A stretch of 64,000 nt of DNA from Thermoproteota archaeon (GTDB lineage Archaea > Thermoproteota > Thermoprotei_A > Sulfolobales > Ignisphaeraceae). Position 1 is the first letter of the stretch, and each line of letters begins with the position of its first letter. Made by a program: the position numbers and the translations under genes. The notes below the pieces were generated by a model that did not search any database, had not been told where the DNA came from, and was given only the letters and a program-made list of their open reading frames with translations. Of the stretch, positions 1 through 64,000 are shown piece after piece. The DNA lies in NCBI GenBank assembly GCA_030550585.1, contig JAUQPB010000003.1, positions 36,333 through 100,332 of the forward strand, in the 5' to 3' direction.

Positions 1-99
1 GAAACTCCCATAAGGGAGTAGAAAGTTTGATAATAAAGAAAATGAGGATGACGCAGCACAGAACAAGGAGCTATGAAACTCCCATAAGGGAGTAGAAAG
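1..99 (+). CRISPR. End of a CRISPR array: two identical 25-bp repeats GAAACTCCCATAAGGGAGTAGAAAG (1-25, 75-99) and one 49-bp spacer
   Basis: Exact direct repeats with the 3' GAAAG typical of archaeal repeats and an internal ACTCCC/GGGAGT palindrome. The array probably continues left of the window. Confidence 0.9.
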
Positions 100-162
100 A
101 GGGTTGGATATATCGATATTAATGGAGGTGTTGTTTCTGGTGTGCTGGGTTTTTGTGTTTAT

Positions 163-705
163 CTATCTATTTGTTGGTTGTGGGGGTTGATGATGGGTTG
201 TTTGTGTTTTATTGTTTTTAGGGGTTTTTGTTAGTATCTCATTTAGTATTTCTATGATTTCTGTTATTTTGGATTTTATCTTGTCTAGTGCTTCTTGGGG
301 TGGCTCTATGTCTTGGTTCCAGAGTTCTTTGATTATTTCGAACATGTTCTTTAATCCGATGTATGATGCTATTTCGATTGCTCTGTTTAGTTTCTTTACT
401 GTTTTCTCGATCTCTTCTGCTTTGTTACTAATGTATTTGTTGCCTTTTTCTGTGAGTGTGTAGATCTTTCTATTCTTTTCTATGAATGATTTTAGCATCC
501 CCTCTTTTTCTAGTTCGTGGAGGGTTGGGTAGAGAATGCCACTGCTAGGGGCATAAACTTTTATTGTTTGGGATAGAAACTTCTTTATTGCGTATCCATG
601 GGCTTTGCCAAGCTTCATTAGAGCATATAGTACGAGGTCTTTGAAAAGGCCTCTGACATTTACTAGCACAAATTCTATCTCTAGGAACTTGTCTTTGTTA
701 CTCAT
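163..705 (-). CDS. PadR-family transcriptional regulator
   Basis: HGYAI, PSSGILYPTLHELEKEG and RKIYTLTEKG winged-helix motifs. Start taken at ATG 705; the ORF is open to 717. Confidence 0.9.
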   Translation of the reverse strand: MSNKDKFLEIEFVLVNVRGLFKDLVLYALMKLGKAHGYAIKKFLSQTIKVYAPSSGILYPTLHELEKEGMLKSFIEKNRKIYTLTEKGNKYISNKAEEIEKTVKKLNRAIEIASYIGLKNMFEIIKELWNQDIEPPQEALDKIKSKITEIIEILNEILTKTPKNNKTQTTHHQPPQPTNR

Positions 706-716
706 AAAAACCCACA

Positions 717-738
717 ATTTCTGTTTCTAAACAGAAAT
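717..738. promoter_or_regulatory. Perfect inverted repeat ATTTCTGTTT-CT-AAACAGAAAT, candidate PadR operator
   Basis: 10-bp arms lying between a minus-strand TATA-like TTATATA (~746-752) and the padR start. Confidence 0.55.
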
Positions 739-769
739 CTTTTGCTATATAAGCTTGTAGAGAATTTTG

Positions 770-842
770 AGTGGAGGGTATTCGACCCCGTCGGCTTCTC
801 TCTTCATTCTCCTCGGCTTCCGAGGTGTCTGAGAGAGCCTAC
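770..842 (-). ncRNA. Candidate structured RNA with a K-turn-like hairpin
   Basis: Minus strand reads GGCTCTCT-CAGA-ca-CCTCGG aag CCGAGG-ag-aATGAAGA-GAGAAGCC, followed by a small GGGT/ACCC hairpin. TTTAAA lies ~25 nt upstream. Confidence 0.35.
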
Positions 843-916
843 AGAGTTTTTGTAGAAAACGTTTAAAAGTTTTCATGTCTAAAGAGTTTAGGCTAATGAA
901 TATCAGGGTGTGTGCT

Positions 917-1636
917 GTGGCTAGAGAGATTATAGCTGTTGAGAATGTTACAAAGGTTTATAGACTTGGCGATGTTGTGACATATGCTCTTAGAGGCGTT
1001 TCTCTAAAGATTTTCGAGGGAGAGATAATCTCTATCATGGGCCCCTCTGGATCGGGAAAAACAACGCTTCTCAATATGATAGGCCTCTTAGACAAGCCGA
1101 CAAGCGGTAGGGTGATAATCGATGGCATCGACGTTTCGAGACTTGGAAGCGGGGAGATAGCTAGGATAAGAAATGATAAGATAGGCTTTGTTTTCCAGTT
1201 CTTCAATTTGATAAACAGGCTTACAGTTCTAGAAAATATTGAGATGCCTCTAATCCCAAGAGGAATACCTAGATCAAAAAGAATTGAAATGGCTAGAGAG
1301 GCTCTAATCAAAGCTGGTGGAGATGTGTCGTGGCTTCCCAAGAAACCCCTTCAGCTATCTGGTGGACAGCAACAGAGGGTTGCCATAGCAAGGGCTATTG
1401 TAGCCAACCCAAGAATAATTCTTGCTGACGAGCCCACGGGAAACCTGGACAGGGCAAGCGCTAGAACAGTAATGAAAACGTTTCTAGAGTTGAACAAGAT
1501 GGGGGCAACAATAGCTATAATCACACATGACCCGGAGATAGCAAACTGCACACAGAAGATATACATCATTAGAGATGGAAGGATAGTCGCTGTACAGACA
1601 CCAGATCCAAGCAGGTGTATCCTGTACACACAATAG
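917..1636 (+). CDS. ABC transporter ATP-binding protein (LolD/MacB-like)
   Basis: GPSGSGKT, GFVFQFFNL, LSGGQQQR, ILADEPTGNLD. GTG 917 is the probable start; the ORF is open from 875. Confidence 0.93.
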   Translation: MAREIIAVENVTKVYRLGDVVTYALRGVSLKIFEGEIISIMGPSGSGKTTLLNMIGLLDKPTSGRVIIDGIDVSRLGSGEIARIRNDKIGFVFQFFNLINRLTVLENIEMPLIPRGIPRSKRIEMAREALIKAGGDVSWLPKKPLQLSGGQQQRVAIARAIVANPRIILADEPTGNLDRASARTVMKTFLELNKMGATIAIITHDPEIANCTQKIYIIRDGRIVAVQTPDPSRCILYTQ

Positions 1637-1762
1637 TCTTTAGTCTTTTTTGACTCGCCACATAGATGATAGATGCTGTTTCCAATATTCATAAATACTT
1701 ATAAGGCTTGCTTGAGTGTGTCTGCAGACACAGTTTATAGTATATGTTGGTGATTATCTCTA

Positions 1763-4700
1763 ATGAGAGGCGGGCATGTAATCGCATATACAATAACAAC
1801 ACTGTTGATACTCCAGTTAGTAACATTCATAGTCTATACTATCAACGCACAGCAAACACCTTTTGTGTTAAACAGCTTTAGCTACAAGTCTTCTGCAAAC
1901 ACAAACACTATCTACCCTGGGAGTAGAAACGTTGTTTTAACTGTCAATGTGTTGTACAACGGCTCTTCCACAGCATATGTATCGGCTGGCTGTATAGTAC
2001 TGCCACAAGGGTTCTCAGTTACGAGGGGATACAGCAGCTGTTCACCACCCCAAACGGCAAACGGCTCAACATATAGCATTCTCGAGCCTGGCGATATAAT
2101 CGTGTTTGAGTATCACATTGATGTTGACAGCTCTGTTAATCCTGGGGCATACTCAGCAAATCTCACAATATACTATAGAATAGGGACCTCCATGTACTCA
2201 GAGACTTTGGGCGGCATAACAATAAATGTTTCGCCTTATCCGCAGATTAATGTAGTGGTTGTGGACTGGTATTGGAGCCCAGATGCATATCCTGGCAGTC
2301 AGGGGGTATACCTCTACATAACAATTAGAAACAGTGGAAACTCGTCGATAGCTCAAGCAAATGGAGTTGCACAACTACCGCAAGATGCCTTCACCCCAAG
2401 CAGTATAAGGTTCCAGATATCGAATCTCGGCAAGAACCAAACAACAACTGTGTCTCTAGGCCCAGTCTCTGTATATACAACAGCATCTCCCGGCACACAA
2501 TACCCAGTCACACTAAAACTCAACGCCACTATGTCTACAGACGACAATGTTGTTTACTATGCTCAAGGCACAACAACATTTTATGTCACAGTATCCCAAG
2601 CTCCTCAAGTATCCATAGAAATAGTTGACTATGGACTTGAAACACCCAAGCCTATGCAGAATGCCGTTGGCACTAGGTTCTACATGACTATAGTTAACAA
2701 GGACTTCAAAAACATTAGAAGCATAACAGCATACTTCACAATACAGAGTGGCGGAGCATCATTCTACAACAGCACAGCTACTGCTGTAACAATATTTCAG
2801 CAGACTCTTGGCTATGGAGATGTTGCAACAATTTACAGCCCACCAATTATACTGGGTAGTGCAAGCCAAGTGACAGTCTCTGCCAAGCTTATCATATTCG
2901 GTGATAGCAATGGAGCTGAGTTTTGGAGTACCCAAATATACACATTCTATGTTAGGCCACAGACCCCATCGGTAAATCTAGTTGTCACAGATGTTTATTG
3001 GACCTCGGGTGAGGTGTACCCAGGTACAGAAGGGGCTACACTAAACATAGTTTTGCAGAACTACGATGTTGTTAATGTGAGGAGTGCTACGGCAACTCTT
3101 CAGCTACCCTCAGGACTCTACCCATCAACAATAACAGCATCGGGGATAGCTATTCAAAGCGGTTCAACAACAACACTATCGTTTTCAGGTATATCAATAC
3201 AAACAAATGTTGTAGGAGGAGACTACCCAGCGAAGCTAACCATCGATGGCATTGCCTATGACCCGAGCACAAACACCTTCTACAACTTTTCATCTGTATA
3301 CACATTAACTGTAAGGATCTCTGGAAAGCCATCGATAGATATAATTAATCTGACATCGAGTGGATGGGTTGAAAACAAAGCTTATACAACATCGGTTGGC
3401 GTGCATGCTTATGTATATCTCCAAGTGTCTTCACCTGGGTTTAGCGTGGAGGGAGTTAGGATAACGGCTTACCTCCCCAACGAAATGATATTCGAAAATG
3501 GTAATAGAAGCACCGTACTTGTTCTAGGAAACAACGTTTATAGCTATGGTCAGAGCCTCTATGTGGAGCTTGGCCCAATAGATGTTGTTTCTGATGCTGA
3601 TGGTCTATACCCGGTTGTTCTCAGAATAGATTTTCTCGCAACCTCGTCTAGGGGAGGCAGCTTCTGGTCGAGCAAATTCTACACAATTCTTCTACCAGTG
3701 TACAAACCCATGCTAAACATTTCTTTGATTGACTATGGCTGGGAGAACCAGCCAACGGGTTCCGAGGCCGGTGGAGCCTCTTTGTATGCAACTCTACAGT
3801 CTCTTTCAGTCGATGATATACAAAGCGTTGCTGCAAGAGTTGAGCTCTCTGGCGCAAGGTTTCTCAGCGGTAGAAACTTCTCTTGGGAGACGATAAACAA
3901 TGTAATTGGTTATGGATCGATATACTCGCTGAGCTTCAGAGACATCGAAATAGACAACAACAGCAATGTCACAGTTAGGCTGAGTATCTATGCTGTGTTG
4001 AGCAATGGTAGAAACTCTTTCTATAGAGCATCCATAGAATATAGATTTGCTTTAAACACCATTGCAAACACAAGCACATTCAAAGTTGTTGCCCTCCATA
4101 CCAGCATAGGCAATGTATACGCACCTATATTGCCATCAGCAAGAGGTGTGGCAATAGTTATCGACATTGCGAATACCAAGACATATCAAGTCGCTTGGGT
4201 AAAGCCAGAGGCTATGCTCCCCAAAGAGTTTAAGCTTAATGATTTAAGCGGATCTTGTCTAAATGGTGTTGCCTCTGGTGGTATATGCACAATAAGCCTC
4301 AATGTTGATGTTGCAGAAAATGCGTCTCCTGGGTCAAGAAATATAACCTTGGTGCTGGTTTATGCCATCAGAAGTGGGCAGACAATATCTGTATTTAGAG
4401 AAAGGATCGCTTTGCCGATAGCAATAGCGTCATATAGCTACTACAGACCTGCAATAGAGATTGTATCAGCATATTGGGGCACGCAAACACCTGTTAGAGC
4501 CCTGGTAGGGCAGAGAAACATACCATTCACAATATCTATAGTCAACAGGGGTTACTACCCAGTTGAAGGCGTCTATATCTATGCAAAGCCGCTGAACAGC
4601 AGTATTGCCATGGTCAAAGACTCTGACATGTGCTCCCCCCGCCTAGACCCAGGAACATCATGTAGTGTAACGCTTTATGCGGATCTAGCCAATGTCAATG

Positions 4701-6481
4701 TGGGTGGAATTGTATTTTTTGATATAAACATCAACTACTCATTCGCTTACTATGGTGCAAACATACACGACTCTAACTACTTCAGATTGTCGCTGCCCAT
4801 TGATGTCCCAGCATCTGGAAAGGGTTTAGAGATAGTCGATGTCTCGTGGAACAACAACTGGCCTGTGTATCCAGATACGGAGAATGCAACGCTTGTGATA
4901 ACAATTGCAAATAGATGGCCATATAGAGTCTCCGGCCTGGATCTCGAACTGGATCTTCCAAGAGGGTTCTACACCAAGTATGGCTCTATAGCAAAAACCT
5001 ATGTGGCGGGGCCCATCAACAGCCTACAGCAGTTTAGTGTTTCGTTCCAAATATCTGTGGCCAACGTTTCACCAGGTAGATACAACGCTGTGCTGATAGC
5101 TAGATACGTTGTCGAGTCTGGCTCGCCAAACACCCCAGTTGTAGAGAGATACAATGTCACTCTACAGGTAAATGACTTGGGTAAAAGCATAAGCTTGGTA
5201 TCCATCCAGTGGATTGGCAAAGCCCCTCAGCCACCAGAGTATGGAGCTGTTCTAATGGTTAGCCTAAGAAACAACTACAACCCATCGATGAGAGGGGTTG
5301 TCCTTTGTCTTGATCTTCCATACGGCTTCACATCATCAGATACCAACACATCTAAAGTTTGTGTACCAGCATCAAATATAAACATTGTTCAACAGATTCA
5401 AGGAGCTTCAGTAGCTAACCCAATTGTTCAGCAGTATATAGCGTCTCTAATTCAGCAAGCTGTAGCACCTACTGCACAGGGGCAGGGATTCGGATATGGA
5501 GACATAATGTATTTCTACATAAAGCTAAACATAGCTACAAACAAAACTGGAACATTCGTTTCTAATGCATCGCTTAATTTTGTTGACCAGTGGAACAATG
5601 TCAGGTCTATACCGCTTCAGATAAACATTAACTTGCTGGGATCTGCAAAGATTATCAACATATTTGCTCCAACCACTGTAACAGTTTCGAAGGGTGTTGC
5701 AACGCTAGACATAGGGATTTTGAACACGGGCTCCGCACCTCTCTACAACGTCTATGTTTATCTAGTGCCATACGCCTCTATGCTGATACCGCAGCAGGCT
5801 GTTAAATACATTGATTTGCTACCACCATCCAGAATTATTAATGTGAGCTATGAACTTGTTTACAATCCGGTCTCTGTCGCTCTCGGTGGTGGGGCGCAAA
5901 CCTACTTGAGGTATATGAGCGTGCCATTCTCTATATCGATACTTTACAGAGATGTTTATGGCAATACACAGTTCTTCAACACATCAATAGCTGTATTGAT
6001 ACAGCCATTTATAGACATAGTCCTCTTGGACACTAAAGCAACCCTCTCAGGAAACACACTAGCAGTCTCTGGAACAGTTGCAAACTATGGAATAGCATCA
6101 GCTAGAAGCGTTGTTGTTAGAGCTACATATGGTGATAGCTATGGAGAGACTTTGGTGGGCGATATAGACCCTGCATCACAATCGGCGTTTAGAATAGAAA
6201 TGGAGGTGAAGAGCTCTACAGAGAGAAATGTTCTAATCGAAATAATCTATAGAGATGACTATGGCAGGATCAATGTGGATAACTACACCATTCCACTCCT
6301 GGTACAAGCAACAGAAACGGTTGTTACAACACCACAGCAGGCCACACCTATATACAACCACTATATAGTGATAGCAATTGTCGCAGCATTCCTTGCTACC
6401 ATAGGCTACTTCCTATACAGATATATGAAGGCGCATGCAAAAGCTATCGAAAAGGTTATAGGGGGTGTCGAGTCTAGATAA
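1763..6481 (+). CDS. Giant surface glycoprotein with repeated S-layer/Ig-like (COG1361-type) domains
   Basis: N-terminal signal peptide, recurring W..YPG..A.L.I.I.N modules, many N-x-S/T sequons and a C-terminal TM anchor. Sits between the ABC ATPase and the permease. Confidence 0.8.
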   Translation: MRGGHVIAYTITTLLILQLVTFIVYTINAQQTPFVLNSFSYKSSANTNTIYPGSRNVVLTVNVLYNGSSTAYVSAGCIVLPQGFSVTRGYSSCSPPQTANGSTYSILEPGDIIVFEYHIDVDSSVNPGAYSANLTIYYRIGTSMYSETLGGITINVSPYPQINVVVVDWYWSPDAYPGSQGVYLYITIRNSGNSSIAQANGVAQLPQDAFTPSSIRFQISNLGKNQTTTVSLGPVSVYTTASPGTQYPVTLKLNATMSTDDNVVYYAQGTTTFYVTVSQAPQVSIEIVDYGLETPKPMQNAVGTRFYMTIVNKDFKNIRSITAYFTIQSGGASFYNSTATAVTIFQQTLGYGDVATIYSPPIILGSASQVTVSAKLIIFGDSNGAEFWSTQIYTFYVRPQTPSVNLVVTDVYWTSGEVYPGTEGATLNIVLQNYDVVNVRSATATLQLPSGLYPSTITASGIAIQSGSTTTLSFSGISIQTNVVGGDYPAKLTIDGIAYDPSTNTFYNFSSVYTLTVRISGKPSIDIINLTSSGWVENKAYTTSVGVHAYVYLQVSSPGFSVEGVRITAYLPNEMIFENGNRSTVLVLGNNVYSYGQSLYVELGPIDVVSDADGLYPVVLRIDFLATSSRGGSFWSSKFYTILLPVYKPMLNISLIDYGWENQPTGSEAGGASLYATLQSLSVDDIQSVAARVELSGARFLSGRNFSWETINNVIGYGSIYSLSFRDIEIDNNSNVTVRLSIYAVLSNGRNSFYRASIEYRFALNTIANTSTFKVVALHTSIGNVYAPILPSARGVAIVIDIANTKTYQVAWVKPEAMLPKEFKLNDLSGSCLNGVASGGICTISLNVDVAENASPGSRNITLVLVYAIRSGQTISVFRERIALPIAIASYSYYRPAIEIVSAYWGTQTPVRALVGQRNIPFTISIVNRGYYPVEGVYIYAKPLNSSIAMVKDSDMCSPRLDPGTSCSVTLYADLANVNVGGIVFFDININYSFAYYGANIHDSNYFRLSLPIDVPASGKGLEIVDVSWNNNWPVYPDTENATLVITIANRWPYRVSGLDLELDLPRGFYTKYGSIAKTYVAGPINSLQQFSVSFQISVANVSPGRYNAVLIARYVVESGSPNTPVVERYNVTLQVNDLGKSISLVSIQWIGKAPQPPEYGAVLMVSLRNNYNPSMRGVVLCLDLPYGFTSSDTNTSKVCVPASNINIVQQIQGASVANPIVQQYIASLIQQAVAPTAQGQGFGYGDIMYFYIKLNIATNKTGTFVSNASLNFVDQWNNVRSIPLQININLLGSAKIINIFAPTTVTVSKGVATLDIGILNTGSAPLYNVYVYLVPYASMLIPQQAVKYIDLLPPSRIINVSYELVYNPVSVALGGGAQTYLRYMSVPFSISILYRDVYGNTQFFNTSIAVLIQPFIDIVLLDTKATLSGNTLAVSGTVANYGIASARSVVVRATYGDSYGETLVGDIDPASQSAFRIEMEVKSSTERNVLIEIIYRDDYGRINVDNYTIPLLVQATETVVTTPQQATPIYNHYIVIAIVAAFLATIGYFLYRYMKAHAKAIEKVIGGVESR

Positions 6482-6492
6482 GGGTTTTCTCC

Positions 6493-7719
6493 ATGGCTAT
6501 TACACAATTTATTTTCGATGTGTTTAAACTTGCCTTCAAAACACTTACAGAGAGGAAGATGAGGGCCACGCTAACCATCATCGGCATTGCAATAGGCCCT
6601 CTAGCACTAGTCATGATATCTAGTGTTATAGATGGCTATGCAGATTACGTGATCACGCAGATCGAGGGCCTCGGCCAAAACGCAATAGTTCTTTTTCCGG
6701 AGTCTGGATACAAGTTCAGCGACAGCGACTTGAATGCCATAAGAGCTTTGCCGGGGGTCGAAAGAGCAGAGCCATTCTATTCAATACAAGCACAGGTTAA
6801 GGTTGGCACGCAAACCAAGGTTGTTTTCGTCTATGCAATACCTGTGGATATAGTGTTCGAAGCTATAAGGGGGCTGGAGGTATCTGAGGGTAGCATACCA
6901 TCTGATTCAGATTATCTAAAAGCTGTTGTAGGATACAAAATAGCTTATGACGACAACAATAACAAGGTATATGACATTGGAGACGTCATTACAATAACGT
7001 ATCTGAAGACCTCTGGCGGCAAAACAGAGATTAAAAGAGCTTCAGTATCGGTTTCAGCTATTCTCAAAGAGTTTGGAGGAGCATTCATTCTAAGCCCCGA
7101 CACAACAATATTCCTCCCCTTGTCAGCAGGGCAAAAAGTTCTCGGACTGAATGAATGGAGTGGCATATTTGTTTTAGCTAAGAGAAGCGAATACGTGCCA
7201 ATGCTGATTAAGCAACTACAGCAAATGTACGGCAACTCAGCATCGATAATATCGTTTCAGAGCATCGCAAATATAGCAAGCTCTATTATCGGTGCAATGA
7301 ACTTCATATCCTTTGCAGCATCTCTATCAGCATTCGCTGTAGCTGTGGCAGGTGTTGCATCAACCATGATAACATCTGTTATCGAGAGAACTAGGGAGAT
7401 AGGCGTTTTGAAAGCACTTGGCTTCACAGATATCCAAGTGCTTGTAATGATCCTCATGGAAAGCATTGTGATGAGTCTCATCGGAGCGGCGATAGGGATT
7501 TCACTAGGTGTTATAGGGGCACACGCACTAGCATCTAGAGGTTTTGAGATAAGAGCTGCAGCAGAAGCGATAATGGTTATTAAAGCAGCTCCAAAGGTGA
7601 GTGCATACAACATTGCAAGAACGCTAGGACTGACAATTCTAGTTGGTATTGGTGGTGGGATTTTACCTGCCTATAGAGCAGCTAAAATACCCCCAGCTGT
7701 TGCACTAAGATATGAGTGA
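6493..7719 (+). CDS. FtsX/MacB-like ABC permease
   Basis: RATLTIIGIAIG, SVIERTREIGVLKALG, PAYRAAKIPPAVALRYE. Confidence 0.93.
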   Translation: MAITQFIFDVFKLAFKTLTERKMRATLTIIGIAIGPLALVMISSVIDGYADYVITQIEGLGQNAIVLFPESGYKFSDSDLNAIRALPGVERAEPFYSIQAQVKVGTQTKVVFVYAIPVDIVFEAIRGLEVSEGSIPSDSDYLKAVVGYKIAYDDNNNKVYDIGDVITITYLKTSGGKTEIKRASVSVSAILKEFGGAFILSPDTTIFLPLSAGQKVLGLNEWSGIFVLAKRSEYVPMLIKQLQQMYGNSASIISFQSIANIASSIIGAMNFISFAASLSAFAVAVAGVASTMITSVIERTREIGVLKALGFTDIQVLVMILMESIVMSLIGAAIGISLGVIGAHALASRGFEIRAAAEAIMVIKAAPKVSAYNIARTLGLTILVGIGGGILPAYRAAKIPPAVALRYE

Positions 7720-9275
7720 ATAGCTTGGAGCATATAGTAAGAGATGCAATAAAAGTAGCAAATGTTGTTAGTAGCTTTGGAGAGGTTGTTGCTGGTTCTG
7801 ATAGGGAGCTAGCCCTTCTAACCACTCTCAAAAGTTTTTTAGAAGACTATTCTGACAACATCTATCTAGATCCTGTTCCCGTAACCTCGTGGCACGAAGA
7901 CTACTGTATTGTAGAAGCTGGTGGAAGCTCCTATAGATGTGCTATACAACCGCCAATCCAAACAGATTTAGATGAGGAGATTGTGAAAAGCGATATAGTT
8001 GTGATGAGCGCTGAACAGGCGGTGAGAAGAAGCCTAGCAGAGGGGGAGATACAGAACAAGGCTATTGTCGTTGATACGCCTAGGGATCCCGATGACATAG
8101 CAACAATTGCAAGGGCCTTAAGCAAACACGAGCCTAAACTAATCATATTCTCTGATGATCTGAATACAATAAGAAGAATTGTTGTTTTGAGCAATCTGAT
8201 TGCATCATATGATCTTTCATCACCTGTTAAAACACCTGTGATAGTAGTTCCATCATATGTCGCTAAAAAATTCGTTGAGTTGGATAAGGCGAGGATACTG
8301 GCAAAATCATCTGTGGAAGAATCCTATGGATACAACCTGATAGCCGAATCATATGGTGGCGGAGACAGGGAGATATATATTACTGCCCACCATGACCACT
8401 GGCTCTCAGGAGCTTCGGACAATGTTTTGGGTGTGGCACTAGCAACAACCCTATTTAAAAATATGGCAAGATTTAACAACGTGAAGAAAGGCTTGGCCCT
8501 AGCTCTTTTCACAGCCGAAGAGGGTTTCCCGCAAAGACTAAGCTCTTTCTACTGGCTTGTTGGCTCTAGACACTTTGTTTCCAAAAACTTTTACAGACTT
8601 TTCGAGGAGATCGAAGCTGTTATAAACATAGATGTTGTTTATAGTAGCGATGTAATTGTCTCGACATCGAGCCCCATTCTAAGGAGCGCTATTGCTAAGG
8701 GTAATTTCAACCTTGATGTTGCCAACGACAACATAATTTTCGATTCATTCTCTTTCTCACTTGCAGGAATACCTTCTGCAACTATAAACTCTTTTCATAA
8801 GGCATTGGAAAGCAGAGTCTATCACAGTGATTTAGATGTTGTTAGCAATATTGATGTCAACACTATTCAGAGATTTGCTGAGGTAGCCATGAATATTGTA
8901 AAGACTGTGGACAGAGATGACACACTGGATTCGAATATTATTGAAAGTGTTCTTGCATCTGAAATCAATGTTGATCCCCCTGCCCTAGAGGTCTTGGACT
9001 CTCTATACAATTTCTTTAAAGCATTGGAGAAATGTGATTCAGTAAAAAAGAGGTTCTATATGAACGTCTTTGAGAGACTTGCTCTAAAATCTTATGTTGG
9101 GATGTATATTGGTGAGAGACTTGGTGTCAGAGAATTTGCCAGGATCCTCATGTGTAGAGACAAAGTCTATTCTGTTCCACTAGGCATTGTCGAGAATGTT
9201 GATGAGTGTCATATAAACTATAGATTTAATATGGACTTGCTAAGATATATAATCTGTGGAGCGTGTAAATTTTAA
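7716..9275 (+). CDS. M28-family metallopeptidase (no signal peptide)
   Basis: TAHHDHW, GASDN, FTAEE, NIDV and YHSDLD zinc/catalytic motifs. Start overlaps the permease stop. Confidence 0.8.
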   Translation: MNSLEHIVRDAIKVANVVSSFGEVVAGSDRELALLTTLKSFLEDYSDNIYLDPVPVTSWHEDYCIVEAGGSSYRCAIQPPIQTDLDEEIVKSDIVVMSAEQAVRRSLAEGEIQNKAIVVDTPRDPDDIATIARALSKHEPKLIIFSDDLNTIRRIVVLSNLIASYDLSSPVKTPVIVVPSYVAKKFVELDKARILAKSSVEESYGYNLIAESYGGGDREIYITAHHDHWLSGASDNVLGVALATTLFKNMARFNNVKKGLALALFTAEEGFPQRLSSFYWLVGSRHFVSKNFYRLFEEIEAVINIDVVYSSDVIVSTSSPILRSAIAKGNFNLDVANDNIIFDSFSFSLAGIPSATINSFHKALESRVYHSDLDVVSNIDVNTIQRFAEVAMNIVKTVDRDDTLDSNIIESVLASEINVDPPALEVLDSLYNFFKALEKCDSVKKRFYMNVFERLALKSYVGMYIGERLGVREFARILMCRDKVYSVPLGIVENVDECHINYRFNMDLLRYIICGACKF

Positions 9276-9285
9276 GTGAACAGTT

Positions 9286-10461
9286 ATGCGATCCAATAAC
9301 CAAGGCGTTGGCAGAGAGGATTTGAGTATACTTCAAAAGATTTTAAACGAGCTTTCAAAGCCTTTTGTAGGCAGAGAAGAGGAGGCTAGAGTCATTCTCC
9401 TAGCCCTTCTAACAAAAGAGCATGCTGTTCTAATAGGCGAGCCTGGAACGGCTAAGAGTGCATTGATTAGAAGAGCTGCTCAAATTCTCAAGATGAAGTG
9501 CTTCACATATCTATTAACCAAGTACACCGAGCCTGCAGAGCTCTTCGGACCTCTGGACATCAATGCTCTGAAAGACGGTAAATATGTTAGGATAACCTCC
9601 AACAAATTGCCAGAAGCTGAGATAGCATTTCTAGACGAGATATTCAAGGCGAACTCAGCCATTCTAAACACACTTCTGACTATAATGAACGAAAGGCTCT
9701 TTTACGACGGATACACAGAGATTAGGGTTGCACTCTGGAGCCTCTTTGGAGCCAGTAACGAGGTTCCGCAAGAACCAGAGCTTGAAGCCCTCTACGACAG
9801 GTTTCTGCTTCGACACTATGTAAAGCCTTTGCAGGATGAGCTGTGGAAACAGCTTTTGAAGAAGGCATGGGACATTGAGAGATTTGGTTATCAGCCCCCA
9901 GAGGTGACAATTGATAAAAGTGTTCTTGAGAGACTGCATAAAATGTTGTTTGAGGTTAGCTTCAGTGCTGTCGAAACGAAGCTTCTGAAGGTGTTCTCCG
10001 TTTTAGAGTCAAAGAATATTCACCTGACTGATAGGAGAAAGGGCAAGGCTCTAAAGGTTATTGCCGCAAATGCTATATTGAATGGGAGGTTCCAGGCCTC
10101 TGAAGAGGATCTGATGGTTCTAAAATTCATAGCTCCACACGATATAGATGATTTTGAGAAGGTAAACATTATTCTATCTGAAGAGCTTAGAACTCCATAC
10201 AAGTATTTGAGGGAGTTGGAAGATATAGCTGTTAGCATAAAAGAGGTTGGAAACTATATAGCATCGTTTCCATCAGTAAACTCCCGATTTGTCGAATACA
10301 GACTTCTAGAGATATACAGAGACTTGGAGTCCACAAGAGACAGGGTCTTGTCTATGATGAGGGAGAGCAGCGATGAAAAGGTTCAGAAAAAGGCTATGGA
10401 GGTTGTGGAACAGATAAACGATTTGCTAGAAAAGATAAAGAAAAAGATTGAGGGTAGATAA
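9286..10461 (+). CDS. MoxR-family AAA+ ATPase, RavA-like
   Basis: [38 protein letters not shown]. Confidence 0.9.
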
Positions 10462-11768
10462 TGCCGGGGGTTCTAAAGAACATAGATTATCTAGATCCTT
10501 TCACAAGGTATAAGGGGCAGAAGATTCTGGATAATCTAAAGAGGTTGAAAGGAGGGGTTGAGATACCACTTGAAATGGCTATAGATGTTTACTACACCCT
10601 GTACCTGCCATTTCCACAAATAGTCGAGGTATCAGATGTTCCGCTAGGCAAGGAGAGGCAATACAAATTGATAAAGACTATGCTTTCTGATGAGGAGGCT
10701 AAGAAGCTTAGACTATATACTGTTGCTGACAGCTTTGCCTCTGTTGCCTTGGGAACACTATTCTTCCTCAACCTGTTTTCAGAGCTTGGCAGTGAGGAGA
10801 AGGACATTGAACGGGGTAGTGGGAGAGGAGAAAGTGGTATGCGCAACCAGCAACAAAATGAGGATGAGGGAGATGGCGGAAAAAGCTTCGAGGAATCTGT
10901 AAAGAGTGCTATTAAAAAAACTGTTGACTCAGCTGAAACTGTCAAGGAGATTCAGCACTTTGTCTATGGATACAAAGCTGGTGTTGGACACACACTCAAC
11001 CTCGATGATGACGTTGCAACAGTTTTGAGACTGGTTAGAAATACAGACATCAAGAACATTTTAAATGTCTTGACTAGGGTACCAGATATTGTATCAGCTG
11101 TTAAGAAGAAGAGGATTGGGTATCAGAGAGGGGAGATAGAGGGCTATTCGAGAGGGTCAGACATAGAGAGAATTGTCTATACAGAACTTGCATATCCGCA
11201 ACTATACTTCTATACAAAGATAGCTGAGGGGGATCTACTTCTATTCGAAAAAGTTATGTACCTGACAATGGGACCTATATACGTTTTGCTAGACAAGTCT
11301 GGGAGCATGGATGGAAACAAGATCCTGTGGGCAAAAGCAACAGCTTTAGCGCTGTTCATGAGAAGCAGGTTAGAGAGAAGAACATTCTTCATAAGATTCT
11401 TTGACTCGGAACCATATGAAATGATCTCCATAAAGCCAAATGCGAAGCCTAGCTATGTAGCCAAGCTATTAGAGTACATAGCCATGATAAGAAACGGGGG
11501 TGGAACAGACATATCAAAAGCTCTTATGACAGCATGCAACGACATACTGAAGTCTGGCGCTAAAGATGCTAGCGATATAATACTGATAACAGATGGCGAA
11601 GACAGGATAGCGAAAAGCCTTGTCAAAAAAGCTCTTGTACATGCCAAGGCAAGGCTGATATCAGTAATGATAATGGGGGACAACGAAGACCTTAAAGACA
11701 TAAGCGACAACTATATGAAGGTCGTCAAGCTTTCAGACAAGGAGATGCTAACAGTAGTCAAAAGCTAG
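10461..11768 (+). CDS. VWA-domain protein, ViaA-like partner of RavA
   Basis: MIDAS motif LDKSGSM, GGGTDI, ILITDGE. Translationally coupled to the RavA-like gene. Confidence 0.88.
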   Translation: MPGVLKNIDYLDPFTRYKGQKILDNLKRLKGGVEIPLEMAIDVYYTLYLPFPQIVEVSDVPLGKERQYKLIKTMLSDEEAKKLRLYTVADSFASVALGTLFFLNLFSELGSEEKDIERGSGRGESGMRNQQQNEDEGDGGKSFEESVKSAIKKTVDSAETVKEIQHFVYGYKAGVGHTLNLDDDVATVLRLVRNTDIKNILNVLTRVPDIVSAVKKKRIGYQRGEIEGYSRGSDIERIVYTELAYPQLYFYTKIAEGDLLLFEKVMYLTMGPIYVLLDKSGSMDGNKILWAKATALALFMRSRLERRTFFIRFFDSEPYEMISIKPNAKPSYVAKLLEYIAMIRNGGGTDISKALMTACNDILKSGAKDASDIILITDGEDRIAKSLVKKALVHAKARLISVMIMGDNEDLKDISDNYMKVVKLSDKEMLTVVKS

Positions 11769-12002
11769 CAAACCCATCCTAATACATCCCCCAAACAGCT
11801 TCGAAGTCCATGCTTTAAAACAATAAAATAACCACTTTCCATAGAGCTTCATGGGAAAGACCATCAAATTGATATAGCCATTGCAGTTCCACAACCACCA
11901 TTGTATATTCCGTGGAGCAAAGCCCCATTTCAACATAGTTTACATGGCGTTTGTTTTTGATAAAACAATGTTTTAGTTACACCAATAGCTTGGTGCAACA
12001 GG

Positions 12003-12767
12003 TTGAGGAATGGGGTTACAAACATTAAATGGTTTGTTGTTGGCCACGTCCCAAACACATTTGTTGATAGAGTTCTCAAAACTGTTAGAGACTTTATCGA
12101 AAAAGTTGATGGCATTGAATATCTCGAGATCTATTTCTATGCTTCTTCATATCACAAGCTTTTGTTCATCGAGAGCGAGGCTATTGAACTAGGCGTTATA
12201 GCTGTTGGAGATTTCATTGCTATGCACGAAGCTTGGAGGGGCTGGCCAAGGATACACATAGATTATGAGAAATGTTATAAGCTTAGAGATGACCATCTAA
12301 AATCGGTTATAGTCCACGAGATTTCCCATGCCATTCTCCACGGCTCGCCGATATACTATTCAATAGCGTTGCAAGCTGGTGATATTCCCAGATTGGACTC
12401 TTTAGAGGATGTAGCAAAGCTATTGTATGTTGCAACAACAATTGCAAAGGATATGGATGTCCACGAATTTCTAATAAGAAGTGGTATGAGCGATCTAGTC
12501 GAGGGTTATGCTGATTTTGTTGCCGAGCAGTATAAGGGTCTTGACTGCAGAAACATTGATGATTTGCTGAACCTGGCCAAGGCTCTGACTGTATGTATCT
12601 ATACCCCTTCCTGCAGATTGCTGAAGACCGTTGATGAGAAGTGTATTGATGTTGCCGATAGAGTTTTGAGAATGCTCAAAGAATTTGAAGGAAGTAGGGC
12701 AAAGAGTTTATCTGAGGACACGAGATTATTGGTGAAGATGCTGTGGAACATGGTTGAAGGCAGATAG
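12003..12767 (+). CDS. Putative zinc metalloprotease-like protein
   Basis: HEXXH motif VHEISHAIL. Start codon uncertain. Confidence 0.55.
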   Translation: MRNGVTNIKWFVVGHVPNTFVDRVLKTVRDFIEKVDGIEYLEIYFYASSYHKLLFIESEAIELGVIAVGDFIAMHEAWRGWPRIHIDYEKCYKLRDDHLKSVIVHEISHAILHGSPIYYSIALQAGDIPRLDSLEDVAKLLYVATTIAKDMDVHEFLIRSGMSDLVEGYADFVAEQYKGLDCRNIDDLLNLAKALTVCIYTPSCRLLKTVDEKCIDVADRVLRMLKEFEGSRAKSLSEDTRLLVKMLWNMVEGR

Positions 12768-12806
12768 GATTCTGCCATCCACATTGTATAGCATATGAAT
12801 GCCCTT

Positions 12807-14165
12807 TTAATGGTATTGATAGACTGTTTCTATCAATGAGACTATGTATTGCGGTATATGCTCCGCCCCTGTAGCTATTACCTTCACACCTCTACCCCTG
12901 AGTTTCTTAACGAATTCTAGCTCCATCTTAGTTCTCTCAAATGCTTTTAGCCTATATATTGCGTAGCCCCATTGTGGAAGACCCTTTATCTCGAATGTCG
13001 TTGTTATAGGCACTACTATGAAAACCTCGTTTCCAAGCAAAGACAGTTTCTGTGCTATTCTGGAGAGTGTATCGAGATGGTTTACACCTCCATATGATGT
13101 GAATATGAATACCAAGCTTTTCTCTCTTGGGAGTATTTGAAGAGCTTTTGCAAGAGCCTCACGCAACATTATTGCTCTGTCAACTGAGTCCAAATCCTCC
13201 TTGCTTGTAGACCCCTCTTCGAAGCGGTAGCTAGCTACAGTCTCTAGGATTTCTCTATAGCCTTTTCGCCCCTTCTCTAGCTTGGCTGTTGAATATATCC
13301 TGCTATCTCCAGCTATTACAAGACCCATGTAGTCTCCTCTATATGAGAGATACCTAGCTATGGAGGCTACAATCCTTGAGCTGTACTCAAATGGTGTATA
13401 GCCGTAGGGGCCGCTAACCATTTTGTTTGTGCCATCAACTATGAATAGAACTCTATTCATGGTTTCGAGCTCAAGCTCTTTAACAACAAATCTTCTCTTG
13501 TATGCGAAGTACTTCCAGAGTATCCTCCTAACATCATCGCCTTCTCTATACTCTCTAACACTATAGAACTCTGTTCCAAAGCCACTTCTTCTAGATCTTG
13601 TTAATCCAGTGGATCTTGTGAATACCAGAAGCCTTCTGACCTCAGTCTCGGAAATCCTTGGAACAGCCTTCACAAAACCTACTGCATCGAACGAGCTTCT
13701 GTATCTATAGAAAGCGAAAAAATCTCTTAAAACAACATCTATAGGGCCTATCTCATGGGTTCCAATTCTTGCCTGAAAGCCCAGTCTGATCCTAGTGTAC
13801 CCCCTCGGCGGTATCAATATCAACGCCGCTCTGACACCATCAACAAGCTTCAAGAAGCTTGAGTATCGTATAGAGATCTCGGCAAATGCTATGGGTATCC
13901 TAGTCGGGTTTCTAATAACAACATCTACATATATCTTCTCACCCTCAACACCTCTCGCAGATGTTATAGACGCAGAGCATTTGTTCAATGCTATAGCAGC
14001 TAGTAGGAGATACCCTCTTACACCTGCTAGGAAAACCAGTAATGCTATGCCAGACGCTATCATCTCATACCTGTACAAAACCCCAAATGCTATGAGAAAA
14101 GCTGATAAGACTAGAAAAGCTCTTGCACGTGCTGTTGTCTCTATCGCTGTTATCTCCTCGATCAA
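12807..14165 (-). CDS. DUF58 family protein (MoxR-associated, VWA-like)
   Basis: Two N-terminal TMs, GTEFYSVREYREGDDVRRILWK, FIVDGT. Confidence 0.88.
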   Translation of the reverse strand: MIEEITAIETTARARAFLVLSAFLIAFGVLYRYEMIASGIALLVFLAGVRGYLLLAAIALNKCSASITSARGVEGEKIYVDVVIRNPTRIPIAFAEISIRYSSFLKLVDGVRAALILIPPRGYTRIRLGFQARIGTHEIGPIDVVLRDFFAFYRYRSSFDAVGFVKAVPRISETEVRRLLVFTRSTGLTRSRRSGFGTEFYSVREYREGDDVRRILWKYFAYKRRFVVKELELETMNRVLFIVDGTNKMVSGPYGYTPFEYSSRIVASIARYLSYRGDYMGLVIAGDSRIYSTAKLEKGRKGYREILETVASYRFEEGSTSKEDLDSVDRAIMLREALAKALQILPREKSLVFIFTSYGGVNHLDTLSRIAQKLSLLGNEVFIVVPITTTFEIKGLPQWGYAIYRLKAFERTKMELEFVKKLRGRGVKVIATGAEHIPQYIVSLIETVYQYH

Positions 14166-14183
14166 TATTTCACACCTATGTGT

Positions 14184-15575
14184 CTACCTCATTAAGATAT
14201 ATTCAACACCCTTTTCCCCATATATTGTTTGTCCAAGCATTGAGAGAAACTCTTCACTTTCTCTAATCATTTTAGCTGTGGTTCTATTCCATGAGAGCAC
14301 AATTGGGAGGAAACTCCTGCCCAAAGCCTTTTTATATAACTTGCACATTCTGTTCAGATACTTCTCGGCAGCATCCCTCTTGGGAATCACACTCAAAAGC
14401 CTTTCATCACATAGCTCAAGCCCGTACAATGTCTGGGTAACGGTGTTAACAATTGAGAAGAGGGTTTCAAAGTCTTGTTTCGAGAGCTTTATCCTTCCCC
14501 TCAGAATAGCGTCTCTCAAATCACCTGTGACATAACTCTCAATCTCTTTCTGCTCCTCTAGTCTCTGGTCAGCAACAATGAAAATTCTCCTCTTTAAAAA
14601 CATGTATACAGCAACCGTTATTATCAGCGAGACGATGACGGATAGGCTATAAACAGAGGATATAGATCTAAACACATTGTTGGAGAATTCTATGGCTGGT
14701 GGAAGCCAGGTTGCTGGATGTAAAAGCCTTGCTATAAATGATAGTGCAAGTGTTATTGGGTCAGAATACATATATACCATGCTATGCAAACTCTCTGGGG
14801 TTGCCCCCGGATACCTACTGCCATCCAAAACAATTCTACAACTAGCATCAAACTTGCAGAGATAGTCTATTAGAGCAATGGCAAAATCTCTATAAGAGGT
14901 TATATTGGATTCCAGAACCTGGTTTAGAAAAATTGATCCATCGCCAATTACAAACACATGTATACCCAGCTCACTCACCTCCTCAGCTGCAACAACATCG
15001 CCTGTCTCAGCATAGCCAACCACATGCACTTGACCACCGTTTACAAGAAGCTTTGATGCTATATCCAGTCTGAGGTAGTATGTCATGTTGTTCGAGCTGT
15101 TTGATGGTATGGTGATAAAGGTGTATACATATGGCCCATTCACATTGTCTATAATGATGCTTCCCGCTACACGAATAGAGGAGCCCAGTTCTCTCAGAAG
15201 ACTGTTTGAATATGTAGATTCGTCGGCTATCAAAACCGATGCATGTTTGCACTCTCTAAGGCTATTTACAATTGTGGCCGCATCACTGTTGTTATAACCA
15301 ATCTCTGGCGAGATCACTATATACAAGCATCTGTCTCCACCTCTAAGCAAATTCTCCATCTCTTGGATAGACGAAATAGTATATGTGTTTGGATATCTAG
15401 ATTTGAGTAATTCGACAAGTTTGAATGTTCCTATAGGGCCTGTGTTATATGGTGAAGCACCTATGAAGACAAGGATCTGGGGAGGGCCCTTCTCAGCTAG
15501 TGCTATAAGCCCTATTGCAATTAAGGCAAGCATTGTAGCCATTGTAACAGCTGCAACAGCTTTTTCATTTTTCAT
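14184..15575 (-). CDS. DUF4350-like membrane-anchored protein
   Basis: SPYNTGPIGT, VLIADE, IGDGSIFLNQ with N- and C-terminal TMs, in a MoxR cluster. Confidence 0.7.
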   Translation of the reverse strand: MKNEKAVAAVTMATMLALIAIGLIALAEKGPPQILVFIGASPYNTGPIGTFKLVELLKSRYPNTYTISSIQEMENLLRGGDRCLYIVISPEIGYNNSDAATIVNSLRECKHASVLIADESTYSNSLLRELGSSIRVAGSIIIDNVNGPYVYTFITIPSNSSNNMTYYLRLDIASKLLVNGGQVHVVGYAETGDVVAAEEVSELGIHVFVIGDGSIFLNQVLESNITSYRDFAIALIDYLCKFDASCRIVLDGSRYPGATPESLHSMVYMYSDPITLALSFIARLLHPATWLPPAIEFSNNVFRSISSVYSLSVIVSLIITVAVYMFLKRRIFIVADQRLEEQKEIESYVTGDLRDAILRGRIKLSKQDFETLFSIVNTVTQTLYGLELCDERLLSVIPKRDAAEKYLNRMCKLYKKALGRSFLPIVLSWNRTTAKMIRESEEFLSMLGQTIYGEKGVEYILMR

Positions 15576-15816
15576 GCGACTCTCCTTTCTCAACAGCATA
15601 GACATATGCTGAGAGTCTTAGAACATATAGCGATGCTGAGAGCAGGGTGAAACCTATCAATGCCGATATAAGGGATGTGCCAACATATGCCCTCTCCATG
15701 TATCCAACAGACCATATTAGGAATAGAATGGATAGTATTGCAAGAGCTAGTCCAACGCCTAGATATATAGCAAACTGTAGGTTTTTAATCCTTGGGGATG
15801 TGTAGCCCCTGCTCAC
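15565..15816 (-). CDS. Small two-TM membrane protein
   Basis: 83 aa with two hydrophobic helices; overlaps both neighbours in the operon. Confidence 0.7.
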   Translation of the reverse strand: MSRGYTSPRIKNLQFAIYLGVGLALAILSILFLIWSVGYMERAYVGTSLISALIGFTLLSASLYVLRLSAYVYAVEKGESHEK

Positions 15817-16892
15817 GGTGCAACACCAAAAAGTTTCGAGATACCATCTAAAAATATGAGGATGTCTGAGTAAAATCCTATATAAGTATTAGATATGCTT
15901 TCCATGAAATAGCCTATTGCAGGCCTTGTCAATGCATACAAAACATTTTTATACATGTTATAGGACACTATGAAGCCGCCAACATAGATTAGTAGTAGTG
16001 TTACTGTTGACAATATCAAAAGTGTTTTGGGGTCTAAAACAATTGGCTTCTCCAGTCTGTACATAGCATATCCGATAGCCACAAACAAGATAGTTGCTAC
16101 AGCACCTCTGATAAGATATGCATAAATTGATGATTGCCAAGAAGATAGGATGAGCATGTTCACCACTTCGTAGACCGGGGGTGTGAATAGAGCTGAGAGT
16201 GCCAGGCTCTTCACTATTGTTAGCGGGGTCTCAATATAAACATCCACATCTCTTCTGTTCTTGAGGGTCTCCAGAGCTACTTCTCTAGACCCGCCTACAT
16301 ATATCGCTATTACCTCAGGTAGAGCAGTTGTCGCTCTGTATATGGCTATGCCTATAGCTAGGGAAAACGATAGCACAAAAATGGGGTTGACAACAATTTC
16401 TCTTAGAAAGTTGTTCGAGGTTTTCTGAGCTATGTTATACGGTAGTACAGCTGCTATGTAGGCATTTGCAAGAAGAGGAACAGCTATGAGGACAACAAAT
16501 ATTGTGGTTACCGATATGAGAGTTAACACTATGGTCCTCCTCCCACCAATCTCTACAAACCTCTCTTGGCGATTTCTATAAAAGCTCTTCAAATGGTCTG
16601 CAACAGCTATGGCGCCAATGGATAGAAGAGCCTCTAGCGATATCATCGATACGCTAAACCTCGTTGCTATAGAGTATGTCACAATGGCGAGAACATAGAT
16701 GAAAGGCGTTGGGTAGACAAGCGACGCAGTTGCTAGTATAAGTGACGCCATAAGAAAGACTGTTTCAATAGGTGCTTTCACCATACTGCCAAGAACATCC
16801 AAGCCTATGGTGCTAGTAAAGGTGTTTACTATATTGAATAACAGGACAGCTACTATTACCCTAGGCAAAACCTCTAGCAATAACTTAATCAT
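15813..16892 (-). CDS. Multi-pass membrane protein of unknown function
   Basis: 359 aa with many hydrophobic segments; coupled to adjacent genes. Confidence 0.75.
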   Translation of the reverse strand: MIKLLLEVLPRVIVAVLLFNIVNTFTSTIGLDVLGSMVKAPIETVFLMASLILATASLVYPTPFIYVLAIVTYSIATRFSVSMISLEALLSIGAIAVADHLKSFYRNRQERFVEIGGRRTIVLTLISVTTIFVVLIAVPLLANAYIAAVLPYNIAQKTSNNFLREIVVNPIFVLSFSLAIGIAIYRATTALPEVIAIYVGGSREVALETLKNRRDVDVYIETPLTIVKSLALSALFTPPVYEVVNMLILSSWQSSIYAYLIRGAVATILFVAIGYAMYRLEKPIVLDPKTLLILSTVTLLLIYVGGFIVSYNMYKNVLYALTRPAIGYFMESISNTYIGFYSDILIFLDGISKLFGVAP

Positions 16893-17962
16893 TTCTTCCC
16901 ACCAGTTAGAATCCTCAAATACCTCTCGCTTTCTTCATCAACATCGCTTCTTGGGTCATGAGCATATCGCGCCGCTTCATACATCATTGTTATCTTCTCA
17001 AATGCTGTTCCAAGATCTTTGAGCTTACCAGAGGCTGTAGCTAGGTATTCTCTATGCGTCATGCTATCCTCTTTCCTCACCATATAAACACTCTCAACAA
17101 ATTTTACGGCTCTCCAATAGTTCTCTATCGCCTTTCTAAGTGGCTGTGCAAATGTTTTTGTATGCCAACCCCCGGCTCCAGCAAATCCTCTCCAGCCATG
17201 TGCTTTTCTGATCAAGCTGGCTATAGCCCCTCTCAAAACAGCAATAATCACTATTGCTAGTGTGATCCCCAGAATCAATATAATTGTTCCGCGATCTATA
17301 GAAAGAGACATTGATGGCAATTGCATGCTTGGTGCAAGCATCTGCGGAGATGCTACGCCGAGGCTAGGCATAGACTCTATTGCTTGTGGTATCCTCGGCA
17401 AAACCTCTACAATTTTTTGTGGCACCTGACTAGCGGAGTTGCTTTTCTGTTGGAGCCAATTAATGTTGGCCAGTTTCTCTAAAATCTTTGCTATAGTATC
17501 TTCGCTGGCAGTTACAATATCTTTATAGCCCTCAGCCTGGGCCAAGCTATTCACAGCATTAAGAAACTGTAGCAAATCACTTAAACTTGCATTTGATTTT
17601 GTCGCCATTTCAACAGCGTTCAAAAGTGTCTCTCTATCAATAGAGCCATTCAAAGCATAGCTATTGGCAATGTCTGCAAGAGTGCTTTTCAGATTCTCAT
17701 CGCTTATCTGATTAAGTGTATTATAAAGGTTTTGAGTGACATTCTCCTCTATGGGCGCTGTATAGCCTTGGGATAAATTGCCAAGATTCTTGTACAGAGA
17801 CTTGAGCATGTCCAAGATTTTCTCAGATGAGATGTTGTAGGGAAATCCTAGCGTGTGTCTCTCAAAAGTGGTTTGGTAGCTGTAAACCTTTGGATAAGGG
17901 ATAAGCTGTGCAACAAACAGCATTATATGTAATGTAACTATTAGAATGACTATACGTCTCAA
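16889..17962 (-). CDS. DUF4129-domain membrane protein
   Basis: Signal peptide, TM, and C-terminal SMTHREY...[14 protein letters not shown]. Confidence 0.75.
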
Positions 17963-18909
17963 GGCTTTGGCACCGGAACCTTCTTCAGAATTTCCTCAAC
18001 AACTCTAGAGCTTGTGACACCCTCAACCTCATACTCGGGCTTGACAATTATTCTGTGGGAGAGGGCTGGAACAGCCACAGCCTTGACATCATCTGGAATG
18101 ACATAGCTTCTACCGTCTATATATGCCCAGGCTTTGGCGAGTCTGAGAATTGCTATGCCTGCTCTTGGCGATCCTCCAAGCTTTACTGCCACATGTCTTC
18201 TGGTCTCCTCAACTATAGAAACAATATAGTCGTAGATAGAATCGTCTACGTTAACGCTTCTAACCTGTTCAATAGCCTTCAGAACATCATCTCTTGTGAG
18301 AACAGGCTGAAGAGACTCTATACCCGCCTCAATCTCGTCAATTCTCTTGAGCATTTCCTTAAACCCCTTAGTCGATGGGTAGCCAGTGTCGATTTTCGCC
18401 AAGAACCTGTCTAGCTGTGCCTCTGGAAGTGGGAAAACACCCTCCATTTCAACAGGATTCTGAGTGGCTATAACTATGAAGGGCTCCTCAAGCTTTCTTG
18501 TAACACCCTCTACAGTAACCTGCCTCTCCTGCATAGCCTCAAGCAAAGCAGATTGTGTTCTTGGAGAAGCTCTGTTGATCTCATCAACAAGAAGAATGTT
18601 GGTGAAAATTGGCCCCTCTCTAAAAATGAATTCACCTTTTCTCTGATCATATATATAGCCTCCGATAACATCCATTGGAAGAAGATCGGGTGTCATCTGA
18701 ATTCTCTTAAAGCTGAGGCTGAGAAGCTTTGCAACAGCCTTTGCCATAGACGTTTTTGCAACGCCTGGAACACCCTCTAGAAGAACGTGGCCTTTGGAAA
18801 GCATGCATGCAATAATCATCTTAACCTCAAACTCTTTCTCGATAAGCAGACCGGAATAGACAAGCTTATCCAAAACAGTCTTAAAGCTCATAAGCATCGC
18901 ACAAATCAA
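17959..18909 (-). CDS. moxR: MoxR-proper AAA+ ATPase
   Basis: [60 protein letters not shown]. Confidence 0.93.
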
Positions 18910-19013
18910 TTTATGGTGGTAGAGAAAATATGTTTTTCGGATCCTTTATTACAATAGATATGCAACTAGCATACATAAAGCTATTGAAATTGAAAATGTG
19001 GTCATATAGCATT

Positions 19014-19394
19014 CTATGTAGCGACACCTCTAAGAATAACACACAGATTGTTTAGAGGTGCCAACAAAAACACCACCAAGAGTACAATTCTTGCCGACAA
19101 CTCAAAGACATTATCGGATATTATGCGCCTTCCCTGGATCTTGGCTATGAATGGCAAAAGCTTTTTCTCTGTCAGATAAACTATGTATTGGTATAGGATT
19201 ATGAATATATAGCTTAGAACCAGGTTGATAACTATTGTCGGCACCCATCCAAAATACCTCAAAAGATGTCTTATAAATATATTGCCTTCTCTATAGCCAA
19301 GCACAGCTATGCCCACATAGCTTGTAGCTATATCTAGAACCCTCAATATGATGTATGCAACAACCCATTTGTTTAGCAAAAAACCTCTTTCCAT
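19014..19394 (-). CDS. Small membrane protein (DUF5658-like)
   Basis: LDIATSYVG...EGNIF pattern and three hydrophobic segments. Confidence 0.55.
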   Translation of the reverse strand: MERGFLLNKWVVAYIILRVLDIATSYVGIAVLGYREGNIFIRHLLRYFGWVPTIVINLVLSYIFIILYQYIVYLTEKKLLPFIAKIQGRRIISDNVFELSARIVLLVVFLLAPLNNLCVILRGVAT

Positions 19395-19709
19395 GAACGA
19401 TCACAGCATCTACAAGATTGTTTATCATCGGCAACCATATTAAATAAACTTATGTGGCAATCTACTACATATAGACCGTTGCCATCCCTTTTAACTATAT
19501 TTAAATGGAGATGCTACCAAGAGCTACATCTTCCAAGAAAAGGGTTTGGCAGATTGTGTACTGCTTGCAGATATGTCTCCAGATTCTAAAGGGTTTTCTG
19601 AAAAACTATCAATAAGCTGTTCAGCAACTTTTTATAGCTTCGAATCTCTGTATCATCTAAAAACCAGAAACGTTTTTAGTTATCTGGAAAACGGTTTTTG
19701 TGTGAGAAT

Positions 19710-20087
19710 ATGTTTGTTGAAGAAACTAGCCAAGGTGGATACTCTGAGTGGATAGAGAAGGTTAAGGAGCTGTTAAGAGATATGGGTGTGAGGTTTGAGG
19801 CTGAAGAGAGTGTGAGGATACATAAAGGCGATGTTGTTATAGAGGTTATGGAGAAGGGTGACAAGTTCACAATATCGATAAGCATTGAGATTCCTAGAGC
19901 GCTTGAGCTAAGTGAGGTAGACAGATATGTCGCTGCCTACAGAAGCTTTTTAGAATTGGTTGCAAAGGCATCTACAGAGCCTTTCTATGAGCTTGATACA
20001 AGCATAGGCTACACATTTCTGAGGGCATTAATAGATGTAGAGAGCGTTGATCAGCTAATAGATAAACTCAAGACGATGCTGGGCTGA
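19710..20087 (+). CDS. Hypothetical protein
   Basis: Clean ~125-aa ORF with host-like codon usage; ATG 19710 assumed. Confidence 0.65.
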   Translation: MFVEETSQGGYSEWIEKVKELLRDMGVRFEAEESVRIHKGDVVIEVMEKGDKFTISISIEIPRALELSEVDRYVAAYRSFLELVAKASTEPFYELDTSIGYTFLRALIDVESVDQLIDKLKTMLG

Positions 20088-20110
20088 CAGCCACAAGCTT
20101 TTTTGAAAGC

Positions 20111-20785
20111 CTATTTAGGAATAAACTCTTTTTCCCATAGGGCTGTCATTCTAGATCTCTTGACCTGTCTCATAGCCTTGTCCACATATTTATATACTGT
20201 TGAGTGTTGCCTCCCCTCTATAAGCATTAAAATCGCTTCTCTGGCTATGTTAGCGCTTTCGTAGTCGCCTATTATGGCGACATAGTCGTCGTATACGGAT
20301 ATCTCTGTTCCAGTCATCTCCTCCAAGTTCTTTCTAGCCTTGCCCTCCTCGCCTATTATCCTCCCCTTAACTCTAGTCAAGTGATTTTCTGTAGGCTTCA
20401 CATACTGCTTCAAATCTATTACAACGAGTATCTGATCCTCGTTAAGAAGCTTAAACGCCCTCTCGGGCGAGAATCCATAGCCTATGGCGAGCACAGTGTC
20501 TCTGGCTTTCATAAGGTCTAGAACCTTTGTCTGCGGAGACTGGGGCTCTATCACAACAGTTCCATTGACCTCGTCAACGCTTATCCTAGTCCTCGTCTGC
20601 TCCATAAGCCTCTTCAAAACCTCGCCGTTTCTACCTATCAACACACCAATTCTCTCAAGCGGGATCCTCACATAGAGTCTTGTAACCCCCGGCATGAGAT
20701 AGCCTTGAACCACACCAATCTTTGGTTTGTTGCTGTCGCTACCTGTGCTATTCTTGTCCCCCGACTCCATGGCTTTCCATCCCAC
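20111..20785 (-). CDS. KH-domain rRNA processing protein (Dim2/Pno1-like)
   Basis: IGVLIGRNG, AIGYGFSPERA, RVKGRIIGEEG, GRQHSTVY; follows rio1. Confidence 0.92.
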   Translation of the reverse strand: MGWKAMESGDKNSTGSDSNKPKIGVVQGYLMPGVTRLYVRIPLERIGVLIGRNGEVLKRLMEQTRTRISVDEVNGTVVIEPQSPQTKVLDLMKARDTVLAIGYGFSPERAFKLLNEDQILVVIDLKQYVKPTENHLTRVKGRIIGEEGKARKNLEEMTGTEISVYDDYVAIIGDYESANIAREAILMLIEGRQHSTVYKYVDKAMRQVKRSRMTALWEKEFIPK

Positions 20786-20849
20786 AGACTGTAGATGGAT
20801 CTTAGCAATCAGCTGTTACTTGTGTTAACAGTTTAATAAGCTCCACTAT

Positions 20850-21686
20850 TCACTCCTCTAAGTACTTATCCAAATCATCGCACGTCTTATTGGATGTTAT
20901 ATAGTTGTATATCTTGTCTGGCGATGCCGCTTCTAAACCAAGCTCATCTCTGAAAAATCTCACAATGTTTATTACATCTCTGTAGAGAAACATGTGTGCA
21001 TTTGGATGCGATATTTCGACGGCTTGGCTAACATCAATTATATAAACACTGCCGTTATGAAGCATAACATTGTATTCGCTTAGATCGCCGTGGACAAGTC
21101 CTGCGAGCCAGTACATTCTATGGATGTTCCTTACAATCTCAGCAAAAATCTTTTTGGCTTCCCCATAGTCTATCTCTCCAAGTTCAACAGCCTCTTTGAG
21201 TAGGGGTGCCCTAACACCCTCTGCCCCTATAAACTCCATAACTAGAACATTTCTGTGTACACATAGCGGTTGTGGGACAGAAACTCCAGCTCTATACATC
21301 TTCACTAGATTTGAAAACTCTTTTCTAGCCCATATAGCCATGAGCTTGTGTGTCGGGAGAGATGTTATCCACTCAAATCTCTGGTCACCCTTTATATACT
21401 TCCATATACTCTTCTTGAACTCTGCAGAGGAGGTTAGATAGATCTTCACAGCCAAATCCCTACCATTCTTATCTTTTGCCCAGTAAACCCTAGCCTCTTT
21501 ACCCGATGATACAACCCCCTTAAGCTTGTCTATACAGCCCCGGCTCTTCAGCTCTAGAACTGCTAGAACTGTTGACCTGTCGAAAACCTCTTCAACTGTT
21601 TCGAATAGATCGCTGTCCTTTATCCTAGGCTCTCTAACCCTCTTGACTATCTCTCTATCAATCTCTTTCTCAATGTCTTTGCCCAT
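20850..21686 (-). CDS. rio1: RIO1 serine kinase/ATPase
   Basis: SSGKEARVY, AVKIY, WARKEFSNL, VHGDLSEYN, IIDVSQAV. Confidence 0.93.
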   Translation of the reverse strand: MGKDIEKEIDREIVKRVREPRIKDSDLFETVEEVFDRSTVLAVLELKSRGCIDKLKGVVSSGKEARVYWAKDKNGRDLAVKIYLTSSAEFKKSIWKYIKGDQRFEWITSLPTHKLMAIWARKEFSNLVKMYRAGVSVPQPLCVHRNVLVMEFIGAEGVRAPLLKEAVELGEIDYGEAKKIFAEIVRNIHRMYWLAGLVHGDLSEYNVMLHNGSVYIIDVSQAVEISHPNAHMFLYRDVINIVRFFRDELGLEAASPDKIYNYITSNKTCDDLDKYLEE

Positions 21687-21804
21687 AGAGCGCACCACCA
21701 TAGCTATGTATGTGGCGACAGAACGTTTTTGCCGTATAGAGAAGAGATTTCGCTAATATTGGGGCAGAGACTGTGTGCTCCGGTTTTTGGAGCAAAAACT
21801 TGTA

Positions 21805-22125
21805 TCAGACTACTCCCTCTATAAACTCTTTTGTTATTAAACCCATGTTGACTAGCTTCCTGACCTCATCCTTGCTATATTTGTATACAATATCCCCTTT
21901 GTCTTGCTGAAAGTCCCACGGCTGGACAAGCACCACATCGCCTCCAGCAAACCAAACCCTTCTCCTATATTTCCCAGGTATTCTACAAACCCGTGAAATA
22001 CCATCAACACATCTAACCTTTAGGAAGTCCGCCCCCACAAGCTCCTCAACAACACATAGAACCTGGCCTTCGGTAGGCAATGTAAGGTCTTTGGGAGCAC
22101 CCTCAACTTTTTTGTCTTTTGCTAT
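21805..22125 (-). CDS. eif1a: Translation initiation factor aIF-1A (probable AUA start at 22125)
   Basis: CRIPGKYRRRVW, GDVVLVQPWDFQ, KGDIVYKY. The frame extends 15 codons upstream of TTG 22080 to an ATA preceded by GGTGGTGA. Confidence 0.92.
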   Translation of the reverse strand: MAKDKKVEGAPKDLTLPTEGQVLCVVEELVGADFLKVRCVDGISRVCRIPGKYRRRVWFAGGDVVLVQPWDFQQDKGDIVYKYSKDEVRKLVNMGLITKEFIEGVV

Positions 22126-22189
22126 AGCTTCTCACCACCTTCTCAACCTATTTCTGGGATTCTCTAGAGCTTATAAATCTAAGCTCTTC

Positions 22190-23047
22190 TCACCTTCTAG
22201 CTCTGTACTTCGAGAAATTCTTTGCGATGTAGTCTATGTGTATAGTCTTCAAATCGCCTTCCCGGCTCTTCAGCTTGAGCCATAGACCATCGAATGATTC
22301 CACAGTATAGGGCCTTCCATCAACAACTATGTAGTCTCCAGGCTTGAAGTTTAGTATCCTGATTGATATGTAGAGCCTAGCTGTTTTCTCTCCACTAGAC
22401 AGTCTTTTAACATCTCCAAAAGTTTCAACAACTCTTACACCAGGCCATCTCCTCTGAGCTATTTCAGCTATCTTCTTTGCTATTCCAGCATCTACCAAGC
22501 TAATGTCATAGCCGTTTTTAACAGGTTTAATATCTTTGATGAATTTGCCAAACTCGTTGCTGATACTATCCACAAACTTCTCCACCTCATCATCCTCGTT
22601 AACATATCTTATCTGGACAACTGCCTTGTGCCCTCCTCCAACAATTCTCTTGCAGTTTGGACATAGGGTTGGGCGCCAGACCATCTTAACACCAATTCTA
22701 TGCTCTATCCTGGCATTGCCAAGCTTCCCAAACAGTGTTATAATAGCTGTGGAGTCTTCATATGGCTTGAAATCAGCTCTAACATCATCTAGCAGAAAGT
22801 CCTGGGATGGTCTAAGCACATCGATTATATAGTCCTCTACAATGTCTGCGAGCTCTGGGTAGCTTCTAACACTAATCCACTTGCCATGAATGCTAACTGC
22901 GCCACAGGAGCGGCAAAAACCAATCTCAATTCTATCTATTTTTTCGACCAGCCCCCTGACCTCTATATAGCACCTTGGGCAGAGGCCATTTATTATAGGG
23001 GTTGTTGGAGACTCTTCAACACCGCATTTAACACAAAATCTCTTCAA
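22190..23047 (-). CDS. nmd3: Nmd3 family large-subunit biogenesis protein
   Basis: Four CxxC pairs and KAVVQIR. Confidence 0.88.
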   Translation of the reverse strand: MKRFCVKCGVEESPTTPIINGLCPRCYIEVRGLVEKIDRIEIGFCRSCGAVSIHGKWISVRSYPELADIVEDYIIDVLRPSQDFLLDDVRADFKPYEDSTAIITLFGKLGNARIEHRIGVKMVWRPTLCPNCKRIVGGGHKAVVQIRYVNEDDEVEKFVDSISNEFGKFIKDIKPVKNGYDISLVDAGIAKKIAEIAQRRWPGVRVVETFGDVKRLSSGEKTARLYISIRILNFKPGDYIVVDGRPYTVESFDGLWLKLKSREGDLKTIHIDYIAKNFSKYRARR

Positions 23048-23355
23048 GTCTCCAGAACCTCTCTAACTATCTGTATATGCAGCTGATCGCCTACTCTCAA
23101 CGCATATTCTTTAATCACAGCACCTCTTCTATCAAGTTCTTCAACTATTCTCTTACCAGATAAAACAACTATATCCGCATCCATGATCTCGTTAATAACC
23201 TCCTCTAGATCTGCCTTCTTACCGCCATAGAACTTAGGCGAAATGTCTAGAACCACATCACCTTCTCTAAACACCATGCCAAGAATCTCCTCATCACAAA
23301 CAGCAACAATCTTTTTCCTGCCTACGCTATGGATCTTCATAAAGTATAGACTCAT
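23044..23355 (-). CDS. DUF424 family protein
   Basis: IVAVCDEEILG, FYGG; conserved position next to aIF-2beta. Confidence 0.85.
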   Translation of the reverse strand: MSLYFMKIHSVGRKKIVAVCDEEILGMVFREGDVVLDISPKFYGGKKADLEEVINEIMDADIVVLSGKRIVEELDRRGAVIKEYALRVGDQLHIQIVREVLET

Positions 23356-23367
23356 GTTTAGAGCCCT

Positions 23368-23802
23368 CTAGACAGGCTTAACATAGGTTATAGCTCCACA
23401 TGCAAGACATCTGATAAACCATACCTTACCCTCTCTAACAAGCTCAGTATCGTAACTACCACATGTTGAGCACCTAACATAGCTCTCCAAAAACCTTGTG
23501 TAGAGACTCTGAATAGACTTTGCAGAAACCCTCTTATATATAATCAAACTATTGTCGGGGTTGAGAGACCCCGGCATAGCAAGCTCCTTCAGCAAAAACC
23601 TCATAACAATCCTAGGCTCTCTCCTAATCCTCTCACAAACAAAACCAAAATTCTTAACGACAGTGTGATCCCCAACATAGTCTATCTCAAGTGTTGGAAT
23701 ATCGTATGCTCTACCGCTAACCCTTTTGGGAAGACTTCTATAAACTCTATCTAACAAAGCCTCATAGTCATACAAAATCTTTATCTCAACATCATCCTGC
23801 AT
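23368..23802 (-). CDS. eif2b: Translation initiation factor aIF-2 beta subunit
   Basis: YEALLDR, TVVKNF, FLLKELA, and the YVRCSTCGSYDT...CLACGA zinc ribbon. Confidence 0.93.
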   Translation of the reverse strand: MQDDVEIKILYDYEALLDRVYRSLPKRVSGRAYDIPTLEIDYVGDHTVVKNFGFVCERIRREPRIVMRFLLKELAMPGSLNPDNSLIIYKRVSAKSIQSLYTRFLESYVRCSTCGSYDTELVREGKVWFIRCLACGAITYVKPV

Positions 23803-24070
23803 CCTATTGACACACCTCAGAAAAACACTTAGAGTAGAAGAGCTTATAACAAAACATGAGAAAATATAGGTATTGCCCTTAGATTTTCTTAACGATAATA
23901 CTGTTAAAAATCACAGAAAACTCAAAGACATTGACAACTAACTATCTTTATGCTTGGGGAATAATAATCGCAACTTCCATGAACAAACTATTGGCGGTAA
24001 TTTAGTGGAATTACATGATACTTTCTTTCAATTAGCCTAAATATTGAGATTCATGTATACAGCGTTTACA

Positions 24071-25009
24071 CTATAAACCATCATAATTAATATTAGGGGT
24101 GGCAACTCTAGGCTTCGGTATTTCTATACTTCTATTCGTTAATGCGTTTACATATATAGTCCCTTGCAACTCTGATAATAGCCTTTTTGGAACCTGGTTT
24201 AGATATGCTGTACCTACTAGATATTCAATGGATTTCTCTTCACCAATAAATATTCGTGCTATTGGTAGTTTTGTCCCAGCATCAATACATACGTAAACTT
24301 CGTCAATTTCGATAATTCTTGAATTTTCTGCAACAGAAAATATAAATTTAGCTAGCCAAAGGGTTCTATTGCCAATGTCTATTCTCCCAATAAAGCTCAT
24401 CTCAATAGACTCCCTATACCTCCCAATAGTCACATTTGTCATGATTATAGTCCTCTTGTCAACGAGATCCTCTATCCAGAAATGTGGTAAAAATGTTGGG
24501 AGTCTAGCTATAAGATAGATCATCTGATTCTCTTTTGCAATTGGGTAGTAGAAACGCCTAGTTTGAATAGGATATCCTTCGGCATGGAGGTACCTATACA
24601 CAACTTGAGGCTTTACAGCATTTTCTCTAGAGTAAATAGCTATGGGGTCGATATGTATAAAGATGCCTTTTGAAAACAGTGGATAACTACCAATGCCACT
24701 TACATAGACAATTACATGAGATTCGTTTGCTACGGAGATAATATATGTTTGGCCTATATACATAATTTTCTCCCGAACCAGCCCCTTAACATAGCTGGTA
24801 GAGTTGTAGATAAGCACTCTGCCATCCCAAAGCGAAACTCCCTCAATATTTTTAACGTATTTAGTACAAGTTCTCGTCAACTCATTGATGATATTATGGG
24901 ATCCAGGTGAATTATTAGCTAAAAACATTGTGAAAAATATGGAGATTATTGCAAAGAGAGCTACAAAAATGAGAACTTTTTTAGATCTTGTGAGTAACAT
25001 TAATCTCAA
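24071..25009 (-). CDS. Orphan N-terminally membrane-anchored protein
   Basis: Basic N-terminus plus TM, beta-rich body, AT-rich codons, 3 bp from the upstream gene. Confidence 0.7.
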   Translation of the reverse strand: MRLMLLTRSKKVLIFVALFAIISIFFTMFLANNSPGSHNIINELTRTCTKYVKNIEGVSLWDGRVLIYNSTSYVKGLVREKIMYIGQTYIISVANESHVIVYVSGIGSYPLFSKGIFIHIDPIAIYSRENAVKPQVVYRYLHAEGYPIQTRRFYYPIAKENQMIYLIARLPTFLPHFWIEDLVDKRTIIMTNVTIGRYRESIEMSFIGRIDIGNRTLWLAKFIFSVAENSRIIEIDEVYVCIDAGTKLPIARIFIGEEKSIEYLVGTAYLNQVPKRLLSELQGTIYVNALTNRSIEIPKPRVATPNINYDGL

Positions 25010-25012
25010 GCC

Positions 25013-25972
25013 TCAGCACTTATTGTGCCACCAATACACATACCATGGCCAAAAACCATTTATATATCCATACCAATTGGGGTCAGGATTGGGTTCAGGC
25101 CCTTCACTATAACCCATTTTCCTTCCGTCATGATACCATGCTTCATATCTATAACCATAGCCGATATCTCTAGTAAATGCATATATTCCCCTCTCCGGAT
25201 ATGAGAATATGCTTTCATAGTAACCGCGTGATTCTACATAATTTCGAAATTCTTGTAAAGAGTTAAATGGTTTTCCAGTAGGACCAAACCCTAGTACTGG
25301 ATCTTCATTTTCACAACCCCATAAACATTCAACCTTACCAGGTATGCAGCAGTCTGTAGGCATGTTTATGACATGGCAAATAGTTATATTCAAAACTCTA
25401 GGGCATGGTATGTTGTATGCTCGGGGTATAATCCCGCAAGAATATACATTATTTCCACTACTACAAGCGCCTAGGGAAGGACATGTAGTAGTACTAGAGG
25501 CACCTATAAGAGCAGCATCTTTTGTTATACATTTGCTATTGCTACTATTAAATATAGATTTTATTATAGCATTTCTAACACCCGTAATCTTAGCATATAT
25601 TATCTTGATCTTTGCCTCTCTAGGTAATGAACAGAACTCTTTAATCTTAGGTATATTGTTATGTGTTAGCCCTTTGGCATATAGTTCCTTTATATTCATT
25701 CTACACAACCTGTTCTCGAACACATCAACTATTTTAGCTACTGATGAGTCTATATTATCTTCCACAAGCTTACATGTAACAACATTATCACATTCGTATG
25801 CTATCTCTGTAGACTCTCCCTGTATTACAATTACTGTAAGAGATGCCAAATATATTGTCACTGTTACAGCAATTACTAATGCCATATACAAACTATAGTC
25901 TGATACTCTTGGCCCATTATCAGCGTTTTCAGCAGAATTTTTCACGTGAATTGAAGACATATGTCTAGGCAT
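25013..25972 (-). CDS. Orphan exported Cys-rich protein with aromatic C-terminal domain
   Basis: TM/signal at ~aa 27-50, many Cys, ends EGPEPNPDPNWYGYINGFWPWYVYWWHNKC. Confidence 0.75.
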   Translation of the reverse strand: MPRHMSSIHVKNSAENADNGPRVSDYSLYMALVIAVTVTIYLASLTVIVIQGESTEIAYECDNVVTCKLVEDNIDSSVAKIVDVFENRLCRMNIKELYAKGLTHNNIPKIKEFCSLPREAKIKIIYAKITGVRNAIIKSIFNSSNSKCITKDAALIGASSTTTCPSLGACSSGNNVYSCGIIPRAYNIPCPRVLNITICHVINMPTDCCIPGKVECLWGCENEDPVLGFGPTGKPFNSLQEFRNYVESRGYYESIFSYPERGIYAFTRDIGYGYRYEAWYHDGRKMGYSEGPEPNPDPNWYGYINGFWPWYVYWWHNKC

Positions 25973-25985
25973 TAGATATACCGAT

Positions 25986-26034
25986 TTATTACTAACTTTT
26001 TATTACTAACTTTCTGCGGCTTTTTTTTTTTTTT
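25986..26034. repeat. Tandem 14-bp repeat (TTATTACTAACTTT x2) plus T14 homopolymer
   Basis: Copies at 25986-25999 and 26000-26013; T run at 26021-26034. Confidence 0.9.
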
Positions 26035-26203
26035 AACGGTGTACTGGAACGATGGTTGAGTATAACTGCTATAGCTCTTTAGTTATGTTATCTTGTTGCA
26101 TTTGTATTGTTGTCTTGCGGAAAATCTTTATAGCTTTGTTAGATTTTATATGAGTTAGACGTGGATATATCTGGCTGTTGTTGTTTAGAGGGTTTTGGTT
26201 TGT

Positions 26204-27490
26204 ATGGCTGGTAAGAGGGTGTATATAGAGACCTATGGATGTGCGTTGAATAGAGCTGACTCTGCTATTATGAAGACTATTTTGGTGGAGAGTGGCTATG
26301 AGGTTGTTGATAGAATTGAGGATGCTGATGTGGTTGTCTTGAATACGTGTGTTGTTAGGCATGATACTGAGTCTAGGATGTTTTCTAGGATGGAGTATCT
26401 CAAGAAGCTTAATAAGAGGGTTGTTGTTGCTGGTTGTTTGGCTAGGGTGTTGCCTGCTAAGGTGAGGAGGGTCCTCCCATCTGCTTCTATAGTGGTTCCG
26501 CAAAGTGTTAACAGAATTGTTGAGGCTGTTGAGTCTTCAGAGCCCCAAGTTCTTTTCGATGATTTCAAAAGTTTTGTTGTATTGCCTAGGATTGTGGATG
26601 GAGTTATTGCGACTATACCTGTTGCAGAGGGTTGTTTGGATGAGTGTTCTTTTTGTGTGGTGAAGGTTGCTAGACCCCATCTGAGGAGTGTTCCCATAGA
26701 GAAGGTTGTTGAGGTGTTCAAGGATGTTTTGAGGAGGGGTGCTATAGAGATAGAGATTACTGCACAGGATCTCAGCGTCTATGGCTATGACCTTTATGGG
26801 AGATATGCATTGCCAGATCTTTTAGAGTCTTTGCTGGCAGTCGAAGGAAATTACATGATTAGAATTGGGCAGCTGAACCCAAGGCACTTGATAAACTATT
26901 TGGATAGAGTTATAGACATTCTCAAGAGCCCCAATGTATACAAACACCTTCACATACCTGTGCAAAGTGGTGATAACAGAGTTCTAGAGATTATGAATAG
27001 AAAGCACAGTGTCGAGGACTTCATAAACATTGTTACAGAGGTTAGAAGAAAGATAGAGGGTGTACACATAGCAACAGACATTATAGTTGGGCACCCAGGA
27101 GAAGATGAAAAGGCTTTTATGGAGAGTGTGAAGCTCATTGTCGAGTACGGCATAGAGAGGGTTCACATAGCAAGGTTCTCGCCGAGGCCATTCACAAAAT
27201 CGTCTCTAATGCCGCAGATTCCAGACCCTGTTAAGAAGAGTAGGAGTAGCTATATAGAGAAGGTCTATGAGGAAACAGCTGCAAAGATAAACATGGACTA
27301 TGTTGGATCCAAGGCTGTGGTCACAATAACAGAGGTTGACAATGTTAGGAACAAGGCTATTGGAAGGCTTTTCAACTATATACCAGTTGTATTGGATGTT
27401 GGAAGAGAGTATCTGGGTAAAAGAGGCGTTGTTAAAATAGAAGATGCGACGTTCTTCGATTTGAGGGGGAGGCTCCTAGAGGTTATCTAA
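26204..27490 (+). CDS. mtaB: tRNA methylthiotransferase (MtaB/e-MtaB type radical SAM)
   Basis: ETYGCALNRADS, NTCVV, VAGCL, GCLDECSFC, HIPVQSG, C-terminal TRAM domain. Confidence 0.9.
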   Translation: MAGKRVYIETYGCALNRADSAIMKTILVESGYEVVDRIEDADVVVLNTCVVRHDTESRMFSRMEYLKKLNKRVVVAGCLARVLPAKVRRVLPSASIVVPQSVNRIVEAVESSEPQVLFDDFKSFVVLPRIVDGVIATIPVAEGCLDECSFCVVKVARPHLRSVPIEKVVEVFKDVLRRGAIEIEITAQDLSVYGYDLYGRYALPDLLESLLAVEGNYMIRIGQLNPRHLINYLDRVIDILKSPNVYKHLHIPVQSGDNRVLEIMNRKHSVEDFINIVTEVRRKIEGVHIATDIIVGHPGEDEKAFMESVKLIVEYGIERVHIARFSPRPFTKSSLMPQIPDPVKKSRSSYIEKVYEETAAKINMDYVGSKAVVTITEVDNVRNKAIGRLFNYIPVVLDVGREYLGKRGVVKIEDATFFDLRGRLLEVI

Positions 27491-27578
27491 ACACATTATA
27501 CTCGTCTGCATGGTGGTAAACTACTTCAGGAGACAAAGAATTCGATAACAAATATATATTCCACCACACCACTAAAGA

Positions 27579-28547
27579 TTGGTGCATATCGTGACAACAA
27601 CTCCATATGGCTATATCCAGCTTCTACCACCTCTCCTAGACGCCGAAGTTGAGGCAGACTTAGATAGAATACACAACTGGAGAAACATAGGACTGGCATC
27701 TGTAGACCCAAATCTGTGGGGATTGAGCAGATTCCAGGGGGCTGAGGGCGTTATAGGCAAGGCCATAGCCAAAGCTGTTAAAGGCTCTGAGCTCATCTTC
27801 AAATCAAGGTTTTTGCTAGAGGGCATCGACTTCAAACCTTGGGAGGTTCTAGCATACCACGAGATCATCTATGGTTACAAGCCTTGGGAACACACCGAGA
27901 CCCACCCACAACCTGTAAAAACCCTTGGGCTTCCCACCAAGGTCTCCAACCTATACAGAAAGTCGATAATTCTGTACACAGACCATGAGATAAGAAAGAG
28001 CAACACAAAAATCAATTTCTCATATGATATGTGGCTAATGAGAAGTGCAACAGACATGAAATGCTCTAAAGGAGATATAGAGCTCATGATATGGCTCTAC
28101 AGATCCCCAGATCTAAAGCCCCTGCCCAAAGAAGCTGATGCTGTTGTTGAGATACCTATTCTCATAAACGGGAGGATTGCAACAGCAAAGCTAGAGGCAT
28201 ATATAACAGAGATAACTCTGCCTAGTGGAATTGGGGGATGGACATACATAGCATTTGCACTAGAAAACCCTGTTGAGAAAGGTTCGATAGCCCTAGACTT
28301 CACAAGTTTGTTAGAAATCACAAGAGATGTGCTTGCAAAGCACATGCCTAGCGAGTGGAATAAAGAGAAGTTTGATGATCTATACCTGAGATCAATCGAG
28401 GTTGGCACAGAGGTGTTCTTCTCTAATAGAGTAGATGTTGAGTGGAGCTTTAGAGAAATGCACATAGCTGTTCTACCCACGAGGATAAGCTCTGAAAAGG
28501 CTTTGGAAAGTCTCGTAGACCCGTTAACACTATTCAAAATTAGCTAA
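27579..28547 (+). CDS. GH12 endo-1,4-beta-glucanase, no signal peptide
   Basis: NLWG, YHEIIYGYKPW, SYDMWL, ELMIWLY (nucleophile Glu), IEVGTE (acid/base Glu). Confidence 0.85.
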   Translation: MVHIVTTTPYGYIQLLPPLLDAEVEADLDRIHNWRNIGLASVDPNLWGLSRFQGAEGVIGKAIAKAVKGSELIFKSRFLLEGIDFKPWEVLAYHEIIYGYKPWEHTETHPQPVKTLGLPTKVSNLYRKSIILYTDHEIRKSNTKINFSYDMWLMRSATDMKCSKGDIELMIWLYRSPDLKPLPKEADAVVEIPILINGRIATAKLEAYITEITLPSGIGGWTYIAFALENPVEKGSIALDFTSLLEITRDVLAKHMPSEWNKEKFDDLYLRSIEVGTEVFFSNRVDVEWSFREMHIAVLPTRISSEKALESLVDPLTLFKIS

Positions 28548-28794
28548 ACAGCGTGAAAACCTACTGCAATCACCTTTTTATCTGTACAATGCTACTCTAC
28601 CAATGCTCCCCCATATTCAAACTTTGTGATGTGCAGCATCAACTAGTATGATGGCAAAGTATGTGCACTTCTCTAAATTAGTGCCTAAAGCTAGAGGCTC
28701 TGGGTCATAAATAGAATATCCATGACGTTTGCAGACGCCCTATATTTCTAATCAAATCATGTGTTGGTTATATGAATTAGAAAAAGGTTTTGTG

Positions 28795-31311
28795 TTATTT
28801 CCTACCCATTATGACAAGCACGTGGTGCTCTTTTCCATCGTTGAACGCTGGCACAACATTTCCTTCTATGGGCTTGCCATCGACTATTATCTGTTTGACT
28901 CCTCTATTCACATGCTCCTCGTTTTTGACTTCTATGATGTATGTGGCATTTCTGAATTTTCTAATCATTTTGAATCCTGGCCAGTCTCTCGGTATGGTTG
29001 GGTCTATGATCAGCCCATCGTATGTTGGCCTTACGCCTAGTATCCACTGGGTTATGGCCACGAACATCCACGAGGCTGTGCCGGTTAGCCACGAGTTTCT
29101 CGCCATTCCAAATCTTGGCGATGCCGGCCCTGCTATCGTCTGTGCGTATACATATGGCTCTGTTCTATGTATGTGGGCTATAGCTTCTCTCACAGATGGG
29201 TTAAGCCTCAAGTAGTAGTCTAGAGCCTGCTCGGCTCTGCCAGCAATGGCCTCTGCTATGATTATCCATGTGTTGGGGTGGCAGAAGATGCTTGCATTTT
29301 CTTTGTGTCCTGGGGGATAGCTCGATATTTCTCCTAGGTGCACATAGTATTTTGTGTATGGTGGCCAGTGTAGGATTATTCCATGTTCTGTTGCCAGATA
29401 CTTTTTAACTGAGTCTAGGGCTTTCAGAGCCATTCCATTGTCGAGGCCTATCCCAGCCATTATGCACATGCCCTGGGGCTCAATGTATATCCTGCCCTCC
29501 TCATTCTCCTTAGACCCTATCTTCCGGCCAAAGGCATCATATGCTCTTAGGAACCACTCACCATCCCACCCATACTTCTTCACCCTCTCAGCCATGTCCT
29601 CAACAAGCTTTCTAAAGTACTCTGCATCCTCTTTGCGGCCTATGCGCTCAGCTATTTCAGCAAGCTCCTTCACAGCCCACACAAATTGACAGGCTATGAA
29701 AACAGACTCTGCTGTCTTGCCATCTGTTCTCTCTGGAGCTGTTTGGAAAGATTCGTCTGGGTTCATAGACATGACGTTGAGGTTTAGACAGTCATTCCAG
29801 TCTGCATGGCCTATCAGCGGCAGTCCGTGTGGACCTCTGTTCTTGTCTATGTATATAACAGCCTTTTTGAGATGCTCATACAAAGGCTCTTCAGTGCCGG
29901 GGGTGTTGTCGTAGGGTGCTTTTTCGAAGAGTATTGAGAAGTCTCCTGTCTCTTTTATGTAGGCGACCGTTGATGCGACTAGCCACAGCGGGTCGTCGTT
30001 GAATCCCCCGCCTATCTCTCTATTCCCTCTCTTTGTGAGGGGTTGGAACTGGTGGTAGGTGCTTCCATCTGGGAGCTGTATAGATGCTAGGTCGATTATC
30101 CTCTCCCTTATTCTCTGCCATAGAGGCGCTAGATGCAAAGCCCCGAGAATATCCTGGTTAGAGTCTCTAAAGCCGACACCTCTAGCGATACCGGATTCGT
30201 ATCCAGAGGCGCTTCTAGCTAGATGGAATGTCATGAATATCTGGTACTGGTTCCAGACATTGACGATTCTGTTTATATGTTCGTTGGGGGTCTCCACATG
30301 TAGATACGATAGCATTTCGTCCCAGAACCTCCTAAGCTCCTCGAATGCCTGTTTAACCCTCTCGGGTTTGAGCCACTCTTTAAGTAGTTGCTTAACCCTT
30401 GTCTTGTTGATGATGTTAGGAGCTATGAATTTCTCCTCCCACGGGTTCTCTGCATAACCCAGTATGAATACTATCTCCTTCTCCTCTCCAGGCTTAAGCT
30501 TGAGTCTAATGTGGTGAGACCCTATTGGGTGGCCGCCATATAAGATGCTGTTCCTCGACACCCCCTCCTCAACTACTATTGGGTTTTCATAGCCTCTGTA
30601 AGGCCCTATGAAAATCTCTTTATCTGTGTCGAACCCTACTATAGGTTCTGAGGATGCGAAGAATGCAAAGTGGTTTCTTCTCTCTCTATAGCCAGTCTTA
30701 TGGTATATGACATTGTCCTCCACCTCAACCTCTGCAATGTTTAGATTCCTCTGAAAGTTTGTCATATCGTCTACGGCGTCCCAGAAGCAGAACTCTACAT
30801 ATGTGAACAGCTGGATATCTGCTTCCCTATCCCTGAGATTCTTTATCTTAAACCACCAGACCTCAAAAGTCTGCTTCAGAGGTACGAAGTATGTTACCTC
30901 TGTCTCTATACCCTTGTACCTAGACCTTATCTTCGTGTAGCCAAGTCCATGTCTACACTCGTAAAAATCAAGAGGCTTTTTCACAGGTTGCCAAGTGGCT
31001 GACCAGTACTCCCCCGTTTCAGCATCTCTCACATATATGTACCTGCCAGGCTGGTCCATTGGGACGCTATGATATCTATACCTCGTTATACGTCTGTACC
31101 TAGGATCTTTATAGAAGCTATAGCCACCACCAGTATTCGATACAATTCCAAAGTACTCTTCTTGTCCAATATAGTTGATCCATGGCGTGGGGGTATCAGG
31201 CCTAGTTATAACATATTCACGTGCAGCGTCATCGAAATAGCCGTAGGGAGAGCCCTTAGAGCGAGAGCTCATACACAGATACCTCAGATGCCTTTTAGCT
31301 ATATGCTCCAA
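28795..31311 (-). CDS. GH94 cellobiose phosphorylase
   Basis: [65 protein letters not shown]. The true start may be the second Met. Confidence 0.92.
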
Positions 31312-31466
31312 CTACAGATGCTATGGATAAGAATATAAGTCTTATTGTCTTAGGGTGTTTTAAATACTAGGCAATGCAAATCGACTCTTTAGGTTTGCAA
31401 ATCAACTGCTTAACAAATCCGTTACATATTTTATATTGTTATACAATTCGTCTCTTTACAGATTTT

Positions 31467-32240
31467 CTAGGTGTCGTAGATTGATTTGCAGAAAGCTGTT
31501 GTGCCTGCCCCGCTTTCGGCTGGCGTTTTCATTCTCTCTGCAATGAGGTGAAGATTGTTTGTGTAGAGAATTTCTCTGAGTATCTCTTTGCCTTTCATGG
31601 CTTCTGTTCTTAGGCATTGCAGAGGTGTTTGCAGTGCTATATTCAGGACCGCTTCGTCTAGGAAAGGGGCTACAGCATCTATACCTATACACTTAGCTAA
31701 TTCGATTTCTGGATATCTTCCATTTGCAAGTCTTTTAATGTATTCTTCAAGTTCATTACCTGTCAGTGTTAGGAGGAAGGTATAGCCAGCGAATATCTCG
31801 TCCCCACCACTTCCAGTGTAAATGCATTTGCATCCATCTTCAAAGGCTTTTCTGAGCACAGAGTAAAACACCAAATCATTTCTAATCTCTATGCACCCTC
31901 CATCGCCATGGGAGTCTATCCTCTCTTTGCCAATGCATCTAACAATGTCTTGGACTGTCTCCCCCTCTTTCTGCTTATCTATAAAGACATATCTAGTCTC
32001 TATATTGAAGATCTTTGCCAAGTGCTCCACATATATGAGGTCTCTTGGCAAGCCGTTGCTGTATATTGCTATGTAGCCCCTTGGCTTAACACCAGCTGAA
32101 AGAGCTGCTATAAGCACTACTGTTGTGTCTATCCCGCCGCTTAGAGCAATGCAATCACACTTCCTCTTCTCGATTACATCCCTAATCACATTGAATAGAA
32201 TTTTGCTGTATATTGTACAAGGCATTGAGAATCTCATCAA
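31467..32240 (-). CDS. Asparagine-synthase-like C-terminal (PP-loop) domain protein lacking a glutaminase domain
   Basis: ALSGGIDT, TGSGGDEIFAGY, APFLD, GKEILRE. Confidence 0.82.
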   Translation of the reverse strand: MMRFSMPCTIYSKILFNVIRDVIEKRKCDCIALSGGIDTTVVLIAALSAGVKPRGYIAIYSNGLPRDLIYVEHLAKIFNIETRYVFIDKQKEGETVQDIVRCIGKERIDSHGDGGCIEIRNDLVFYSVLRKAFEDGCKCIYTGSGGDEIFAGYTFLLTLTGNELEEYIKRLANGRYPEIELAKCIGIDAVAPFLDEAVLNIALQTPLQCLRTEAMKGKEILREILYTNNLHLIAERMKTPAESGAGTTAFCKSIYDT

Positions 32241-32860
32241 ATCAGCCTCAATATCTTGTATCCGTCGTAGTTCTCTACATCAACAATCTTATAGCTCAAA
32301 CTAGCTTTGTGCAGAGGACCCGACAAAACGATTGTGTGGTACTCCCCCTTTTCACCTAGAGGGTCAACACCAATACTCTTAGCATTCTCGGCAAATGCAT
32401 AAACATTGTCACGATCCAATACCACGCCAAGCCACTTGCCCAAACCATTTACACACCCTATAACCATAGGCTTTAGCCCATCTTCGATCTCCTTATAAAG
32501 AAGATCCTCTGGATCCATACCCCAAAGAGGCTCAACAAGAGCGGCACCAACCTCTTTAGCGATATTTTCCATATACCTGAGATGATCCTCAATATAAACA
32601 TCGCCGGCTATAAGAGTATCTACACCCAAACTCCTAAGAAACCCCACAGTCTCAACAAACTCCCTGCCCTTACCAAGCTTAACAACAGCCACCGGTATCC
32701 CCATCAAAAGAATTGTCTCAACAGTCTTCCCCAAATTAACTAGGTGGGGACTTGGCCTAGGAAAGTCGTATACCAGTACAAGCCCTATGTCAACTTGGAT
32801 TCCAGAACGATATATTGCATAGTAAGAGTCTTTACCACCCGAAAGAAAGGCTACATGCAA
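32237..32860 (-). CDS. Diphthine--ammonia ligase (Dph6/MJ0570)-like PP-loop ATPase
   Basis: FLSGGKDS, AGDVYIEDH, EPLW, DPLGEKGEYHT. Confidence 0.85.
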   Translation of the reverse strand: MHVAFLSGGKDSYYAIYRSGIQVDIGLVLVYDFPRPSPHLVNLGKTVETILLMGIPVAVVKLGKGREFVETVGFLRSLGVDTLIAGDVYIEDHLRYMENIAKEVGAALVEPLWGMDPEDLLYKEIEDGLKPMVIGCVNGLGKWLGVVLDRDNVYAFAENAKSIGVDPLGEKGEYHTIVLSGPLHKASLSYKIVDVENYDGYKILRLI

Positions 32861-32862
32861 TG

Positions 32863-33516
32863 CTAGTCACCTGATTTCTGGAAATGCTTCAATTTGAACT
32901 CCATGGTAACATTCTTAAGGACAGTCTTATGACATGTTGTTCTCGGGGGTAGCAATAGATTCTTTGATACAATTCTGTATATGTCATCTACTACAAGCTT
33001 TGGAGGTGCCAAACAAATATCGTGAGCTAGGCAGGTTTCAGGGTCAACGGGGGTCTTAGTTAAAGAGTTAAGTATTTTGTGAAACCCTAATTCTTTAATG
33101 GCGAGATAGAAGTCTATTCTGTCAATCCTTGCCTCAACCACTTCATAACCCATTTTAAAAATCAGCAAACCATCTCCTCTCTTAGCAGAAAACTCAGCTT
33201 CGCTAACTATTTTCTTCAAAAGTCTTTGATCCTTGTACCACCTAGAAGCTGTATACATCCAACCACCAACATCAGAAATGTCAGAGCTGTAGTCAGCTAA
33301 TACCACGGGTATGTGTCTTGCCCCAAGAATTTTCAGGGCACTGACTCTATGATGCCCATCGATAACTATATACCTTTTTTCATCAACTATAACAGGCTTT
33401 CTAAGGATCCCTGCCATCGAGAGTTCTCCCAAAATGTTTAGAAGCCTCTGTTTCTCCACATCTTCATGGGAAATAAGCATGTCTATGGGAACCATTTCGA
33501 TCCTTAGGCGACTCAA
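32863..33516 (-). CDS. ParB/Srx-fold protein, SerK/SbnI-like free amino-acid kinase
   Basis: ISHED, KPVIVD, VIDGHHRVSAL, and C-terminal LPPRTTCH resembling the SerK PKTTRH motif. Confidence 0.72.
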   Translation of the reverse strand: MSRLRIEMVPIDMLISHEDVEKQRLLNILGELSMAGILRKPVIVDEKRYIVIDGHHRVSALKILGARHIPVVLADYSSDISDVGGWMYTASRWYKDQRLLKKIVSEAEFSAKRGDGLLIFKMGYEVVEARIDRIDFYLAIKELGFHKILNSLTKTPVDPETCLAHDICLAPPKLVVDDIYRIVSKNLLLPPRTTCHKTVLKNVTMEFKLKHFQKSGD

Positions 33517-33548
33517 TACTTTTCACCATGTGCTACACAATATGTGGA

Positions 33549-34508
33549 CTACCTAGCCAGATATATAGTTATCGATAATACATTTATAATCAATATATAT
33601 GTAGCCACATTTAAAATGGCAAGCCCAAGAGCCCTCTTAATATCTCCCCCTGTTGGAAGAGGAAAACCCTCTCCTATTACATATGATCCTATCTTCTCGA
33701 GCCTCACAGATAGACAGCCAGAGGCTGCTGCCATTGGATGACCTGCATTAACACTTTCAGTAGCTCTTCTATATCTTTTGTATGTATCCCAGCTTCTTCT
33801 TATAGACCCTTTTACGATTGGGGATAGCAGTATTATGAGCAGGGCCTCTAGTCTTGCGGGAACGAAGTTTATGATTGTGTCTGCTTTTGCTGAGAACCAG
33901 CCCACATCTCTAAATTCCTCTTCTTTGTATCCGAGTGCAGAGTCGAGGGTGTTGGCTATTCTCTGTGTGAGTGCTCCTATAGGTCCGAGTATGAGGTAGT
34001 ATAGGAGTGGGGATATAAAGCCATCGACAAGACTCTCAAAAAGCGATTCTATTGCTGCTGATGCTATGTGTCCTTCGCCAAGGTTTTTGACCTCTCTTCT
34101 AACAATGTTTGAGACTTCTGTTCTTGCACATGTTAGATCTCCTTTGGCTAGACATATGTAGACGTTTTTGACGTGGTTGTATAGCAGTTTGAACGATGTG
34201 GAGACCTTGAGTATGTATGCTGAGAGAATGATCCAGGCAATTCTGCTAAACATATCCGCTATGTATAGCGCCAAAGAGTATAGAGCTACGTGGCTTGCAA
34301 CAACAGCAAACCATATAGCAATGCCCCAAAGCCTTGTTCTGGGAAGTGATCTATGTAACTTTAAAGCCATTGCATATGATGTGTGGACAGGGTGTATATA
34401 GTATAGAGCTCCCTCGTGCCTCGGATATGCAAGGTCTAGGGCCAGGGCTAGAAACAGTATGACTACAAATTCTGGGTAGCTCTGGGGAAGGAGAAAGTCT
34501 AGAGCCAT
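33549..34508 (-). CDS. cbiB: Adenosylcobinamide-phosphate synthase CbiB
   Basis: HPVH, AAIESLFESLVDGFISPLLY, ANTLDSALGY, SVNAGHPMAA. Start at ATG 34508 overlaps the cobS stop. Confidence 0.9.
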   Translation of the reverse strand: MALDFLLPQSYPEFVVILFLALALDLAYPRHEGALYYIHPVHTSYAMALKLHRSLPRTRLWGIAIWFAVVASHVALYSLALYIADMFSRIAWIILSAYILKVSTSFKLLYNHVKNVYICLAKGDLTCARTEVSNIVRREVKNLGEGHIASAAIESLFESLVDGFISPLLYYLILGPIGALTQRIANTLDSALGYKEEEFRDVGWFSAKADTIINFVPARLEALLIILLSPIVKGSIRRSWDTYKRYRRATESVNAGHPMAAASGCLSVRLEKIGSYVIGEGFPLPTGGDIKRALGLAILNVATYILIINVLSITIYLAR

Positions 34509-35287
34509 AGACTGGCACCCAGAACAAGAGCTGTTAGTATAGCTGCATAGCTCAGCTCGTTTGCAAATCCAAGGACATCTCCATTGGCATAGCCAAGGGT
34601 TTTCATACATAAAACAATTGTTGTATATGCAGAGATTGTTAGTGCTGCTAGCACTAGAATAGAGGTTGTAGCTCCTATGTAAATAGACAAGAAGGTTGCA
34701 TATGTTATCGAAAGCGATGCAAGTAAAGCGCCAACTATATCAACAGTCCTCAACCCTTTTCTAAAGAGTCTTCCCAACCCATCTGGAGGCTCCCTGCAAG
34801 CATATGCCACAACAGCCATTGTTATGGGAGACCACGTCTCGGCAACTAGAACAATTCTTGTCGCCTTCCATAGATCTGAAAGGTGAATGGCTTGTAGCGT
34901 TATTGAGTAGAGCCATAGTGCAAACAATGCAAATACTGCTATGGCGTAGGATCCTCTGAATCTATCCTTAACAACTTTGCTGGCATCAGCACCAAATCTG
35001 TGGGCTAGTACAGCCTCGGAGAAGTCTATGAATCCATCTGCGTGGATAAACCCTTGTATAATGTAGTGCATTGCCACTACGGAAAACGCTTGGATATACG
35101 GTGCATCAATGTGGAGCAAGGCTGAGAGTATTATTGGTGTAGCAGTGAAAACACCTCTGACAAAGCCTATAATGGGTAACATATAGAGGGATTCGAATGA
35201 GATCTCTGCCCCCAGATATCTTCGTGGAATTGGCAGCGAGGTTAGAAAAGCTAGTAGGGATAGAAAGTCTCTTAGCTTTTTAGCCAA
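34499..35287 (-). CDS. cobS: Cobalamin (5'-phosphate) synthase CobS
   Basis: AFLTSLP, GFIHADGFIDFSEA, DGLG, GYANGDVLG. Confidence 0.9.
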   Translation of the reverse strand: MAKKLRDFLSLLAFLTSLPIPRRYLGAEISFESLYMLPIIGFVRGVFTATPIILSALLHIDAPYIQAFSVVAMHYIIQGFIHADGFIDFSEAVLAHRFGADASKVVKDRFRGSYAIAVFALFALWLYSITLQAIHLSDLWKATRIVLVAETWSPITMAVVAYACREPPDGLGRLFRKGLRTVDIVGALLASLSITYATFLSIYIGATTSILVLAALTISAYTTIVLCMKTLGYANGDVLGFANELSYAAILTALVLGASLWL

Positions 35288-36338
35288 CGCCCATCACAAT
35301 CTTTAGTGCTTCGACAAGCTCATTGTTTTCTCTAGGGCTTCTAATAGCTATTCTAATGTAGTTTGAGTCCAATCCCCTGAAGCTACTACAGTCCCTCAGA
35401 GCCAGGCCCATCTCCCTAAGCTTCTCAACTATTTGTCTACCACCATCTATCTTGATTAGGAGAAAATTTGTGACGCTTTCAAAAACCTTTGCACCAAGTG
35501 ATTCAAGTATTTTTCTAACCCTCTCCCTCTCACTATCTATATACTCTCTAGATCTTTGAATAAAGCTCTTCAGCTCCTGCTCATACACAGAAATGTTTTT
35601 ACCCAAGCACTCAGCCAAGCTATTCACATTCCATGGCTGTCTCAAAGCCTCTACCCTCTCCAATAAATCTATGTCATTTGTGTATAGAAAGCCTAGTCTC
35701 AGGCCTGGAAGCGAAAGCCATTTCGTTAGCGATCTCACAACAACAATGTTTTTTGGTATTTCACCCCCAACTTCAATTGGGCATCTACTGCAAAGCTCTA
35801 TATAGGCCTCATCGACAAGGCTCCTAGCACTACAGTTGGATAGGTAGCTAAATAGTCTTTCTCTATCAATGTATAGCCCAAGGGGGTTACTAGGATTTGT
35901 TATCACTATCAACCCATCTCTATCGCTACAAGGCTTCTGCAAGTCTGAGAGGTCTATGTGGAACCCATCTGATGTTCTTCTATAGAATATAGGTCTATAT
36001 TCTAGGCCGAGAGCCTTTGAAAGATCTTCGTATTCGCCGTAGGAAGGCTCTAAAACGTATACCCTCCTCGCTTTTGAAGCGATTACAGCAAGGTTTATAG
36101 CCTCGCCAGCTCCTGCAGTTGGAACTATATACTCTTCTTTGCAACGATAGAACCTTGCTAGAGACCTCTTCAAATCTCTGTATGTGTAGTCGGGGTACTT
36201 CTCCAAAACCCTTTGGCTAAAGCATGTGGCAAGAATCTCTAAAACTGTTTTTGGTGGGCCAAGCGGATTTAGATTGGAGCTGAAGTCTATTCTAGCTTCT
36301 CTGTCCCCTCCATGGATCCGCATTGGCTTTTCGCCCAC
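35280..36338 (-). CDS. cobD: L-threonine-O-3-phosphate decarboxylase CobD (PLP)
   Basis: HGG, DFSSNLNPLG, NPSNP, VDEAY, RSLTKWLSLPGLRLG, LRDCSSF. Confidence 0.88.
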   Translation of the reverse strand: MGEKPMRIHGGDREARIDFSSNLNPLGPPKTVLEILATCFSQRVLEKYPDYTYRDLKRSLARFYRCKEEYIVPTAGAGEAINLAVIASKARRVYVLEPSYGEYEDLSKALGLEYRPIFYRRTSDGFHIDLSDLQKPCSDRDGLIVITNPSNPLGLYIDRERLFSYLSNCSARSLVDEAYIELCSRCPIEVGGEIPKNIVVVRSLTKWLSLPGLRLGFLYTNDIDLLERVEALRQPWNVNSLAECLGKNISVYEQELKSFIQRSREYIDSERERVRKILESLGAKVFESVTNFLLIKIDGGRQIVEKLREMGLALRDCSSFRGLDSNYIRIAIRSPRENNELVEALKIVMGVG

Positions 36339-36832
36339 AGCAAATCCTCTACAGTGTCTATATCTCTAAGCTCTTTCGATTCCTCAAAATATATGTTTTC
36401 CCAAGTGCCTTTAGATCTCCTGAAGAGGGATATTCCAGACTCTCTACACACACCATCTTTGCAGATAGCCAGCGTCACCACATCAGCTTTGGAGTTGGTT
36501 ACTTTGTCCAGAAAGCTTTTGACTGCATCAACTGTTAGGAAGGGTATGTCAGCTGGCAGAACCAGTACCGGGAACCTGGCTTTCTCTAGTATGTAAGCCA
36601 AGTCAGTGACATAGTCTATCCCTGGACACTCAACAACATCGACCTTTTTCAGAGATTTGATTAAGGGTACATCCTCGCTTCTGGCACACACAACAATCCT
36701 TCCATCGATGCCAAGGCTTAGGGCAACCTCTAACGAGACCTCGATTAGCTTTCTATTGCAAATCTCAAGAAAATATTTTTTAACACCTCCAAGCCTCGAG
36801 CCCTTGCCGCCAGCCATGATTATAACATCCAT
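36287..36832 (-). CDS. cobY: Adenosylcobinamide-phosphate guanylyltransferase CobY
   Basis: IMAGGKGSRLG, ADIPFL, DIDTVEDL; located in the cob operon. Confidence 0.82.
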   Translation of the reverse strand: MDVIIMAGGKGSRLGGVKKYFLEICNRKLIEVSLEVALSLGIDGRIVVCARSEDVPLIKSLKKVDVVECPGIDYVTDLAYILEKARFPVLVLPADIPFLTVDAVKSFLDKVTNSKADVVTLAICKDGVCRESGISLFRRSKGTWENIYFEESKELRDIDTVEDLLWAKSQCGSMEGTEKLE

Positions 36833-36858
36833 TGGAATCCCGCAAAAGCTTGCCTATA

Positions 36859-37947
36859 TCAATGGCTATTCAGATACTTGTCATATACCCTGCTAAGAAC
36901 ACTTCCAACGACTGCAGCAACAATGTCGTCTGTCATAGGTGGAAGATTTTCCAGCTCCTCGAAAACCCCTTCCTCTTTCAGTCTTTCTATCCAGTAGTAT
37001 GCTAAAAGCCCTTTGAACCCATTTACATACTCTGCAATTGCTTTGCCTATAAGCTCGTCAGCTATGATCTTGGGCGTGTCAACTCTATACTCCTCCTCGC
37101 TAATTCCCGGAAATAGGTTTAGTGCCATCAGCATCTCAGCCAACCTAGCACCCCTCACAACTATGCAGATATTCGGATCCTTGAAAACATCCTCAAACTC
37201 TCTTCTAAGAATCTTCTCCACCTCTCCACTACTGAGCATGGGTATTGGAGCCTTGTTGTAGGCCTTTACCGCAATCTTCAATATATCATCGATGGATCTG
37301 AGCCCAACACTATTCACAAAATACTCTATGCAGTTCGTACCCACTACAAATTTTGACAAAGCCTTTAGAGTGGCTACAGCAGCTGTGAAACCAACATCAG
37401 TTGCTATACCACCAAACCTTTCGCCACCCTGAGGAGCTGCAACCATTGTTGCATCAGATGCTGTTCCTATTGAAGGGGCTGTTAAACACATTGGGCCTGC
37501 CAAACCCATTGCCAACCCCTTTACCTCAGACACCAACCTGTAGAGATCGAGTAAACCAACCTCATCAAGAGGTTTATTGACAATAACGGCAACATTTATG
37601 GTTCCAACAGCCATCGCATTGCTCGGAATGTTAGCATCTATGCACGAAGGCTTATCAACTCCAAAGGTTACATAGACCTCTGCTATAACATCTCTAAAAA
37701 TGTGTGTTGCATGCCCATACTCCCTTACATCAACTGCTGTAAGAAATATTGTAGATTTTTCATAGTCTATGCCAACAGATTTTGCAGTGTCTTTGCAGTA
37801 CCCATCTAGATCAACATATTCGAAATCTTTTGGAACCCTTCTAAACACTATGTACCTAACATCCTTGTATATCTTTGGGCATCCAGCAGTCGACAAAACC
37901 TTGTATTCCTTCTCCAAATCGATGACCAGAGTGTCGCTGTTTCTCAT
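36859..37947 (-). CDS. cbiS: Bifunctional CbiZ amidohydrolase / CobZ alpha-ribazole phosphatase fusion (CbiS-type)
   Basis: N-half FLTAV, GTINV, GTASDA (CbiZ); C-half DPNI, ADELIGKAIAEYVNG, LPPMTDD (CobZ). Confidence 0.8.
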   Translation of the reverse strand: MRNSDTLVIDLEKEYKVLSTAGCPKIYKDVRYIVFRRVPKDFEYVDLDGYCKDTAKSVGIDYEKSTIFLTAVDVREYGHATHIFRDVIAEVYVTFGVDKPSCIDANIPSNAMAVGTINVAVIVNKPLDEVGLLDLYRLVSEVKGLAMGLAGPMCLTAPSIGTASDATMVAAPQGGERFGGIATDVGFTAAVATLKALSKFVVGTNCIEYFVNSVGLRSIDDILKIAVKAYNKAPIPMLSSGEVEKILRREFEDVFKDPNICIVVRGARLAEMLMALNLFPGISEEEYRVDTPKIIADELIGKAIAEYVNGFKGLLAYYWIERLKEEGVFEELENLPPMTDDIVAAVVGSVLSRVYDKYLNSH

Positions 37948-37964
37948 AAAGGCCTTAGCCGTAG

Positions 37965-39074
37965 CTATACCACCTTCACAATCCTCTCATACTCTCTATA
38001 CACAGCATGCTTAAGCTCATTAACATCAACACCTTTTAAAATGGCTAGAAGCGATGTACCTCCAGCCCCCACACCCTCTTTAACAAACCCGTCTTCATAT
38101 GCTCTAAGCCCATTGAATGGAGCGTCGCTAAAGTCTAGCTCGACATAGGCAAAGGTTATGTTAGGCACCACCATCTTTATGAACCTAGTTATCTCCGCCC
38201 CCCTGTCGCTGTATATCCATTTTGTGGTGGCTAAAACGAGTCTTTGCTCATCGAATCTAGGATCTATGGCTTTCATCAAGGCGAGTGCTGCGAGCATTTG
38301 GGTTCCACCAGCAAGAATAACAGTTGCTCTTGATTTCAGTGCTCCAAGGGCTAGACCAGCAATAGCTATGTGGACAGGGTCTCCAATAACATCATTTATT
38401 TTGAAGGGGTCTTCAGATTGTCCGAGCCTCTTCAGAGCCTCTTCAACAACAGCTTTTTTAATGTTTAGCGGATTTTCTTTTGCAGAGCTACTGATAATGT
38501 TATAGGCGTTGTATCCAAGTCCTTGTAGAATGGATAGAGCTGTTGTTGTTCCACCTGGAATGCTCTCCCCAATTAGCACGACACTGGCTATAGAGCCCAT
38601 TGCTCTGCCAACTAGAGTTGCCTCATCGAAAATTTTTCTCGATGTTCCATGGGACAACGCATCCTCTCTATCTATTCTACCCCCAACACAGCTACTTGAG
38701 AGGCTTATCAAAGGTATTCTAGGCTTTATGTAAGAGCCTGCATCAATAACCATGAAAGGTGTTTGAGAAAGCTGTAAGGCTGTTCTCGTTATTATAGCAG
38801 GTGTTGGTATGCCCGTTGGGGTTGTCGGTATGATGTCTATAGATACAGGCTTCCCAAAATAGAGATACTCCACATCGAGAGCAGGCGTAAACAGCGTTGC
38901 GATACTCATAGAGCCTGCTAGTGATATATTTGGAATTGTAGAGGTCATAGTGGATCCTATAACGTATAGCGCAATTGAAGAGCTTTGGAAAGCAGAGATG
39001 CTGTCTAGAGACCCTTGCAGAACCCTAATCCCCTTAACCATATGCGTCACACAAAAGGGTCTGGCTATAAACAT
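37965..39074 (-). CDS. cobT: Archaeal-type nicotinate-nucleotide:base phosphoribosyltransferase CobT
   Basis: TPALDVE, PTPAIIT, GESIPGGTTTA, LAGGTQM, YEDGFVKEGVGAGG. Confidence 0.9.
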   Translation of the reverse strand: MFIARPFCVTHMVKGIRVLQGSLDSISAFQSSSIALYVIGSTMTSTIPNISLAGSMSIATLFTPALDVEYLYFGKPVSIDIIPTTPTGIPTPAIITRTALQLSQTPFMVIDAGSYIKPRIPLISLSSSCVGGRIDREDALSHGTSRKIFDEATLVGRAMGSIASVVLIGESIPGGTTTALSILQGLGYNAYNIISSSAKENPLNIKKAVVEEALKRLGQSEDPFKINDVIGDPVHIAIAGLALGALKSRATVILAGGTQMLAALALMKAIDPRFDEQRLVLATTKWIYSDRGAEITRFIKMVVPNITFAYVELDFSDAPFNGLRAYEDGFVKEGVGAGGTSLLAILKGVDVNELKHAVYREYERIVKVV

Positions 39075-39097
39075 TTCATTAGTTGTCGCCTATAGTC

Positions 39098-39892
39098 TCA
39101 TATCTGAACCCCCTTTTCGAGGGGCTCCAATGGAATGACAATCTTCCTGCCATCAACATTTGCAATAGCTATTTTAACACCATAGACCTTCTCAAGAATA
39201 TCCTTCTTTAGAACCTCTTCAGGAGCTCCACAGGCAACCACCGACCCGCCATTCATCACTATTATCTTGTCTGCGTATAGAGAGGCCAGATAAATGTCGT
39301 GTATAGCTACAATAGCCACAATGTTATCTCTCTTTACAACAGATTTGATATAGTCTAGAACCTCTAGCCTATACCTCAAATCTAAGAAAGCTGAGGGCTC
39401 GTCTAAAAGCATAACCTTGGGCTCTTGGATAAGAGCCCTCGCAATTAAGACTCTCTGCAACTCGCCACTACTAAGCTGATCTAGTCTCCTATCGAGGAAC
39501 TGCTTTATGTTTAGCTGCCTTGAAACCTTTTCAACTATCTCAAGATCTTTTGTTGATATGGAGAAGCTTAGCATGTTTTGGTGGGGGTATCTAGCTGTTA
39601 GGAGAAACTCTAGAACTGTTGAGGGTATGGATCTAGATATGTGTGGGTCTACATAGGAGAGAAGCCTGCTTATATCTTTGGGCGACAAACTCGAAACAGC
39701 TTTTCCATCGATATAAACAACACCTTTTCTAGGCTTTACAACAGATGCTATTGTCTTTAGAAGAGTTGTTTTACCCGCTCCGTTAGGACCTATAACAAAT
39801 GCTAGTTCGCCAGAGGATATGGACAAGGTTACTCTATCCAGAGCCTTCACAGAGTTGTACCAAACTTCAACATCTTCAACAACTATCTTCAT
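39098..39892 (-). CDS. btuD: Corrinoid ABC transporter ATPase (BtuD-like)
   Basis: GPNGAGKT, LSSGELQRV, LLDEP; FepC/BtuD type, in the cob operon. Confidence 0.85.
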   Translation of the reverse strand: MKIVVEDVEVWYNSVKALDRVTLSISSGELAFVIGPNGAGKTTLLKTIASVVKPRKGVVYIDGKAVSSLSPKDISRLLSYVDPHISRSIPSTVLEFLLTARYPHQNMLSFSISTKDLEIVEKVSRQLNIKQFLDRRLDQLSSGELQRVLIARALIQEPKVMLLDEPSAFLDLRYRLEVLDYIKSVVKRDNIVAIVAIHDIYLASLYADKIIVMNGGSVVACGAPEEVLKKDILEKVYGVKIAIANVDGRKIVIPLEPLEKGVQI

Positions 39893-40932
39893 TGTCTCAT
39901 CCTCTTGGCTATTAGATAGGCGAGAAAAGGTGCTCCTATAATCGATGTTACAACGCCTAGGGGGAGCTCCCCAACAGCACCACTATACATAGAAACCAAT
40001 CTGACAACAATATCTGCAAATGTTGTTAGAATCCCCCCGACAAGAGCTGTTATTGGTATGGAGAATCTGTGGTCAGAGCCCACAAAGAACCTTGCTATGT
40101 GGGGTGCTGCAAGACCAACAAAACCTACGATGCCTATGAAGGCTATTGTAATGGCTGTTAAGAGAGATGCTATACCTGTTGATATTAGGGATATGAGTTT
40201 TGGGTTAAAGCCAAGCTGCTTCGCATAGTCATCGCCGTATAGATATGCGTTCAATGGTTTGAATAGAGCTATCGAGAATATTAGCAATGCTATGGTCGGA
40301 TAAGCTATGAACGCTATATCTCTGTACAACACAGTGTTTGTAGAGCCCATCAAGAAGTACACAATTGGTGTTCCAATAACCCTTTGAACTATGTACAGAA
40401 GAACATGTGAAACACCTGAGAATAGAGATGCCACAGCTATGCCTGCTAGAACCAGCGCCAGGCTACCCCCTCCAGCCAGTTTTGCAAGCATCATTGTCAT
40501 GAAATAGCCTAGTAGAGCCCCTATAAACGCCACCACCACAAGGTTATATCTGTAAACAGCTGTTGATGGAGATAATATAATTGTTAGCGAGATAGCTGTG
40601 AGTGCAGTTGATGAAAGGCCAAATATGTATGGGTCTGCCAAGGGGTTTCTAGTGGTGGTCTGCATAAGAATGCCTGCTATGGATAGGGCAACACCGCAGA
40701 AGAAAGAGGCTACAGTTCTAGAAACTCTTAGCATAGCCACTAAACGAACGCTGCTATCGCTAGTTGCCATGCCAAAGGGGCTTAGAAAAACTGTTTTGAA
40801 AATCTCCTTGGGATCCAGCATCGAAGGGCCTATAGATAGAGATGCGATTGTTATGGCCATGGATAGAACTATGAGTGTAAAAAGCGAAATTAAAAAATGT
40901 TTTACCTTTCTTTTGTAGAGCTCTAAAGCCAT
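39889..40932 (-). CDS. btuC: Corrinoid ABC transporter permease (BtuC/FecCD)
   Basis: RNPLADPYIFG, GIVGFVGLAAPHIAR, ELPLGVVTSIIGAP. Confidence 0.87.
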   Translation of the reverse strand: MALELYKRKVKHFLISLFTLIVLSMAITIASLSIGPSMLDPKEIFKTVFLSPFGMATSDSSVRLVAMLRVSRTVASFFCGVALSIAGILMQTTTRNPLADPYIFGLSSTALTAISLTIILSPSTAVYRYNLVVVAFIGALLGYFMTMMLAKLAGGGSLALVLAGIAVASLFSGVSHVLLYIVQRVIGTPIVYFLMGSTNTVLYRDIAFIAYPTIALLIFSIALFKPLNAYLYGDDYAKQLGFNPKLISLISTGIASLLTAITIAFIGIVGFVGLAAPHIARFFVGSDHRFSIPITALVGGILTTFADIVVRLVSMYSGAVGELPLGVVTSIIGAPFLAYLIAKRMRQ

Positions 40933-40935
40933 GTT

Positions 40936-42204
40936 CTATGCAACCTCTATAGGTGGTGTTGAAACAGCTTCCCCTATTTCTAGCACCTCAAGATTTGCCA
41001 CAGCGATGTTAACTACATCAGCTCTCTGTACCTCTCCGAAAATCTCTGGGTGGATAACCTTGGAGAGTATATCCAAAGCCTCAACAATCCTTGGGCCGGG
41101 TCTGCTAACAACATCGTCTGCTTCTCCCATCAACAGATAAACCCTTCCATTCTTCCAAGCGGTTGTATTAACAAGAGGTGTTGCAACAAGCTCTTGATAG
41201 ACAGACTTTGGATCCACATCGTGTACTGTGACAATTATTATCTCAGGATCCTTAGACAAGATAAATTCGTAGCTTAGCGTAGGCCATTTGCTATAGCCAG
41301 ACGCTATATTGTTTCCACCAGCTGTTGTTATAACCCAATTGATAAATGTGTCTCCACCAGTGCTGTACAAGCCCCATGATGGTGGCCCTACAAGCCACAA
41401 AACCCTTGGCTTGGATGCATTGACCAACTTGCTGCTTATCTCATCTATCTTTCTCTGCATAGACTCTACAATCTCTTTAGCCTTATCCTCAACACCGAAG
41501 ATCTGGCCCAGCGTCATGAGATCTGCATAGATATCATACTGGTTTCTAGCTGCATCACATATGAGGAAGAATGTCTTTATCCCAGCCTCTTCAAGCTTTG
41601 CTCTAAACCCTGTCTCCTGAGGTGATACATCCCTGCACATAAAGACCACATCGGGCTTTAAACTAATTATCTTCTCCACATCCAGTGTCCACGGACCACC
41701 AACAACAGTTATCTTACCTTGTTTAACAAGGTCTAGAACCTCTGGTGGATAATTGGAGTAGGAGTCCACTCCAACAACTCTATCCCCAACTCCTATAGCA
41801 AATAGATCCTCTGTTATGCTAGGAATTGTGGATACAACTCTTTTTGGAGGTTCATTAAATGTTATTTCTCTTCCCAATGCATCAACAATTGTTCTTGGCC
41901 ATGTTACTTGTACTGTTTCAACAATTGTTGTTGGGATAGATGTTGAGACAGTTTTAATCGTAATGATTGTTGTTGGTAGTGTAGCTGAGGTGGTAAACGT
42001 TAGAGTTGTTAACGAAGCAGATGCAATTGTTGTATATAGTGTTGTGTACATCGTTGTAGTTTGTACTATAGAAGTGTAGATAGGAGATGTTGAGGTTATT
42101 GTGATGGTTGTTGTTGGCTTTGGAGCTATGATGTTTGGTGTATACCCTATTGCAATACCTATTATCAATGCTATTGCAATCAAGGCTATGTGTTTTGCCT
42201 GCAT
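40936..42204 (-). CDS. btuF: Corrinoid-binding protein BtuF with Thr-rich stalk
   Basis: N-terminal TM, ~70-aa Thr-rich linker, DALGR, PKRVVS, SRPGPRIVEAL. Confidence 0.85.
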   Translation of the reverse strand: MQAKHIALIAIALIIGIAIGYTPNIIAPKPTTTITITSTSPIYTSIVQTTTMYTTLYTTIASASLTTLTFTTSATLPTTIITIKTVSTSIPTTIVETVQVTWPRTIVDALGREITFNEPPKRVVSTIPSITEDLFAIGVGDRVVGVDSYSNYPPEVLDLVKQGKITVVGGPWTLDVEKIISLKPDVVFMCRDVSPQETGFRAKLEEAGIKTFFLICDAARNQYDIYADLMTLGQIFGVEDKAKEIVESMQRKIDEISSKLVNASKPRVLWLVGPPSWGLYSTGGDTFINWVITTAGGNNIASGYSKWPTLSYEFILSKDPEIIIVTVHDVDPKSVYQELVATPLVNTTAWKNGRVYLLMGEADDVVSRPGPRIVEALDILSKVIHPEIFGEVQRADVVNIAVANLEVLEIGEAVSTPPIEVA

Positions 42205-42344
42205 ATGGTTACCCTAGCCATATAGAGTTCATACATATAGTTAAAAAGCTTTGTTGAAAGCCTTACAAAAATTGGATAACCATTGTGTGCTTCGTTTTAG
42301 CTAAAGACAAAAGACTTATAAATTTATGTGGCTAGCCTAACCAT

Positions 42345-43145
42345 TTGGTGTTACAACTGAGAATTGTTAGCCTGTCTCCAGCTGTTACCGAAACCCTTGT
42401 CCTCTTGGGACTTGAAGATGAGATTGTTGGTATAACACCATGGTGCAGAATGTACTTGAATAATCCAGCAGAAAAAGAGATTGCAGGAACATATCTTCAC
42501 GTGCCCATCAAAAAGCTCAAGGATCTCAGCCCTGATATAGTCTTTCTTCAGTCGAGGGTGCACGACAAGATCTTCAGCGATGTCAGGTCTGCTGGGTTTA
42601 ATGCATATTTAATGCCTTTGCCAACCAATGTCAATGCCATAATATCGCATATAGTCCTTGATGTGGGTGCAATCACTGGTAGATATTATGAGTCTAGGAG
42701 GTTAGCTGAAGAGCTTCTAGACAAGGTTATGGATATATATAGGAGGTCTAGAGGTGGGAAGAGGCTAAGGATATATGTTGAGTATCTGTGGCCCGACAAA
42801 ACATATTCGACAAGCGGTGCTCTTACATACATAGACGATGGTATTTGGATAGCTGGTGGAGAGAACATCTTTCATAGTGTGCCAAAGGAATTCTTTAATC
42901 CTAGAGATGAAGATATTGTAGCAGGGGATCCAGATTTGATACTTGTGAATATAGAGCCGCCATGGGAATCCCTGACAGTGGATAAGTATAAAGAGATTAG
43001 AGAGCCTCTATCAGAGTTGAAGGCGTTCAAGTATAACAGGATTCTGTTGGTTAAAGAGACTAGAGATGTTAATCTAGCGCACTTTGGGCCTTCGTTCATA
43101 TCGACAGTAGACTGGTTGTCGAAGACATTAAGGCAATACCTATAG
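42345..43145 (+). CDS. Second BtuF-like helical-backbone receptor without signal peptide
   Basis: Begins directly with RIVSLSPAVTETL; AGGENIF, HFGPS. Confidence 0.8.
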   Translation: MVLQLRIVSLSPAVTETLVLLGLEDEIVGITPWCRMYLNNPAEKEIAGTYLHVPIKKLKDLSPDIVFLQSRVHDKIFSDVRSAGFNAYLMPLPTNVNAIISHIVLDVGAITGRYYESRRLAEELLDKVMDIYRRSRGGKRLRIYVEYLWPDKTYSTSGALTYIDDGIWIAGGENIFHSVPKEFFNPRDEDIVAGDPDLILVNIEPPWESLTVDKYKEIREPLSELKAFKYNRILLVKETRDVNLAHFGPSFISTVDWLSKTLRQYL

Positions 43146-43157
43146 CAGAAACAGAAT

Positions 43158-44003
43158 GTGCATAGCAGGTGCGCGAAACTGGGTATAGACATGGATTCGA
43201 CAAGTAGAGATAAAGGCGTTAGGACAAGAGTCTATCACATAACATTCTATGACCACGACAACTCTGCGTACATCCAATTCCTCGGATGTAATCTCAGCTG
43301 TCTGGGTTGCATAAGAAAGAGGTATCTGTGGGACCACCACATCGAGAACATAGACCAGGCAATAGATGCGAAAACAGCGATCAGAACCCTAACGCTTGGC
43401 GAACTAGAAGATATTTTGAGAAAAGCTGTGGATGTGCTTGGCCTCAGAAGAGCTGTTCTTGGAGGGGGAGAGCCAACTTCAGATCCAAGCTTCTGCCAAA
43501 TCATCGAGATCCTTGGTGAACTGGGCCTCAGCATTTCAATTCTTACAAACGGCTATGAACTAGATAGGGTATTAGGCTGCATACCTCCAAAGACTTTGAT
43601 AGAGCTCAGCATCAAAAGCATAGACAGCACAAAATACAGTTTATATACAGGTGGCGGGGATCTAAATAAGGTTTTGAAAAACTTTGAAATGTTGCTCAAC
43701 ACACAACTAAATGTTGTGGTAGAGACAATACTCATTCCACAATTCAACGATGTTGACGATATCGAGAAACTGGCTATGTACATAGCTGGCAAAGACCCTG
43801 GAATACCCCTCATAATAGATGAATATATACCTGTGCCCCAGACGCCCTGGGGTAGGCCAAGCAGAGAAAGTCTGTTGGATGCATATAGAAGAGCTAGGAA
43901 GTATCTACACATAGTTATAGTCAGATCATCGTATCCAGAGTTTCACACATCCAAGAAGTTGGGAAACACCTTGATACTCTACCCTTCTAGTCAAATCCGC
44001 TAG
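43158..44003 (+). CDS. Radical SAM protein (PFL-activase-like)
   Basis: GCNLSCLGC, LGGGEPT, LTNG, ETILIPQFND. Confidence 0.85.
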   Translation: MHSRCAKLGIDMDSTSRDKGVRTRVYHITFYDHDNSAYIQFLGCNLSCLGCIRKRYLWDHHIENIDQAIDAKTAIRTLTLGELEDILRKAVDVLGLRRAVLGGGEPTSDPSFCQIIEILGELGLSISILTNGYELDRVLGCIPPKTLIELSIKSIDSTKYSLYTGGGDLNKVLKNFEMLLNTQLNVVVETILIPQFNDVDDIEKLAMYIAGKDPGIPLIIDEYIPVPQTPWGRPSRESLLDAYRRARKYLHIVIVRSSYPEFHTSKKLGNTLILYPSSQIR

Positions 44004-44059
44004 AAAAACGTTCTCCCCCAGCCCAATGTTCCAAACCTCCTTATCATAATGCTGACCAT

Positions 44060-45109
44060 CTAACTTTGGTCTATGTGTAGTCTTAGTGATGCTTCTCGGT
44101 ATATGGGGTCTAGGAACTGGTAGTTGTGGATTATACTCATATCTTCGAGGTTTTTCAGTATATTGTAGAGTATGCTTGGTGATATGGTTGTCCCCTCTTT
44201 TTCTTCGATGTATCTCTTCAAGCCGCTCCATGTTTTGACTCCCTCGGCTATTCCTCTGAGAGCATATGCGTATCTCTTCCCCCTTTCTCTCACAATGTTC
44301 TGCAGCTCCCCTAGGGCTATGTCTATGGCCAGCTTCTTTATTCTGTCTATATCCCTATTCCCCCTAGCATACTCGTTGCCAAAGAATGTCAGCCAGCCTG
44401 GTATGCCATCGAATTCCTCGACGGCCTTCTCCAGAACCTCTGCCTCCACATCTATTCCCAGCTCTCTGAAACCAGCTTTCAGAAACTCTTGCGAGGTGTC
44501 TCTGTCGAATCTCTCTAGCTTAAGATTAAAGCAGTACCTTCCATAGAGAGGTGAATCGAGTCTGTCGATTCCTAGAAACCCGTAAAGCAAACCAACTTCT
44601 GAACCGGTTAATACAAAGGTTATGTTTCTATCGTAGTCGTATGCATGGGCCAAAGCATTTAAAAACTCCTGCGAGCGGGGGCCTCTAAGCTTTTGAGCCT
44701 CATCAAAAGCTATTATGATTCTCCTCCTGTTAAGAGCATCAAAAAGCGATGAAAGCGTGAGAGAGCCCCTGCCCCTCCACTTAATCTCTACCTCAACACC
44801 CCTAATACTTATACCCGATATCGACTTGAGAACATCATACAGCTTATCAAGCTTTGACGAAAACGCCTTCGAAAGCAAGTTATACAAATCCCGCAAGCCA
44901 TAGTTGGTATGCAAATCCCTCAAATCAATTATAACACTAGGAATGCTAACCTCATTGAGAAAAACAGTCAAGAGAGAGGTCTTGCCAATCCTCCTAATAC
45001 CAGAAATAATTATAATAGGTACATCAACATTAGCATGAAGCAACTCAAGCTCGCGATCCCTCCCAAAAAGCTCACTTCTACTAGCCTTAGGCCTGGGATC
45101 AAACAGCAC
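44060..45109 (-). CDS. Archaeal AAA ATPase (ATPase_2-type with C-terminal wHTH)
   Basis: MLFDPRPK...LFGRDREL, GIRRIGKTSL, FDEAQ, LTGSEVG, DGIPGWL. Confidence 0.88.
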   Translation of the reverse strand: MLFDPRPKASRSELFGRDRELELLHANVDVPIIIISGIRRIGKTSLLTVFLNEVSIPSVIIDLRDLHTNYGLRDLYNLLSKAFSSKLDKLYDVLKSISGISIRGVEVEIKWRGRGSLTLSSLFDALNRRRIIIAFDEAQKLRGPRSQEFLNALAHAYDYDRNITFVLTGSEVGLLYGFLGIDRLDSPLYGRYCFNLKLERFDRDTSQEFLKAGFRELGIDVEAEVLEKAVEEFDGIPGWLTFFGNEYARGNRDIDRIKKLAIDIALGELQNIVRERGKRYAYALRGIAEGVKTWSGLKRYIEEKEGTTISPSILYNILKNLEDMSIIHNYQFLDPIYREASLRLHIDQS

Positions 45110-45110
45110 G

Positions 45111-45144
45111 GTTCTACCCCAGAAGTTATATTCTGGGGTAGAAC
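45111..45144. promoter_or_regulatory. Perfect 14-bp inverted repeat GTTCTACCCCAGAA-N6-TTCTGGGGTAGAAC, candidate operator
   Basis: Lies between a minus-strand TTTATAA box (~45145-45151) and the GTG start at 45109. Confidence 0.65.
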
Positions 45145-45482
45145 TTATAAACTTTAAATACCAGTCATAATAGCATCATCTAGACAAATTCGAAAACCAA
45201 AACGAGTAGAAAGCAAATCAAAAACAAAACAACAACATGCCCCAGCTTATCAATAAACATGGAATACCAACCCCTTAGTTCTAGGCACTGTACAAGAGCA
45301 TGCAGAACCTACTGTATAGCATGTGATAGCAACAGGGATACTATCAGCAGATCTCTTGTGAAAGAAAACTGTGCAGAGAGCTACAATATCAGTGTAATAC
45401 CACAGGAAAAATAGCAACACATGCAAGCTATCCTCGCTTGATTATAAAACACGACAGCCCGAAAGAGGCTTTTTGAAGCGGG

Positions 45483-45559
45483 GCGGCGCCCAATGATGGA
45501 TCAAGCTATCACTGAACGTGATGAAAGGCTTAGATGAAAGGCTTAGCAACTGACGCCGC
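45483..45559 (+). ncRNA. C/D-box sRNA with an internal 13-nt tandem duplication
   Basis: C ATGATGG (45493), 12-nt guide, D' CTGA (45512), C' GTGATGA (45518), D CTGA (45550), terminal stem GCGGCG/CGCCGC. Confidence 0.78.
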
Positions 45560-45943
45560 TCAACAATTTCTGTATCTATAACTAAACCTAGATATAAATT
45601 TTTTCTACATATAAAACAATAGACAAGGACTACACAAAACTGGAAGAAGGCATGTACAAGTAGACAGCAGAAAAATATTGTATTTAGCCAGGCACATTAT
45701 TCTCTGCTATTTCTCAAGCTAACAATGCAAATCCTAACCACATCTTCTAGATCATTATAACTGGGAATAACATTAACGCTTGTATGCTTCAAAAATGGGG
45801 GCAGCAATATTGATAACCTTGTCAGAGGAGGACTAGAAGAGAATGTGTCTTTATAGATGCCTCTATCAGATGCGTCGATTTTTGTAGAGAAAGATCTTGC
45901 TACCTGTGTTTGGAGGTCTGGCTATGGGGTCTCACACCCTAGA

Positions 45944-46744
45944 TTATTTCTGTTGACTGGGATTTGCGTTAGGGGTTGCCACGTTTTTGCGTATCATTTC
46001 AAGTAGTTTTTCTTGTAGTGTGATAAACTTCTTTATTCTGATTGGTTTGATAAGTTTGTTTAGGTCTTCTAGGCTTAGCATGCGTTCTTCGCCAGAGACG
46101 TCTATAACTACTTCTACAGAGGCTTTGCCAACGCCTCCATGGTATATCAGCTGTCCCTGGTCTATTATTGTTACTGTCGATGGTTCGAGGTTGTAGAGCT
46201 GGTGTGAGGTTACAATTACTATTCTATCTCTTAACTGTGTTAGTATCTTCTCGAGGGGCTCAATCATAAGGATATCCAAGTTTGCAAAAGGCTCGTCGAG
46301 AAGAACTATCTTAGCATCTTTGCCTAGTGCTATAGCCAACTGCACCCTCTTTCTATAGCCTGCTGATAGTTCAAGATACTTTTTGTGGAGATAGCCCTCA
46401 AGCCCTAGCTCAAGGCTCATCTCCCTCGCTTTCTCATCACCAAGAAAATCTGCGAGTATATCCCCAACCCTCATATTCGGCAAAACAACATCTTCACCAA
46501 CATAGCCCATAAGCTTAACAATAGAGACTGTTGAAATCTTCTCACCTTTTTCTGTAACCGTGTAGATCTCCCCTCGATCAGGCCTTATGAACCCAGCTAT
46601 AGATTTGAGCAACGTACTTTTGCCACTACCGTTAGGCCCTAGAATCAGGTTGACACCCTTTCTGAATACAAGTCTCGGAATTTTCAAGGTGAAGTACTTG
46701 TACCTCTTCTCCAGACCTTCGACAACCACCTGCTCTATCTCCAT
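45944..46744 (-). CDS. ABC exporter ATP-binding protein
   Basis: GPNGSGKST, LSAGY signature, LLDEP, TSH. Confidence 0.88.
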   Translation of the reverse strand: MEIEQVVVEGLEKRYKYFTLKIPRLVFRKGVNLILGPNGSGKSTLLKSIAGFIRPDRGEIYTVTEKGEKISTVSIVKLMGYVGEDVVLPNMRVGDILADFLGDEKAREMSLELGLEGYLHKKYLELSAGYRKRVQLAIALGKDAKIVLLDEPFANLDILMIEPLEKILTQLRDRIVIVTSHQLYNLEPSTVTIIDQGQLIYHGGVGKASVEVVIDVSGEERMLSLEDLNKLIKPIRIKKFITLQEKLLEMIRKNVATPNANPSQQK

Positions 46745-47139
46745 TTCCTCACCACCGTCAAATCGCCAGCACTTGTTGTATATGGCTCTACATAGGCCTT
46801 AACAAAAATGTTTAGATTTCCAGAGTCGCAGTATAGTGTAGCTGTCTTGGTCTCGCCACCCAAGGCTTTTATCTGCACGGCCTGCTCATCGCAAGATATG
46901 CATGCCTCGATTTGAGTCCTTGGATTAATGGAGACGAGGTAGGTTCCGCGCCCAAGAAAGGCATTGATTGTGAAGATATATGTGTAGTTGTAGGGGTACA
47001 GAGGGGTCTCAAGATCTATATTCGCCGTAGCCCAGGGCACAAAACCTTCTAGAACCAGCAGCATTCCGGCAACGCCTATGCCAAGGAGTGTAGAGACTAG
47101 GACTACAATTTGAGTGGCTTTGCTTCTTCTAATAGCCAA
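46735..47139 (-). CDS. Small membrane-anchored protein
   Basis: N-terminal TM and beta-rich domain with CxxC; overlaps both neighbours. Confidence 0.7.
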   Translation of the reverse strand: MAIRRSKATQIVVLVSTLLGIGVAGMLLVLEGFVPWATANIDLETPLYPYNYTYIFTINAFLGRGTYLVSINPRTQIEACISCDEQAVQIKALGGETKTATLYCDSGNLNIFVKAYVEPYTTSAGDLTVVRKWR

Positions 47140-47917
47140 CCCTCCCAGCCTCTATAACATCTATAGTGAACAGAATGAATTGAACAGGTGCGACAACAAA
47201 TATAGTCCCGGGCTCCTCCACAATATTCTCTATGCTTATGAGCGCCTTTGCCACATCGAATTTCTGGCTAACTACAAGACATAGGGCAACGAATCCCAGA
47301 AGCCCGAAGATAGATAAGGTAGTGTTTTTGGAGCTCAACGAGAGGAGTGTGGCTATAGGGATTGAGAGCAGTGCCGAGCCTATTGATATCAGCAGAGAAA
47401 GCCCCAATGCTGTGTAGAGCCCCCCAGGGATAATTGCCGTGTATAGTATTGCTGAAAGAGCTAAAGCACTGGAAGCCGCTGAGACAAGCAGCAAAAGGGT
47501 TACACTGGCTAATCTACTTAGAAGTAGCTTAACCCTGCTACCAGCGAATGTCAGCTCTATGAAGAAGTACTTCATTTCGAGGGGCCTTGCAACAGCTATG
47601 GCAACAATCATGCCAGATAACATGAAGTAGAGTATGGATAGGTGGTTCAGGAACCAGCCATAGCCACGCAAGAACATGGTCATATTGATATTGAGCCTGT
47701 TAGCACCCATAGCATTGCAAACAAATTCGCCGACACTTGTAGGGGTAGCCCCTACTACTACCCCAACAGACATGTTCGTCGACATCCCCCATACAGAGTA
47801 CCTATTCGGAACAACATCCTCGTTGATAGCCAGGATAATGGGTAGCAACACAATAGCTATAGCAAGCGCTATGGAAGAGTGCTGAAGCCACACATCCCTG
47901 ATGAACAAGCCCTTCAC
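47129..47917 (-). CDS. ABC-2-type permease-like membrane protein
   Basis: About six TMs, with an ELTFAGSRVKLLLSRL loop of ABC-2 type. Confidence 0.65.
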   Translation of the reverse strand: MKGLFIRDVWLQHSSIALAIAIVLLPIILAINEDVVPNRYSVWGMSTNMSVGVVVGATPTSVGEFVCNAMGANRLNINMTMFLRGYGWFLNHLSILYFMLSGMIVAIAVARPLEMKYFFIELTFAGSRVKLLLSRLASVTLLLLVSAASSALALSAILYTAIIPGGLYTALGLSLLISIGSALLSIPIATLLSLSSKNTTLSIFGLLGFVALCLVVSQKFDVAKALISIENIVEEPGTIFVVAPVQFILFTIDVIEAGRVGY

Positions 47918-47922
47918 ATGGT

Positions 47923-48792
47923 TTACCTCTTTTTGGTTATGCGGCGGACGAGCATGAATATGCCTATGGCTATTGCTGCGAATACTGTGATTATTATGCC
48001 GAGTCTCGTGTAATCGATGTAGCTGACGGACTCTGGATAATCGTTTACAGCTATTAAACGCTCTAACATCTCACCAGCTGGACTTAAATAAACGGTTATG
48101 TATCTATCGCCTCCTATGGGCAGGGCACCATCAACAAGTACGGGATAGTGGTGGAGGATATTTAACTCTATGAAGTCGTTGTAATAGCGCACAGATTTTA
48201 AACGTACTGTGCGACCACCATACTCTACAGGCATGACATTTGGTACGGGCTTACCTTGAACAGTATCTATCTCAAGCTCTTTACCAAGATATACAAACTT
48301 GTACTTTGTGGCATTACCATAGCTTATATCGGGTACGACATAGAACGGGAAAAACCCGATGAAACTCCCATTAAGCCACGCATAGTTATTCGACGGATCA
48401 ACGTCGTAGACCAATGCAAGTGTGTAAGAGTAGTTCAAAAGCCTTACATTAATTAGTTTTAGGGCCACATTGCAGTAGATCCGGGGGCTAGAACCCGTAC
48501 AATTCAAATAATCACTATTGTAATAGAGTGGGCCACGAATCTCCACAAGTATCCTATAACGACTATCCACCTTACCACACATCTTCACAGTCACAGTAGC
48601 ATCAGGTATGTACAAACCATTACGCATATAGACAGAGCCATTTCTAACAACGAAATATATGTCTCCTCTAAGCATATAGAGGACATCACAATCCGAAAAA
48701 GCATTGAGAACAGGTTCAAACAGCGCAAAAGAGAAGCAGAGATAGGAAAACACAAAGACAAGCAAAGCCTTAAAAAATGAAACTTTCTTCAA
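47923..48792 (-). CDS. Orphan surface protein with signal peptide and C-terminal TM anchor
   Basis: MKKVSFF signal, Tyr-rich beta domain, TM plus RRITKKR tail. Confidence 0.72.
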   Translation of the reverse strand: MKKVSFFKALLVFVFSYLCFSFALFEPVLNAFSDCDVLYMLRGDIYFVVRNGSVYMRNGLYIPDATVTVKMCGKVDSRYRILVEIRGPLYYNSDYLNCTGSSPRIYCNVALKLINVRLLNYSYTLALVYDVDPSNNYAWLNGSFIGFFPFYVVPDISYGNATKYKFVYLGKELEIDTVQGKPVPNVMPVEYGGRTVRLKSVRYYNDFIELNILHHYPVLVDGALPIGGDRYITVYLSPAGEMLERLIAVNDYPESVSYIDYTRLGIIITVFAAIAIGIFMLVRRITKKR

Positions 48793-48826
48793 ACCTAGCT
48801 CACCACTTTCTTCAAACTTACCTCAT

Positions 48827-49447
48827 TCACTTGTAGCTCATTTGGTAGCTCATTGATTGTAGAATACTGCATGGTACCAGAGCTGATAGATATAGAGTTG
48901 GATATTCATCCCGCGTTGATGATAGTGCTCCCCACCAAGTGGAGTATGTGATCTTGAAATGAAATATGCCGCTGGTGTAAATTTGTGCATATCCTGTGGA
49001 GGCGCAAGTGCTCCTATTTATCTTAGGATCAGGCAGATAGCCAGAGATATAGCTTATATCATACCGATCCCATCCTCCAGCTCCTCCTACCCAACTCTTC
49101 ATAGCCACACTATATGGTGCCGCAAATGATACGTACCTGCCATGATAGTCTTCATAAATTATTTCTACTAAGGCTCCTGCTACAGCATAATAAGCATCTG
49201 CGCCAGAGACTGTTACAGATACAGTAAAAGTTATGCCTTGATATGTTATACCTAACTTTATTGTTGTGGTTGGACCTACAAATCCGTGTGATACTGAGGC
49301 CGTGGATAGAACTTGATATGCCATTAATGCACTAGCTTTTGGTAGAGTTGGCATTAAGGTGGCTAGGGAGATAGACATGATAATTACGATTCCTGCTATT
49401 ATCTTGTTTTTCGTTTGCATCTTATACATCGATTGCATATACCGCAC
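48827..49447 (-). CDS. Orphan secreted protein (candidate archaeocin precursor)
   Basis: Signal peptide ending PKASA; S/Y/G/T-rich mature part; no C-terminal anchor. Confidence 0.7.
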   Translation of the reverse strand: MRYMQSMYKMQTKNKIIAGIVIIMSISLATLMPTLPKASALMAYQVLSTASVSHGFVGPTTTIKLGITYQGITFTVSVTVSGADAYYAVAGALVEIIYEDYHGRYVSFAAPYSVAMKSWVGGAGGWDRYDISYISGYLPDPKINRSTCASTGYAQIYTSGIFHFKITYSTWWGALSSTRDEYPTLYLSALVPCSILQSMSYQMSYK

Positions 49448-50393
49448 TTGATCTACACTACGTGAATGTTAGGGGTATTAAAATTTTTTGTTCTTGAGGT
49501 TGGGCGGAGAATGCTTGTGCCATGGTGTGGGTTGTGCTTGAGTTGTTTATAGGTCTGGTGTAGTACTGGTATGGGTGTGGGGTTTTCCAAGGGTTTTTCG
49601 GTAGGGGTCTGCAAGTGGGTTTTCATGTACATGTTGCTGTGTGGTGTAGACTAGGAATAGGCTTTGACTTATAGCAAAACGCTCTTTTTGGACGCAGATT
49701 TAAAGACAGCTATGAGAGGTTTCATCGCTATACTGTATCGCAGCTTGTTGAGAGGTGTACGGCTTCGTAAATTCGTTTGTTTTCCGATTTCCAAGGTTTT
49801 TATTGGCTAGTCTATCCCGGGACGCTTCTAATGTTGTTACATGCTATAGGGTCTTCTGGTCTTTTTGCCTACAGCTCGTCTCTGAAACGCTGAAGACCTT
49901 CGGCAAGGTCTAGTGCAGACTGTGCCAGCGTTGTGTTTGAGGCTGTGGCTGTTCATCTTAATCATAGTTGTAGCTGTTTGCACCTCTATTGCTCTCGGCA
50001 TCTATGCTTATACACCGAGCCACAGAAAATGTTCGTTAAATGCATTGCTATTGTGAGGCTTGAGGACGCGATAAGCTATGGGAAGACAGGGCCTTTCGGG
50101 GGAGCTGTTATTACGCCTAACAATGCCAGGTACCACATAGACTCTGTTCCAGTTGATCCACAGTCAAAAAGCTGAAGAGATGCTGTGGAAGAAAGATCAA
50201 AGTATAGAAAGTATAGATAGTGATAGAGCCAAAGTAACCACATATAGCCATAGTGGCTAAGATAGCCAAAAGGCAAACTCTGAGGGGCACGAGAAGACAA
50301 ACTTTTTCTGCCCATACATTCTTTCATCGTGGCCTAGAACAATTGGGCAGGCATAAACTTATCGGAAATGCCGTCAATTCTATAAATATTTTG

Positions 50394-50471
50394 TGGCGGG
50401 CCCGCGGGGATTTGAACCCCGGACCACCGGCTTAGAAGGCCGGCGCTCTCTCCTGGCTGAGCTACGGGCCC
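50394..50471 (-). tRNA. tRNA-Arg(TCT), CCA encoded
   Basis: Minus strand GGGCCCGTAGCTCAGCC...CCGGC-CTTCTAA-GCCGG...GGTTCAAATCC...CGGGCCCGCCA. Confidence 0.96.
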
Positions 50472-50544
50472 TTTGTGTTTTTGTGGTGGCTGTTGATACT
50501 CTTTTGTTTTTGGAGGGTTTTTTAGTTTTGCTTCTCCAATTTTG

Positions 50545-51651
50545 CTATTCGTTGTGTTGCCATGCTATTTTTCCGTTGACTATCGTGTATTTTGCTATGT
50601 GTATAGAGTTCAGTATGGTGTTTGCCATGTCTTTTTGAACCTCGTGTTTGTTTATCTTGAATATTGCTATGTCTGCCTGTTTACCGATTTCTATGGTGCC
50701 TGCATCGATGTTTAGTGCTTGGGCTCCGCCTTTTGTGGAGTAGTGTAGCACATCCTCTGTATGTGGGTAGAGCCCCCATGTCTTTGCTGAGTAGACTGTT
50801 TGCAGTGCTATAATGTCGTACAGTATCGATGTTCCTATTCTTTTCCAGATGTCGTCTATCCCTATACTAATCCACTTTAACCTGAATAGCTGTGGGTGTA
50901 CAGAGCCTAGGATGCCGGCCATAGAGTCTGCATATGGCGCTATAGAGATGCTTGCCTCGCTTTGCACAAGCTCTTCTATCTCCCATGTCGTGGCCCATGA
51001 GAAGTGGGCTAGACATGTCCGCCTTGTTAGAAGCCCTGTTTTGGCTAGGTGCTTGACTATCCACTCACCTTTCTTCCTGTAGTACGCCAGCACATCCGAG
51101 ATTTTCTGCGGCATTATAACCTGTATGTTTATGTTGTTTCTAGAGGCAAAGTCGCTAACGAAGCTCAGAACATCGGTGTTTGTATCCCCAGTTAACTTGA
51201 TGTTTATTGCCGGTATGCACAACCCTCTCCTCAGGTTCTTGGCCATATCAAGCTTTTTCAGATCGTCTTCAGAGCTGATTAGAGGCCCTATGGAAATCCT
51301 CAAACCAATTTCATTTGCTTTATCACAAAGCAGATCAGCATATTGCTCATCGACTATGTGAACTGCTGTAAAGCCGTGTTTGAGTAGCGTGGCCAAAGCC
51401 TCTCTAACCACATCATCGACGCCGCCAACGATATTGTTTGACAATAGGTGGGTGTGGCTACTCACAAAACCTGGCATTGCTATAGAATCTCCACACTCTA
51501 GAATTTCATAGCCGTGAATATCCTTGCATTCGCCCACACAAGAAATGGTATCTCCATCGATGACTATACTGCTGTTCTCAACGATATGGAGAGGCTTAAA
51601 AGACTTCACAACATATCTACATCTCTTCACAACTATGCCCATATCCACCAA
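50545..51651 (-). CDS. Amidohydrolase-superfamily protein (MTA/SAH deaminase-like, degenerate)
   Basis: MPGFVSSHTHL, LAHF, GIDD, GTIEIGKQADIA, TIVNGK. Confidence 0.78.
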   Translation of the reverse strand: MVDMGIVVKRCRYVVKSFKPLHIVENSSIVIDGDTISCVGECKDIHGYEILECGDSIAMPGFVSSHTHLLSNNIVGGVDDVVREALATLLKHGFTAVHIVDEQYADLLCDKANEIGLRISIGPLISSEDDLKKLDMAKNLRRGLCIPAINIKLTGDTNTDVLSFVSDFASRNNINIQVIMPQKISDVLAYYRKKGEWIVKHLAKTGLLTRRTCLAHFSWATTWEIEELVQSEASISIAPYADSMAGILGSVHPQLFRLKWISIGIDDIWKRIGTSILYDIIALQTVYSAKTWGLYPHTEDVLHYSTKGGAQALNIDAGTIEIGKQADIAIFKINKHEVQKDMANTILNSIHIAKYTIVNGKIAWQHNE

Positions 51652-51712
51652 CTACAACAATTTATAAATCACATACAGCAATCTGTAGAAAAGGTAAAAA
51701 AGGTGCTGATAG

Positions 51713-52255
51713 GTGCTGAGAGCACAGTTCATATCAAAGAAAGAGATTAGAAATATTTTAGAGGAGCTTCAAAAAAGAGCTGAGATAGACCCCCAGTTCA
51801 TAGACTATCTAAAAGAGTTTGAAGACGATGTTAAAAAGGTTGTGGAAGAGAAGTTCGAGATTGTTGTTTTTGGAGCCACACCAGCTCTGTTCAAGACCCA
51901 GAAAACATCGTTCTACATGCCAACGCTTTATGCAATAAACGTAATGTACAATACGAAAAAAGTTGCTATAGTCCCTGCAGTTGTTGTTGACGAAGGTGCT
52001 GTGAACCACCTTAAAAATGGGGCCGACGTTATGATGCCAGGCATCAGAAAAGTTTTGAAGGGATTCACACAAAACTCTATCGTAGGCGTCTTAGAGCCTT
52101 CAGAAAAATATTTCTTGGTTGTTGGCTACGCATTGACAGACTCAACACAGATTGTGCCAGGGGCCAAGGGCAAGGCAATCAAGAATGTGAGCCACATAGA
52201 CGATGATATATGGAGAGCCTCTCTGCAAATAGCAAAGACCTTGTCTAGCAGATGA
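51713..52255 (+). CDS. PUA-domain RNA-binding protein (DUF1947-PUA)
   Basis: VVVDEGAVNHLKNGADVMMPGI, KGKAIKNVSHIDD. Confidence 0.85.
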   Translation: MLRAQFISKKEIRNILEELQKRAEIDPQFIDYLKEFEDDVKKVVEEKFEIVVFGATPALFKTQKTSFYMPTLYAINVMYNTKKVAIVPAVVVDEGAVNHLKNGADVMMPGIRKVLKGFTQNSIVGVLEPSEKYFLVVGYALTDSTQIVPGAKGKAIKNVSHIDDDIWRASLQIAKTLSSR

Positions 52256-52328
52256 CCAACATATTTGGCGTCTATCAGTCTCAGCTTCCCAGCGCCATGC
52301 TGTAGATCTCCTCCAATCTCTATGTAGC

Positions 52329-52862
52329 CTATCTAGCAACTCTAAACTCCTTTTCGAACTCGATGCTGTAGAAGCTTATCCCCGTCAGCTCACCCAATAT
52401 CTCAATACGTACAACATGCTCCGGCTTCCTGAACTCGATTTCAGCTATACCCAAAGCCTCGATTAACTGTCCCAAATACCTTGATAGTTTTGAGCAGGAG
52501 TCTATAGACCAACCCCTCTTTCTACATTTAAAAACAAGCTTGATGGGCTTGGAGACATTGGATAGCAGAAGAAGCTCTAGTACACATTTCGATATGTCCT
52601 CATATGAGGTTTTACATGTGGCATGTATGGGGATGACCCAATAGCATCTAATATTATTTCTAACCAAGGTTTTGACAATCTGAAGAGGGTCATAGTCTTT
52701 CTCAGCATAGACTAGAACAACTCCACCTCTTTCAATGGGTTCACACCTAACGCCAGCAAAGGAGAACGCCAATGCGTTTTCTATATCCTCACATGCTTCG
52801 TGCTCTACATCGATATCTGTTGTTGCAATAGCTTTTAGATCAGCACTCTTGACACCAATCAC
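52329..52862 (-). CDS. THUMP-domain RNA-binding protein
   Basis: C-terminal KCRKRG...LG...PEHVVRIEILGELTGIS pattern. Confidence 0.75.
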   Translation of the reverse strand: MIGVKSADLKAIATTDIDVEHEACEDIENALAFSFAGVRCEPIERGGVVLVYAEKDYDPLQIVKTLVRNNIRCYWVIPIHATCKTSYEDISKCVLELLLLSNVSKPIKLVFKCRKRGWSIDSCSKLSRYLGQLIEALGIAEIEFRKPEHVVRIEILGELTGISFYSIEFEKEFRVAR

Positions 52863-52894
52863 AGGATGTCATCACGCTCGTGTATCATCATCAT
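52840..52894 (-). ncRNA. C/D-box sRNA overlapping the THUMP gene start
   Basis: ATGATGA-tacacgagcgtg-ATGA-catcct-GTGATTG-gtgtcaagagtg-CTGA; both guides are 12 nt. Confidence 0.65.
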
Positions 52895-52976
52895 AGAATC
52901 TGTGTTGATTAGCCACTATAAAAGTTAATAACCTAAACACTAATAAAAATAGTGTAGTTGAAGCCGGGCTTTGTGC

Positions 52977-53061
52977 GCGGGGGTGCCCGAGCTAGGTCAA
53001 AGGGGGCGGGCTTAAGACCCGCTGGCGTAGGCCTGCGTGGGTTCGAATCCCACCCCCCGCA
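52977..53061 (+). tRNA. tRNA-Leu(TAA)
   Basis: GCGGGGG acceptor, GCGGG-CTTAAGA-CCCGC anticodon arm, long variable arm, GTTCGAATC; no encoded CCA. Confidence 0.96.
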
Positions 53062-53092
53062 CTAAACCCTCTCCAATTTTTGGTGGTGTTAA

Positions 53093-54046
53093 ATGTCGTT
53101 GCATGAGATTTCAGCTAAGCTAAGAGATGGCTATAGGGTTGTTAGAACCGTCTTGATATTGTCACTTGTTGGTATGGTAGCAGAGTTTCTATTTGCTTAC
53201 CTCACTGGCTCTATGATACTCTACACAGATTTTGTTCACTGGGCTATAGACGCGTCGCTCGAGTTCATGACTATGATCGCTCTATACCTTGTTAGCAAAA
53301 CTTTGAAGAGGTTTTCGTGGGGTATTCTATATCTAGAGTCCTTCCTTATCCTATTAACATCTATATCCATAATATCTGTGTATATCATAAGCTTCGTGGA
53401 ATATGTCAACAACATTGTTTTGAATGGTGGCAATACAAAAGTTACGACAGTAAACCCATTTCTATCTCTTGTCACTTTGGCAGGAGGATTCCTAACTTTC
53501 TATGCCTTTCTAATCCTCAGAAAAGAGTATGCAAAGACAAGATTAGAGATCCTCAAGTCTGAGTATATCCATGCCCTAATAGATATCGCAGCATCTGCCA
53601 TAGCATCTATAGGCGTTGTCGTTACAGCATTGACTAGAAGCCCGTCGGTAGAGCTACTAACAATTGTCGCAGGTCTTTTCTTCGCTTTGCACAGCATAGC
53701 CAATGTAATTGAAGACTCTGTAAAGTCTATTATTGGTGTGGAAGGGGATAAGGAGCTTAAATATGATATCATGTCTGAGATATCCGGTTTAGAGAATGTG
53801 AGAATAAAGAACGTCGATGTTAGAAAAATAGGCTCGTTCTACATAGTTACAGTAGATCTTTATGTGGATCCCAGTGCAACGCTGTTAGAGCTCAATAAGC
53901 TCAGAACAAGGATAATAAAGCTTTGCAGAGGTATTAGCGAAATGATATACCATGTCGATGTGGTGTTCCGCCCAGATCCAGAAAAGTACAAAAGCATCAA
54001 AAAAGCTAAATCTAGAAAAGGTAGAAAGAGGGAGCAGATAAGCTAG
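53093..54046 (+). CDS. Cation diffusion facilitator (CDF) metal transporter
   Basis: DFVHWAIDA and HALID metal-site motifs, six TMs, C-terminal VRKIG dimerisation domain. Confidence 0.85.
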   Translation: MSLHEISAKLRDGYRVVRTVLILSLVGMVAEFLFAYLTGSMILYTDFVHWAIDASLEFMTMIALYLVSKTLKRFSWGILYLESFLILLTSISIISVYIISFVEYVNNIVLNGGNTKVTTVNPFLSLVTLAGGFLTFYAFLILRKEYAKTRLEILKSEYIHALIDIAASAIASIGVVVTALTRSPSVELLTIVAGLFFALHSIANVIEDSVKSIIGVEGDKELKYDIMSEISGLENVRIKNVDVRKIGSFYIVTVDLYVDPSATLLELNKLRTRIIKLCRGISEMIYHVDVVFRPDPEKYKSIKKAKSRKGRKREQIS

Positions 54047-54061
54047 TGAAAGTGTAATACT

Positions 54062-54487
54062 ATGGAGCATACAGAGACTAGTGGTAGTAGAAAAACAAAG
54101 TTCGGTGTATATGTACCACCGGAGCTGGTACAAGAGCTAGAGGAATTGATGAGCGCTCTCAGCATAGATAACAGGTCTAAGCTTCTCCAAGAAGCTCTAA
54201 GACTCTTTATCATAGAGAATAGGTGGAACATAGCCAAAGAGGTTGTTGGATCAATCAACGTCTTGTACAATCATGAGATAGGGGATAGCGACAAGGAACT
54301 TACCGAAATCCAGCATAGATTCCTAGACATAATAGTCTCGGCAATGCATGTCCACCTAGACAAGGAGAGGTGCCTGCTCATAATAGCTATAAGAGGCTCT
54401 AGCGAAAGGGTGAAAGAGTTGCTGGGCAGCATACACAGTGTAAAAGGTGTTCTACTAGTTAGACCAGTGCTCATGTCAATGCAATAA
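54062..54487 (+). CDS. nikR: NikR-family metal-responsive regulator
   Basis: RHH N-terminus NRSKLLQEALR; EIQH and MHVHLDKERC Ni ligands. Confidence 0.85.
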   Translation: MEHTETSGSRKTKFGVYVPPELVQELEELMSALSIDNRSKLLQEALRLFIIENRWNIAKEVVGSINVLYNHEIGDSDKELTEIQHRFLDIIVSAMHVHLDKERCLLIIAIRGSSERVKELLGSIHSVKGVLLVRPVLMSMQ

Positions 54488-55427
54488 CATCTCTATATGC
54501 AAATGTTGATCCATCGCATGCAAATCCGGGGGTGTGAAGCGTGTTAAAGCCTTCTCTACATGTTGCAAAAACAAGTCCACTGTCGTAGGAGACCTCCCTT
54601 ACAATTTTCATATATGAGAACCTAAGCCTTTCATCTAGATATCTATAGCCTTGCACAACAGTTGAAGAAGCCTCGAAATACATGTGTCTAAACTCATCTG
54701 CAGCCCTATCGCCATGTAGCATTCTAACAGCATTCAAAACTTTCTTAAAGTCTATTGGCTTGGCCTTGTATGTAGAGGAGGTTATCTGAACAGCCCCCGC
54801 AGATGCAACAGCATCAACAACATGTTTTATATTCTCATAAGAGTCGTTTACAAACGGTATTATAGGATCTAGTCTAACAGCTACGCTAATGCCATTGGCA
54901 GCTAGAATCCTTATAGCCTCTAACCTTTCGGAGGGTGCCGGAGCCCCGGGCTCTATAATCCTCGCTATTCTATCATCTAACGTTGTTATCGTCATAGCCA
55001 CAGCAACTCTATCCCTATAGCGTTGCAGAATATCGATGTCGCGAACAATAAGACTGCTCTTAGTTGTTATCAGAATCCTCATACCGGCCTCCAAAAGCTT
55101 TTGCAAAGCCCTGCGAGTAAGCCCCAACTCCCTTTCAGGCCAGGTATATGGATCGCTACTGCTTGACAGCTCCACTAGAGCATCTTTTGGCATTCTGCTC
55201 AAATCCTTTTCTAGGAGAGTTAAAAGATCTTTCTTGGGTCTTGGACTAAAATGCCTAGGTATGTAGTTTGCTGCATAGCAGTATAAACAAGCATGGGAAC
55301 ACCCCGTATACGGGTGAAGAACATACTTCAGTGGGCATGTGCACAGTGGCGATATCCAGGGGTCAAAAGGCTTTAACACCTTAAGCGTTGACTGTCTTGG
55401 AAAAATCCTCGGCACATCTAGAGCCAA
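54471..55427 (-). CDS. Radical SAM protein, spore-photoproduct-lyase-like family
   Basis: PFDPW, PYTGCSHACLYCY, SSSSDPY, ITTKS, IEPGAP. Confidence 0.85.
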   Translation of the reverse strand: MALDVPRIFPRQSTLKVLKPFDPWISPLCTCPLKYVLHPYTGCSHACLYCYAANYIPRHFSPRPKKDLLTLLEKDLSRMPKDALVELSSSSDPYTWPERELGLTRRALQKLLEAGMRILITTKSSLIVRDIDILQRYRDRVAVAMTITTLDDRIARIIEPGAPAPSERLEAIRILAANGISVAVRLDPIIPFVNDSYENIKHVVDAVASAGAVQITSSTYKAKPIDFKKVLNAVRMLHGDRAADEFRHMYFEASSTVVQGYRYLDERLRFSYMKIVREVSYDSGLVFATCREGFNTLHTPGFACDGSTFAYRDVIALT

Positions 55428-55526
55428 GGTCTAGCCCACCTAGTCTCTGCAATCTATGGCCTCTCTTCATCTAGTCTATGAATACTTTTATACCTTACCC
55501 ATTATACAGCTACTATGTGATTAATC

Positions 55527-55937
55527 ATGAAGAAAAAGACGCTACTGTTATTAACACTAGCATTTATAGTGGTTCTCACAGCAATAGCCCAGGGCAAAAT
55601 ACATGCAGAGCCAATAGAACAGGTAACAACAACCACTACTACACAAGCTATAACAAACACAACAACCACAAGAAACACAAATGTGACAACAATAACAATT
55701 ACAGAAACAAGTCCGACAACAATATTTGCAACAACCACAATCCCTGTATTCTTTTCCTATACTACCACACGCCTTGCAACAGTGGTCATGGGGCTAGAAC
55801 CACATCTAGCAATATTATTGACAATGATATTCATAATCATAGCGCTTCTAGTTGGCTATGCAATAGGTCTGAAGACACGTAGAGAAACTGCACCACCTCC
55901 AGTACAGCCCAAGCCTGCTAAGAAGGCAAGAATATAA
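55527..55937 (+). CDS. Small Thr-rich membrane-anchored surface protein
   Basis: Signal peptide, Thr-rich stalk, TM, basic/Pro tail. Confidence 0.75.
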   Translation: MKKKTLLLLTLAFIVVLTAIAQGKIHAEPIEQVTTTTTTQAITNTTTTRNTNVTTITITETSPTTIFATTTIPVFFSYTTTRLATVVMGLEPHLAILLTMIFIIIALLVGYAIGLKTRRETAPPPVQPKPAKKARI

Positions 55938-56063
55938 AGTTTTTGCGACCATCTTACACCGTCTGTATATAGATTGTGGTGTAGAAAGGGTGTTTCTAGG
56001 CTTGACAGAAATGTGAACCAAGAAACATTACACATATTTTGTATTATAAACCCAAAAACGCTG

Positions 56064-56687
56064 TTAGACCTGCCCGCGGTTGCGGAGATATTGTAGTAGC
56101 TCTTGTGGTGTTGGCTCTCTACCATATTCATTCTTAAAGTCTTGTATGGCAGATTCTATGTGCTGCCATGCCCTCTTTCCAGCAAGGCAAAAGTCTGGTA
56201 TGAATGGTTTTGGTGGGTTTGGCGGAGACCAAGATGCTATGATGTCTTTCTGAATGTCTTCTACAGCAAATGGATAGGATAAACATGAATATGGTTTGCT
56301 CCTGTGTATAGTGCATTTCCAGCCATTCTGAAAAGGGCAAGGCCTTGGAATATAATGTTTGTTATTTGATTTCACCAACTTGCTTATGTCTACACCACTT
56401 TCAATTAATTCGCTTATATCAAAGTCCATTAGTTCTATTGCCGACCCCATTTTACAGCACATACCGCCACATTTTCTGCATTCCTCCCCCAAATCTAGAA
56501 GCACATTCATAGCAATTTGATAAACTATTAGATATGCTATTGCAGTAGCCTCCTTTATCTCCAAGCCAGATAGAAACTCTATTACAATCTCAGCTGCCTT
56601 CATATCACCCTTCAAGGCCTTTTTTGTAATGAAATGTATTTGATTTGCGTCAAAGCCTATCTGCATTGTCATCACGAATGTAGGCAC
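56064..56687 (-). CDS. YkgJ-family cysteine-cluster (CxxCxxCC) protein
   Basis: CRKCGGMCC, PCPF, CTIHRSKPYSCLSYPF. Confidence 0.82.
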   Translation of the reverse strand: MPTFVMTMQIGFDANQIHFITKKALKGDMKAAEIVIEFLSGLEIKEATAIAYLIVYQIAMNVLLDLGEECRKCGGMCCKMGSAIELMDFDISELIESGVDISKLVKSNNKHYIPRPCPFQNGWKCTIHRSKPYSCLSYPFAVEDIQKDIIASWSPPNPPKPFIPDFCLAGKRAWQHIESAIQDFKNEYGREPTPQELLQYLRNRGQV

Positions 56688-57241
56688 TCGTCTATAGCCT
56701 GCGCCACCTGCTTATCCATGTCTAAAAGGGTTGCTAGAACACTTGATGCCATAGCCGCTGAAAACGGGCCTATAAGCTCTTTGCTCCATCTAATCTTTGT
56801 TGAAAGAGAGAGAAACACTATAACAAGTTTTATGGCTATGGAGTTAACATTGCTAAGCAGATTTGACAGCCCAGCCAAGATCCTCTCGTCACCGCCAATA
56901 TATTCAAAGTGGTCTCTCAGCATATTCAACTTGTTCCTCAATTCAACAAGTCTATTGAGAATGTTTGTTGCTGTGTGGACCAGCGATTCTTTATTGCTAT
57001 CATCAACAGCTATTCTATGAACGTTTTTCGTGAATGAGTCTAGGGATGTGCGGATGTTTAACGCTATATTTCTTATTGTTTTCAGCTCTTGGGCCATCCG
57101 ATCATCTTCTGGTCTAGGCGATTTAATTGTGTAGACCATTCTCGTAATCGCATCAATGATTCTAGAAACATCGTCTAGTGTAACACAACATAAGCCCTGT
57201 TTTAAGCATAGAACATCAGATTGAGCATATGGGCTCTTCAT
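56672..57241 (-). CDS. Hypothetical helical protein
   Basis: Long ORF coupled to the YkgJ gene; start ATG 57241 assumed (57259 possible). Confidence 0.6.
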   Translation of the reverse strand: MKSPYAQSDVLCLKQGLCCVTLDDVSRIIDAITRMVYTIKSPRPEDDRMAQELKTIRNIALNIRTSLDSFTKNVHRIAVDDSNKESLVHTATNILNRLVELRNKLNMLRDHFEYIGGDERILAGLSNLLSNVNSIAIKLVIVFLSLSTKIRWSKELIGPFSAAMASSVLATLLDMDKQVAQAIDECLHS

Positions 57242-57278
57242 CCCATTCACACAAGTCATTGGCTGCCCACGTCATCAT
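57216..57278 (-). ncRNA. C/D-box sRNA, candidate guide for 23S A-loop 2'-O-methylation
   Basis: ATGATGA-cgtgggcagcca-ATGA...ATGAAGA-gcccatatgctcaat-CTGA. Confidence 0.65.
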
Positions 57279-57343
57279 CGAATAACAGTAGTGTTTCGAA
57301 ACTTTATTTGCTTTTAAGTCGATATGGTAGATGTGTGAGGTCT

Positions 57344-58909
57344 ATGCATATAATTACCGCTTTATTTATGTCTATTTTGATGTTAATGTCACCTATTTCT
57401 CTACACCTTAACACTAATGATGAGAGTGAAACAAGGTGCGTATACGTGTATTTTCTTGCAATTTCTGAGCAGACAAACAGTGGAGAGGCCATACCTGTAA
57501 AGATATGTTTAACGCCCTCAACACTGTTTAGCATATCCATAGCTGGTACAGAATACGATGACAGTTTGTTCAATTCATTTATTGTTGCAGGCTATGTGCT
57601 CAATAAACTCTGTGGGGCTAGTCTAGGCAGGGTTGAGGTGCATATGCAGAATGTTGCAAAAGCTAAAGGCTCTAGCGCTTCTCTTGCATTTGCAATAGCT
57701 ATCCACAGCATTCTTAAAAACTATGCAAACACATCTGTAGGTGCAACTGGGGTTGTATCAATAGACGGCTTTATAGATGCTGTGGCAGGCTTAGACAAGA
57801 AAATAGGTGCTGCAATTAGTGCTGGGGTAGAGAGAGTTTATGTACCTTTGATAAACGGTGTCAATGCCAATGATACTATAGTGCCAATCGCATCAATTCT
57901 TGATGTATGTAATATTAGTGCCAGCAACACCACACCTTATGTCAATGAGAAGCTTCTTAACATTGTGAACAGCTATTTCAAGAACGTTACAAGCTATTTC
58001 ATTAACGAATCTATTAGAATTGCTAACAACCTCGACGACACATCCGTATACAGATATGTGAAAACCATGGAAAACAATACGTTGAAAGCCATTGGTAAAG
58101 GTCATTGGTATACTGCTGCAAGTGTTGCATACTCAACTTTTATAACAGTATTAGAAAAGTATTTAGCTAGAGAAAAAGAAGAGACTCTAAATAGATTTAT
58201 CTCGCTTTGTGAAAACGGTTTGTATAACATCACCAAGATGTTAAATGAAGTGAAGAGTGTCAGAGCTGAAGCCATTCCATTTCTTATAATGACAATTGAT
58301 AGAGCTGCTCTAGCCAAGTACTATCTCGATACAGCTAATAAGAGCCCACACCCGAACCCGACTGCCATTGCAAATGCCTATGGGAGGGTGGTAACAGCGT
58401 TGCAGTGGCTAATCTTAGCAAAACTAGTTAACTCATCATCGTCTGGAAGGATCTATAGTTTTAGAAGCGTTGAGAATGCATTGACAAGGGTTCTAAATAT
58501 CGTTAGCAGTATTGTGGAATTCGATGGGAATTACACTATTCTGTCACTTGATGGTATAGCGAACATGAGGTCATTTCAATACACTAGACTTTCAAATGCA
58601 TCGAAACAGCATGTCAAAAACTCTTTAAATAATTTGCTTAAGGTATATATGGGTATCCTTGGCGAAAATCTTAGCATTGTGCCATACCTATATTACCAGT
58701 ATTCCACGGATATAGATGATATTAGCAGCGTGTATCTGTTGTCGATTGCTACGCTAACTGCAGGTGTTACAAGCATGGTTTTAGATGTGGCAAGCAACAC
58801 ATCTGGTACACTTTCAGGGAGCCTTCTCGACATAGTTCTCTATGAAAGCATATTCCTGTTTATTGTATTGGCTATAATCATTAGAGAGCTATTTAAGGTA
58901 ATCGAGTAG
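57344..58909 (+). CDS. Membrane-anchored S16 (Lon-C-like) serine protease
   Basis: Signal peptide, KGSSASLA (Ser), ATGVVSIDGFIDAVAGLDKKI (Lys), C-terminal TM. Start taken at ATG 57344. Confidence 0.78.
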   Translation: MHIITALFMSILMLMSPISLHLNTNDESETRCVYVYFLAISEQTNSGEAIPVKICLTPSTLFSISIAGTEYDDSLFNSFIVAGYVLNKLCGASLGRVEVHMQNVAKAKGSSASLAFAIAIHSILKNYANTSVGATGVVSIDGFIDAVAGLDKKIGAAISAGVERVYVPLINGVNANDTIVPIASILDVCNISASNTTPYVNEKLLNIVNSYFKNVTSYFINESIRIANNLDDTSVYRYVKTMENNTLKAIGKGHWYTAASVAYSTFITVLEKYLAREKEETLNRFISLCENGLYNITKMLNEVKSVRAEAIPFLIMTIDRAALAKYYLDTANKSPHPNPTAIANAYGRVVTALQWLILAKLVNSSSSGRIYSFRSVENALTRVLNIVSSIVEFDGNYTILSLDGIANMRSFQYTRLSNASKQHVKNSLNNLLKVYMGILGENLSIVPYLYYQYSTDIDDISSVYLLSIATLTAGVTSMVLDVASNTSGTLSGSLLDIVLYESIFLFIVLAIIIRELFKVIE

Positions 58910-59563
58910 GGTCTTCGACTTTGATTTCTCCTTTCTAATCTCCTCTGCACCACTAACAATCTCATCAATGACACTTTTTATGAGTTTCATATCATTTTCG
59001 AATATAGATCTCAATTGCGGGTTGTACAATGCTGCAGCAGGATGTATAGTGGGTATCGCATGTAGTTGCATACCCAGAATCTGTAGCGTGTACTTCTTAC
59101 CCCTCATCTTCATTACCCCACCCCATTCACGATTAGCCATAGAAAAAATTGTTTTTCCGGCCACATTACCCAATGTGACAATTATCCTTGGTTTCAATAG
59201 TAGTATCTGAGATTTTAGAAATATGTTACAAGCATTTATTTCCTCGTCTTTAGGCTCTCTATTCCCAGGGGGCCTGCATTTAACAACATTAGTTATGTAC
59301 ACATCTTCTCTTCTCATACCATAGCTCTCCATAACCATAGTCAAAAGCTTTCCCGCTGCTCCAACAAATGGTCTCCCCATCTCATCTTCTGTTGCGCCAG
59401 GAGCCTCACCAACAAACATTATGCTAGAATTCTTGTTTCCCTCTCCTGGAACTGGATTGCGTCTACTCTTGTACAGGGGACATCTGGTACATCTTCTAAT
59501 TTCATCCTCCAGCAATTCCCAAGTTGAATACAGTTGGTCACTATCCGTTGTTAGCACCCCCAA
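58889..59563 (-). CDS. udg: Family 4 uracil-DNA glycosylase
   Basis: CTRCPL, VGEAPG, GRPFVGAAG, NVVKCRPP, HPAA. Confidence 0.93.
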   Translation of the reverse strand: MGVLTTDSDQLYSTWELLEDEIRRCTRCPLYKSRRNPVPGEGNKNSSIMFVGEAPGATEDEMGRPFVGAAGKLLTMVMESYGMRREDVYITNVVKCRPPGNREPKDEEINACNIFLKSQILLLKPRIIVTLGNVAGKTIFSMANREWGGVMKMRGKKYTLQILGMQLHAIPTIHPAAALYNPQLRSIFENDMKLIKSVIDEIVSGAEEIRKEKSKSKTLLDYLK

Positions 59564-59678
59564 ACACTTAATTATGTATGCTTAGCAACAGCTTATTATC
59601 TCTCCCACCTCATATCTAATTAAAGCTAATAAAGCTTTACAATGATAGATCATGTATTCAGATAATGGTGATAATGGT

Positions 59679-59882
59679 ATGGGGCTGAAGCACAAAAAGT
59701 ATGTATATGTAGAGAGAAGCGATGGAGCCTATGTGAAGGTGAGGGTTTTAAAGAGTAGACAGGAAGATGAAACAAAATATATTGTTGTTGGCCCCAAGGT
59801 TAATAAACCGCCAAGCAATGCAACCATTATTAGTGAGAGCCAGCTACCAGACGCTGTAAAAACAAAACTGTATGAGGTTTAG
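59679..59882 (+). CDS. Small basic conserved crenarchaeal protein (DUF5622-like)
   Basis: MGLKHKKYVYVERSDGAYVKVRVLKSR; GGTGA upstream. Confidence 0.7.
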   Translation: MGLKHKKYVYVERSDGAYVKVRVLKSRQEDETKYIVVGPKVNKPPSNATIISESQLPDAVKTKLYEV

Positions 59883-59894
59883 ATAGTAAAGCTG

Positions 59895-59943
59895 ATGATG
59901 AGGTCGACGTTGTCGGAATAGTGACGAGGGGTCGATAAACTGA
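59895..59943 (+). ncRNA. C/D-box sRNA
   Basis: ATGATGA-ggtcgacgttgt-CGGA-ata-GTGACGA-ggggtcgataaa-CTGA; intergenic, with two 12-nt guides. Confidence 0.8.
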
Positions 59944-59967
59944 AGTTGTTTTGAGAACTTGTAATAG

Positions 59968-60543
59968 CTACAACAAAAACAACTTTCTTCGGCAAGTGCA
60001 GTAATTAGGTAAATCTGCTAAACCTACCATTCCAGATTCTGTGAGCTGTCTTGCCTTGGGATTCGAAAACCCGTTGACATATATCCACACAGTTCTGCTA
60101 TGGTCATTCTCATCAATTATATGTTTGACGAATACTGGGCTCCAGCCCCTTATGGGAAAATCGAGTGTTGCTATAATGGTACAAGTGTCTAACTCATTTT
60201 CTAGTTTATTTGAAAGTGCTTCCAAGGTCGATGGATATAGATATGCATATACTATTGTTGGCTTCGGCTTTATGTTTGCCAGATCCACAGAGAAAAAGTC
60301 TTTGCATATAACATCAATTTTGTTCTCCATTCCATGCACCCTAAATGCTAGTTGCGCCACGTTACACAGAATCCTGTTGATCTCAATACATATTGTGTGG
60401 GCACCTGCCTTGGCAAACTCTAGAAGTACTCTTCCATCTCCGCAGCCAAGATCTAAGACAACGTCGCTGCTATTTACACCTAGCCCATACTTCAAATACT
60501 CTATTGGGGTTTTGGGAGATGGAATCCATGGAACTGTAGACAT
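59968..60543 (-). CDS. SAM-dependent methyltransferase, aKMT/FAM173-like protein-lysine MTase
   Basis: VPWIPSP, LDLGCGDGR, IEIN, YAYLYP, LDFPIRGW. Confidence 0.8.
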   Translation of the reverse strand: MSTVPWIPSPKTPIEYLKYGLGVNSSDVVLDLGCGDGRVLLEFAKAGAHTICIEINRILCNVAQLAFRVHGMENKIDVICKDFFSVDLANIKPKPTIVYAYLYPSTLEALSNKLENELDTCTIIATLDFPIRGWSPVFVKHIIDENDHSRTVWIYVNGFSNPKARQLTESGMVGLADLPNYCTCRRKLFLL

Positions 60544-60582
60544 ATTAGCCTTTCCTTCGATTTTATTGACTGGATTTTACAT

Positions 60583-60631
60583 GTGCTGAAAGCGCTCTTC
60601 GCTGAGTTATGATGAAGAGCAATCCAGCTGA
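60583..60631 (+). ncRNA. C/D-box-like sRNA or K-loop hairpin upstream of lysS
   Basis: GTGCTGA-aagcgctcttcg-CTGA-gtt-ATGATGA-agagcaatccag-CTGA. Confidence 0.6.
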
Positions 60632-60689
60632 GTTTTTAACTTCTACACCTAATTCTGGGCTGTGCAGAAGCTGGTTTGAGGCGTTGACG

Positions 60690-62240
60690 ATGTCTACTAC
60701 GCACAGGTTTTGGCGTTTTGTTGAGATTGGGGTAGATCCGTATCTCACAGAATATCGATATGATGTGACAACAACGCTTAGCGATATAAGAGCCAAGTAT
60801 AGCTATCTAGAGAAAGGAGGGGAGGCAAAAGAGAGATTTTCTGTTGCTGGAAGAATTATGGGGATTAGAAGGCATGGCAAGATAGTTTTTGCTGTACTAG
60901 ACGATGGTACAGCACAGCTACAGATAGTTTTTAGACATGATGTTCTAGGTGATGCAATGTGGAGGCTAGTTGAATTGCTTAACGTTGGTGACATAGTAGG
61001 TGTTAGAGGGAGACCTATTAAAACTCTTCGCGGAGAACTATCACTACTTGTCGAAGAGTTCAAGGTATTAGCTATTACATGGAGAGACTTCCCCGAGAAA
61101 TGGCATGGACTAGCAGATTCTGAGAAAAGATATAGAATGAGATACCTTGACATGATGCTAAACGAAGACGTTAGAAAGGCTATAATATCCATGTACAAAA
61201 TAGAGAAGGCATTTAGAGACTTCCTCGATTCAAGAGGTTTTATAGAGATTCATACACCAAAGCTACAAGCGGTGTATGGAGGGGCTCTAGCAAGACCATT
61301 TGTAACAAGAATGTATGCCCTTGATAGGGATGTTTATCTAAGTATAGCGCCAGAGACATATCTGAAGAGAGCTGTTGTAGCCAACCTCTTTAAGGTGTAT
61401 GAGATTGCCGTTTGCTTTAGAAATGAGGATATAGATGCCCAGCACTACCCAGAATTCGTACAAATAGAGATATACCAAGCCTTCTCAGATTGGCTAGACA
61501 TGATGAAGCTTGTAGAGGAAATGATTTCCAGTGCTATAAAGACTGTTTATGGCGACTATAAAATTGAGGTGAGTAGAGGAGAGGAAAAAGTAGTCCTCGA
61601 TTTTAACCCGCCATGGACTAGAATAACTATAGAGGATGCCATAGAAAAATTTGGCAACATAAAGATAAAGGGGAAGGACTACAACGAATTGATAGAAATC
61701 GCTAAGAGCCTAGATATAAAAATTGATGATCCGAGGAGAGGAAAGATCATAGAAAAGATCTTCGAGAAAGTTGCAGAACCAAAAATAGTCCAACCAACAT
61801 TCATAACAATGTTCCCTAGGGATGTATCCCCTCTTGCAAGGCCATCGAGAGAGGATCCAGAGTATGCTGAAAGATTCGAGATCTTCATAAACGGTCTTGA
61901 AGTAGGAAATGGCTACAGCGAGCTCAACAACCCCATTGTACAATACTATTTCTTCAAGAAGGAAGAGGAGCTGAGAATAAAGAGCAAGGAAAAATTTGGG
62001 GAGGTAGAACATCACCCAATGGACAAAGACTATGTTAGAGCTCTAGAATATGGCATGCCACCAACCGCAGGGGTTGGAATAGGCATTTACAGACTTGTTA
62101 TGATTCTCCATGGTCTTCCATCGATAAAGGATGTCATACCCTTCACCATAGTCGAACAAGACGATTTCAAGACCATTGCAGAGCAGTATAACGATATTTT
62201 GAACTACTATGTGGATAGACTCAAACTTGATAAGATATAG
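60690..62240 (+). CDS. lysS: Lysyl-tRNA synthetase, class II
   Basis: OB-fold VAGRIMGIRRHGK, RYRMRYLD, YLSIAPETYLKR, FRNED, GMPPTAGVGIG. Start ATG 60690 follows GAGG. Confidence 0.94.
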   Translation: MSTTHRFWRFVEIGVDPYLTEYRYDVTTTLSDIRAKYSYLEKGGEAKERFSVAGRIMGIRRHGKIVFAVLDDGTAQLQIVFRHDVLGDAMWRLVELLNVGDIVGVRGRPIKTLRGELSLLVEEFKVLAITWRDFPEKWHGLADSEKRYRMRYLDMMLNEDVRKAIISMYKIEKAFRDFLDSRGFIEIHTPKLQAVYGGALARPFVTRMYALDRDVYLSIAPETYLKRAVVANLFKVYEIAVCFRNEDIDAQHYPEFVQIEIYQAFSDWLDMMKLVEEMISSAIKTVYGDYKIEVSRGEEKVVLDFNPPWTRITIEDAIEKFGNIKIKGKDYNELIEIAKSLDIKIDDPRRGKIIEKIFEKVAEPKIVQPTFITMFPRDVSPLARPSREDPEYAERFEIFINGLEVGNGYSELNNPIVQYYFFKKEEELRIKSKEKFGEVEHHPMDKDYVRALEYGMPPTAGVGIGIYRLVMILHGLPSIKDVIPFTIVEQDDFKTIAEQYNDILNYYVDRLKLDKI

Positions 62241-62302
62241 CCACGGCATTGAAATTAATATACCGAGTAAAATAGTTATTTTAAGTTTAGAAGGCGACTA
62301 GA

Positions 62303-63112
62303 ATGCCAATAGGACCTGCTGAAATTTTTGGAATATTCCTTCTAATCATGATAATAGCTATAATACTCTCGAAATCCATTAGGATTGTTAGAGAATGGGA
62401 GAGAATGATTGTTCTAAGACTAGGGAAATATGTTGGGATTAGAGGACCTGGTCTAGTTTTCTTAGTGCCATTCATAGATAGAGGGATAATTGTTGATACA
62501 AGGATAAACACTGTTGATGTTCCTAAACAGGATGTTATAACAAGAGATAATGTAACCGTTAGAATAGATGCTGTGGTCTATTACAGAGTTCTAGACCCTG
62601 AAAAAGCTGTAATGAAAGTGAGGGACTATAACTATGCCATTGCAATGCTTGCACAAACAACTATAAGAGATGTGGTGGGGCAACTAGAATTAGATGATAT
62701 ACTGGCTCGCCGTGAGGAGATCAATAAGAGGGTTCAAAGCATAATTGATGAGATTACCGAGCCTTGGGGAGTCAAAGTTTCTATGGTCACCTTGAGAGCA
62801 GTTGAATTGCCGGAGGGTATGATAAGGGCTATGGCCTATCAGGCAGAAGCTGAGAGGATTAGGAGGGCGAGGATCATCGAAGCCGAGGCTGAAAGGTCTG
62901 CAGCAAAGATATTGCTAGAGGCTGCTTTGACCTATGAGCAGCATCCTGTGGCGCTTAGGCTTAGAGAGCTTCAGACATATGTTGATATTGCAAAAGAGAA
63001 GAACGTGATAATAATCACTGAGAGCGGTATCTCTAAAACAGTTGCAGAAGCTGTTGCATCGTCGCTGGCCATAGGAAAGATGAAACCTAGTGAAACAACA
63101 GGTAAAGAGTAG
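62303..63112 (+). CDS. Stomatin-like SPFH (band 7) protein
   Basis: N-terminal TM, GPGLVFLVPFID, QDVITRDNV, AQTTIR, QAEAERIRRA. Confidence 0.93.
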   Translation: MPIGPAEIFGIFLLIMIIAIILSKSIRIVREWERMIVLRLGKYVGIRGPGLVFLVPFIDRGIIVDTRINTVDVPKQDVITRDNVTVRIDAVVYYRVLDPEKAVMKVRDYNYAIAMLAQTTIRDVVGQLELDDILARREEINKRVQSIIDEITEPWGVKVSMVTLRAVELPEGMIRAMAYQAEAERIRRARIIEAEAERSAAKILLEAALTYEQHPVALRLRELQTYVDIAKEKNVIIITESGISKTVAEAVASSLAIGKMKPSETTGKE

Positions 63113-63118
63113 AACGCC

Positions 63119-64000
63119 ATGAAATTTGCAGACATATCTAAAGCAACTGTTTTTGTGCTTTTGGCGTTCTCATTCACAATAACACTTGTACAAAGCAGCA
63201 TAGCGAACTCTCAGACGGGATCAAATGCTGTTCTAATAAGAATACAAGGGTCGATGGAAACAATAGATGTTCCAACAGAGCTTTACATCAAAGAGGCTTT
63301 GTCGCTTGCCGAGCAACGAAACGTGCCACTAGTAGTTGTGGTAGACAGTTATGGTGGCTACATGGACTCTATGATCAACATCGCTAATGCCTTTCTGAAT
63401 GCGAGAATCCCCGTACTGGGTTATATAGCCGACAAGGCGATGAGCGCTGCAAGCATAATTGTACAGCCAATGCACATCGTGGGTATATCGCCATATGGTG
63501 TTATAGGTGCTGCTCAACCAATATCAGTAAACCCTGTTACAGGCCAGTATGAGTTTATCAATGAGAGTAAGATAATAAATAGTGTTGTGGCTATGGCCAC
63601 AAGATATGCGGAGGCTAGGGGCAGAAACTCGACAGCTGTTGTAATGTTTATTACAAAGAACCTAGTTTTAAAGGGTGAAGAAGCTGTTAGAGAAAAGGTT
63701 GTTGATGTTGTTGCAAACGATTTAAACGATTTCATAGCAAAGGTTAATGGTAGGATAGTGACGGTCGAGCATGATGGGACTAAAGTAAATTATACAATAG
63801 ATATAGCAGGATTGGACGAGTTTTCCCCACCTATATACATACAGATATATGGCTATCTAAGAGACCCTACAGTAAATTCGATTCTATGGTTTATAGGGTT
63901 CTTCGGAACGTTCATAGCTCTTCTCTCTGGCAGAATAGATATTTTGCCAATCACAATAGTGTTTCTATTACTAGCATTGCTCGGAGGCTCAATAAACATA
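63119..64000 (+). CDS. NfeD/STOPP membrane-bound ClpP-class protease (partial, runs off window)
   Basis: Read manually from ATG 63119: signal peptide, VDSYGG, KAMSAAS, GAAQPI; downstream of stomatin. Confidence 0.85.
   Translation, partial: MKFADISKATVFVLLAFSFTITLVQSSIANSQTGSNAVLIRIQGSMETIDVPTELYIKEALSLAEQRNVPLVVVVDSYGGYMDSMINIANAFLNARIPVLGYIADKAMSAASIIVQPMHIVGISPYGVIGAAQPISVNPVTGQYEFINESKIINSVVAMATRYAEARGRNSTAVVMFITKNLVLKGEEAVREKVVDVVANDLNDFIAKVNGRIVTVEHDGTKVNYTIDIAGLDEFSPPIYIQIYGYLRDPTVNSILWFIGFFGTFIALLSGRIDILPITIVFLLLALLGGSINI

What the first reader, a model, noticed from the sequence alone, without database searches (positions are those of the whole stretch)
22078..22139. aIF-1A appears to start at a non-canonical AUA codon
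Seen: upstream of the called TTG (22080) the frame reads ATA-GCA-AAA-GAC-AAA-AAA-GTT-GAG..., giving (M)AKDKKVEGAPKDLTLPTEGQ. There is no ATG/GTG/TTG before an in-frame TGA. A strong SD, GGTGGTGA, ends 6 nt before the ATA (22125). Established: a/eIF1A has a basic N-terminal tail and affects start-codon fidelity; bacterial infC is autoregulated by an AUU start and eIF1 by poor AUG context. Inference: an analogous feedback loop in archaea.
Basis: partly seen in the sequence, partly recalled or inferred. Interest (0 to 1): 0.72.

Follow-up and report, generated by a model that had tools for sequence, protein, structure and literature searches.

The report
Archaeal initiation-factor gene starting at AUA
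The gene for translation initiation factor aIF1A in this Ignisphaera-like archaeon seems to begin at the unusual start codon AUA, a trait shared by its relatives, much as some bacteria start their initiation factor IF3 at a weak codon.

Summary
On the minus strand an in-frame TGA (22134-22132) is followed by GAA GCT ATA (22125-22123). No ATG, GTG or TTG occurs before TTG 22080. GGTGGTGA (22139-22132) ends 6 nt before the ATA.

[quoted passage not shown] They match the NCBIfam aIF-1A profile and Pyrococcus abyssi aIF1A almost from residue 1.

It is not a sequencing error. Two independent genome assemblies (L001, L002) carry GGGTGA, 5-6 nt, then ATA GCN AAG AAG at the same place, and L002 also has the in-frame TGA.

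In a tree of 120 aIF1A representatives, one 33-row clade (SH-aLRT 95) that includes the Ignisphaera-named entries holds every anomalous call. It has 14 rows with Ile at the Met position, 13 truncated rows and 6 direct-M rows. The other 87 rows have none.

Best reading: a real, clade-conserved AUA start led by a Shine-Dalgarno (SD) site, probably a weak start that makes aIF1A output sensitive to start-codon stringency. The proposed feedback loop is untested. Published in-vitro work names aIF1, not aIF1A, as the factor that rejects AUU. Eight literature searches found no description of this start.

The parts
22171..22177 (-). TTTATAA, a TATA-box-like element in the 64-nt gap after the NMD3-family gene. 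It is a possible own promoter for aIF1A (inferred).
   Evidence: Read directly. A/T-rich boxes lie at a similar distance in L001 and L002. No transcript data, so the transcription start is not known.
22132..22139 (-). Shine-Dalgarno-like GGTGGTGA, ending 6 nt before the ATA.
   Evidence: the GGTGAG block is invariant in window, L001 and L002. The same GGTGGTGA precedes the ATG at 46744, and GGTG(A) lies 4-7 nt before several other starts in the window.
22132..22134 (-). In-frame TGA, part of the SD, which closes the frame two codons upstream of the ATA.
   Evidence: L002 has the same arrangement (TGA GCA GAC ATA). In L001 the spacer is 1 nt shorter, so the GTG of the SD falls in frame.
22123..22125 (-). 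ATA, the proposed start codon (AUA), aligned with the Met, Leu or Val start of other archaeal aIF1A genes.
22081..22122 (-). [quoted passage not shown]
   Evidence: NCBIfam NF003082 matches from residue 3 at profile position 4. P. abyssi aIF1A (5jb3 chain 6) aligns from its residue 4. P0002 is 81% identical over 100% of the query, with tail MAKDKKVESTPRDLTLPTQGQ. Indels against L001 and L002 are all multiples of 3.
22078..22080 (-). TTG, the first canonical start (the mechanical ORF call). More likely the internal Leu16.
   Evidence: No GGTG lies in the bases upstream of it. The equivalent codon is CTC in L002. Truncated calls in relatives begin at different positions.
21805..22125 (-). Full aIF1A coding sequence as proposed: 106 codons plus stop.
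   Evidence: Pfam eIF-1a, E 1e-21, residues 20-82. NCBIfam aIF-1A equivalog, 138.9 bits against a cut-off of 108.

Best explanation
The aIF1A gene (21805-22125, minus strand) starts at the AUA codon at 22125-22123, not at TTG 22080.

Shown: the codon is there, the frame is closed two codons upstream, and the following 15 codons are homologous to the N-terminal basic tail of aIF1A. An SD-like GGTGGTGA lies 6 nt upstream. The same layout (GGGTGA, 5-6 nt, ATA GCN AAG AAG) is present in two other assemblies. A whole Ignisphaera-related clade shows gene calls that are explained by an Ile codon at the Met position.

Inferred: the SD places the 30S subunit so that initiator Met-tRNA (anticodon CAU) pairs with AUA, mismatched at the third base, and the protein begins with Met. 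AUA is a weak start, so aIF1A output is attenuated. Output then depends on how strictly the initiation complex rejects near-cognate codons. In archaea that strictness is attributed to aIF1, which would couple aIF1A synthesis inversely to aIF1 activity. The logic resembles bacterial infC with its AUU or AUA start. Long retention of a codon that is one transition away from ATG suggests the weak start is selected for.
For: (1) Sequence.

(2) Tail homology. NF003082 aIF-1A equivalog, 138.9 bits (cut-off 108), matches protein residues 3-103 to profile positions 4-104. P. abyssi aIF1A in ribosome complexes (5jb3 and others) aligns query residues 3-104 to its residues 4-107. Outgroup aIF1As begin M, L or V followed by [APG]-K-K-K at the aligned column.

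(3) Independent DNA. L001 reads GGGTGAgcgacATAgcgaagaag and L002 reads GGGTGAgcagacATAgccaagaag. The next codon, Ala, has a different third base in each of the three sequences (GCA, GCG, GCC), so these are not copies of one another.

(4) Clade pattern. Of 120 rows in the tree, a 33-row clade (SH-aLRT 95) holds 14 of 14 Ile rows and 13 of 13 truncated rows. The other 87 rows hold 0. In the 14 Ile rows the column is I in 14 of 14. The residue just before it takes 9 different values. After it come A/S/P, then K in 13 of 14.

(5) Source pattern of the direct-M rows. Four of the 6 (P0002, P0003, P0176, P0177) come only from NCBI and derived sets, and each groups with Ile or truncated rows. P0003 is nearly identical to P0010 and P0011 over their shared region, yet other pipelines called those two from an internal Val codon.

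(6) The truncated calls start at different places, and some cut into the OB-fold domain (MVCVVEE, MIGADY). No conserved canonical internal start exists.

(7) ATA is an ordinary Ile codon in elongation here. The invariant Ile49 of the RIPG motif is encoded by ATA at 21981-21979. This rules out an ATA=Met code.

(8) SD use. GGTG lies upstream of the first start in about a quarter of the large ORFs, with spacings of 4-7 nt.

(9) Literature passages. aIF1 rejects AUU in S. solfataricus (PMC4705826; PMC6237735). In Staphylococcus aureus, infC starts at AUA, an extended SD is predicted at each of three non-canonical sites, and AUA or AUU reporters gave about 10% of AUG (up to 30% for one AUA reporter in rich medium) (PMC13009471).
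Against: No protein N-terminus, ribosome profiling or transcript start is available, so use of AUA is inferred from comparative sequence only.

DNA was read for only 3 clade members (window, L001, L002). For the other rows the Ile codon could be ATT or ATC.

ATA makes up 55-68% of Ile codons in these sequences. Seeing ATA rather than another Ile codon three times has a chance of about 0.2, so it is not significant by itself.

The motif GGTGA-N4-8-ATA is not enriched in the window.

Two clade rows from non-NCBI pipelines (P0189 from JGI, P0181 from NCBI and Logan) start directly with MGKK or MAKK. They probably have a canonical ATG, so the trait is not universal in the clade.

The 4 NCBI-only M rows could in principle be ATG. 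That NCBI's pipeline may call ATA as a start is my recollection, not a tool result.

L001 has an in-frame GTG three codons upstream, inside the SD.

The rows are 90%-identity cluster representatives, many from metagenomes, and are not independent species. The tree rests on 75 columns.

The regulatory role is pure inference.
Confidence: 0.75

Rival explanations
1. AUA is the true start but has no regulatory meaning. A start-codon mutation became fixed in the ancestor of the clade and is tolerated because a good SD and promoter give enough aIF1A.
For: Nothing in the sequence shows regulation. There is no structured leader (z-scores -0.65, -0.33 and +1.2), and Rfam gave no hit above its cut-off. 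A probable reversion to ATG in the P0181/P0189 sub-lineage shows the codon is not indispensable.
Against: ATA to ATG is a single transition. Yet Ile or truncated calls persist across a clade whose members are only 58-81% identical to the window protein. This fits selection better than drift. Bacterial precedents for weak starts on initiation-factor genes are regulatory.
Confidence: 0.3
2. One reading: aIF1A itself controls recognition of its own AUA start, as direct negative autoregulation like IF3 on infC.
For: The codon class (AUH) and the strong SD parallel infC. The eukaryotic eIF1A N-tail favours the codon-anticodon interaction (PMC6412873 passage), so the factor does act at the site where the mismatch is sensed.
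Against: The passages read assign rejection of AUU and non-canonical codons to aIF1. The review passage calls the role of the archaeal aIF1A tail an open question. If the tail stabilises pairing, more aIF1A would raise AUA use, which is positive rather than negative feedback (my inference).
Confidence: 0.15
3. Translation starts at TTG 22080, or at another internal canonical codon, and the upstream 45 nt are untranslated leader.
For: It is the first canonical start. Several pipelines made such calls in relatives. The Pfam domain (residues 20-82) would still be complete.
Against: No SD precedes the TTG. The codon is CTC in L002. The internal starts of relatives are at inconsistent positions, and some fall inside the OB fold. 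The upstream 15 codons stay open, their indels are multiples of 3, and they match the family profile and P. abyssi aIF1A. A sharp conservation boundary lies at the Ile column.
Confidence: 0.07
4. Sequencing or assembly error: the true codon is ATG.
For: It would take a single base difference at 22123.
Against: ATA is at the same position in two other independent assemblies with diverged flanks. Ile is in 14 of 14 extended calls.
Confidence: 0.02
5. Another route into the frame: the GTG inside the SD with a frameshift, readthrough of the TGA, or reinitiation after the 4-codon mini-ORF TTG 22146 to TGA 22134.
For: A GTG (22135-22133) overlaps the SD. A TTG-AGA-AGG-TGG-TGA mini-ORF ends just upstream.
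Against: The GTG is out of frame in the window and in L002 and in frame only in L001. It has no SD of its own. The mini-ORF is absent from L001 and L002. No start lies upstream in frame other than that TTG.
Confidence: 0.02

Closest known systems
Bacterial infC (IF3) with a non-canonical AUU start (E. coli) or AUA start (S. aureus)
   Same: A gene for a core initiation factor begins with an AUH codon that is conserved among relatives and preceded by a good or extended SD. Weak starts of this class gave about 10% of AUG in S. aureus reporters, up to 30% for one AUA reporter in rich medium (PMC13009471 passages). The AUU of infC is needed for autocontrol (Butler 1987, seen only as a reference entry in PMC4705826).
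   Different: A different domain of life and a non-homologous factor. aIF1A is the homologue of bacterial IF1, not IF3. IF3 is itself the fidelity factor, whereas in archaea that role is ascribed to aIF1. No experiment exists for the archaeal case.
Eukaryotic eIF1 autoregulation through a poor AUG context
   Same: The level of an initiation factor is tied to start-site stringency (PMC6237735 discussion passage).
   Different: There the codon is AUG in a poor context, and the regulated factor is the stringency factor. Here the codon is non-AUG in a good SD context, and the factor is aIF1A.
Ordinary archaeal aIF1A genes (P. abyssi, Sulfolobus, Pyrodictium, Hyperthermus, Desulfurococcales)
   Same: The same protein family, the same basic tail (M-[APG]-K-K-K...) and the same OB fold.
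   Different: In the 87 rows outside the clade, none shows Ile at the start column or a truncated call. Their first residue is M, L or V, consistent with ATG, TTG or GTG starts.

Membership tests
aIF1A / eIF1A protein family | eIF-1a OB-fold domain (Pfam PF01176) above the gathering score | tested here: met
   76.8 bits against 30.2, residues 20-82.
aIF1A / eIF1A protein family | NCBIfam aIF-1A equivalog model above its curated cut-off | tested here: met
   NF003082, 138.9 bits against 108, residues 3-103. TIGR00523 scored 101.2 against 102.9, just below its cut-off.
aIF1A / eIF1A protein family | Short basic N-terminal tail ahead of the OB fold | tested here: met
   AKDKKVEGAPK is present only if translation starts at the ATA. 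It aligns to the P. abyssi aIF1A N-terminus. The tail is described in a PMC6412873 passage.
infC-type control (initiation-factor gene with a weak AUH start under stringency control) | Non-canonical AUH start codon conserved among relatives | tested here: met
   ATA in 3 of 3 DNA sequences. Ile in 14 of 14 extended calls. A probable exception is the P0181/P0189 sub-lineage.
infC-type control (initiation-factor gene with a weak AUH start under stringency control) | The encoded factor itself discriminates against that codon class | not testable with these tools
   The passages read attribute discrimination to aIF1, not aIF1A.
infC-type control (initiation-factor gene with a weak AUH start under stringency control) | Changing the codon to AUG raises expression and abolishes control | not testable with these tools
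   Needs reporters or toeprinting.
eIF1-type control (AUG in poor context) | Start codon is AUG with a suboptimal context | tested here: not met
   The codon is ATA, and the context is a good SD at 6 nt.
SD-led archaeal initiation site | GGTG(A)-type motif 4-8 nt upstream of the start, as at other genes of the same genome | tested here: met
   GGTGGTGA with a 6-nt spacer. The same motif and similar spacings occur at other starts in the window. The 16S rRNA 3' end is not in the window, so complementarity was not checked directly.

The most novel reading that the evidence does not exclude
An entire archaeal lineage (Ignisphaera and relatives) has kept an AUA start on aIF1A as a translational sensor. 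aIF1A synthesis is set by the stringency of start-codon selection, through aIF1 or aIF1A itself. This would be an archaeal counterpart of the infC and eIF1 feedback loops that evolved independently, acting on the universal IF1/aIF1A/eIF1A factor. It would also be, to my knowledge, the first natural AUA-initiated archaeal gene with a defined function for the codon.
Probability: 0.25. Interest if true: 0.8.

Novelty: new variant of a known kind. Interest (0 to 1): 0.6.

Why it matters
Weak non-AUG starts on initiation-factor genes are the textbook way that bacteria (infC) and eukaryotes (eIF1, through context) keep start-codon fidelity in balance. No equivalent has been described in Archaea in the library I could search. 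A conserved AUA start on aIF1A would give a natural substrate for testing how the archaeal initiation complex (aIF1, aIF1A, aIF2) handles near-cognate codons when an SD is present.

There is also a practical consequence. Gene callers limited to ATG, GTG and TTG mis-annotate this essential gene in this clade. Of 33 cluster representatives, 13 are truncated and 14 carry spurious N-terminal extensions.

Tried and rejected
1. Motif enrichment. GGTGA-N4-8-ATA occurs 9 times against 11.3 expected, so it is not evidence by itself.

2. Which Ile codon. ATA is 55-68% of Ile codons, so three ATAs are not significant as a codon choice.

3. Structured leader or known RNA. Rfam at gathering scores found only 2 tRNAs in the window. 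The permissive scan of 21950-22300 gave one sub-threshold match to a mammalian lncRNA model (19 bits against 60). Folding 81 nt around the start in the three loci gave z-scores of -0.65, -0.33 and +1.2. I rejected a structured leader.

4. ATA=Met recoding. Rejected because the invariant Ile49 is encoded by ATA.

5. Mini-ORF reinitiation and the GTG inside the SD. Neither is conserved.

6. Other non-canonical starts in the window. The scan listed 14 near-cognate-plus-SD sites upstream of first canonical starts. Apart from aIF1A, they lie 1-8 codons from a canonical start that uses the same SD, or in shadow ORFs opposite larger genes, or have only a weak AGG with AGGT. I found no second credible case.

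I could not see how different pipelines called the same gene within a cluster.

8. More DNA. The single genome-contig scan returned 3 loci. The start codon of P0002 (Ignisphaera sp. 4213-co) and of the other clade members therefore stayed unchecked.

9. Papers. Hasenohrl 2009 is not held and is cited only through passages in other papers. Eight full-text searches found no paper describing a non-AUG start of an aIF1A gene or an AUA start in Ignisphaera. Subscription journals are mostly not covered.

Full report
**What is in the sequence**

On the minus strand the frame of the eIF-1a-domain ORF reads TGA (22134-22132), GAA, GCT, ATA (22125-22123), GCA AAA GAC AAA AAA GTT GAG GGT GCT CCC AAA GAC CTT ACA, TTG (22080-22078), CCT ACC GAA GGC CAG. 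The mechanical ORF list starts the gene at TTG 22080 and gives 91 aa. Between the in-frame TGA and that TTG there is no ATG, GTG or TTG, and ATA is the only codon one base away from ATG. GGTGGTGA lies at 22139-22132, so 6 nt separate it from the ATA. A TTTATAA box lies at 22177-22171, in the 64-nt gap after the upstream NMD3-family gene.

**Identity and context**

Translated from the ATA, the 106-residue product (P0001) matches two family models.
- Pfam eIF-1a: E 1e-21, residues 20-82.
- NCBIfam aIF-1A equivalog NF003082: 138.9 bits against a cut-off of 108, aligned from protein residue 3 to profile position 4.

P. abyssi aIF1A, the protein seen in archaeal 30S initiation complexes (5jb3, 6sw9 and others), aligns from its residue 4 (KERKVEG) to residue 3 here (KDKKVEG). 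The 15 codons upstream of the TTG are therefore the normal basic N-terminal tail, and the ATA sits within one residue of where the family's Met lies.

The neighbours on the same strand, with their Pfam matches, are:
- IF2B/IF5-domain protein (aIF2-beta-like), 23368-23802
- DUF424, 23044-23355
- NMD3 family, 22190-23047
- aIF1A
- RIO1 kinase, 20850-21701
- KH-domain, Pno1-like protein, 20111-20785

L001 and L002 carry ORFs of the same sizes in the same order. I judged this by size and order only and did not scan those ORFs against Pfam.

**Is it more than chance?**

The bare motif GGTGA-N4-8-ATA is not enriched: 9 observed against 11.3 expected. The other 8 matches lie inside or antisense to large ORFs. 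A broader scan looked for near-cognate codons with an SD upstream of the first canonical start. It gave 14 sites and no second credible case. The organism does use this SD. GGTG lies upstream of the first start in about a quarter of the 52 large ORFs, at spacings of 4-7 nt, and an identical GGTGGTGA precedes the ATG at 46744.

**Relatives: DNA**

- L001 (a Thermoprotei MAG; 67% identity in the best tblastn segment) reads ...taaGGGTGAgcgacATAgcgaagaagaaaagg.
- L002 (another Thermoprotei MAG; 74% identity in the best segment) reads ...taaGGGTGAgcagacATAgccaagaagaagagg.
- L003 is a bathyarchaeote outgroup with a probable TTG start.

In the alignment the block GGTGAG...ATAGC.AA is invariant. The third base of the following Ala codon differs in all three sequences (GCA, GCG, GCC). 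All indels in the tail are multiples of three. L002, like the window, has the TGA of the SD in frame two codons before the ATA, so it has no canonical alternative. In L001 the spacer is one base shorter, so the GTG inside the SD falls in frame; that explains the call VSDIAKKK (P0009). A sequencing error in the window is therefore excluded.

One caveat applies. ATA is the majority Ile codon in these sequences (55-68%). Three ATAs rather than ATT or ATC is not significant by itself (chance about 0.2).

**Relatives: proteins**

I ran a profile search with the clade alignment (205 hits at E <= 1e-25, the best 120 listed). I then read the N-termini and built a tree on a 75-residue core window that excludes the tail.

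The tree set held the 120 listed proteins, the window protein and the L002 translation, 122 in all. Two rows, P0223 and P0263, were dropped because my motif anchor failed on them. That left 120 rows. I assigned the N-terminal classes by hand.

One clade of 33 rows (SH-aLRT 95) includes every entry that a source names Ignisphaera. Its composition is:

| Class | Rows | Examples |
|---|---|---|
| Ile at the Met column, after a short variable extension (Ile is the first or third translated residue in the window and L002 rows) | 14 of 14 | MRS-IAKKK, VSD-IAKKK, MGES-IAKKK, RWEP-ISKK, RWDI-IPDKK |
| Truncated call | 13 of 13 | MLPAQGQ, VPTGNQ, MVCVVEE, MIGADY |
| Direct M | 6 | P0002, P0003, P0176, P0177, P0181, P0189 |

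The 87 rows outside the clade have no Ile rows and no truncated rows. I classed them by their first residue: 78 M, 8 L and 1 V. Most are followed directly by [APG]-[KR]-K-K. A few carry a short extension ahead of a probable Met or Leu start (for example MRAMPKKK and MIS-LPKKKK). Their sources name Desulfurococcales, Pyrodictiaceae, Hyperthermus, Sulfolobus and others.

In the 14 Ile rows the column is I in 14 of 14. The preceding residue takes 9 different values. The following columns are A/S/P and then K in 13 of 14. This is a sharp boundary of conservation exactly at the Ile. Residues at positions -3 and -2 are often G-E or W-E. These back-translate to GGNGAR or TGGGAR, which fits an SD at the same distance. 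That last point is my inference, not a result read from DNA.

Four of the 6 direct-M rows (P0002, P0003, P0176, P0177) are listed only from NCBI and sets derived from it. Each groups with Ile or truncated rows. P0003 is nearly identical to P0010 and P0011 over their shared region, yet other pipelines began those two at an internal Val codon. I recall, without a tool result, that NCBI's pipeline can accept the rarer table-11 starts when a family model supports them. That would explain these M's.

The other two direct-M rows, P0189 (JGI) and P0181 (NCBI and Logan), form their own pair (SH-aLRT 99). They probably carry a real ATG. This counts against the trait being universal in the clade.

**Rejected alternatives**

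- ATA is not recoded to Met. The invariant Ile49 of the RIPG motif is encoded by ATA at 21981-21979.
- There is no structured leader and no known RNA family at this site.
- The GTG inside the SD and a 4-codon TTG mini-ORF are not conserved.
- The internal TTG has no SD, is CTC in L002, and corresponds to no fixed start in relatives.

**Mechanism**

Shown: an SD-led site whose start position holds ATA, conserved across diverged relatives, followed by a conserved coding tail.

Inferred: initiator Met-tRNA reads AUA with a third-base mismatch, so initiation is inefficient. As a guide, S. aureus AUA and AUU reporters gave about 10% of the AUG value, up to 30% for one AUA reporter in rich medium. 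Each of three non-canonical sites there, including the AUA of infC, is predicted to have an extended SD (PMC13009471 passages).

In S. solfataricus extracts aIF1 discriminates against AUU and other non-canonical codons (passages in PMC4705826, and PMC6237735; the primary paper is not held). The most economical model is therefore that aIF1A output falls when aIF1-driven stringency rises. That would balance the two small factors that bind the 30S subunit together.

A review states that the role of the archaeal aIF1A tail at the codon-anticodon duplex is still open (PMC6412873 passage). If the tail stabilises pairing as in eukaryotes, the feedback would be positive rather than negative. A purely neutral, compensated mutation also remains a serious rival.

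**Comparison and novelty**

The closest known system is bacterial infC, with AUU in E. coli and AUA in S. aureus. It shares the logic and the codon class. It differs in domain of life and in the factor involved, since aIF1A is the IF1 homologue. It also differs because IF3 is itself the fidelity factor.

The eIF1 poor-context loop fails its defining feature here, because the start is not an AUG in a weak context.

Eight full-text searches found no description of a non-AUG start for an aIF1A gene or of AUA starts in Ignisphaera. The library lacks most subscription journals. NCBI protein records in the clade may already embody the call silently.

I rate it a new variant of a known kind, with moderate to high interest. 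The start itself is well supported by comparison. Its regulatory meaning is open and directly testable.

**What stayed unchecked**

- The start-codon DNA of all clade members other than the window, L001 and L002.
- The 16S rRNA 3' end of this organism.
- Transcript starts.
- Any protein-level evidence.

Noticed in passing
window 21686-21701 (-): The RIO1 kinase ORF has two ATGs five codons apart. The first (21701) has no SD. The second (about 21686) is preceded by GGTGGTG with a 6-nt spacer, so the true start is probably the second ATG.
   Followed up: partly
window 20111-23802 (-); L001 and L002 whole: A conserved same-strand cluster of translation and ribosome-biogenesis genes: IF2B/IF5-domain protein (aIF2-beta-like), DUF424, NMD3 family, aIF1A, RIO1 kinase, KH/Pno1-like protein. 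ORFs of the same sizes and order recur in L001 and L002. I judged that by size and order only and did not scan those ORFs against Pfam.
   Followed up: partly
window 22134-22146 (-): A four-codon mini-ORF (TTG AGA AGG TGG TGA) overlaps the SD and ends two codons before the ATA. It is absent from L001 and L002, so it is probably fortuitous.
   Followed up: yes
L003 1408-1764 (+): The bathyarchaeote aIF1A ORF runs from TTG 1408 with an odd N-terminus (MSSFFCWGSY...). A second in-frame TTG at 1438 gives (M)GKRKV..., like the N-terminus MGKRKV... of P0029. The start is probably over-extended in a mechanical call.
   Followed up: partly
protein P0021: A 459-residue representative has three separate stretches matching aIF1A (37% identity). 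It could be a triple eIF-1a-domain fusion or a mis-joined gene model.
   Followed up: no
window 22091-22285 (+): A 64-aa TTG ORF lies antisense to the aIF1A start region and the end of the NMD3 gene. It looks like a shadow ORF with no support.
   Followed up: no

Follow-up and report, generated by a model that had tools for sequence, protein, structure and literature searches.

A DUF71-B12 gene and an AsnB-like gene at the end of an archaeal corrinoid-salvage operon: a possible corrin amidation module

Introduction

What do two genes coding for ATP-dependent, ligase-like proteins contribute to an operon for the import of corrinoids and their conversion to cobamides? The question is raised by the last two genes of a cob operon in a Thermoproteota archaeon (Ignisphaeraceae), one Dph6-like and the other related to asparagine synthase, which a preliminary description of this DNA proposed to act in the amidation of incomplete or heat-hydrolysed corrinoids.

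A 2012 comparative genomic study (de Crecy-Lagard et al., PMC3541065) ties one subgroup of DUF71 proteins, DUF71-B12, to B12 salvage; the subgroup is found in many bacterial phyla, B12 transporter genes adjoin 75 of 102 of its genes, and cbiB adjoins 18 of 102. The role proposed there is CbiZ-like cleavage or the salvage of pseudo-B12, not amidation, and the histidine that DUF71-B12 has in place of Glu188, a residue strictly conserved in Dph6, was read by the authors as a sign of a changed reaction (PMC3541065). A table in a 2016 review still gives the function of DUF71-B12 as unknown (PMC5041015). When the side-chain amides of corrinoids hydrolyse, the products are mono- to hepta-carboxylic acids that are inactive (PMC9822362). 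The literature that we searched, with subscription-only papers outside the search, yielded no assay of DUF71-B12 function and no description of an AsnB-like partner, and within it only the 2012 study links an AsnB-like gene to cbiB.

Results

Organization of the operon

The window, by which we mean the whole stretch of DNA analysed, is 64,000 nt long and corresponds to positions 36,333-100,332 of the forward strand of JAUQPB010000003.1 (assembly GCA_030550585.1). We describe the source organism as a hot-spring archaeon. Twelve co-directional minus-strand genes run from 42204 to 31467 with intergenic gaps of at most 32 bases or with overlapping ORFs, in the order btuFCD, cobT, cbiS, cobY, cobD, cobS, cbiB, a SerK-like kinase gene, the DUF71 gene, and the AsnB-like gene (Table 1). 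The importer genes (39098..42204) match PF00005, PF01032, and PF01497, and the NCBIfam models nearest to them, among which are BtuC, BtuF, and the ATPase of a corrinoid ABC transporter, all score below their cut-offs.

Table 1. Genes of the corrinoid-salvage operon, in order of transcription
Product	Position in window	Strand	Evidence or remark
BtuF	40936..42204	-	first operon gene; corrinoid-type ABC importer
BtuC	39889..40932	-	corrinoid-type ABC importer
BtuD	39098..39892	-	corrinoid-type ABC importer
Archaeal-type CobT	37965..39074	-	TIGR00303, 324.9 bits (cut-off 240)
CbiS-like fusion of CbiZ amidohydrolase and CobZ phosphatase	36859..37947	-	PF01955 CbiZ, E 1.6e-36; NF038002 bifunc_CbiS, 210 bits (cut-off 250)
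CobY-like nucleotidyltransferase	36287..36832	-	PF12804, E 1.9e-18; NF045495, 55 bits, below cut-off
CobD-like L-threonine-O-3-phosphate decarboxylase	35280..36338	-	TIGR01140, E 6.5e-72, 242 bits, below cut-off of 290.55
CobS, cobamide-5'-phosphate synthase	34499..35287	-	PF02654, E 5.8e-29; TIGR00317, 85 bits, below cut-off of 110
CbiB, adenosylcobinamide-phosphate synthase	33549..34610	-	PF03186, E 1.3e-75; NF002281, 336.7 bits (cut-off 273)
SerK/SbnI-like ParB-fold small-molecule kinase	32863..33516	-	NF053625 SerK, E 1.2e-14, 54 bits, far below cut-off of 380
DUF71-B12 type PP-loop ATP pyrophosphatase, 207 aa	32237..32860	-	PF01902 Diphthami_syn_2, E 4.7e-30
AsnB-type synthetase-domain-only PP-loop protein, 256-257 aa	31467..32240	-	last operon gene; PF00733 Asn_synthase, E 5.4e-15, 56 bits

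The last genes are tightly coupled. The TAG stop of the SerK-like gene (32865-32863) is followed by two bases and then by the TTG start of the DUF71 gene at 32860, and the TGA stop of the latter (32239-32237) overlaps the TTG start of the AsnB-like gene (32240) by four bases. An in-frame ATG at 32237, at which 256-aa database relatives begin, is an alternative start that would reduce this overlap to one base. The position of two ligase-like ORFs at the operon end and their coupling to the cob genes are therefore as first described, and the ORFs match PF01902 and PF00733. The reported lack of cbiA and cbiP/cobQ also holds at the scope of the 64-kb window, with no CbiA or CobQ/CbiP domain found by a Pfam scan of 52 of the 55 ORFs that reach 150 aa; each of the other three (13795-14535, 25344-25898, and 60041-60589) is a shadow ORF lying opposite a longer one. 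A search with Rfam found no cobalamin riboswitch, two tRNAs being the only matches. Neither sigma-70 promoter-like sites (25, versus 25.9 in shuffled sequences) nor terminator-like sites (6 versus 7.7) exceeded the shuffles, both being bacterial-type signals and the host an archaeon.

The SerK-like protein resembles the free serine kinase of PDB entry 5x0b over its N-terminal 84 residues only (E 6.8e-9) and retains the HE and DGHHR motifs, and its neighbours in a structure atlas include ParB_N+SerK_C clusters at a TM of 0.77. We infer that it could be the L-threonine kinase still missing in archaea.

Assignment of the DUF71 gene to the DUF71-B12 type

As judged by HMM cut-offs and motif, the sequence places the DUF71 gene in the DUF71-B12 type, as a paralog of Dph6 and not an ortholog, because it scores only 87.4 bits with the Dph6_archaeal model (TIGR03679, cut-off 197.3) and carries a histidine in place of the glutamate of the signature motif. 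It passes the NCBIfam TTX_0299 model (NF052347, cut-off 250), scoring 277.3 bits. Its GEKGEYHT motif aligns with GEGGEFET of PH1257 and PF0828, such that the EGGE/DxE motif containing Glu188 (PF0828 numbering) that marks Dph6 is absent and the ENGEF/YH motif of DUF71-B12 is present as E-K-G-E-Y-H, with Lys for Asn. The histidine-type motif was found in all 120 DUF71 relatives among the matches listed (119 as GExGE[FY]HT and one as GKRGEYHT), and histidine also occupies the Glu188 position in five DUF71 genes that neighbour AsnB-like genes at other loci. The clustering with B12 transport genes or cbiB that characterizes the subgroup is seen here with both, as btuFCD and cbiB belong to the same operon, and clustering with B12 genes recurs at two of those other loci (L003 and L004).

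The protein retains the PP-loop SGGKDS, and its AF2 model (pLDDT 96) has PH1257 and PF0828 as best Foldseek matches, with TMq of about 0.8 and 28-30% identity. No fused or longer DUF71 forms were seen among 2484 candidates, which is weak evidence; a few archaea are recorded as encoding AsnB-DUF71 fusion proteins in the 2012 study (PMC3541065).

The AsnB-like gene and its narrow subfamily

The preliminary description had called the last gene glutaminase-less, and we agree: the protein aligns only with the synthetase half of E. coli AsnB (residues 210-461 of 553, E 6.5e-19), and neither Pfam nor the AsnB alignment detects a glutaminase domain. It falls well short of two AsnB models, with 52.6 bits against a cut-off of 267.1 (TIGR01536) and 42.4 against 499 (NF006949). 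The AF2 model (pLDDT 92, pTM 0.91) is most similar by Foldseek to AsnB (1ct9, TMq 0.77), followed by beta-lactam synthetase and carbapenam synthetase (TMq 0.70-0.77 for the group including AsnB), and the Fe-S PP-loop sulfur transferases TtuA and LarE are weaker matches with a TM of only about 0.4.

The ATP site is conserved in the PP-loop SGGIDT, GSGGDE, and K217, and the family as a whole retains SGGxD(S/T), GxGxDE, and a lysine aligned with that of the AsnB motif EKHILRE. In AsnB, Glu348 controls acyl-adenylate formation. Of 60 subfamily members, 54 carry Ser at this position, 2 carry Thr, and 4 carry Asp, with SGGIDT and the D-E pair retained. The family also has eight conserved cysteines, each present in at least 25 of 28 members; four of them lie next to the N-terminal ends of two strands and at a distance from the PP-loop, and this placement in the secondary structure suggests a structural site. 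The Thermoproteota subfamily to which the gene belongs is narrow, no more than 8 of 1.84 billion representatives matching at E <= 1e-30, and distant relatives occur in Nitrososphaerales.

Both proteins therefore have the hallmarks of PP-loop ATP pyrophosphatases in their fold models and in SGGxD(S/T) after the first strand, their best fold matches being AsnB, beta-lactam synthetase, PH1257, and PF0828, and the intact ATP-binding motifs bear out the earlier view of both as PP-loop ATP enzymes. Because of the His for Glu188 in the DUF71 protein and the Ser at the Glu348 position of AsnB, neither appears from its sequence to be a plain copy of its amide-forming namesake.

Linkage of the two genes to each other and to B12 genes

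A pattern scan of genome contigs, whose sample lacked Ignisphaera, Fervidicoccus, and Desulfurococcaceae genomes and whose patterns also matched ordinary AsnB genes, gave nine archaeal loci with a true, short AsnB-like relative among the matches listed. In five of these nine (L001, L003, L004, L006, and L008) a DUF71 gene with the histidine motif directly adjoins the AsnB-like gene. Four of the nine (L003, L004, L007, and L009) have cob, btu, or B12-enzyme genes nearby: the gene lies beside a cob operon in L003 and L004, beside a btuF-type gene in L007, and near methylmalonyl-CoA mutase, MeaB, and a B12-binding domain in L009. Neither DUF71 adjacency nor B12 context was found at any of 41 control loci (L010-L050), and at L002 and L005, each covering 20 kb, the AsnB-like gene has neither DUF71 nor B12 genes nearby. 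The relatives in L004-L009 are about 320-410 aa long with 26-33% identity and may not be orthologs.

Two further observations bear on the pairing, the first of them indirectly. For 13 of 60 AsnB-like database matches the longest contig has the same exact size as that of one of the 120 listed DUF71 matches, 4 of these 13 contigs being shorter than 4 kb. A predicted complex of the AsnB-like and DUF71 proteins scored 0.33, versus 0.00 for the best control, which is weak evidence. Among solved complexes 116 of 157 attained this mark, as did 2 of 215 mismatched pairs; at or below 0.60, only 18 of the 157 did so, along with both of the passing mismatches. At least 97% of contacts are shared between runs, and the partner has a pLDDT of at least 82.

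The preliminary description had named grouping with Dph6 orthologs and a lack of conserved cob linkage as grounds against its proposal. Neither is borne out as far as cut-offs, motif, and the loci compared go: the Dph6-like gene scores as a paralog, and the linkage recurs in other archaea. This linkage supports a role of the pair in B12 salvage, which for the DUF71 paralog is not new, having been put forward in 2012 (PMC3541065). The emphasis on heat-hydrolysed corrinoids finds no specific support, because the distribution extends beyond hot environments, with DUF71-B12 in many bacterial phyla and distant AsnB-like relatives in Nitrososphaerales.

Discussion

The explanation that we prefer, tentatively and at less than even confidence, is that the DUF71 and AsnB-like genes form a conserved module that is accessory to corrinoid salvage in archaea, co-expressed with the importer and with the enzymes leading from cobinamide to cobamide, and that this module amidates salvaged corrinoids or completes their amidation. 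The genes, their coupling, their family membership, their ATP-binding motifs, and their conserved linkage both with one another and with B12 genes are observed, and from these we infer the substrate, the reaction, the ammonia donor, and the joint action of the two proteins. Turning ATP into AMP and PPi, each enzyme would adenylate a side-chain carboxylate on an imported corrinoid whose amidation is incomplete or from which amides have been lost, free ammonia would then displace AMP, and the resulting cobyric-acid-level material would be finished by CbiB and the rest of the operon. Salvaging organisms would in this way accomplish the task of CbiA and CbiP in de novo synthesis with another fold and another chemistry. 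The characterised namesakes of both proteins make amides from adenylated carboxylates, and by analogy corrin re-amidation would fit this family chemistry. A more specific version, possible and rather doubtful, is that the pair constitutes a two-component, AMP-forming corrinoid amide synthetase that restores or completes side-chain amides, and would be both a non-homologous replacement for CbiA/CbiP and a cofactor-repair step absent from the textbook pathway.

A different proposal is that DUF71-B12, perhaps with its AsnB-like partner, converts cobamides that are complete and yet unwanted, such as pseudo-B12, to cobyric acid at the expense of ATP, which is the job of bacterial CbiZ and one that archaeal CbiZ is predicted not to do (PMC3541065). 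The strict anticorrelation of DUF71-B12 and CbiZ in bacteria fits cleavage or remodelling at least as well, archaea often have both, as does this operon with its CbiS-like fusion, and the replacement of Glu188 by His suggests a different reaction (PMC3541065). Cleavage would, however, reverse the typical reaction, as a reviewer of that study pointed out (PMC3541065). It also gives no role to a second adenylating enzyme, and we consider it unlikely. To our knowledge, PP-loop enzymes are ligases or transferases that adenylate an oxygen, and we know of none that is an amidohydrolase.

Ligation of an amine other than ammonia is quite unlikely; here one or both enzymes would adenylate a corrinoid carboxylate, be it the cobyric acid f-propionate or a different one, and join it to aminopropanol(-phosphate) or to some other linker, in support of CbiB or in a bypass of it. 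The AsnB-like protein is without a glutaminase domain, and beta-lactam and carbapenam synthetases, its closest structures after AsnB, use a non-ammonia amine. The pair also sits by cbiB, cobD, and a kinase, and cbiB adjoins the published fraction of DUF71-B12 genes given above (PMC3541065). However, CbiB is present, passes its equivalog cut-off, and gives no sign of needing a partner. In Salmonella, CbiB alone is enough for this step.

More doubtful still is a target other than the corrin ring, be it the synthesis or activation of a lower-ligand or nucleotide-loop precursor, or a sulfur-transferring activity of the AsnB-like enzyme as suggested by its conserved cysteines and by TtuA and LarE among its fold matches. 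In favour of such a target, we know of no lower-ligand pathway in these archaea. On the other side, we know of no thio-corrinoid, four of the cysteines are placed in a way that suggests a structural site, and the TM of about 0.4 to TtuA and LarE, versus 0.77 to AsnB, reduces sulfur transfer to a minor rival. Chance co-transcription of a diphthamide synthetase and an ammonia-dependent asparagine synthetase with the cob genes has the Pfam names in its favour and is very improbable, being largely refuted by the failed Dph6 cut-off (87 versus 197) with TTX_0299 passed, the His in the Dph6 signature, the Ser at the Glu348 position, the failed AsnB models, and the recurrence of B12-gene linkage in other lineages.

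Cobamide salvage has had a named gap in DUF71-B12 since 2012, the literature searched gave no activity for the family, and a dedicated second adenylating enzyme that travels with it in Thermoproteota is a new clue that makes for a concrete two-protein system. If the pair does carry out amidation, a repair or completion step would be added to B12 salvage, and the annotation of genomes as salvage-capable could be refined; if the two proteins are a two-component synthetase, the role of the orphan DUF71-B12 family would be explained. In any event, diphthine-ammonia ligase and asparagine synthase are names to be avoided in annotating the pair. The SerK-like kinase may fill a second gap, that of the archaeal L-threonine kinase.

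Comparison with known systems

Within COG2102, the window gene resembles the DUF71-B12 subgroup (P. furiosus PF0295; the TTX_0299 and PAB0415 families) in passing the TTX_0299 model, in its histidine-type motif, in clustering with btuFCD and cbiB, and in co-occurring with CbiZ as in other archaea; it differs in the Lys for the published Asn and in being paired with a dedicated AsnB-like gene, a pairing not described in the accessible sections of the 2012 study (PMC3541065). With Dph6 (PF0828, PH1257; TIGR03679) it shares the fold and SGGKDS, but it lies below the equivalog cut-off and has lost the catalytic-site Glu188, and the EF-2-binding residues are reported to differ across the DUF71-B12 subgroup (PMC3541065).

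The AsnB-like protein is similar to the AsnB C-terminal domain, beta-lactam synthetase, and carbapenam synthetase in the fold of the synthetase domain, and the PP-loop, GxGxDE, and C-terminal Lys of the group are retained. Unlike AsnB, it has neither the N-terminal glutaminase nor the residues after about 461, and its subfamily is set apart by the Ser at the Glu348 position, the eight conserved cysteines, and the few representatives.

CbiZ stands at the same pathway entry point, is linked like DUF71-B12 to btu genes and cbiB, and has a role to which that of bacterial DUF71-B12 has been proposed to be equivalent (PMC3541065). Its fold is unrelated, and it is present in the same operon as a CbiZ-CobZ fusion. 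CbiA/CobB and CbiP/CobQ are glutamine amidotransferases with another ATPase fold that form ADP and phosphate. Neither window protein matched the CbiA or GATase_3 domains in Pfam (PF01656 and PF07685), and the pair, as PP-loop proteins without a glutaminase, would be expected to form AMP and PPi. The proposed relationship is one of functional analogy only, without homology: if the preferred explanation holds, both systems would arrive at the same outcome, the ATP-driven amidation of corrin carboxylates.

Organization of the operon

Twelve co-directional minus-strand genes run from 42204 to 31467, with neighbors that overlap or lie at most 32 bases apart (named by Pfam and NCBIfam), in a window of about 42% G+C. 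The preliminary description placed a Dph6-like and an asparagine-synthase-like gene at the end of this cob operon, coupled by a 2-base gap and a 4-base overlap, and both junctions are read directly in the sequence; counting from the in-frame ATG at 32237, the start that 256-aa database relatives suggest, reduces the overlap between the DUF71 and AsnB-like genes to 1 base. A 155-base A+T-rich spacer separates the operon end from an unrelated GH94 phosphorylase gene on the minus strand. The longest cbiB and cobD ORFs reach 112 and 52 bases into the genes upstream of them, and the true starts are probably internal; the Pfam match of CbiB, for example, begins at residue 52. The reported absence of cbiA and cbiP/cobQ, which encode the de novo corrin side-chain amidotransferases, holds for the window: of its 55 ORFs with 150 aa or more, the 52 scanned with Pfam have no CbiA or CobQ domain, and the other three are shadow ORFs opposite longer ORFs.

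Genes of the operon and other features of the window
Feature	Position	Strand	Evidence or remark
BtuF, BtuC, BtuD	39098-42204	-	importer domains
Archaeal CobT	37965-39074	-	TIGR00303, 325 bits (cut-off 240)
CbiZ-CobZ fusion (CbiS-like)	36859-37947	-	NF038002, 210 bits (cut-off 250)
CobY-like	36287-36832	-	PF12804
CobD-like threonine-phosphate decarboxylase	35280-36338	-	TIGR01140, 242 bits, below cut-off
CobS	34499-35287	-	PF02654
CbiB	33549-34610	-	NF002281, 337 bits (cut-off 273)
ParB-fold SerK/SbnI-like protein	32863-33516	-	NF053625, 54 bits, below cut-off
DUF71 protein	32237-32860	-	passes TTX_0299
AsnB-like protein	31467-32240	-	AsnB synthetase-domain profile alignment
GH12 glycoside hydrolase (+) and GH94 phosphorylase (-)	27579-31311	+/-	just downstream of operon; no B12 relation
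BtuF-like binding protein	42345-43145	+	PF01497; divergent from btuF; N-terminus without obvious hydrophobic signal or anchor
Small radical SAM protein	43158-44003	+	divergent from btuF
ORF of 1572 aa	1763-6481	+	no Pfam match; between ABC ATPase and MacB/FtsX-type permease genes
MoxR-type AAA ATPases, VWA, DUF58 and DUF4129 proteins	9286-18909	both	gene cluster

The SerK/SbnI-like kinase encoded between cbiB and the DUF71 gene keeps the HE and DGHHR motifs and has a diverged C-terminal half. It may be the L-threonine kinase (EC 2.7.1.177) supplying CobD, a step listed among the pathway gaps of haloarchaea (PMC8305020); threonine is not accepted by T. kodakarensis SerK (PMC5120207). At one related locus, L004, a PfkB kinase gene and an apgM-like gene, kin of the 'proposed homoserine kinase' family, are found in this neighborhood instead (2123-3142 and 4800-5849 of that locus).

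The DUF71 gene belongs to a B12-linked family

With the NCBIfam model TTX_0299 the DUF71 protein scores 277.3 bits, above the cut-off of 250. Its identity as Dph6, the diphthine-ammonia ligase, was rejected, with only 87.4 bits against the Dph6_archaeal cut-off of 197.3 and a different signature motif: GEKGEYHT aligns opposite GEGGEFET of PH1257 and PF0828, two solved Dph6-type structures, with His in place of Glu. This His is found in all 120 of the listed relatives. The AF2 model (pLDDT 96) has the Dph6 fold, with TMq of about 0.8 at 28-30% identity. A database entry that matches the product at 100% identity bears the source name "MAG: ATPase [Ignisphaera sp.]".

The available text of De Crecy-Lagard et al. 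2012 (PMC3541065) distinguishes Dph6, with EGGE/DxE and Glu188, from a second subgroup, "DUF71-B12", with ENGEF/YH, whose genes adjoin B12 transporter genes in 75/102 cases and cbiB in 18/102. This motif split is exactly the difference seen here. The window gene thus adds a member to a family that is published but still uncharacterised. In a 2016 review table (PMC5041015) the family carries the entry "function unknown, B12 salvage", and no later assay was found in the literature searched. What is new is the AsnB-like partner and the two-gene module, the DUF71 half having already been published as an orphan B12-salvage family.

Conservation of the pair

A scan of genome contigs gave at least 50 loci, at least nine of which (L001-L009) encode full-length AsnB-like relatives (26-50% identity). 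A His-motif DUF71 gene is directly adjacent in five of the nine listed (L001, L003, L004, L006 and L008), once in reversed order. The L001 and L003 genes pass TTX_0299, and those of L006 (235 bits) and L004 (138 bits) fall below its cut-off; for L008 the Dph6 model scores highest, yet under its own cut-off. The cob linkage noted earlier recurs, with B12 context at four of the nine listed: the pair is convergent on a full btuFCD-cobT-cbiS-cobY-cobD-cobS-cbiB operon at L003 and within a similar one at L004, a divergent btuF-type gene lies beside the relative at L007, and at L009 (Nitrososphaera MAG, 6259-10948) B12-binding-domain, MeaB and methylmalonyl-CoA mutase genes directly precede an AsnB-like gene that is longer and also glutaminase-less, so that the wider family is associated with B12 independently there. 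Neither a DUF71 gene nor B12 context surrounds the gene in L002 and L005 (20 kb each), and the flanks of the 41 other listed loci, mostly bacterial AsnB-family matches, contain no DUF71 or cob genes. An indirect sign of linkage is that for 13 of 60 AsnB-like database matches the longest contig exactly equals in size that of one of the 120 listed DUF71 matches. The linkage to B12 genes is real and is conserved.

Fused AsnB-DUF71 proteins occur in a few archaea, according to the available text of PMC3541065; our own search found no longer fused DUF71 forms, which is weak evidence. Complex prediction weakly favors an interaction, with a score of 0.33 against 0.00 for the best of three controls (at least 97% of contacts shared between runs; partner pLDDT at least 82), in a test whose mark is reached by 116/157 solved complexes and 2/215 mismatches, with 18/157 and both passing mismatches at 0.60 or under.

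Possible roles of the pair

Both members of the pair are PP-loop enzymes whose ATP sites are intact; their genes are co-transcribed with those of a corrinoid importer and cobinamide-to-cobamide enzymes and are linked to each other across Thermoproteota. The chemistry of their families predicts that each enzyme would activate a carboxylate by adenylation, after which a nitrogen nucleophile would displace AMP. Given this chemistry, the premise that corrin side chains are the only abundant carboxylates in the pathway, and the hydrolysis of corrinoid side-chain amides to inactive carboxylic acids (PMC9822362, in the part available), we tentatively rank first that the pair may amidate imported corrinoids, deamidated or incompletely amidated. 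This retains the earlier proposal without its emphasis on heat, and is plausible, if short of probable.

A less likely, published alternative is a CbiZ-like (adenosylcobinamide amidohydrolase) or pseudo-B12 remodeling role, consistent with the anticorrelation of DUF71-B12 with CbiZ in bacteria and with the Glu-to-His change, both from the available text of PMC3541065. Ligation of a linker amine rather than ammonia is improbable, and a non-corrin or sulfur-transfer role slightly more so. A housekeeping role is nearly excluded.

The AsnB-like protein and known synthetases

As first described, the AsnB-like protein is glutaminase-less: its family profile aligns with E. coli AsnB residues 210-461 (E 6.5e-19), the synthetase domain only. 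Its subfamily is narrow: 643 of 1.84 billion representatives match at E <= 1e-3, and the count falls to 126 at <= 1e-10 and to just 8 at <= 1e-30. Named relatives are from Ignisphaera, Fervidicoccus, Desulfurococcaceae and Sulfolobales, and the language-model neighbors, clusters of short AsnB-like proteins, come from phages and from other archaeal phyla. Eight cysteines (C7, C27, C29, C101, C136, C138, C183 and C208), each shared by 25 or more of 28 family members, could bind Zn or an Fe-S cluster or form disulfides; two strands have C27/C29 and C136/C138, respectively, flanking their starts.

An alignment of 28 relatives shows conservation of the SGGIDT PP-loop, of the GSGGDE motif and of Lys217, which aligns with the Lys in EKHILRE of AsnB. 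At the position aligned with AsnB Glu348, 54 of 60 close relatives have Ser, 2 have Thr and 4 have Asp, and Asp is present in 104/149 more distant representatives. The AF2 model (pLDDT 92, pTM 0.91) matches AsnB and beta-lactam synthetase equally (TMq 0.77 each) and carbapenam synthetase at 0.70, whereas TtuA and LarE reach only about 0.4.

Follow-up and report, generated by a model that had tools for sequence, protein, structure and literature searches.

To our knowledge, the source of the L-threonine-O-3-phosphate (L-Thr-P) for the cobamide linker is known in three cases only: PduX (Salmonella-type bacteria), BluE (Rhodobacterales) and, reportedly, the CobD of Methanosarcina. The Methanosarcina mazei enzyme (MM2060) is reported to be a bifunctional L-Thr kinase/L-Thr-P decarboxylase, the kinase activity of which is said to depend on its Cys-rich C-terminal domain; we take PF04071 to be the mark of this bifunctional methanogen CobD. 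Archaea would thus have met the problem treated here, that of a missing kinase, in at least this one way, the function being attributed there to CobD itself. PduX and BluE (EC 2.7.1.177) catalyze the reaction, at the same step, that we propose below for an archaeal protein, namely the supply of L-Thr-P to CobD; both carry the GHMP motifs I-III (PMC10906522), and their fold is unrelated to that of the protein under study.

The systems closest to this protein in structure are two serine kinases. SerK (TK0378 of Thermococcus kodakarensis, PDB 5X0B and others; Pyrococcus orthologue 1VK1) is ADP-dependent and has the same full-length two-domain fold (TM 0.65-0.74). The position of the H-E catalytic dyad, the DGHHR motif and a C-terminal P-x-T-T-x-H are common to both, whereas the identity is only about 20%, the Arg of the SerK KTTRH motif is replaced, motifs proper to a separate clade are present, and the genomic context is cobamide salvage instead of serine/cysteine metabolism. 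SbnI (5UJD, 5UJE, 6NR6), an ATP-dependent serine kinase and regulator of the staphyloferrin B pathway, is the best full-length match of the clade profile (TM up to 0.77). Its gene lies inside a cofactor/secondary-metabolite operon and its phospho-amino acid is passed to a PLP enzyme, an arrangement that may by analogy hold for the archaeal gene; SbnI differs in being bacterial, about 35 residues longer and part of a siderophore pathway. Both characterized members of the family use L-serine, strictly so, and Tk-SerK rejects threonine (PMC5120207). An archaeal SerK-like protein is reported to bind CTP and not ATP (PMC12704722). A limited literature search found no link between SerK/ParB-like proteins and cobamides.

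A third system concerns the gene immediately downstream. The DUF71-B12 subgroup of COG2102, to which that gene belongs, has a predicted role in B12 salvage (de Crecy-Lagard et al. 2012, PMC3541065), and its clustering with btuCDF and cbiB has already been described there. A ParB/SerK-like neighbor is not mentioned in the main text of that paper ('ParB', 0 times).

Results

A SerK/SbnI-like gene follows cbiB in a putative cobamide salvage operon

The window, the whole 64,000-nucleotide stretch of DNA analyzed here (contig JAUQPB010000003.1, assembly GCA_030550585.1), comes from a hot-spring archaeon whose genome is 99.9% complete. It contains a run of 12 genes on the minus strand that forms a putative cobamide salvage operon. 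The run opens with genes for a btuF-like substrate-binding protein (40936..42204; Pfam Peripla_BP_2 2.1e-42), a btuC-like FecCD permease (39889..40932; Pfam FecCD 6.2e-74) and a btuD-like ABC ATPase (39098..39892; Pfam ABC_tran 5.3e-30), followed by an archaeal-type cobT (37965..39074; TIGR00303 324.9 bits, above the cut-off of 240). A cbiS-like gene then encodes a predicted fusion of a CbiZ amidohydrolase and a CobZ phosphatase (36859..37947; Pfam CbiZ 1.6e-36; CobZ TIGR03161 6e-28; NF038002 CbiS 210 bits for a cut-off of 250). Next come a cobY-like nucleotidyltransferase gene (36287..36832; Pfam NTP_transf_3 1.9e-18; NCBIfam archaeal CobY 6.8e-15, below cut-off), a cobD-type PLP decarboxylase gene of the L-Thr-P decarboxylase family (35280..36338, 352 aa), cobS for the cobalamin-5'-phosphate synthase (34499..35287; Pfam CobS 5.8e-29; TIGR00317 5.7e-24, below cut-off) and cbiB for the adenosylcobinamide-phosphate synthase (33549..34610; Pfam CobD_Cbib 1.3e-75, from residue 52; NCBIfam NF002281 336.7 bits, above the cut-off of 273). 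Since the listed cbiB frame shares 112 bp with cobS, the real start of cbiB is probably located more downstream.

The tenth gene, right after cbiB, is the SerK/SbnI-family kinase-like gene (32863..33516, minus strand), an ORF of 217 aa with a TTG start, 32 bp away from the cbiB stop codon. Within this spacer, six nucleotides before the TTG, a GGTGA Shine-Dalgarno-like motif can be read from the sequence (33523..33527, minus strand); it may act as a ribosome-binding site, and the genes of the run are probably co-transcribed. An earlier note had described at this place a ParB/Srx-fold gene with the motifs ISHED, DGHHR and LPPRTTCH, located after cbiB in the same run as cobD, cobS and cobY, and this description holds: the motifs are found in the protein at H17 and E18, at residues 53-57 and at residues 189-196, respectively. 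The frame is a genuine gene and no chance ORF. A word-index search returned five proteins in all, with homologues at E values of 1e-103 and 1e-100, and a profile search found 2281 relatives at E<=1e-3, 20 of them at E<=1e-30. The opposite strand contains no ORF of at least 60 aa within these coordinates, and the AlphaFold (AF2) model of the 217-aa protein has a mean pLDDT of 95.9. Genome-wide, this is the sole SerK-like gene.

The run ends with two PP-loop genes. The first encodes a DUF71-B12/TTX_0299-family ATP pyrophosphatase (32237..32860, minus strand; NF052347 277 bits, above the cut-off of 250). We considered that it could be Dph6 and rejected this assignment, the Dph6 model giving only 87 bits and a better Diphthami_syn_2 gene being present at C4:576398; on its sequence the gene is best described as a Dph6 paralogue. 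The second (31467..32240, minus strand; Pfam Asn_synthase 5.4e-15) is AsnB-like, has the asparagine-synthase C-terminal domain only, without the glutaminase domain, and shares 4 bp with the DUF71-B12 gene.

The protein has the two-domain fold and the catalytic residues of the family

The earlier note had called for an alignment to SerK and SbnI, and the homology proved to be full-length; the protein is, by sequence and by model, a two-domain SerK/SbnI (ParB/Srx-fold) homologue. In Pfam, the similarity to ParB/Srx is weak (ParBc_2, E 0.006, below cut-off), and it becomes clear in NCBIfam, in PDB sequences and in the fold comparison. The NCBIfam models for SerK (NF053625, 1.2e-14, 54.1 bits for 380) and SbnI (NF033589, 5.8e-11, 42.2 bits for 350) both match far below their equivalog cut-offs, and the 40 other SerK-like proteins of Thermoproteota that were scored likewise fell short (top score 104.5 bits). 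Matches to PDB sequences were 5x0b (6.8e-9), 1vk1 and 5uje, and the clade profile aligned with SbnI over residues 6-215 (E 3.2e-16). Using the AF2 model, Foldseek retrieved 5x0k, 5x0b, 1vk1, 5uje and 6nr6 over both the N-terminal ParB/Srx-like domain, predicted to bind nucleotide, and the C-terminal alpha/beta domain, with TM scores of 0.65-0.77, E values of about 1e-12 to 2e-10 and 224-236 aligned columns. With the remaining ParB/Srx proteins the Foldseek match was confined to about 80 N-terminal residues, and this includes the canonical ParB/Noc structures (TM about 0.3); the Noc model TIGR04285 gave an E value of 0.0079 and 15.6 bits for a cut-off of 315. Neither Pfam nor NCBIfam detected a GHMP match in the protein, so that it does not belong to the PduX/BluE family.

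H17-E18 aligned with H29-E30 of SerK. E30 is the residue altered in the E30A/E30Q PDB entries and is presumably the catalytic base, as the titles of these entries suggest. Across 31 family members E18 is invariant, and so are D53, G54, H56 and R57 of the nucleotide/phosphate motif D-G-x-H-R. The C-terminal P-x-T-T-x-H is retained; the Arg of SerK KTTRH, whose general form in SerK-type proteins is K-[TSA]-T-R-H, corresponds to Cys195 of this protein and to a Tyr or Leu in the other clade members. Because of this replacement, the substrate pocket of the clade probably differs from that of SerK, and one could imagine a substrate that has no carboxylate, for instance aminopropanol.

Linkage to cob genes is a property of a narrow clade

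The protein belongs to a well-supported clade on a long branch (SH-aLRT 99, branch length 1.16) with the clade-specific motifs C-x6-C, KRG and HxTxLK. We collected 11 clade loci (the window, G211, G235, G184, also numbered L097, G054 and L091-L096), from 5 of 401 sampled Thermoproteota genomes and, for six further loci, from a scan of species-representative genomes, mostly hot-spring MAGs. Members come from the window's own genus, from Desulfurococcaceae MAGs and from Zestosphaera. The clade gene comes right after cbiB, in the same orientation, in 7 of the 11 loci, and is in or beside a cob cluster in 9 of the 11; CbiB is carried within the clade locus itself in L092-L094 and L096. In G211, 2.9 kb separate the clade gene from cbiB, and in G184 it is located between btuD/radical SAM and DUF71-B12, with cbiB 2.1 kb off. 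In G054 its neighbors are the DUF71-B12 and AsnB-like genes instead of cbiB/cobD, cbiB being 13.5 kb away, and in L095 it is found at a contig end, CbiB being encoded elsewhere in that genome. CobD is kept in every clade locus that has a complete cluster.

The earlier note had suggested testing co-occurrence with cobD and cbiB across archaea. The association holds for the clade itself and not for SerK-like proteins generally: no cob biosynthetic gene was found in the fetched flanks of 36 non-clade SerK-like loci, other SerK-like clades adjoining PALP (CysK-like), SerA-like and class-V aminotransferase genes instead. Among the 401 genomes, 214 have a SerK-like match and 186 are CbiB-positive, and CbiB is present in all five clade genomes. 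A general role of SerK-like proteins in cobamide metabolism was therefore rejected, phylum-wide co-occurrence with CbiB being uninformative: in f10, CbiB is present in 56/56 genomes and a SerK-like gene in none, and in f2 a SerK-like gene is present in 16/16 genomes and CbiB in one, G184. This genome is the sole clade carrier among three f2 genomes checked in context (L040, L074, L075) and the sole f2 match at E < 1e-30 among the matches listed; besides the clade member it has a second SerK-like match, within a frame of 306 aa. CbiB is missing from both of its congeners, and the sole SerK-like match of G259 lies in a 307-aa frame.

Since most CbiB-positive genomes are devoid of the clade (present in 5/186), its gene is not generally needed for CobD/CbiB function. 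Two close relatives, G022 and G170, lack the clade even though their CobD is short and their cob cluster resembles that of the window; G022 is without any SerK-like match, and the idea that all genomes with a short CobD carry the clade was rejected on this ground. In G271, from the same genus as the window, only a 180-aa form is present, in which about 85 middle residues are missing. Altogether, the linkage is limited to a narrow clade and extends neither to SerK-like proteins nor to archaea in general.

The genome lacks the described sources of L-Thr-P

The absence of PduX and BluE, noted earlier for the window, holds genome-wide. No PduX/BluE-type GHMP kinase is encoded in the 99.9%-complete genome, in which six GHMP-domain genes were all assigned to other enzymes (galactokinase-like, shikimate, homoserine, mevalonate and pantoate kinases and beta-RFAP synthase). 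Of the 401 genomes, 24 have PF04071, either as part of CobD or as a separate gene next to cbiB; it is absent from the window genome and from all 56 genomes of its order, where CbiB is found in 36 of the 56 and no PduX-like protein was found in the one genome examined. The CobD of the window is a short form of 352 aa without the C-terminal Cys-rich PF04071 tail, which an alignment shows in the CobD of family f16. Its top NCBIfam match is TIGR01140, with 242 bits for a cut-off of 290.55, and it matches PDB 1lc5, the Salmonella L-Thr-P decarboxylase, at 1.2e-40 and 6oux at 7.4e-23.

The genome also encodes three SerA-like dehydrogenases. Neither CbiC nor a CobQ-sized GATase_3 amidotransferase was found in it, and we therefore read its lifestyle as salvage-only.

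Discussion

The most likely function of the 32863..33516 product is that of a cobamide-dedicated L-Thr kinase feeding CobD, a candidate role to which we give a probability of about 50%; we infer that it is a kinase, that L-Thr is its substrate, which phosphate donors it may use and that its gene is co-transcribed with cbiB. The protein would be a SerK/SbnI-family kinase, soluble and built of two domains, that was recruited to cobamide salvage. Incomplete corrinoids would be imported by BtuFCD and trimmed by CbiZ to cobyric acid, to which CbiB would re-attach an aminopropanol-phosphate arm, this arm being produced by CobD through decarboxylation of L-Thr-P. With ATP, ADP or CTP as donor, the candidate kinase would phosphorylate free L-threonine at its side-chain hydroxyl, and Glu18 would be the general base, a part that Glu30 may play in SerK. 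The reading of the gene as a Thr or Ser kinase, advanced in the earlier note, is partly supported, by the homology, by the linkage to cob genes and by the lack of a PduX/BluE-type kinase; it is weakened by the narrowness of the clade and by the adjacency to DUF71-B12, which that note had overlooked. In keeping with an L-Thr kinase for cobamide synthesis, the association of the clade with cobD/cbiB is conserved, and CbiB accompanies the clade in its five genomes of the sample, in L092-L094 and L096, and in the genome of L095. The choice of threonine over serine would follow from the fact that phosphoserine is an ordinary metabolite, SerA-like genes being present, whereas L-Thr-P needs a dedicated kinase; the stronger match of CobD to 1lc5 than to 6oux weakly suggests L-Thr-P over phosphoserine as well. 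The serine preference of the characterized relatives, and the rejection of threonine by Tk-SerK, argue against threonine.

The clade gene is next to a DUF71-B12 gene in 8 of the 11 loci, about as faithfully as it is to cbiB, and other roles are therefore possible. The best of these, although unlikely, is that the protein joins the DUF71-B12 and AsnB-like enzymes in another step of corrinoid salvage or remodeling in which no free phospho-amino acid is made, for example by phosphorylating or nucleotide-activating a corrinoid or nucleotide-loop intermediate or by aiding the ATP-dependent amide formation of CbiB. The trio of G054, remote from cbiB, agrees with this, as does the behavior of the two neighbors outside the clade. 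The DUF71-B12 family adjoins cob genes in many lineages, and 32 of the 34 genomes with a TTX_0299 match above cut-off have CbiB. The AsnB-like gene is paired with DUF71-B12 in 9 of 10 cob-related loci examined and in 4 of the 7 clade loci L091-L097, and both occur together in or beside cob clusters in seven further genomes (G271, G027, G054, G296, G136, G022 and G170, from families f1, f4, f6, f16 and f19); in G254 (f31), DUF71-B12 is at the cob cluster and no AsnB-like gene was detected. The function of DUF71-B12 is itself only a prediction (PMC3541065). Against such a joint role, the pair exists without the kinase-like gene in most lineages, and the clade gene can do without the pair: in Zestosphaera (L096) it remains with cbiB, the DUF71/AsnB pair being elsewhere in the cluster, and L092 and L093 have no AsnB-like gene. 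In addition, the active-site architecture, as predicted from sequence and model, is that of a small-molecule hydroxyl kinase.

Next in order, and doubtful, is an L-serine kinase whose phosphoserine would be decarboxylated by CobD to ethanolamine phosphate, leading to norcobamides with a linker 14 Da lighter. A CobD homologue specific for phosphoserine exists in Sulfurospirillum, and the window CobD falls below the equivalog cut-off of the Thr-P decarboxylases. The strict serine specificity of both characterized relatives, of which the protein has the fold and catalytic residues, also speaks for serine. However, the clade is on a long branch apart from the SerK-type genes linked to SerA/SerC or CysK, and G184 retains a second SerK-like paralogue beside its clade member, which suggests different jobs for the two. 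Phosphoserine may, moreover, be formed without a kinase given the SerA-like genes, and the closeness of CobD to 1lc5 again argues against a phosphoserine route.

We also think it improbable, slightly more so than a serine kinase, that the SerK-like protein, DUF71-B12 and the AsnB-like protein form a three-enzyme corrinoid-salvage module of hyperthermophiles that would rebuild or repair amides of the side chains, the f-side-chain linker among them. In that case the kinase would either target a hydroxyl, corrinoid-bound or in the linker, or provide a phosphorylated amine to be attached by the PP-loop ligases, through a route independent of, or parallel to, CobD/CbiB.

Less probable still is a kinase of (R)-1-aminopropan-2-ol (or ethanolamine), recycling the alcohol released by CbiZ to aminopropanol phosphate for CbiB and thereby bypassing CobD. 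Such an enzyme would fit the position of the gene right after that of CbiB, the consumer of aminopropanol phosphate, in the 7 loci mentioned, as well as the presence of CbiZ in the same putative operon; the loss of the KTTRH Arg would, speculatively, suit a substrate free of carboxylate. The retention of CobD in all clade loci with a complete cluster speaks against a bypass, and we know of no amino-alcohol kinase in the SerK/SbnI family.

Least probable of all is the absence of any catalytic role in cobamide metabolism, either as a housekeeping serine kinase of cysteine/serine metabolism placed there by chance, which would agree with its being the only SerK-like gene of the genome and with the neighbors of the other SerK-like clades, or as a ParB-fold regulator of the operon like SbnI, named bifunctional transcriptional regulator and phosphoserine synthase in NCBIfam and PDB, since chance adjacency can explain neither 9 of 11 loci across several lineages nor the pattern within family f2, and since no HTH or DNA-binding domain was detected by Pfam, NCBIfam or Foldseek and all catalytic residues are invariant.

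The practical reach of an L-Thr kinase dedicated to cobamides would be limited by the rarity of the clade, found in 5 of the 401 sampled Thermoproteota genomes. If the proposal is true, this ParB/Srx-fold kinase would be a further and structurally unrelated solution to the supply of L-Thr-P, and it would extend the SerK/SbnI family beyond serine to another substrate.

The SerK-like gene and its operon

The SerK-like gene is an ORF of 217 residues with a TTG start (32863-33516 (-)), preceded by a GGTGA motif 6 nt upstream, and its translation contains the motifs ISHED (H17-E18), DGHHR (53-57) and LPPRTTCH (189-196) listed in the earlier note. It is a real gene, as indicated by its homologues in searches (E 1e-103 and 1e-100) and by a confident AlphaFold model (mean pLDDT 95.9, pTM 0.89; input alignment of 31 sequences). 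One close homologue, from an Ignisphaera MAG, carries just the label ParB N-terminal domain-containing protein in its source record. Profile searching against 1.84 billion representatives recovered 2281 relatives with E<=1e-3; 810 of these reached <=1e-10 and 20 reached <=1e-30.

Window ORFs and domain annotation bore out the reported placement of the gene directly downstream of cbiB, on the same strand and in the same run as cobD, cobS and cobY. The cbiB stop codon and the kinase start are 32 bp apart, and the same-strand order is btuF-like, btuC, btuD, archaeal cobT, cbiS (CbiZ+CobZ), cobY, cobD, cobS, cbiB, kinase, a TTX_0299/DUF71 ATP pyrophosphatase gene (DUF71-B12, 32237-32860 (-)) and an AsnB-like PP-loop gene (31467-32240 (-)). 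The first of these two PP-loop genes follows the kinase after a 2-bp gap and overlaps the second by 4 bp. The longest cbiB ORF (33549-34610 (-)) overlaps cobS by 112 bp and its Pfam match starts only at residue 52; the true start is probably an internal codon.

Several genes border the operon. A GH94 cellobiose/chitobiose-phosphorylase-type gene (28795-31311 (-), 838 aa) follows on the same strand after 155 bp and is probably unrelated to it. Divergent from the operon are a second, short Peripla_BP_2 protein (42345-43145 (+), 266 aa) and, from its btuF end, a radical SAM protein (43158-44003 (+), 281 aa). A 266-aa Peripla_BP_2 gene also occurs in genome G271, between cobT and a short SerK-like gene. 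The radical SAM gene recurs beside cob clusters: the window protein is 48% identical to that encoded between btuD and the SerK-like gene of genome G184 (L040:10656-11474) and 34% identical to one adjoining DUF71-B12 in genome G254 (L085:5537-6304).

A two-domain SerK/SbnI-type protein

Sequence searches linked the N-terminal 80-90 residues to SerK, the free L-serine kinase of Thermococcus kodakarensis (Tk-SerK), and to the staphylococcal serine kinase SbnI. NCBIfam matches to SerK (1.2e-14) and SbnI (5.8e-11) were both far below the equivalog cut-offs, and PDB sequence matches were 5x0b (6.8e-9), 1vk1 (the Pyrococcus SerK orthologue, 1.3e-7) and 5uje (3.2e-7). The alignment to SerK/SbnI proposed in the earlier note extended over almost the whole protein, since residues 6-215 of a profile of the cob-linked clade (see below) matched SbnI at E 3.2e-16, and the predicted structure superposed on SerK, 1vk1 and SbnI over 224-236 columns (TM 0.65-0.77). 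The relation to the ParB/Srx fold was also recovered, with ParB, Noc and sulfiredoxin structures, but over only about 80 N-terminal residues. Glu18 aligns with SerK Glu30, the residue mutated in the crystal entries for E30A and E30Q, and E18, D53, G54, H56 and R57 are invariant across 31 family members. Because of these full-length profile and structure matches, the aligned glutamate and the invariant residues, the protein is identified as an enzyme of the SerK/SbnI type with two domains, rather than a ParB of DNA partitioning.

A cob-linked clade

Some SerK-like gene is present in 214 of the 401 sampled genomes of the phylum. In a maximum-likelihood tree the window protein grouped with those of G211, G235, G184 and G054 in a clade (SH-aLRT 99, branch length 1.16) whose signatures are C-x6-C, KRG and HxTxLK. 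Scanning species-representative genomes recovered the G184 contig again and added six clade loci, from three Ignisphaera MAGs, a Desulfurococcaceae MAG, Zestosphaera tikiterensis and a Methanodesulfokora record; the clade is restricted to a small group of mostly hot-spring archaea.

The kinase directly follows cbiB on the same strand in 7 of the 11 clade loci (window, G235, L091, L092, L093, L094 and L096). The G184 gene lies between btuC-btuD-radical SAM and DUF71-B12, an AsnB-like gene and a PduO-type adenosyltransferase, in a run convergent with cobT...cbiB. In G211 it is 2.9 kb from cbiB, in G054 a complete cob cluster lies 13.5 kb away from the kinase and two PP-loop genes, and in L095 it sits at a contig end, with CbiB on another contig of the same genome. 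In G054 (L041:8152-9141), a D-glutamate cyclase-like (GLUCM-like_C) gene comes before the trio and a DGC-domain gene after it.

We fetched about 20 kb around 40 SerK-like genes, and none of the 36 non-clade loci had cob biosynthetic genes in these flanks. Part of the non-clade genes adjoin PALP (CysK-like) genes, or genes for a SerA-like 2-hydroxyacid dehydrogenase and a class-V aminotransferase, which is the serine/cysteine setting reported for SerK in PMC5120207; neighbours were CBS, Mut7-C and SSB-like genes in family f3, and HhH-GPD, GT2 and Lhr helicase genes in f5.

CbiB was found in 186 of the 401 genomes. Co-occurrence with cobD/cbiB across archaea, suggested as a check, held in one direction: CbiB is present in each of the five sampled clade genomes, but most CbiB-positive genomes lack the clade. 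Family f2 gave the clearest contrast, with a SerK-like gene in 16/16 genomes and CbiB in G184 only; of the three f2 genomes whose gene neighbourhoods were inspected (L040, L074, L075), only G184 carries a clade member. It also has a second SerK-like match, in a 306-aa frame; both its congeners lack CbiB, and the sole SerK-like match of G259 is in a 307-aa frame. When we compared the window cob genes (31467-42204) with L038, L040, L083 and L094, they shared 50-65% identity with the cob genes of G184, G054 and the Desulfurococcaceae MAG, which belong to other families, and only 31-54% with those of same-genus G211. This cross-family identity, higher than that within the genus, suggests that the whole cluster, kinase included, may move laterally as a unit.

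The DUF71-B12 and AsnB-like pair

The two PP-loop genes are conserved members of archaeal cob clusters. In a survey of 10 loci (L081-L090), the pair lay in or beside a cob salvage cluster in seven, each from a further genome (G271, G027, G054, G296, G136, G022, G170) and together spanning families f1, f4, f6, f16 and f19. In G139 the pair stands without any cob gene in the fetched 20 kb, and in G254 (f31) DUF71-B12 is at the cob cluster with no AsnB-like gene detected. A TTX_0299 match above cut-off occurred in 34 genomes, 32 of which have CbiB. The link of DUF71-B12 to B12 is already in print, a salvage role having been predicted in 2012 (PMC3541065); the main text of that paper mentions no ParB- or SerK-like neighbour, nor did we see a constant archaeal AsnB-like partner described there.

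A missing threonine kinase

GHMP motifs are present in both PduX and BluE, the bacterial threonine kinases, according to PMC10906522, and bluE is a pduX homologue according to Fang et al. (PMC6249242). Their absence, first noted for the window, extends to the genome (1.76 Mb, 99.9% complete, one SerK-like gene): its six GHMP-domain genes all best match other families, namely galactokinase, archaeal shikimate kinase, homoserine kinase, mevalonate kinase, pantoate kinase and beta-RFAP synthase.

Another archaeal solution is reportedly the bifunctional CobD of Methanosarcina mazei, whose kinase activity is said to need a Cys-rich C-terminal domain. The CobD proteins of family f16 carry such a PF04071 domain of about 110 C-terminal residues (L084:8614-10002; L086:6361-7752), and alignment with them revealed none in the 352-aa window CobD. 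PF04071 occurs in 24/401 genomes, in 22 of them fused to CobD or within about 2 kb of a listed CbiB match; the exceptions are G029, with no CbiB match, and G374, with the two matches on different contigs. The same search, which detected the domain in the controls M. jannaschii and M. acetivorans, found it in 0 of the 56 sampled genomes of the window's order. Outside f16, it stands by itself as an ORF of 122-158 aa adjoining cbiB.

Since neither CbiC nor a CobQ-sized amidotransferase was found in the genome, we infer that the organism lives on salvaged corrinoids. After cleavage by CbiZ, these would need a new aminopropanol-phosphate arm.

Proposed function

We propose, with a probability of about one half, that the window protein is an L-threonine kinase supplying CobD and CbiB. 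It would phosphorylate free L-threonine, Glu18 serving as the general base and the DGHHR domain holding the nucleotide; CobD would decarboxylate the resulting L-threonine-O-3-phosphate (Thr-P), and CbiB would attach the product to adenosylcobyric acid. The phosphate donor could be ATP, ADP or CTP; according to PMC12704722, an archaeal SerK-like protein binds CTP, not ATP.

The earlier note had left serine as the other possible substrate. Both characterised relatives use it, and Tk-SerK rejects threonine (PMC5120207), which counts against our reading. We nevertheless prefer threonine because no alternative source of Thr-P is known in the cell, in contrast to phosphoserine (three SerA-like genes in the genome could supply phosphoserine without a kinase), because the clade is far removed from the SerK-type genes of the serine pathway, and because CobD matches the Salmonella Thr-P decarboxylase (1lc5, 1.2e-40) more closely than it matches 6oux.

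The distribution also contains cases against a threonine kinase. SerK-like genes are absent from G022, whose CobD is short, and the G170 cob cluster lacks a clade member. Same-genus G271 has only a 180-aa SerK-like ORF (L081:15630-16172 (-)), adjoining a btuF-like gene and cobT, which keeps the N-domain and a PPKTTRH tail with about 85 middle residues missing and may be a minimal or decaying form. The kinase gene moreover adjoins DUF71-B12 in 8/11 clade loci. Finally, SerK has an Arg in its C-terminal KTTRH motif, whereas the window protein has Cys and other clade members Tyr or Leu; of the 12 non-clade sequences aligned, 11 keep [KR]-[TSA]-T-R-H, the exception being G094 with Leu. Loss of this Arg in the clade could point to a substrate lacking a carboxylate, for example aminopropanol.

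The threonine kinase hypothesis is specific and well supported by context, but unproven and narrow in distribution. In the literature searched, we found no link between SerK-like or ParB-fold proteins and cobamide synthesis; homologues or neighbours may be listed in the supplements to PMC5120207 and to PMC3541065. Taken together, a kinase of the SerK/SbnI family has probably been recruited to cobamide salvage, where its substrate is probably new.
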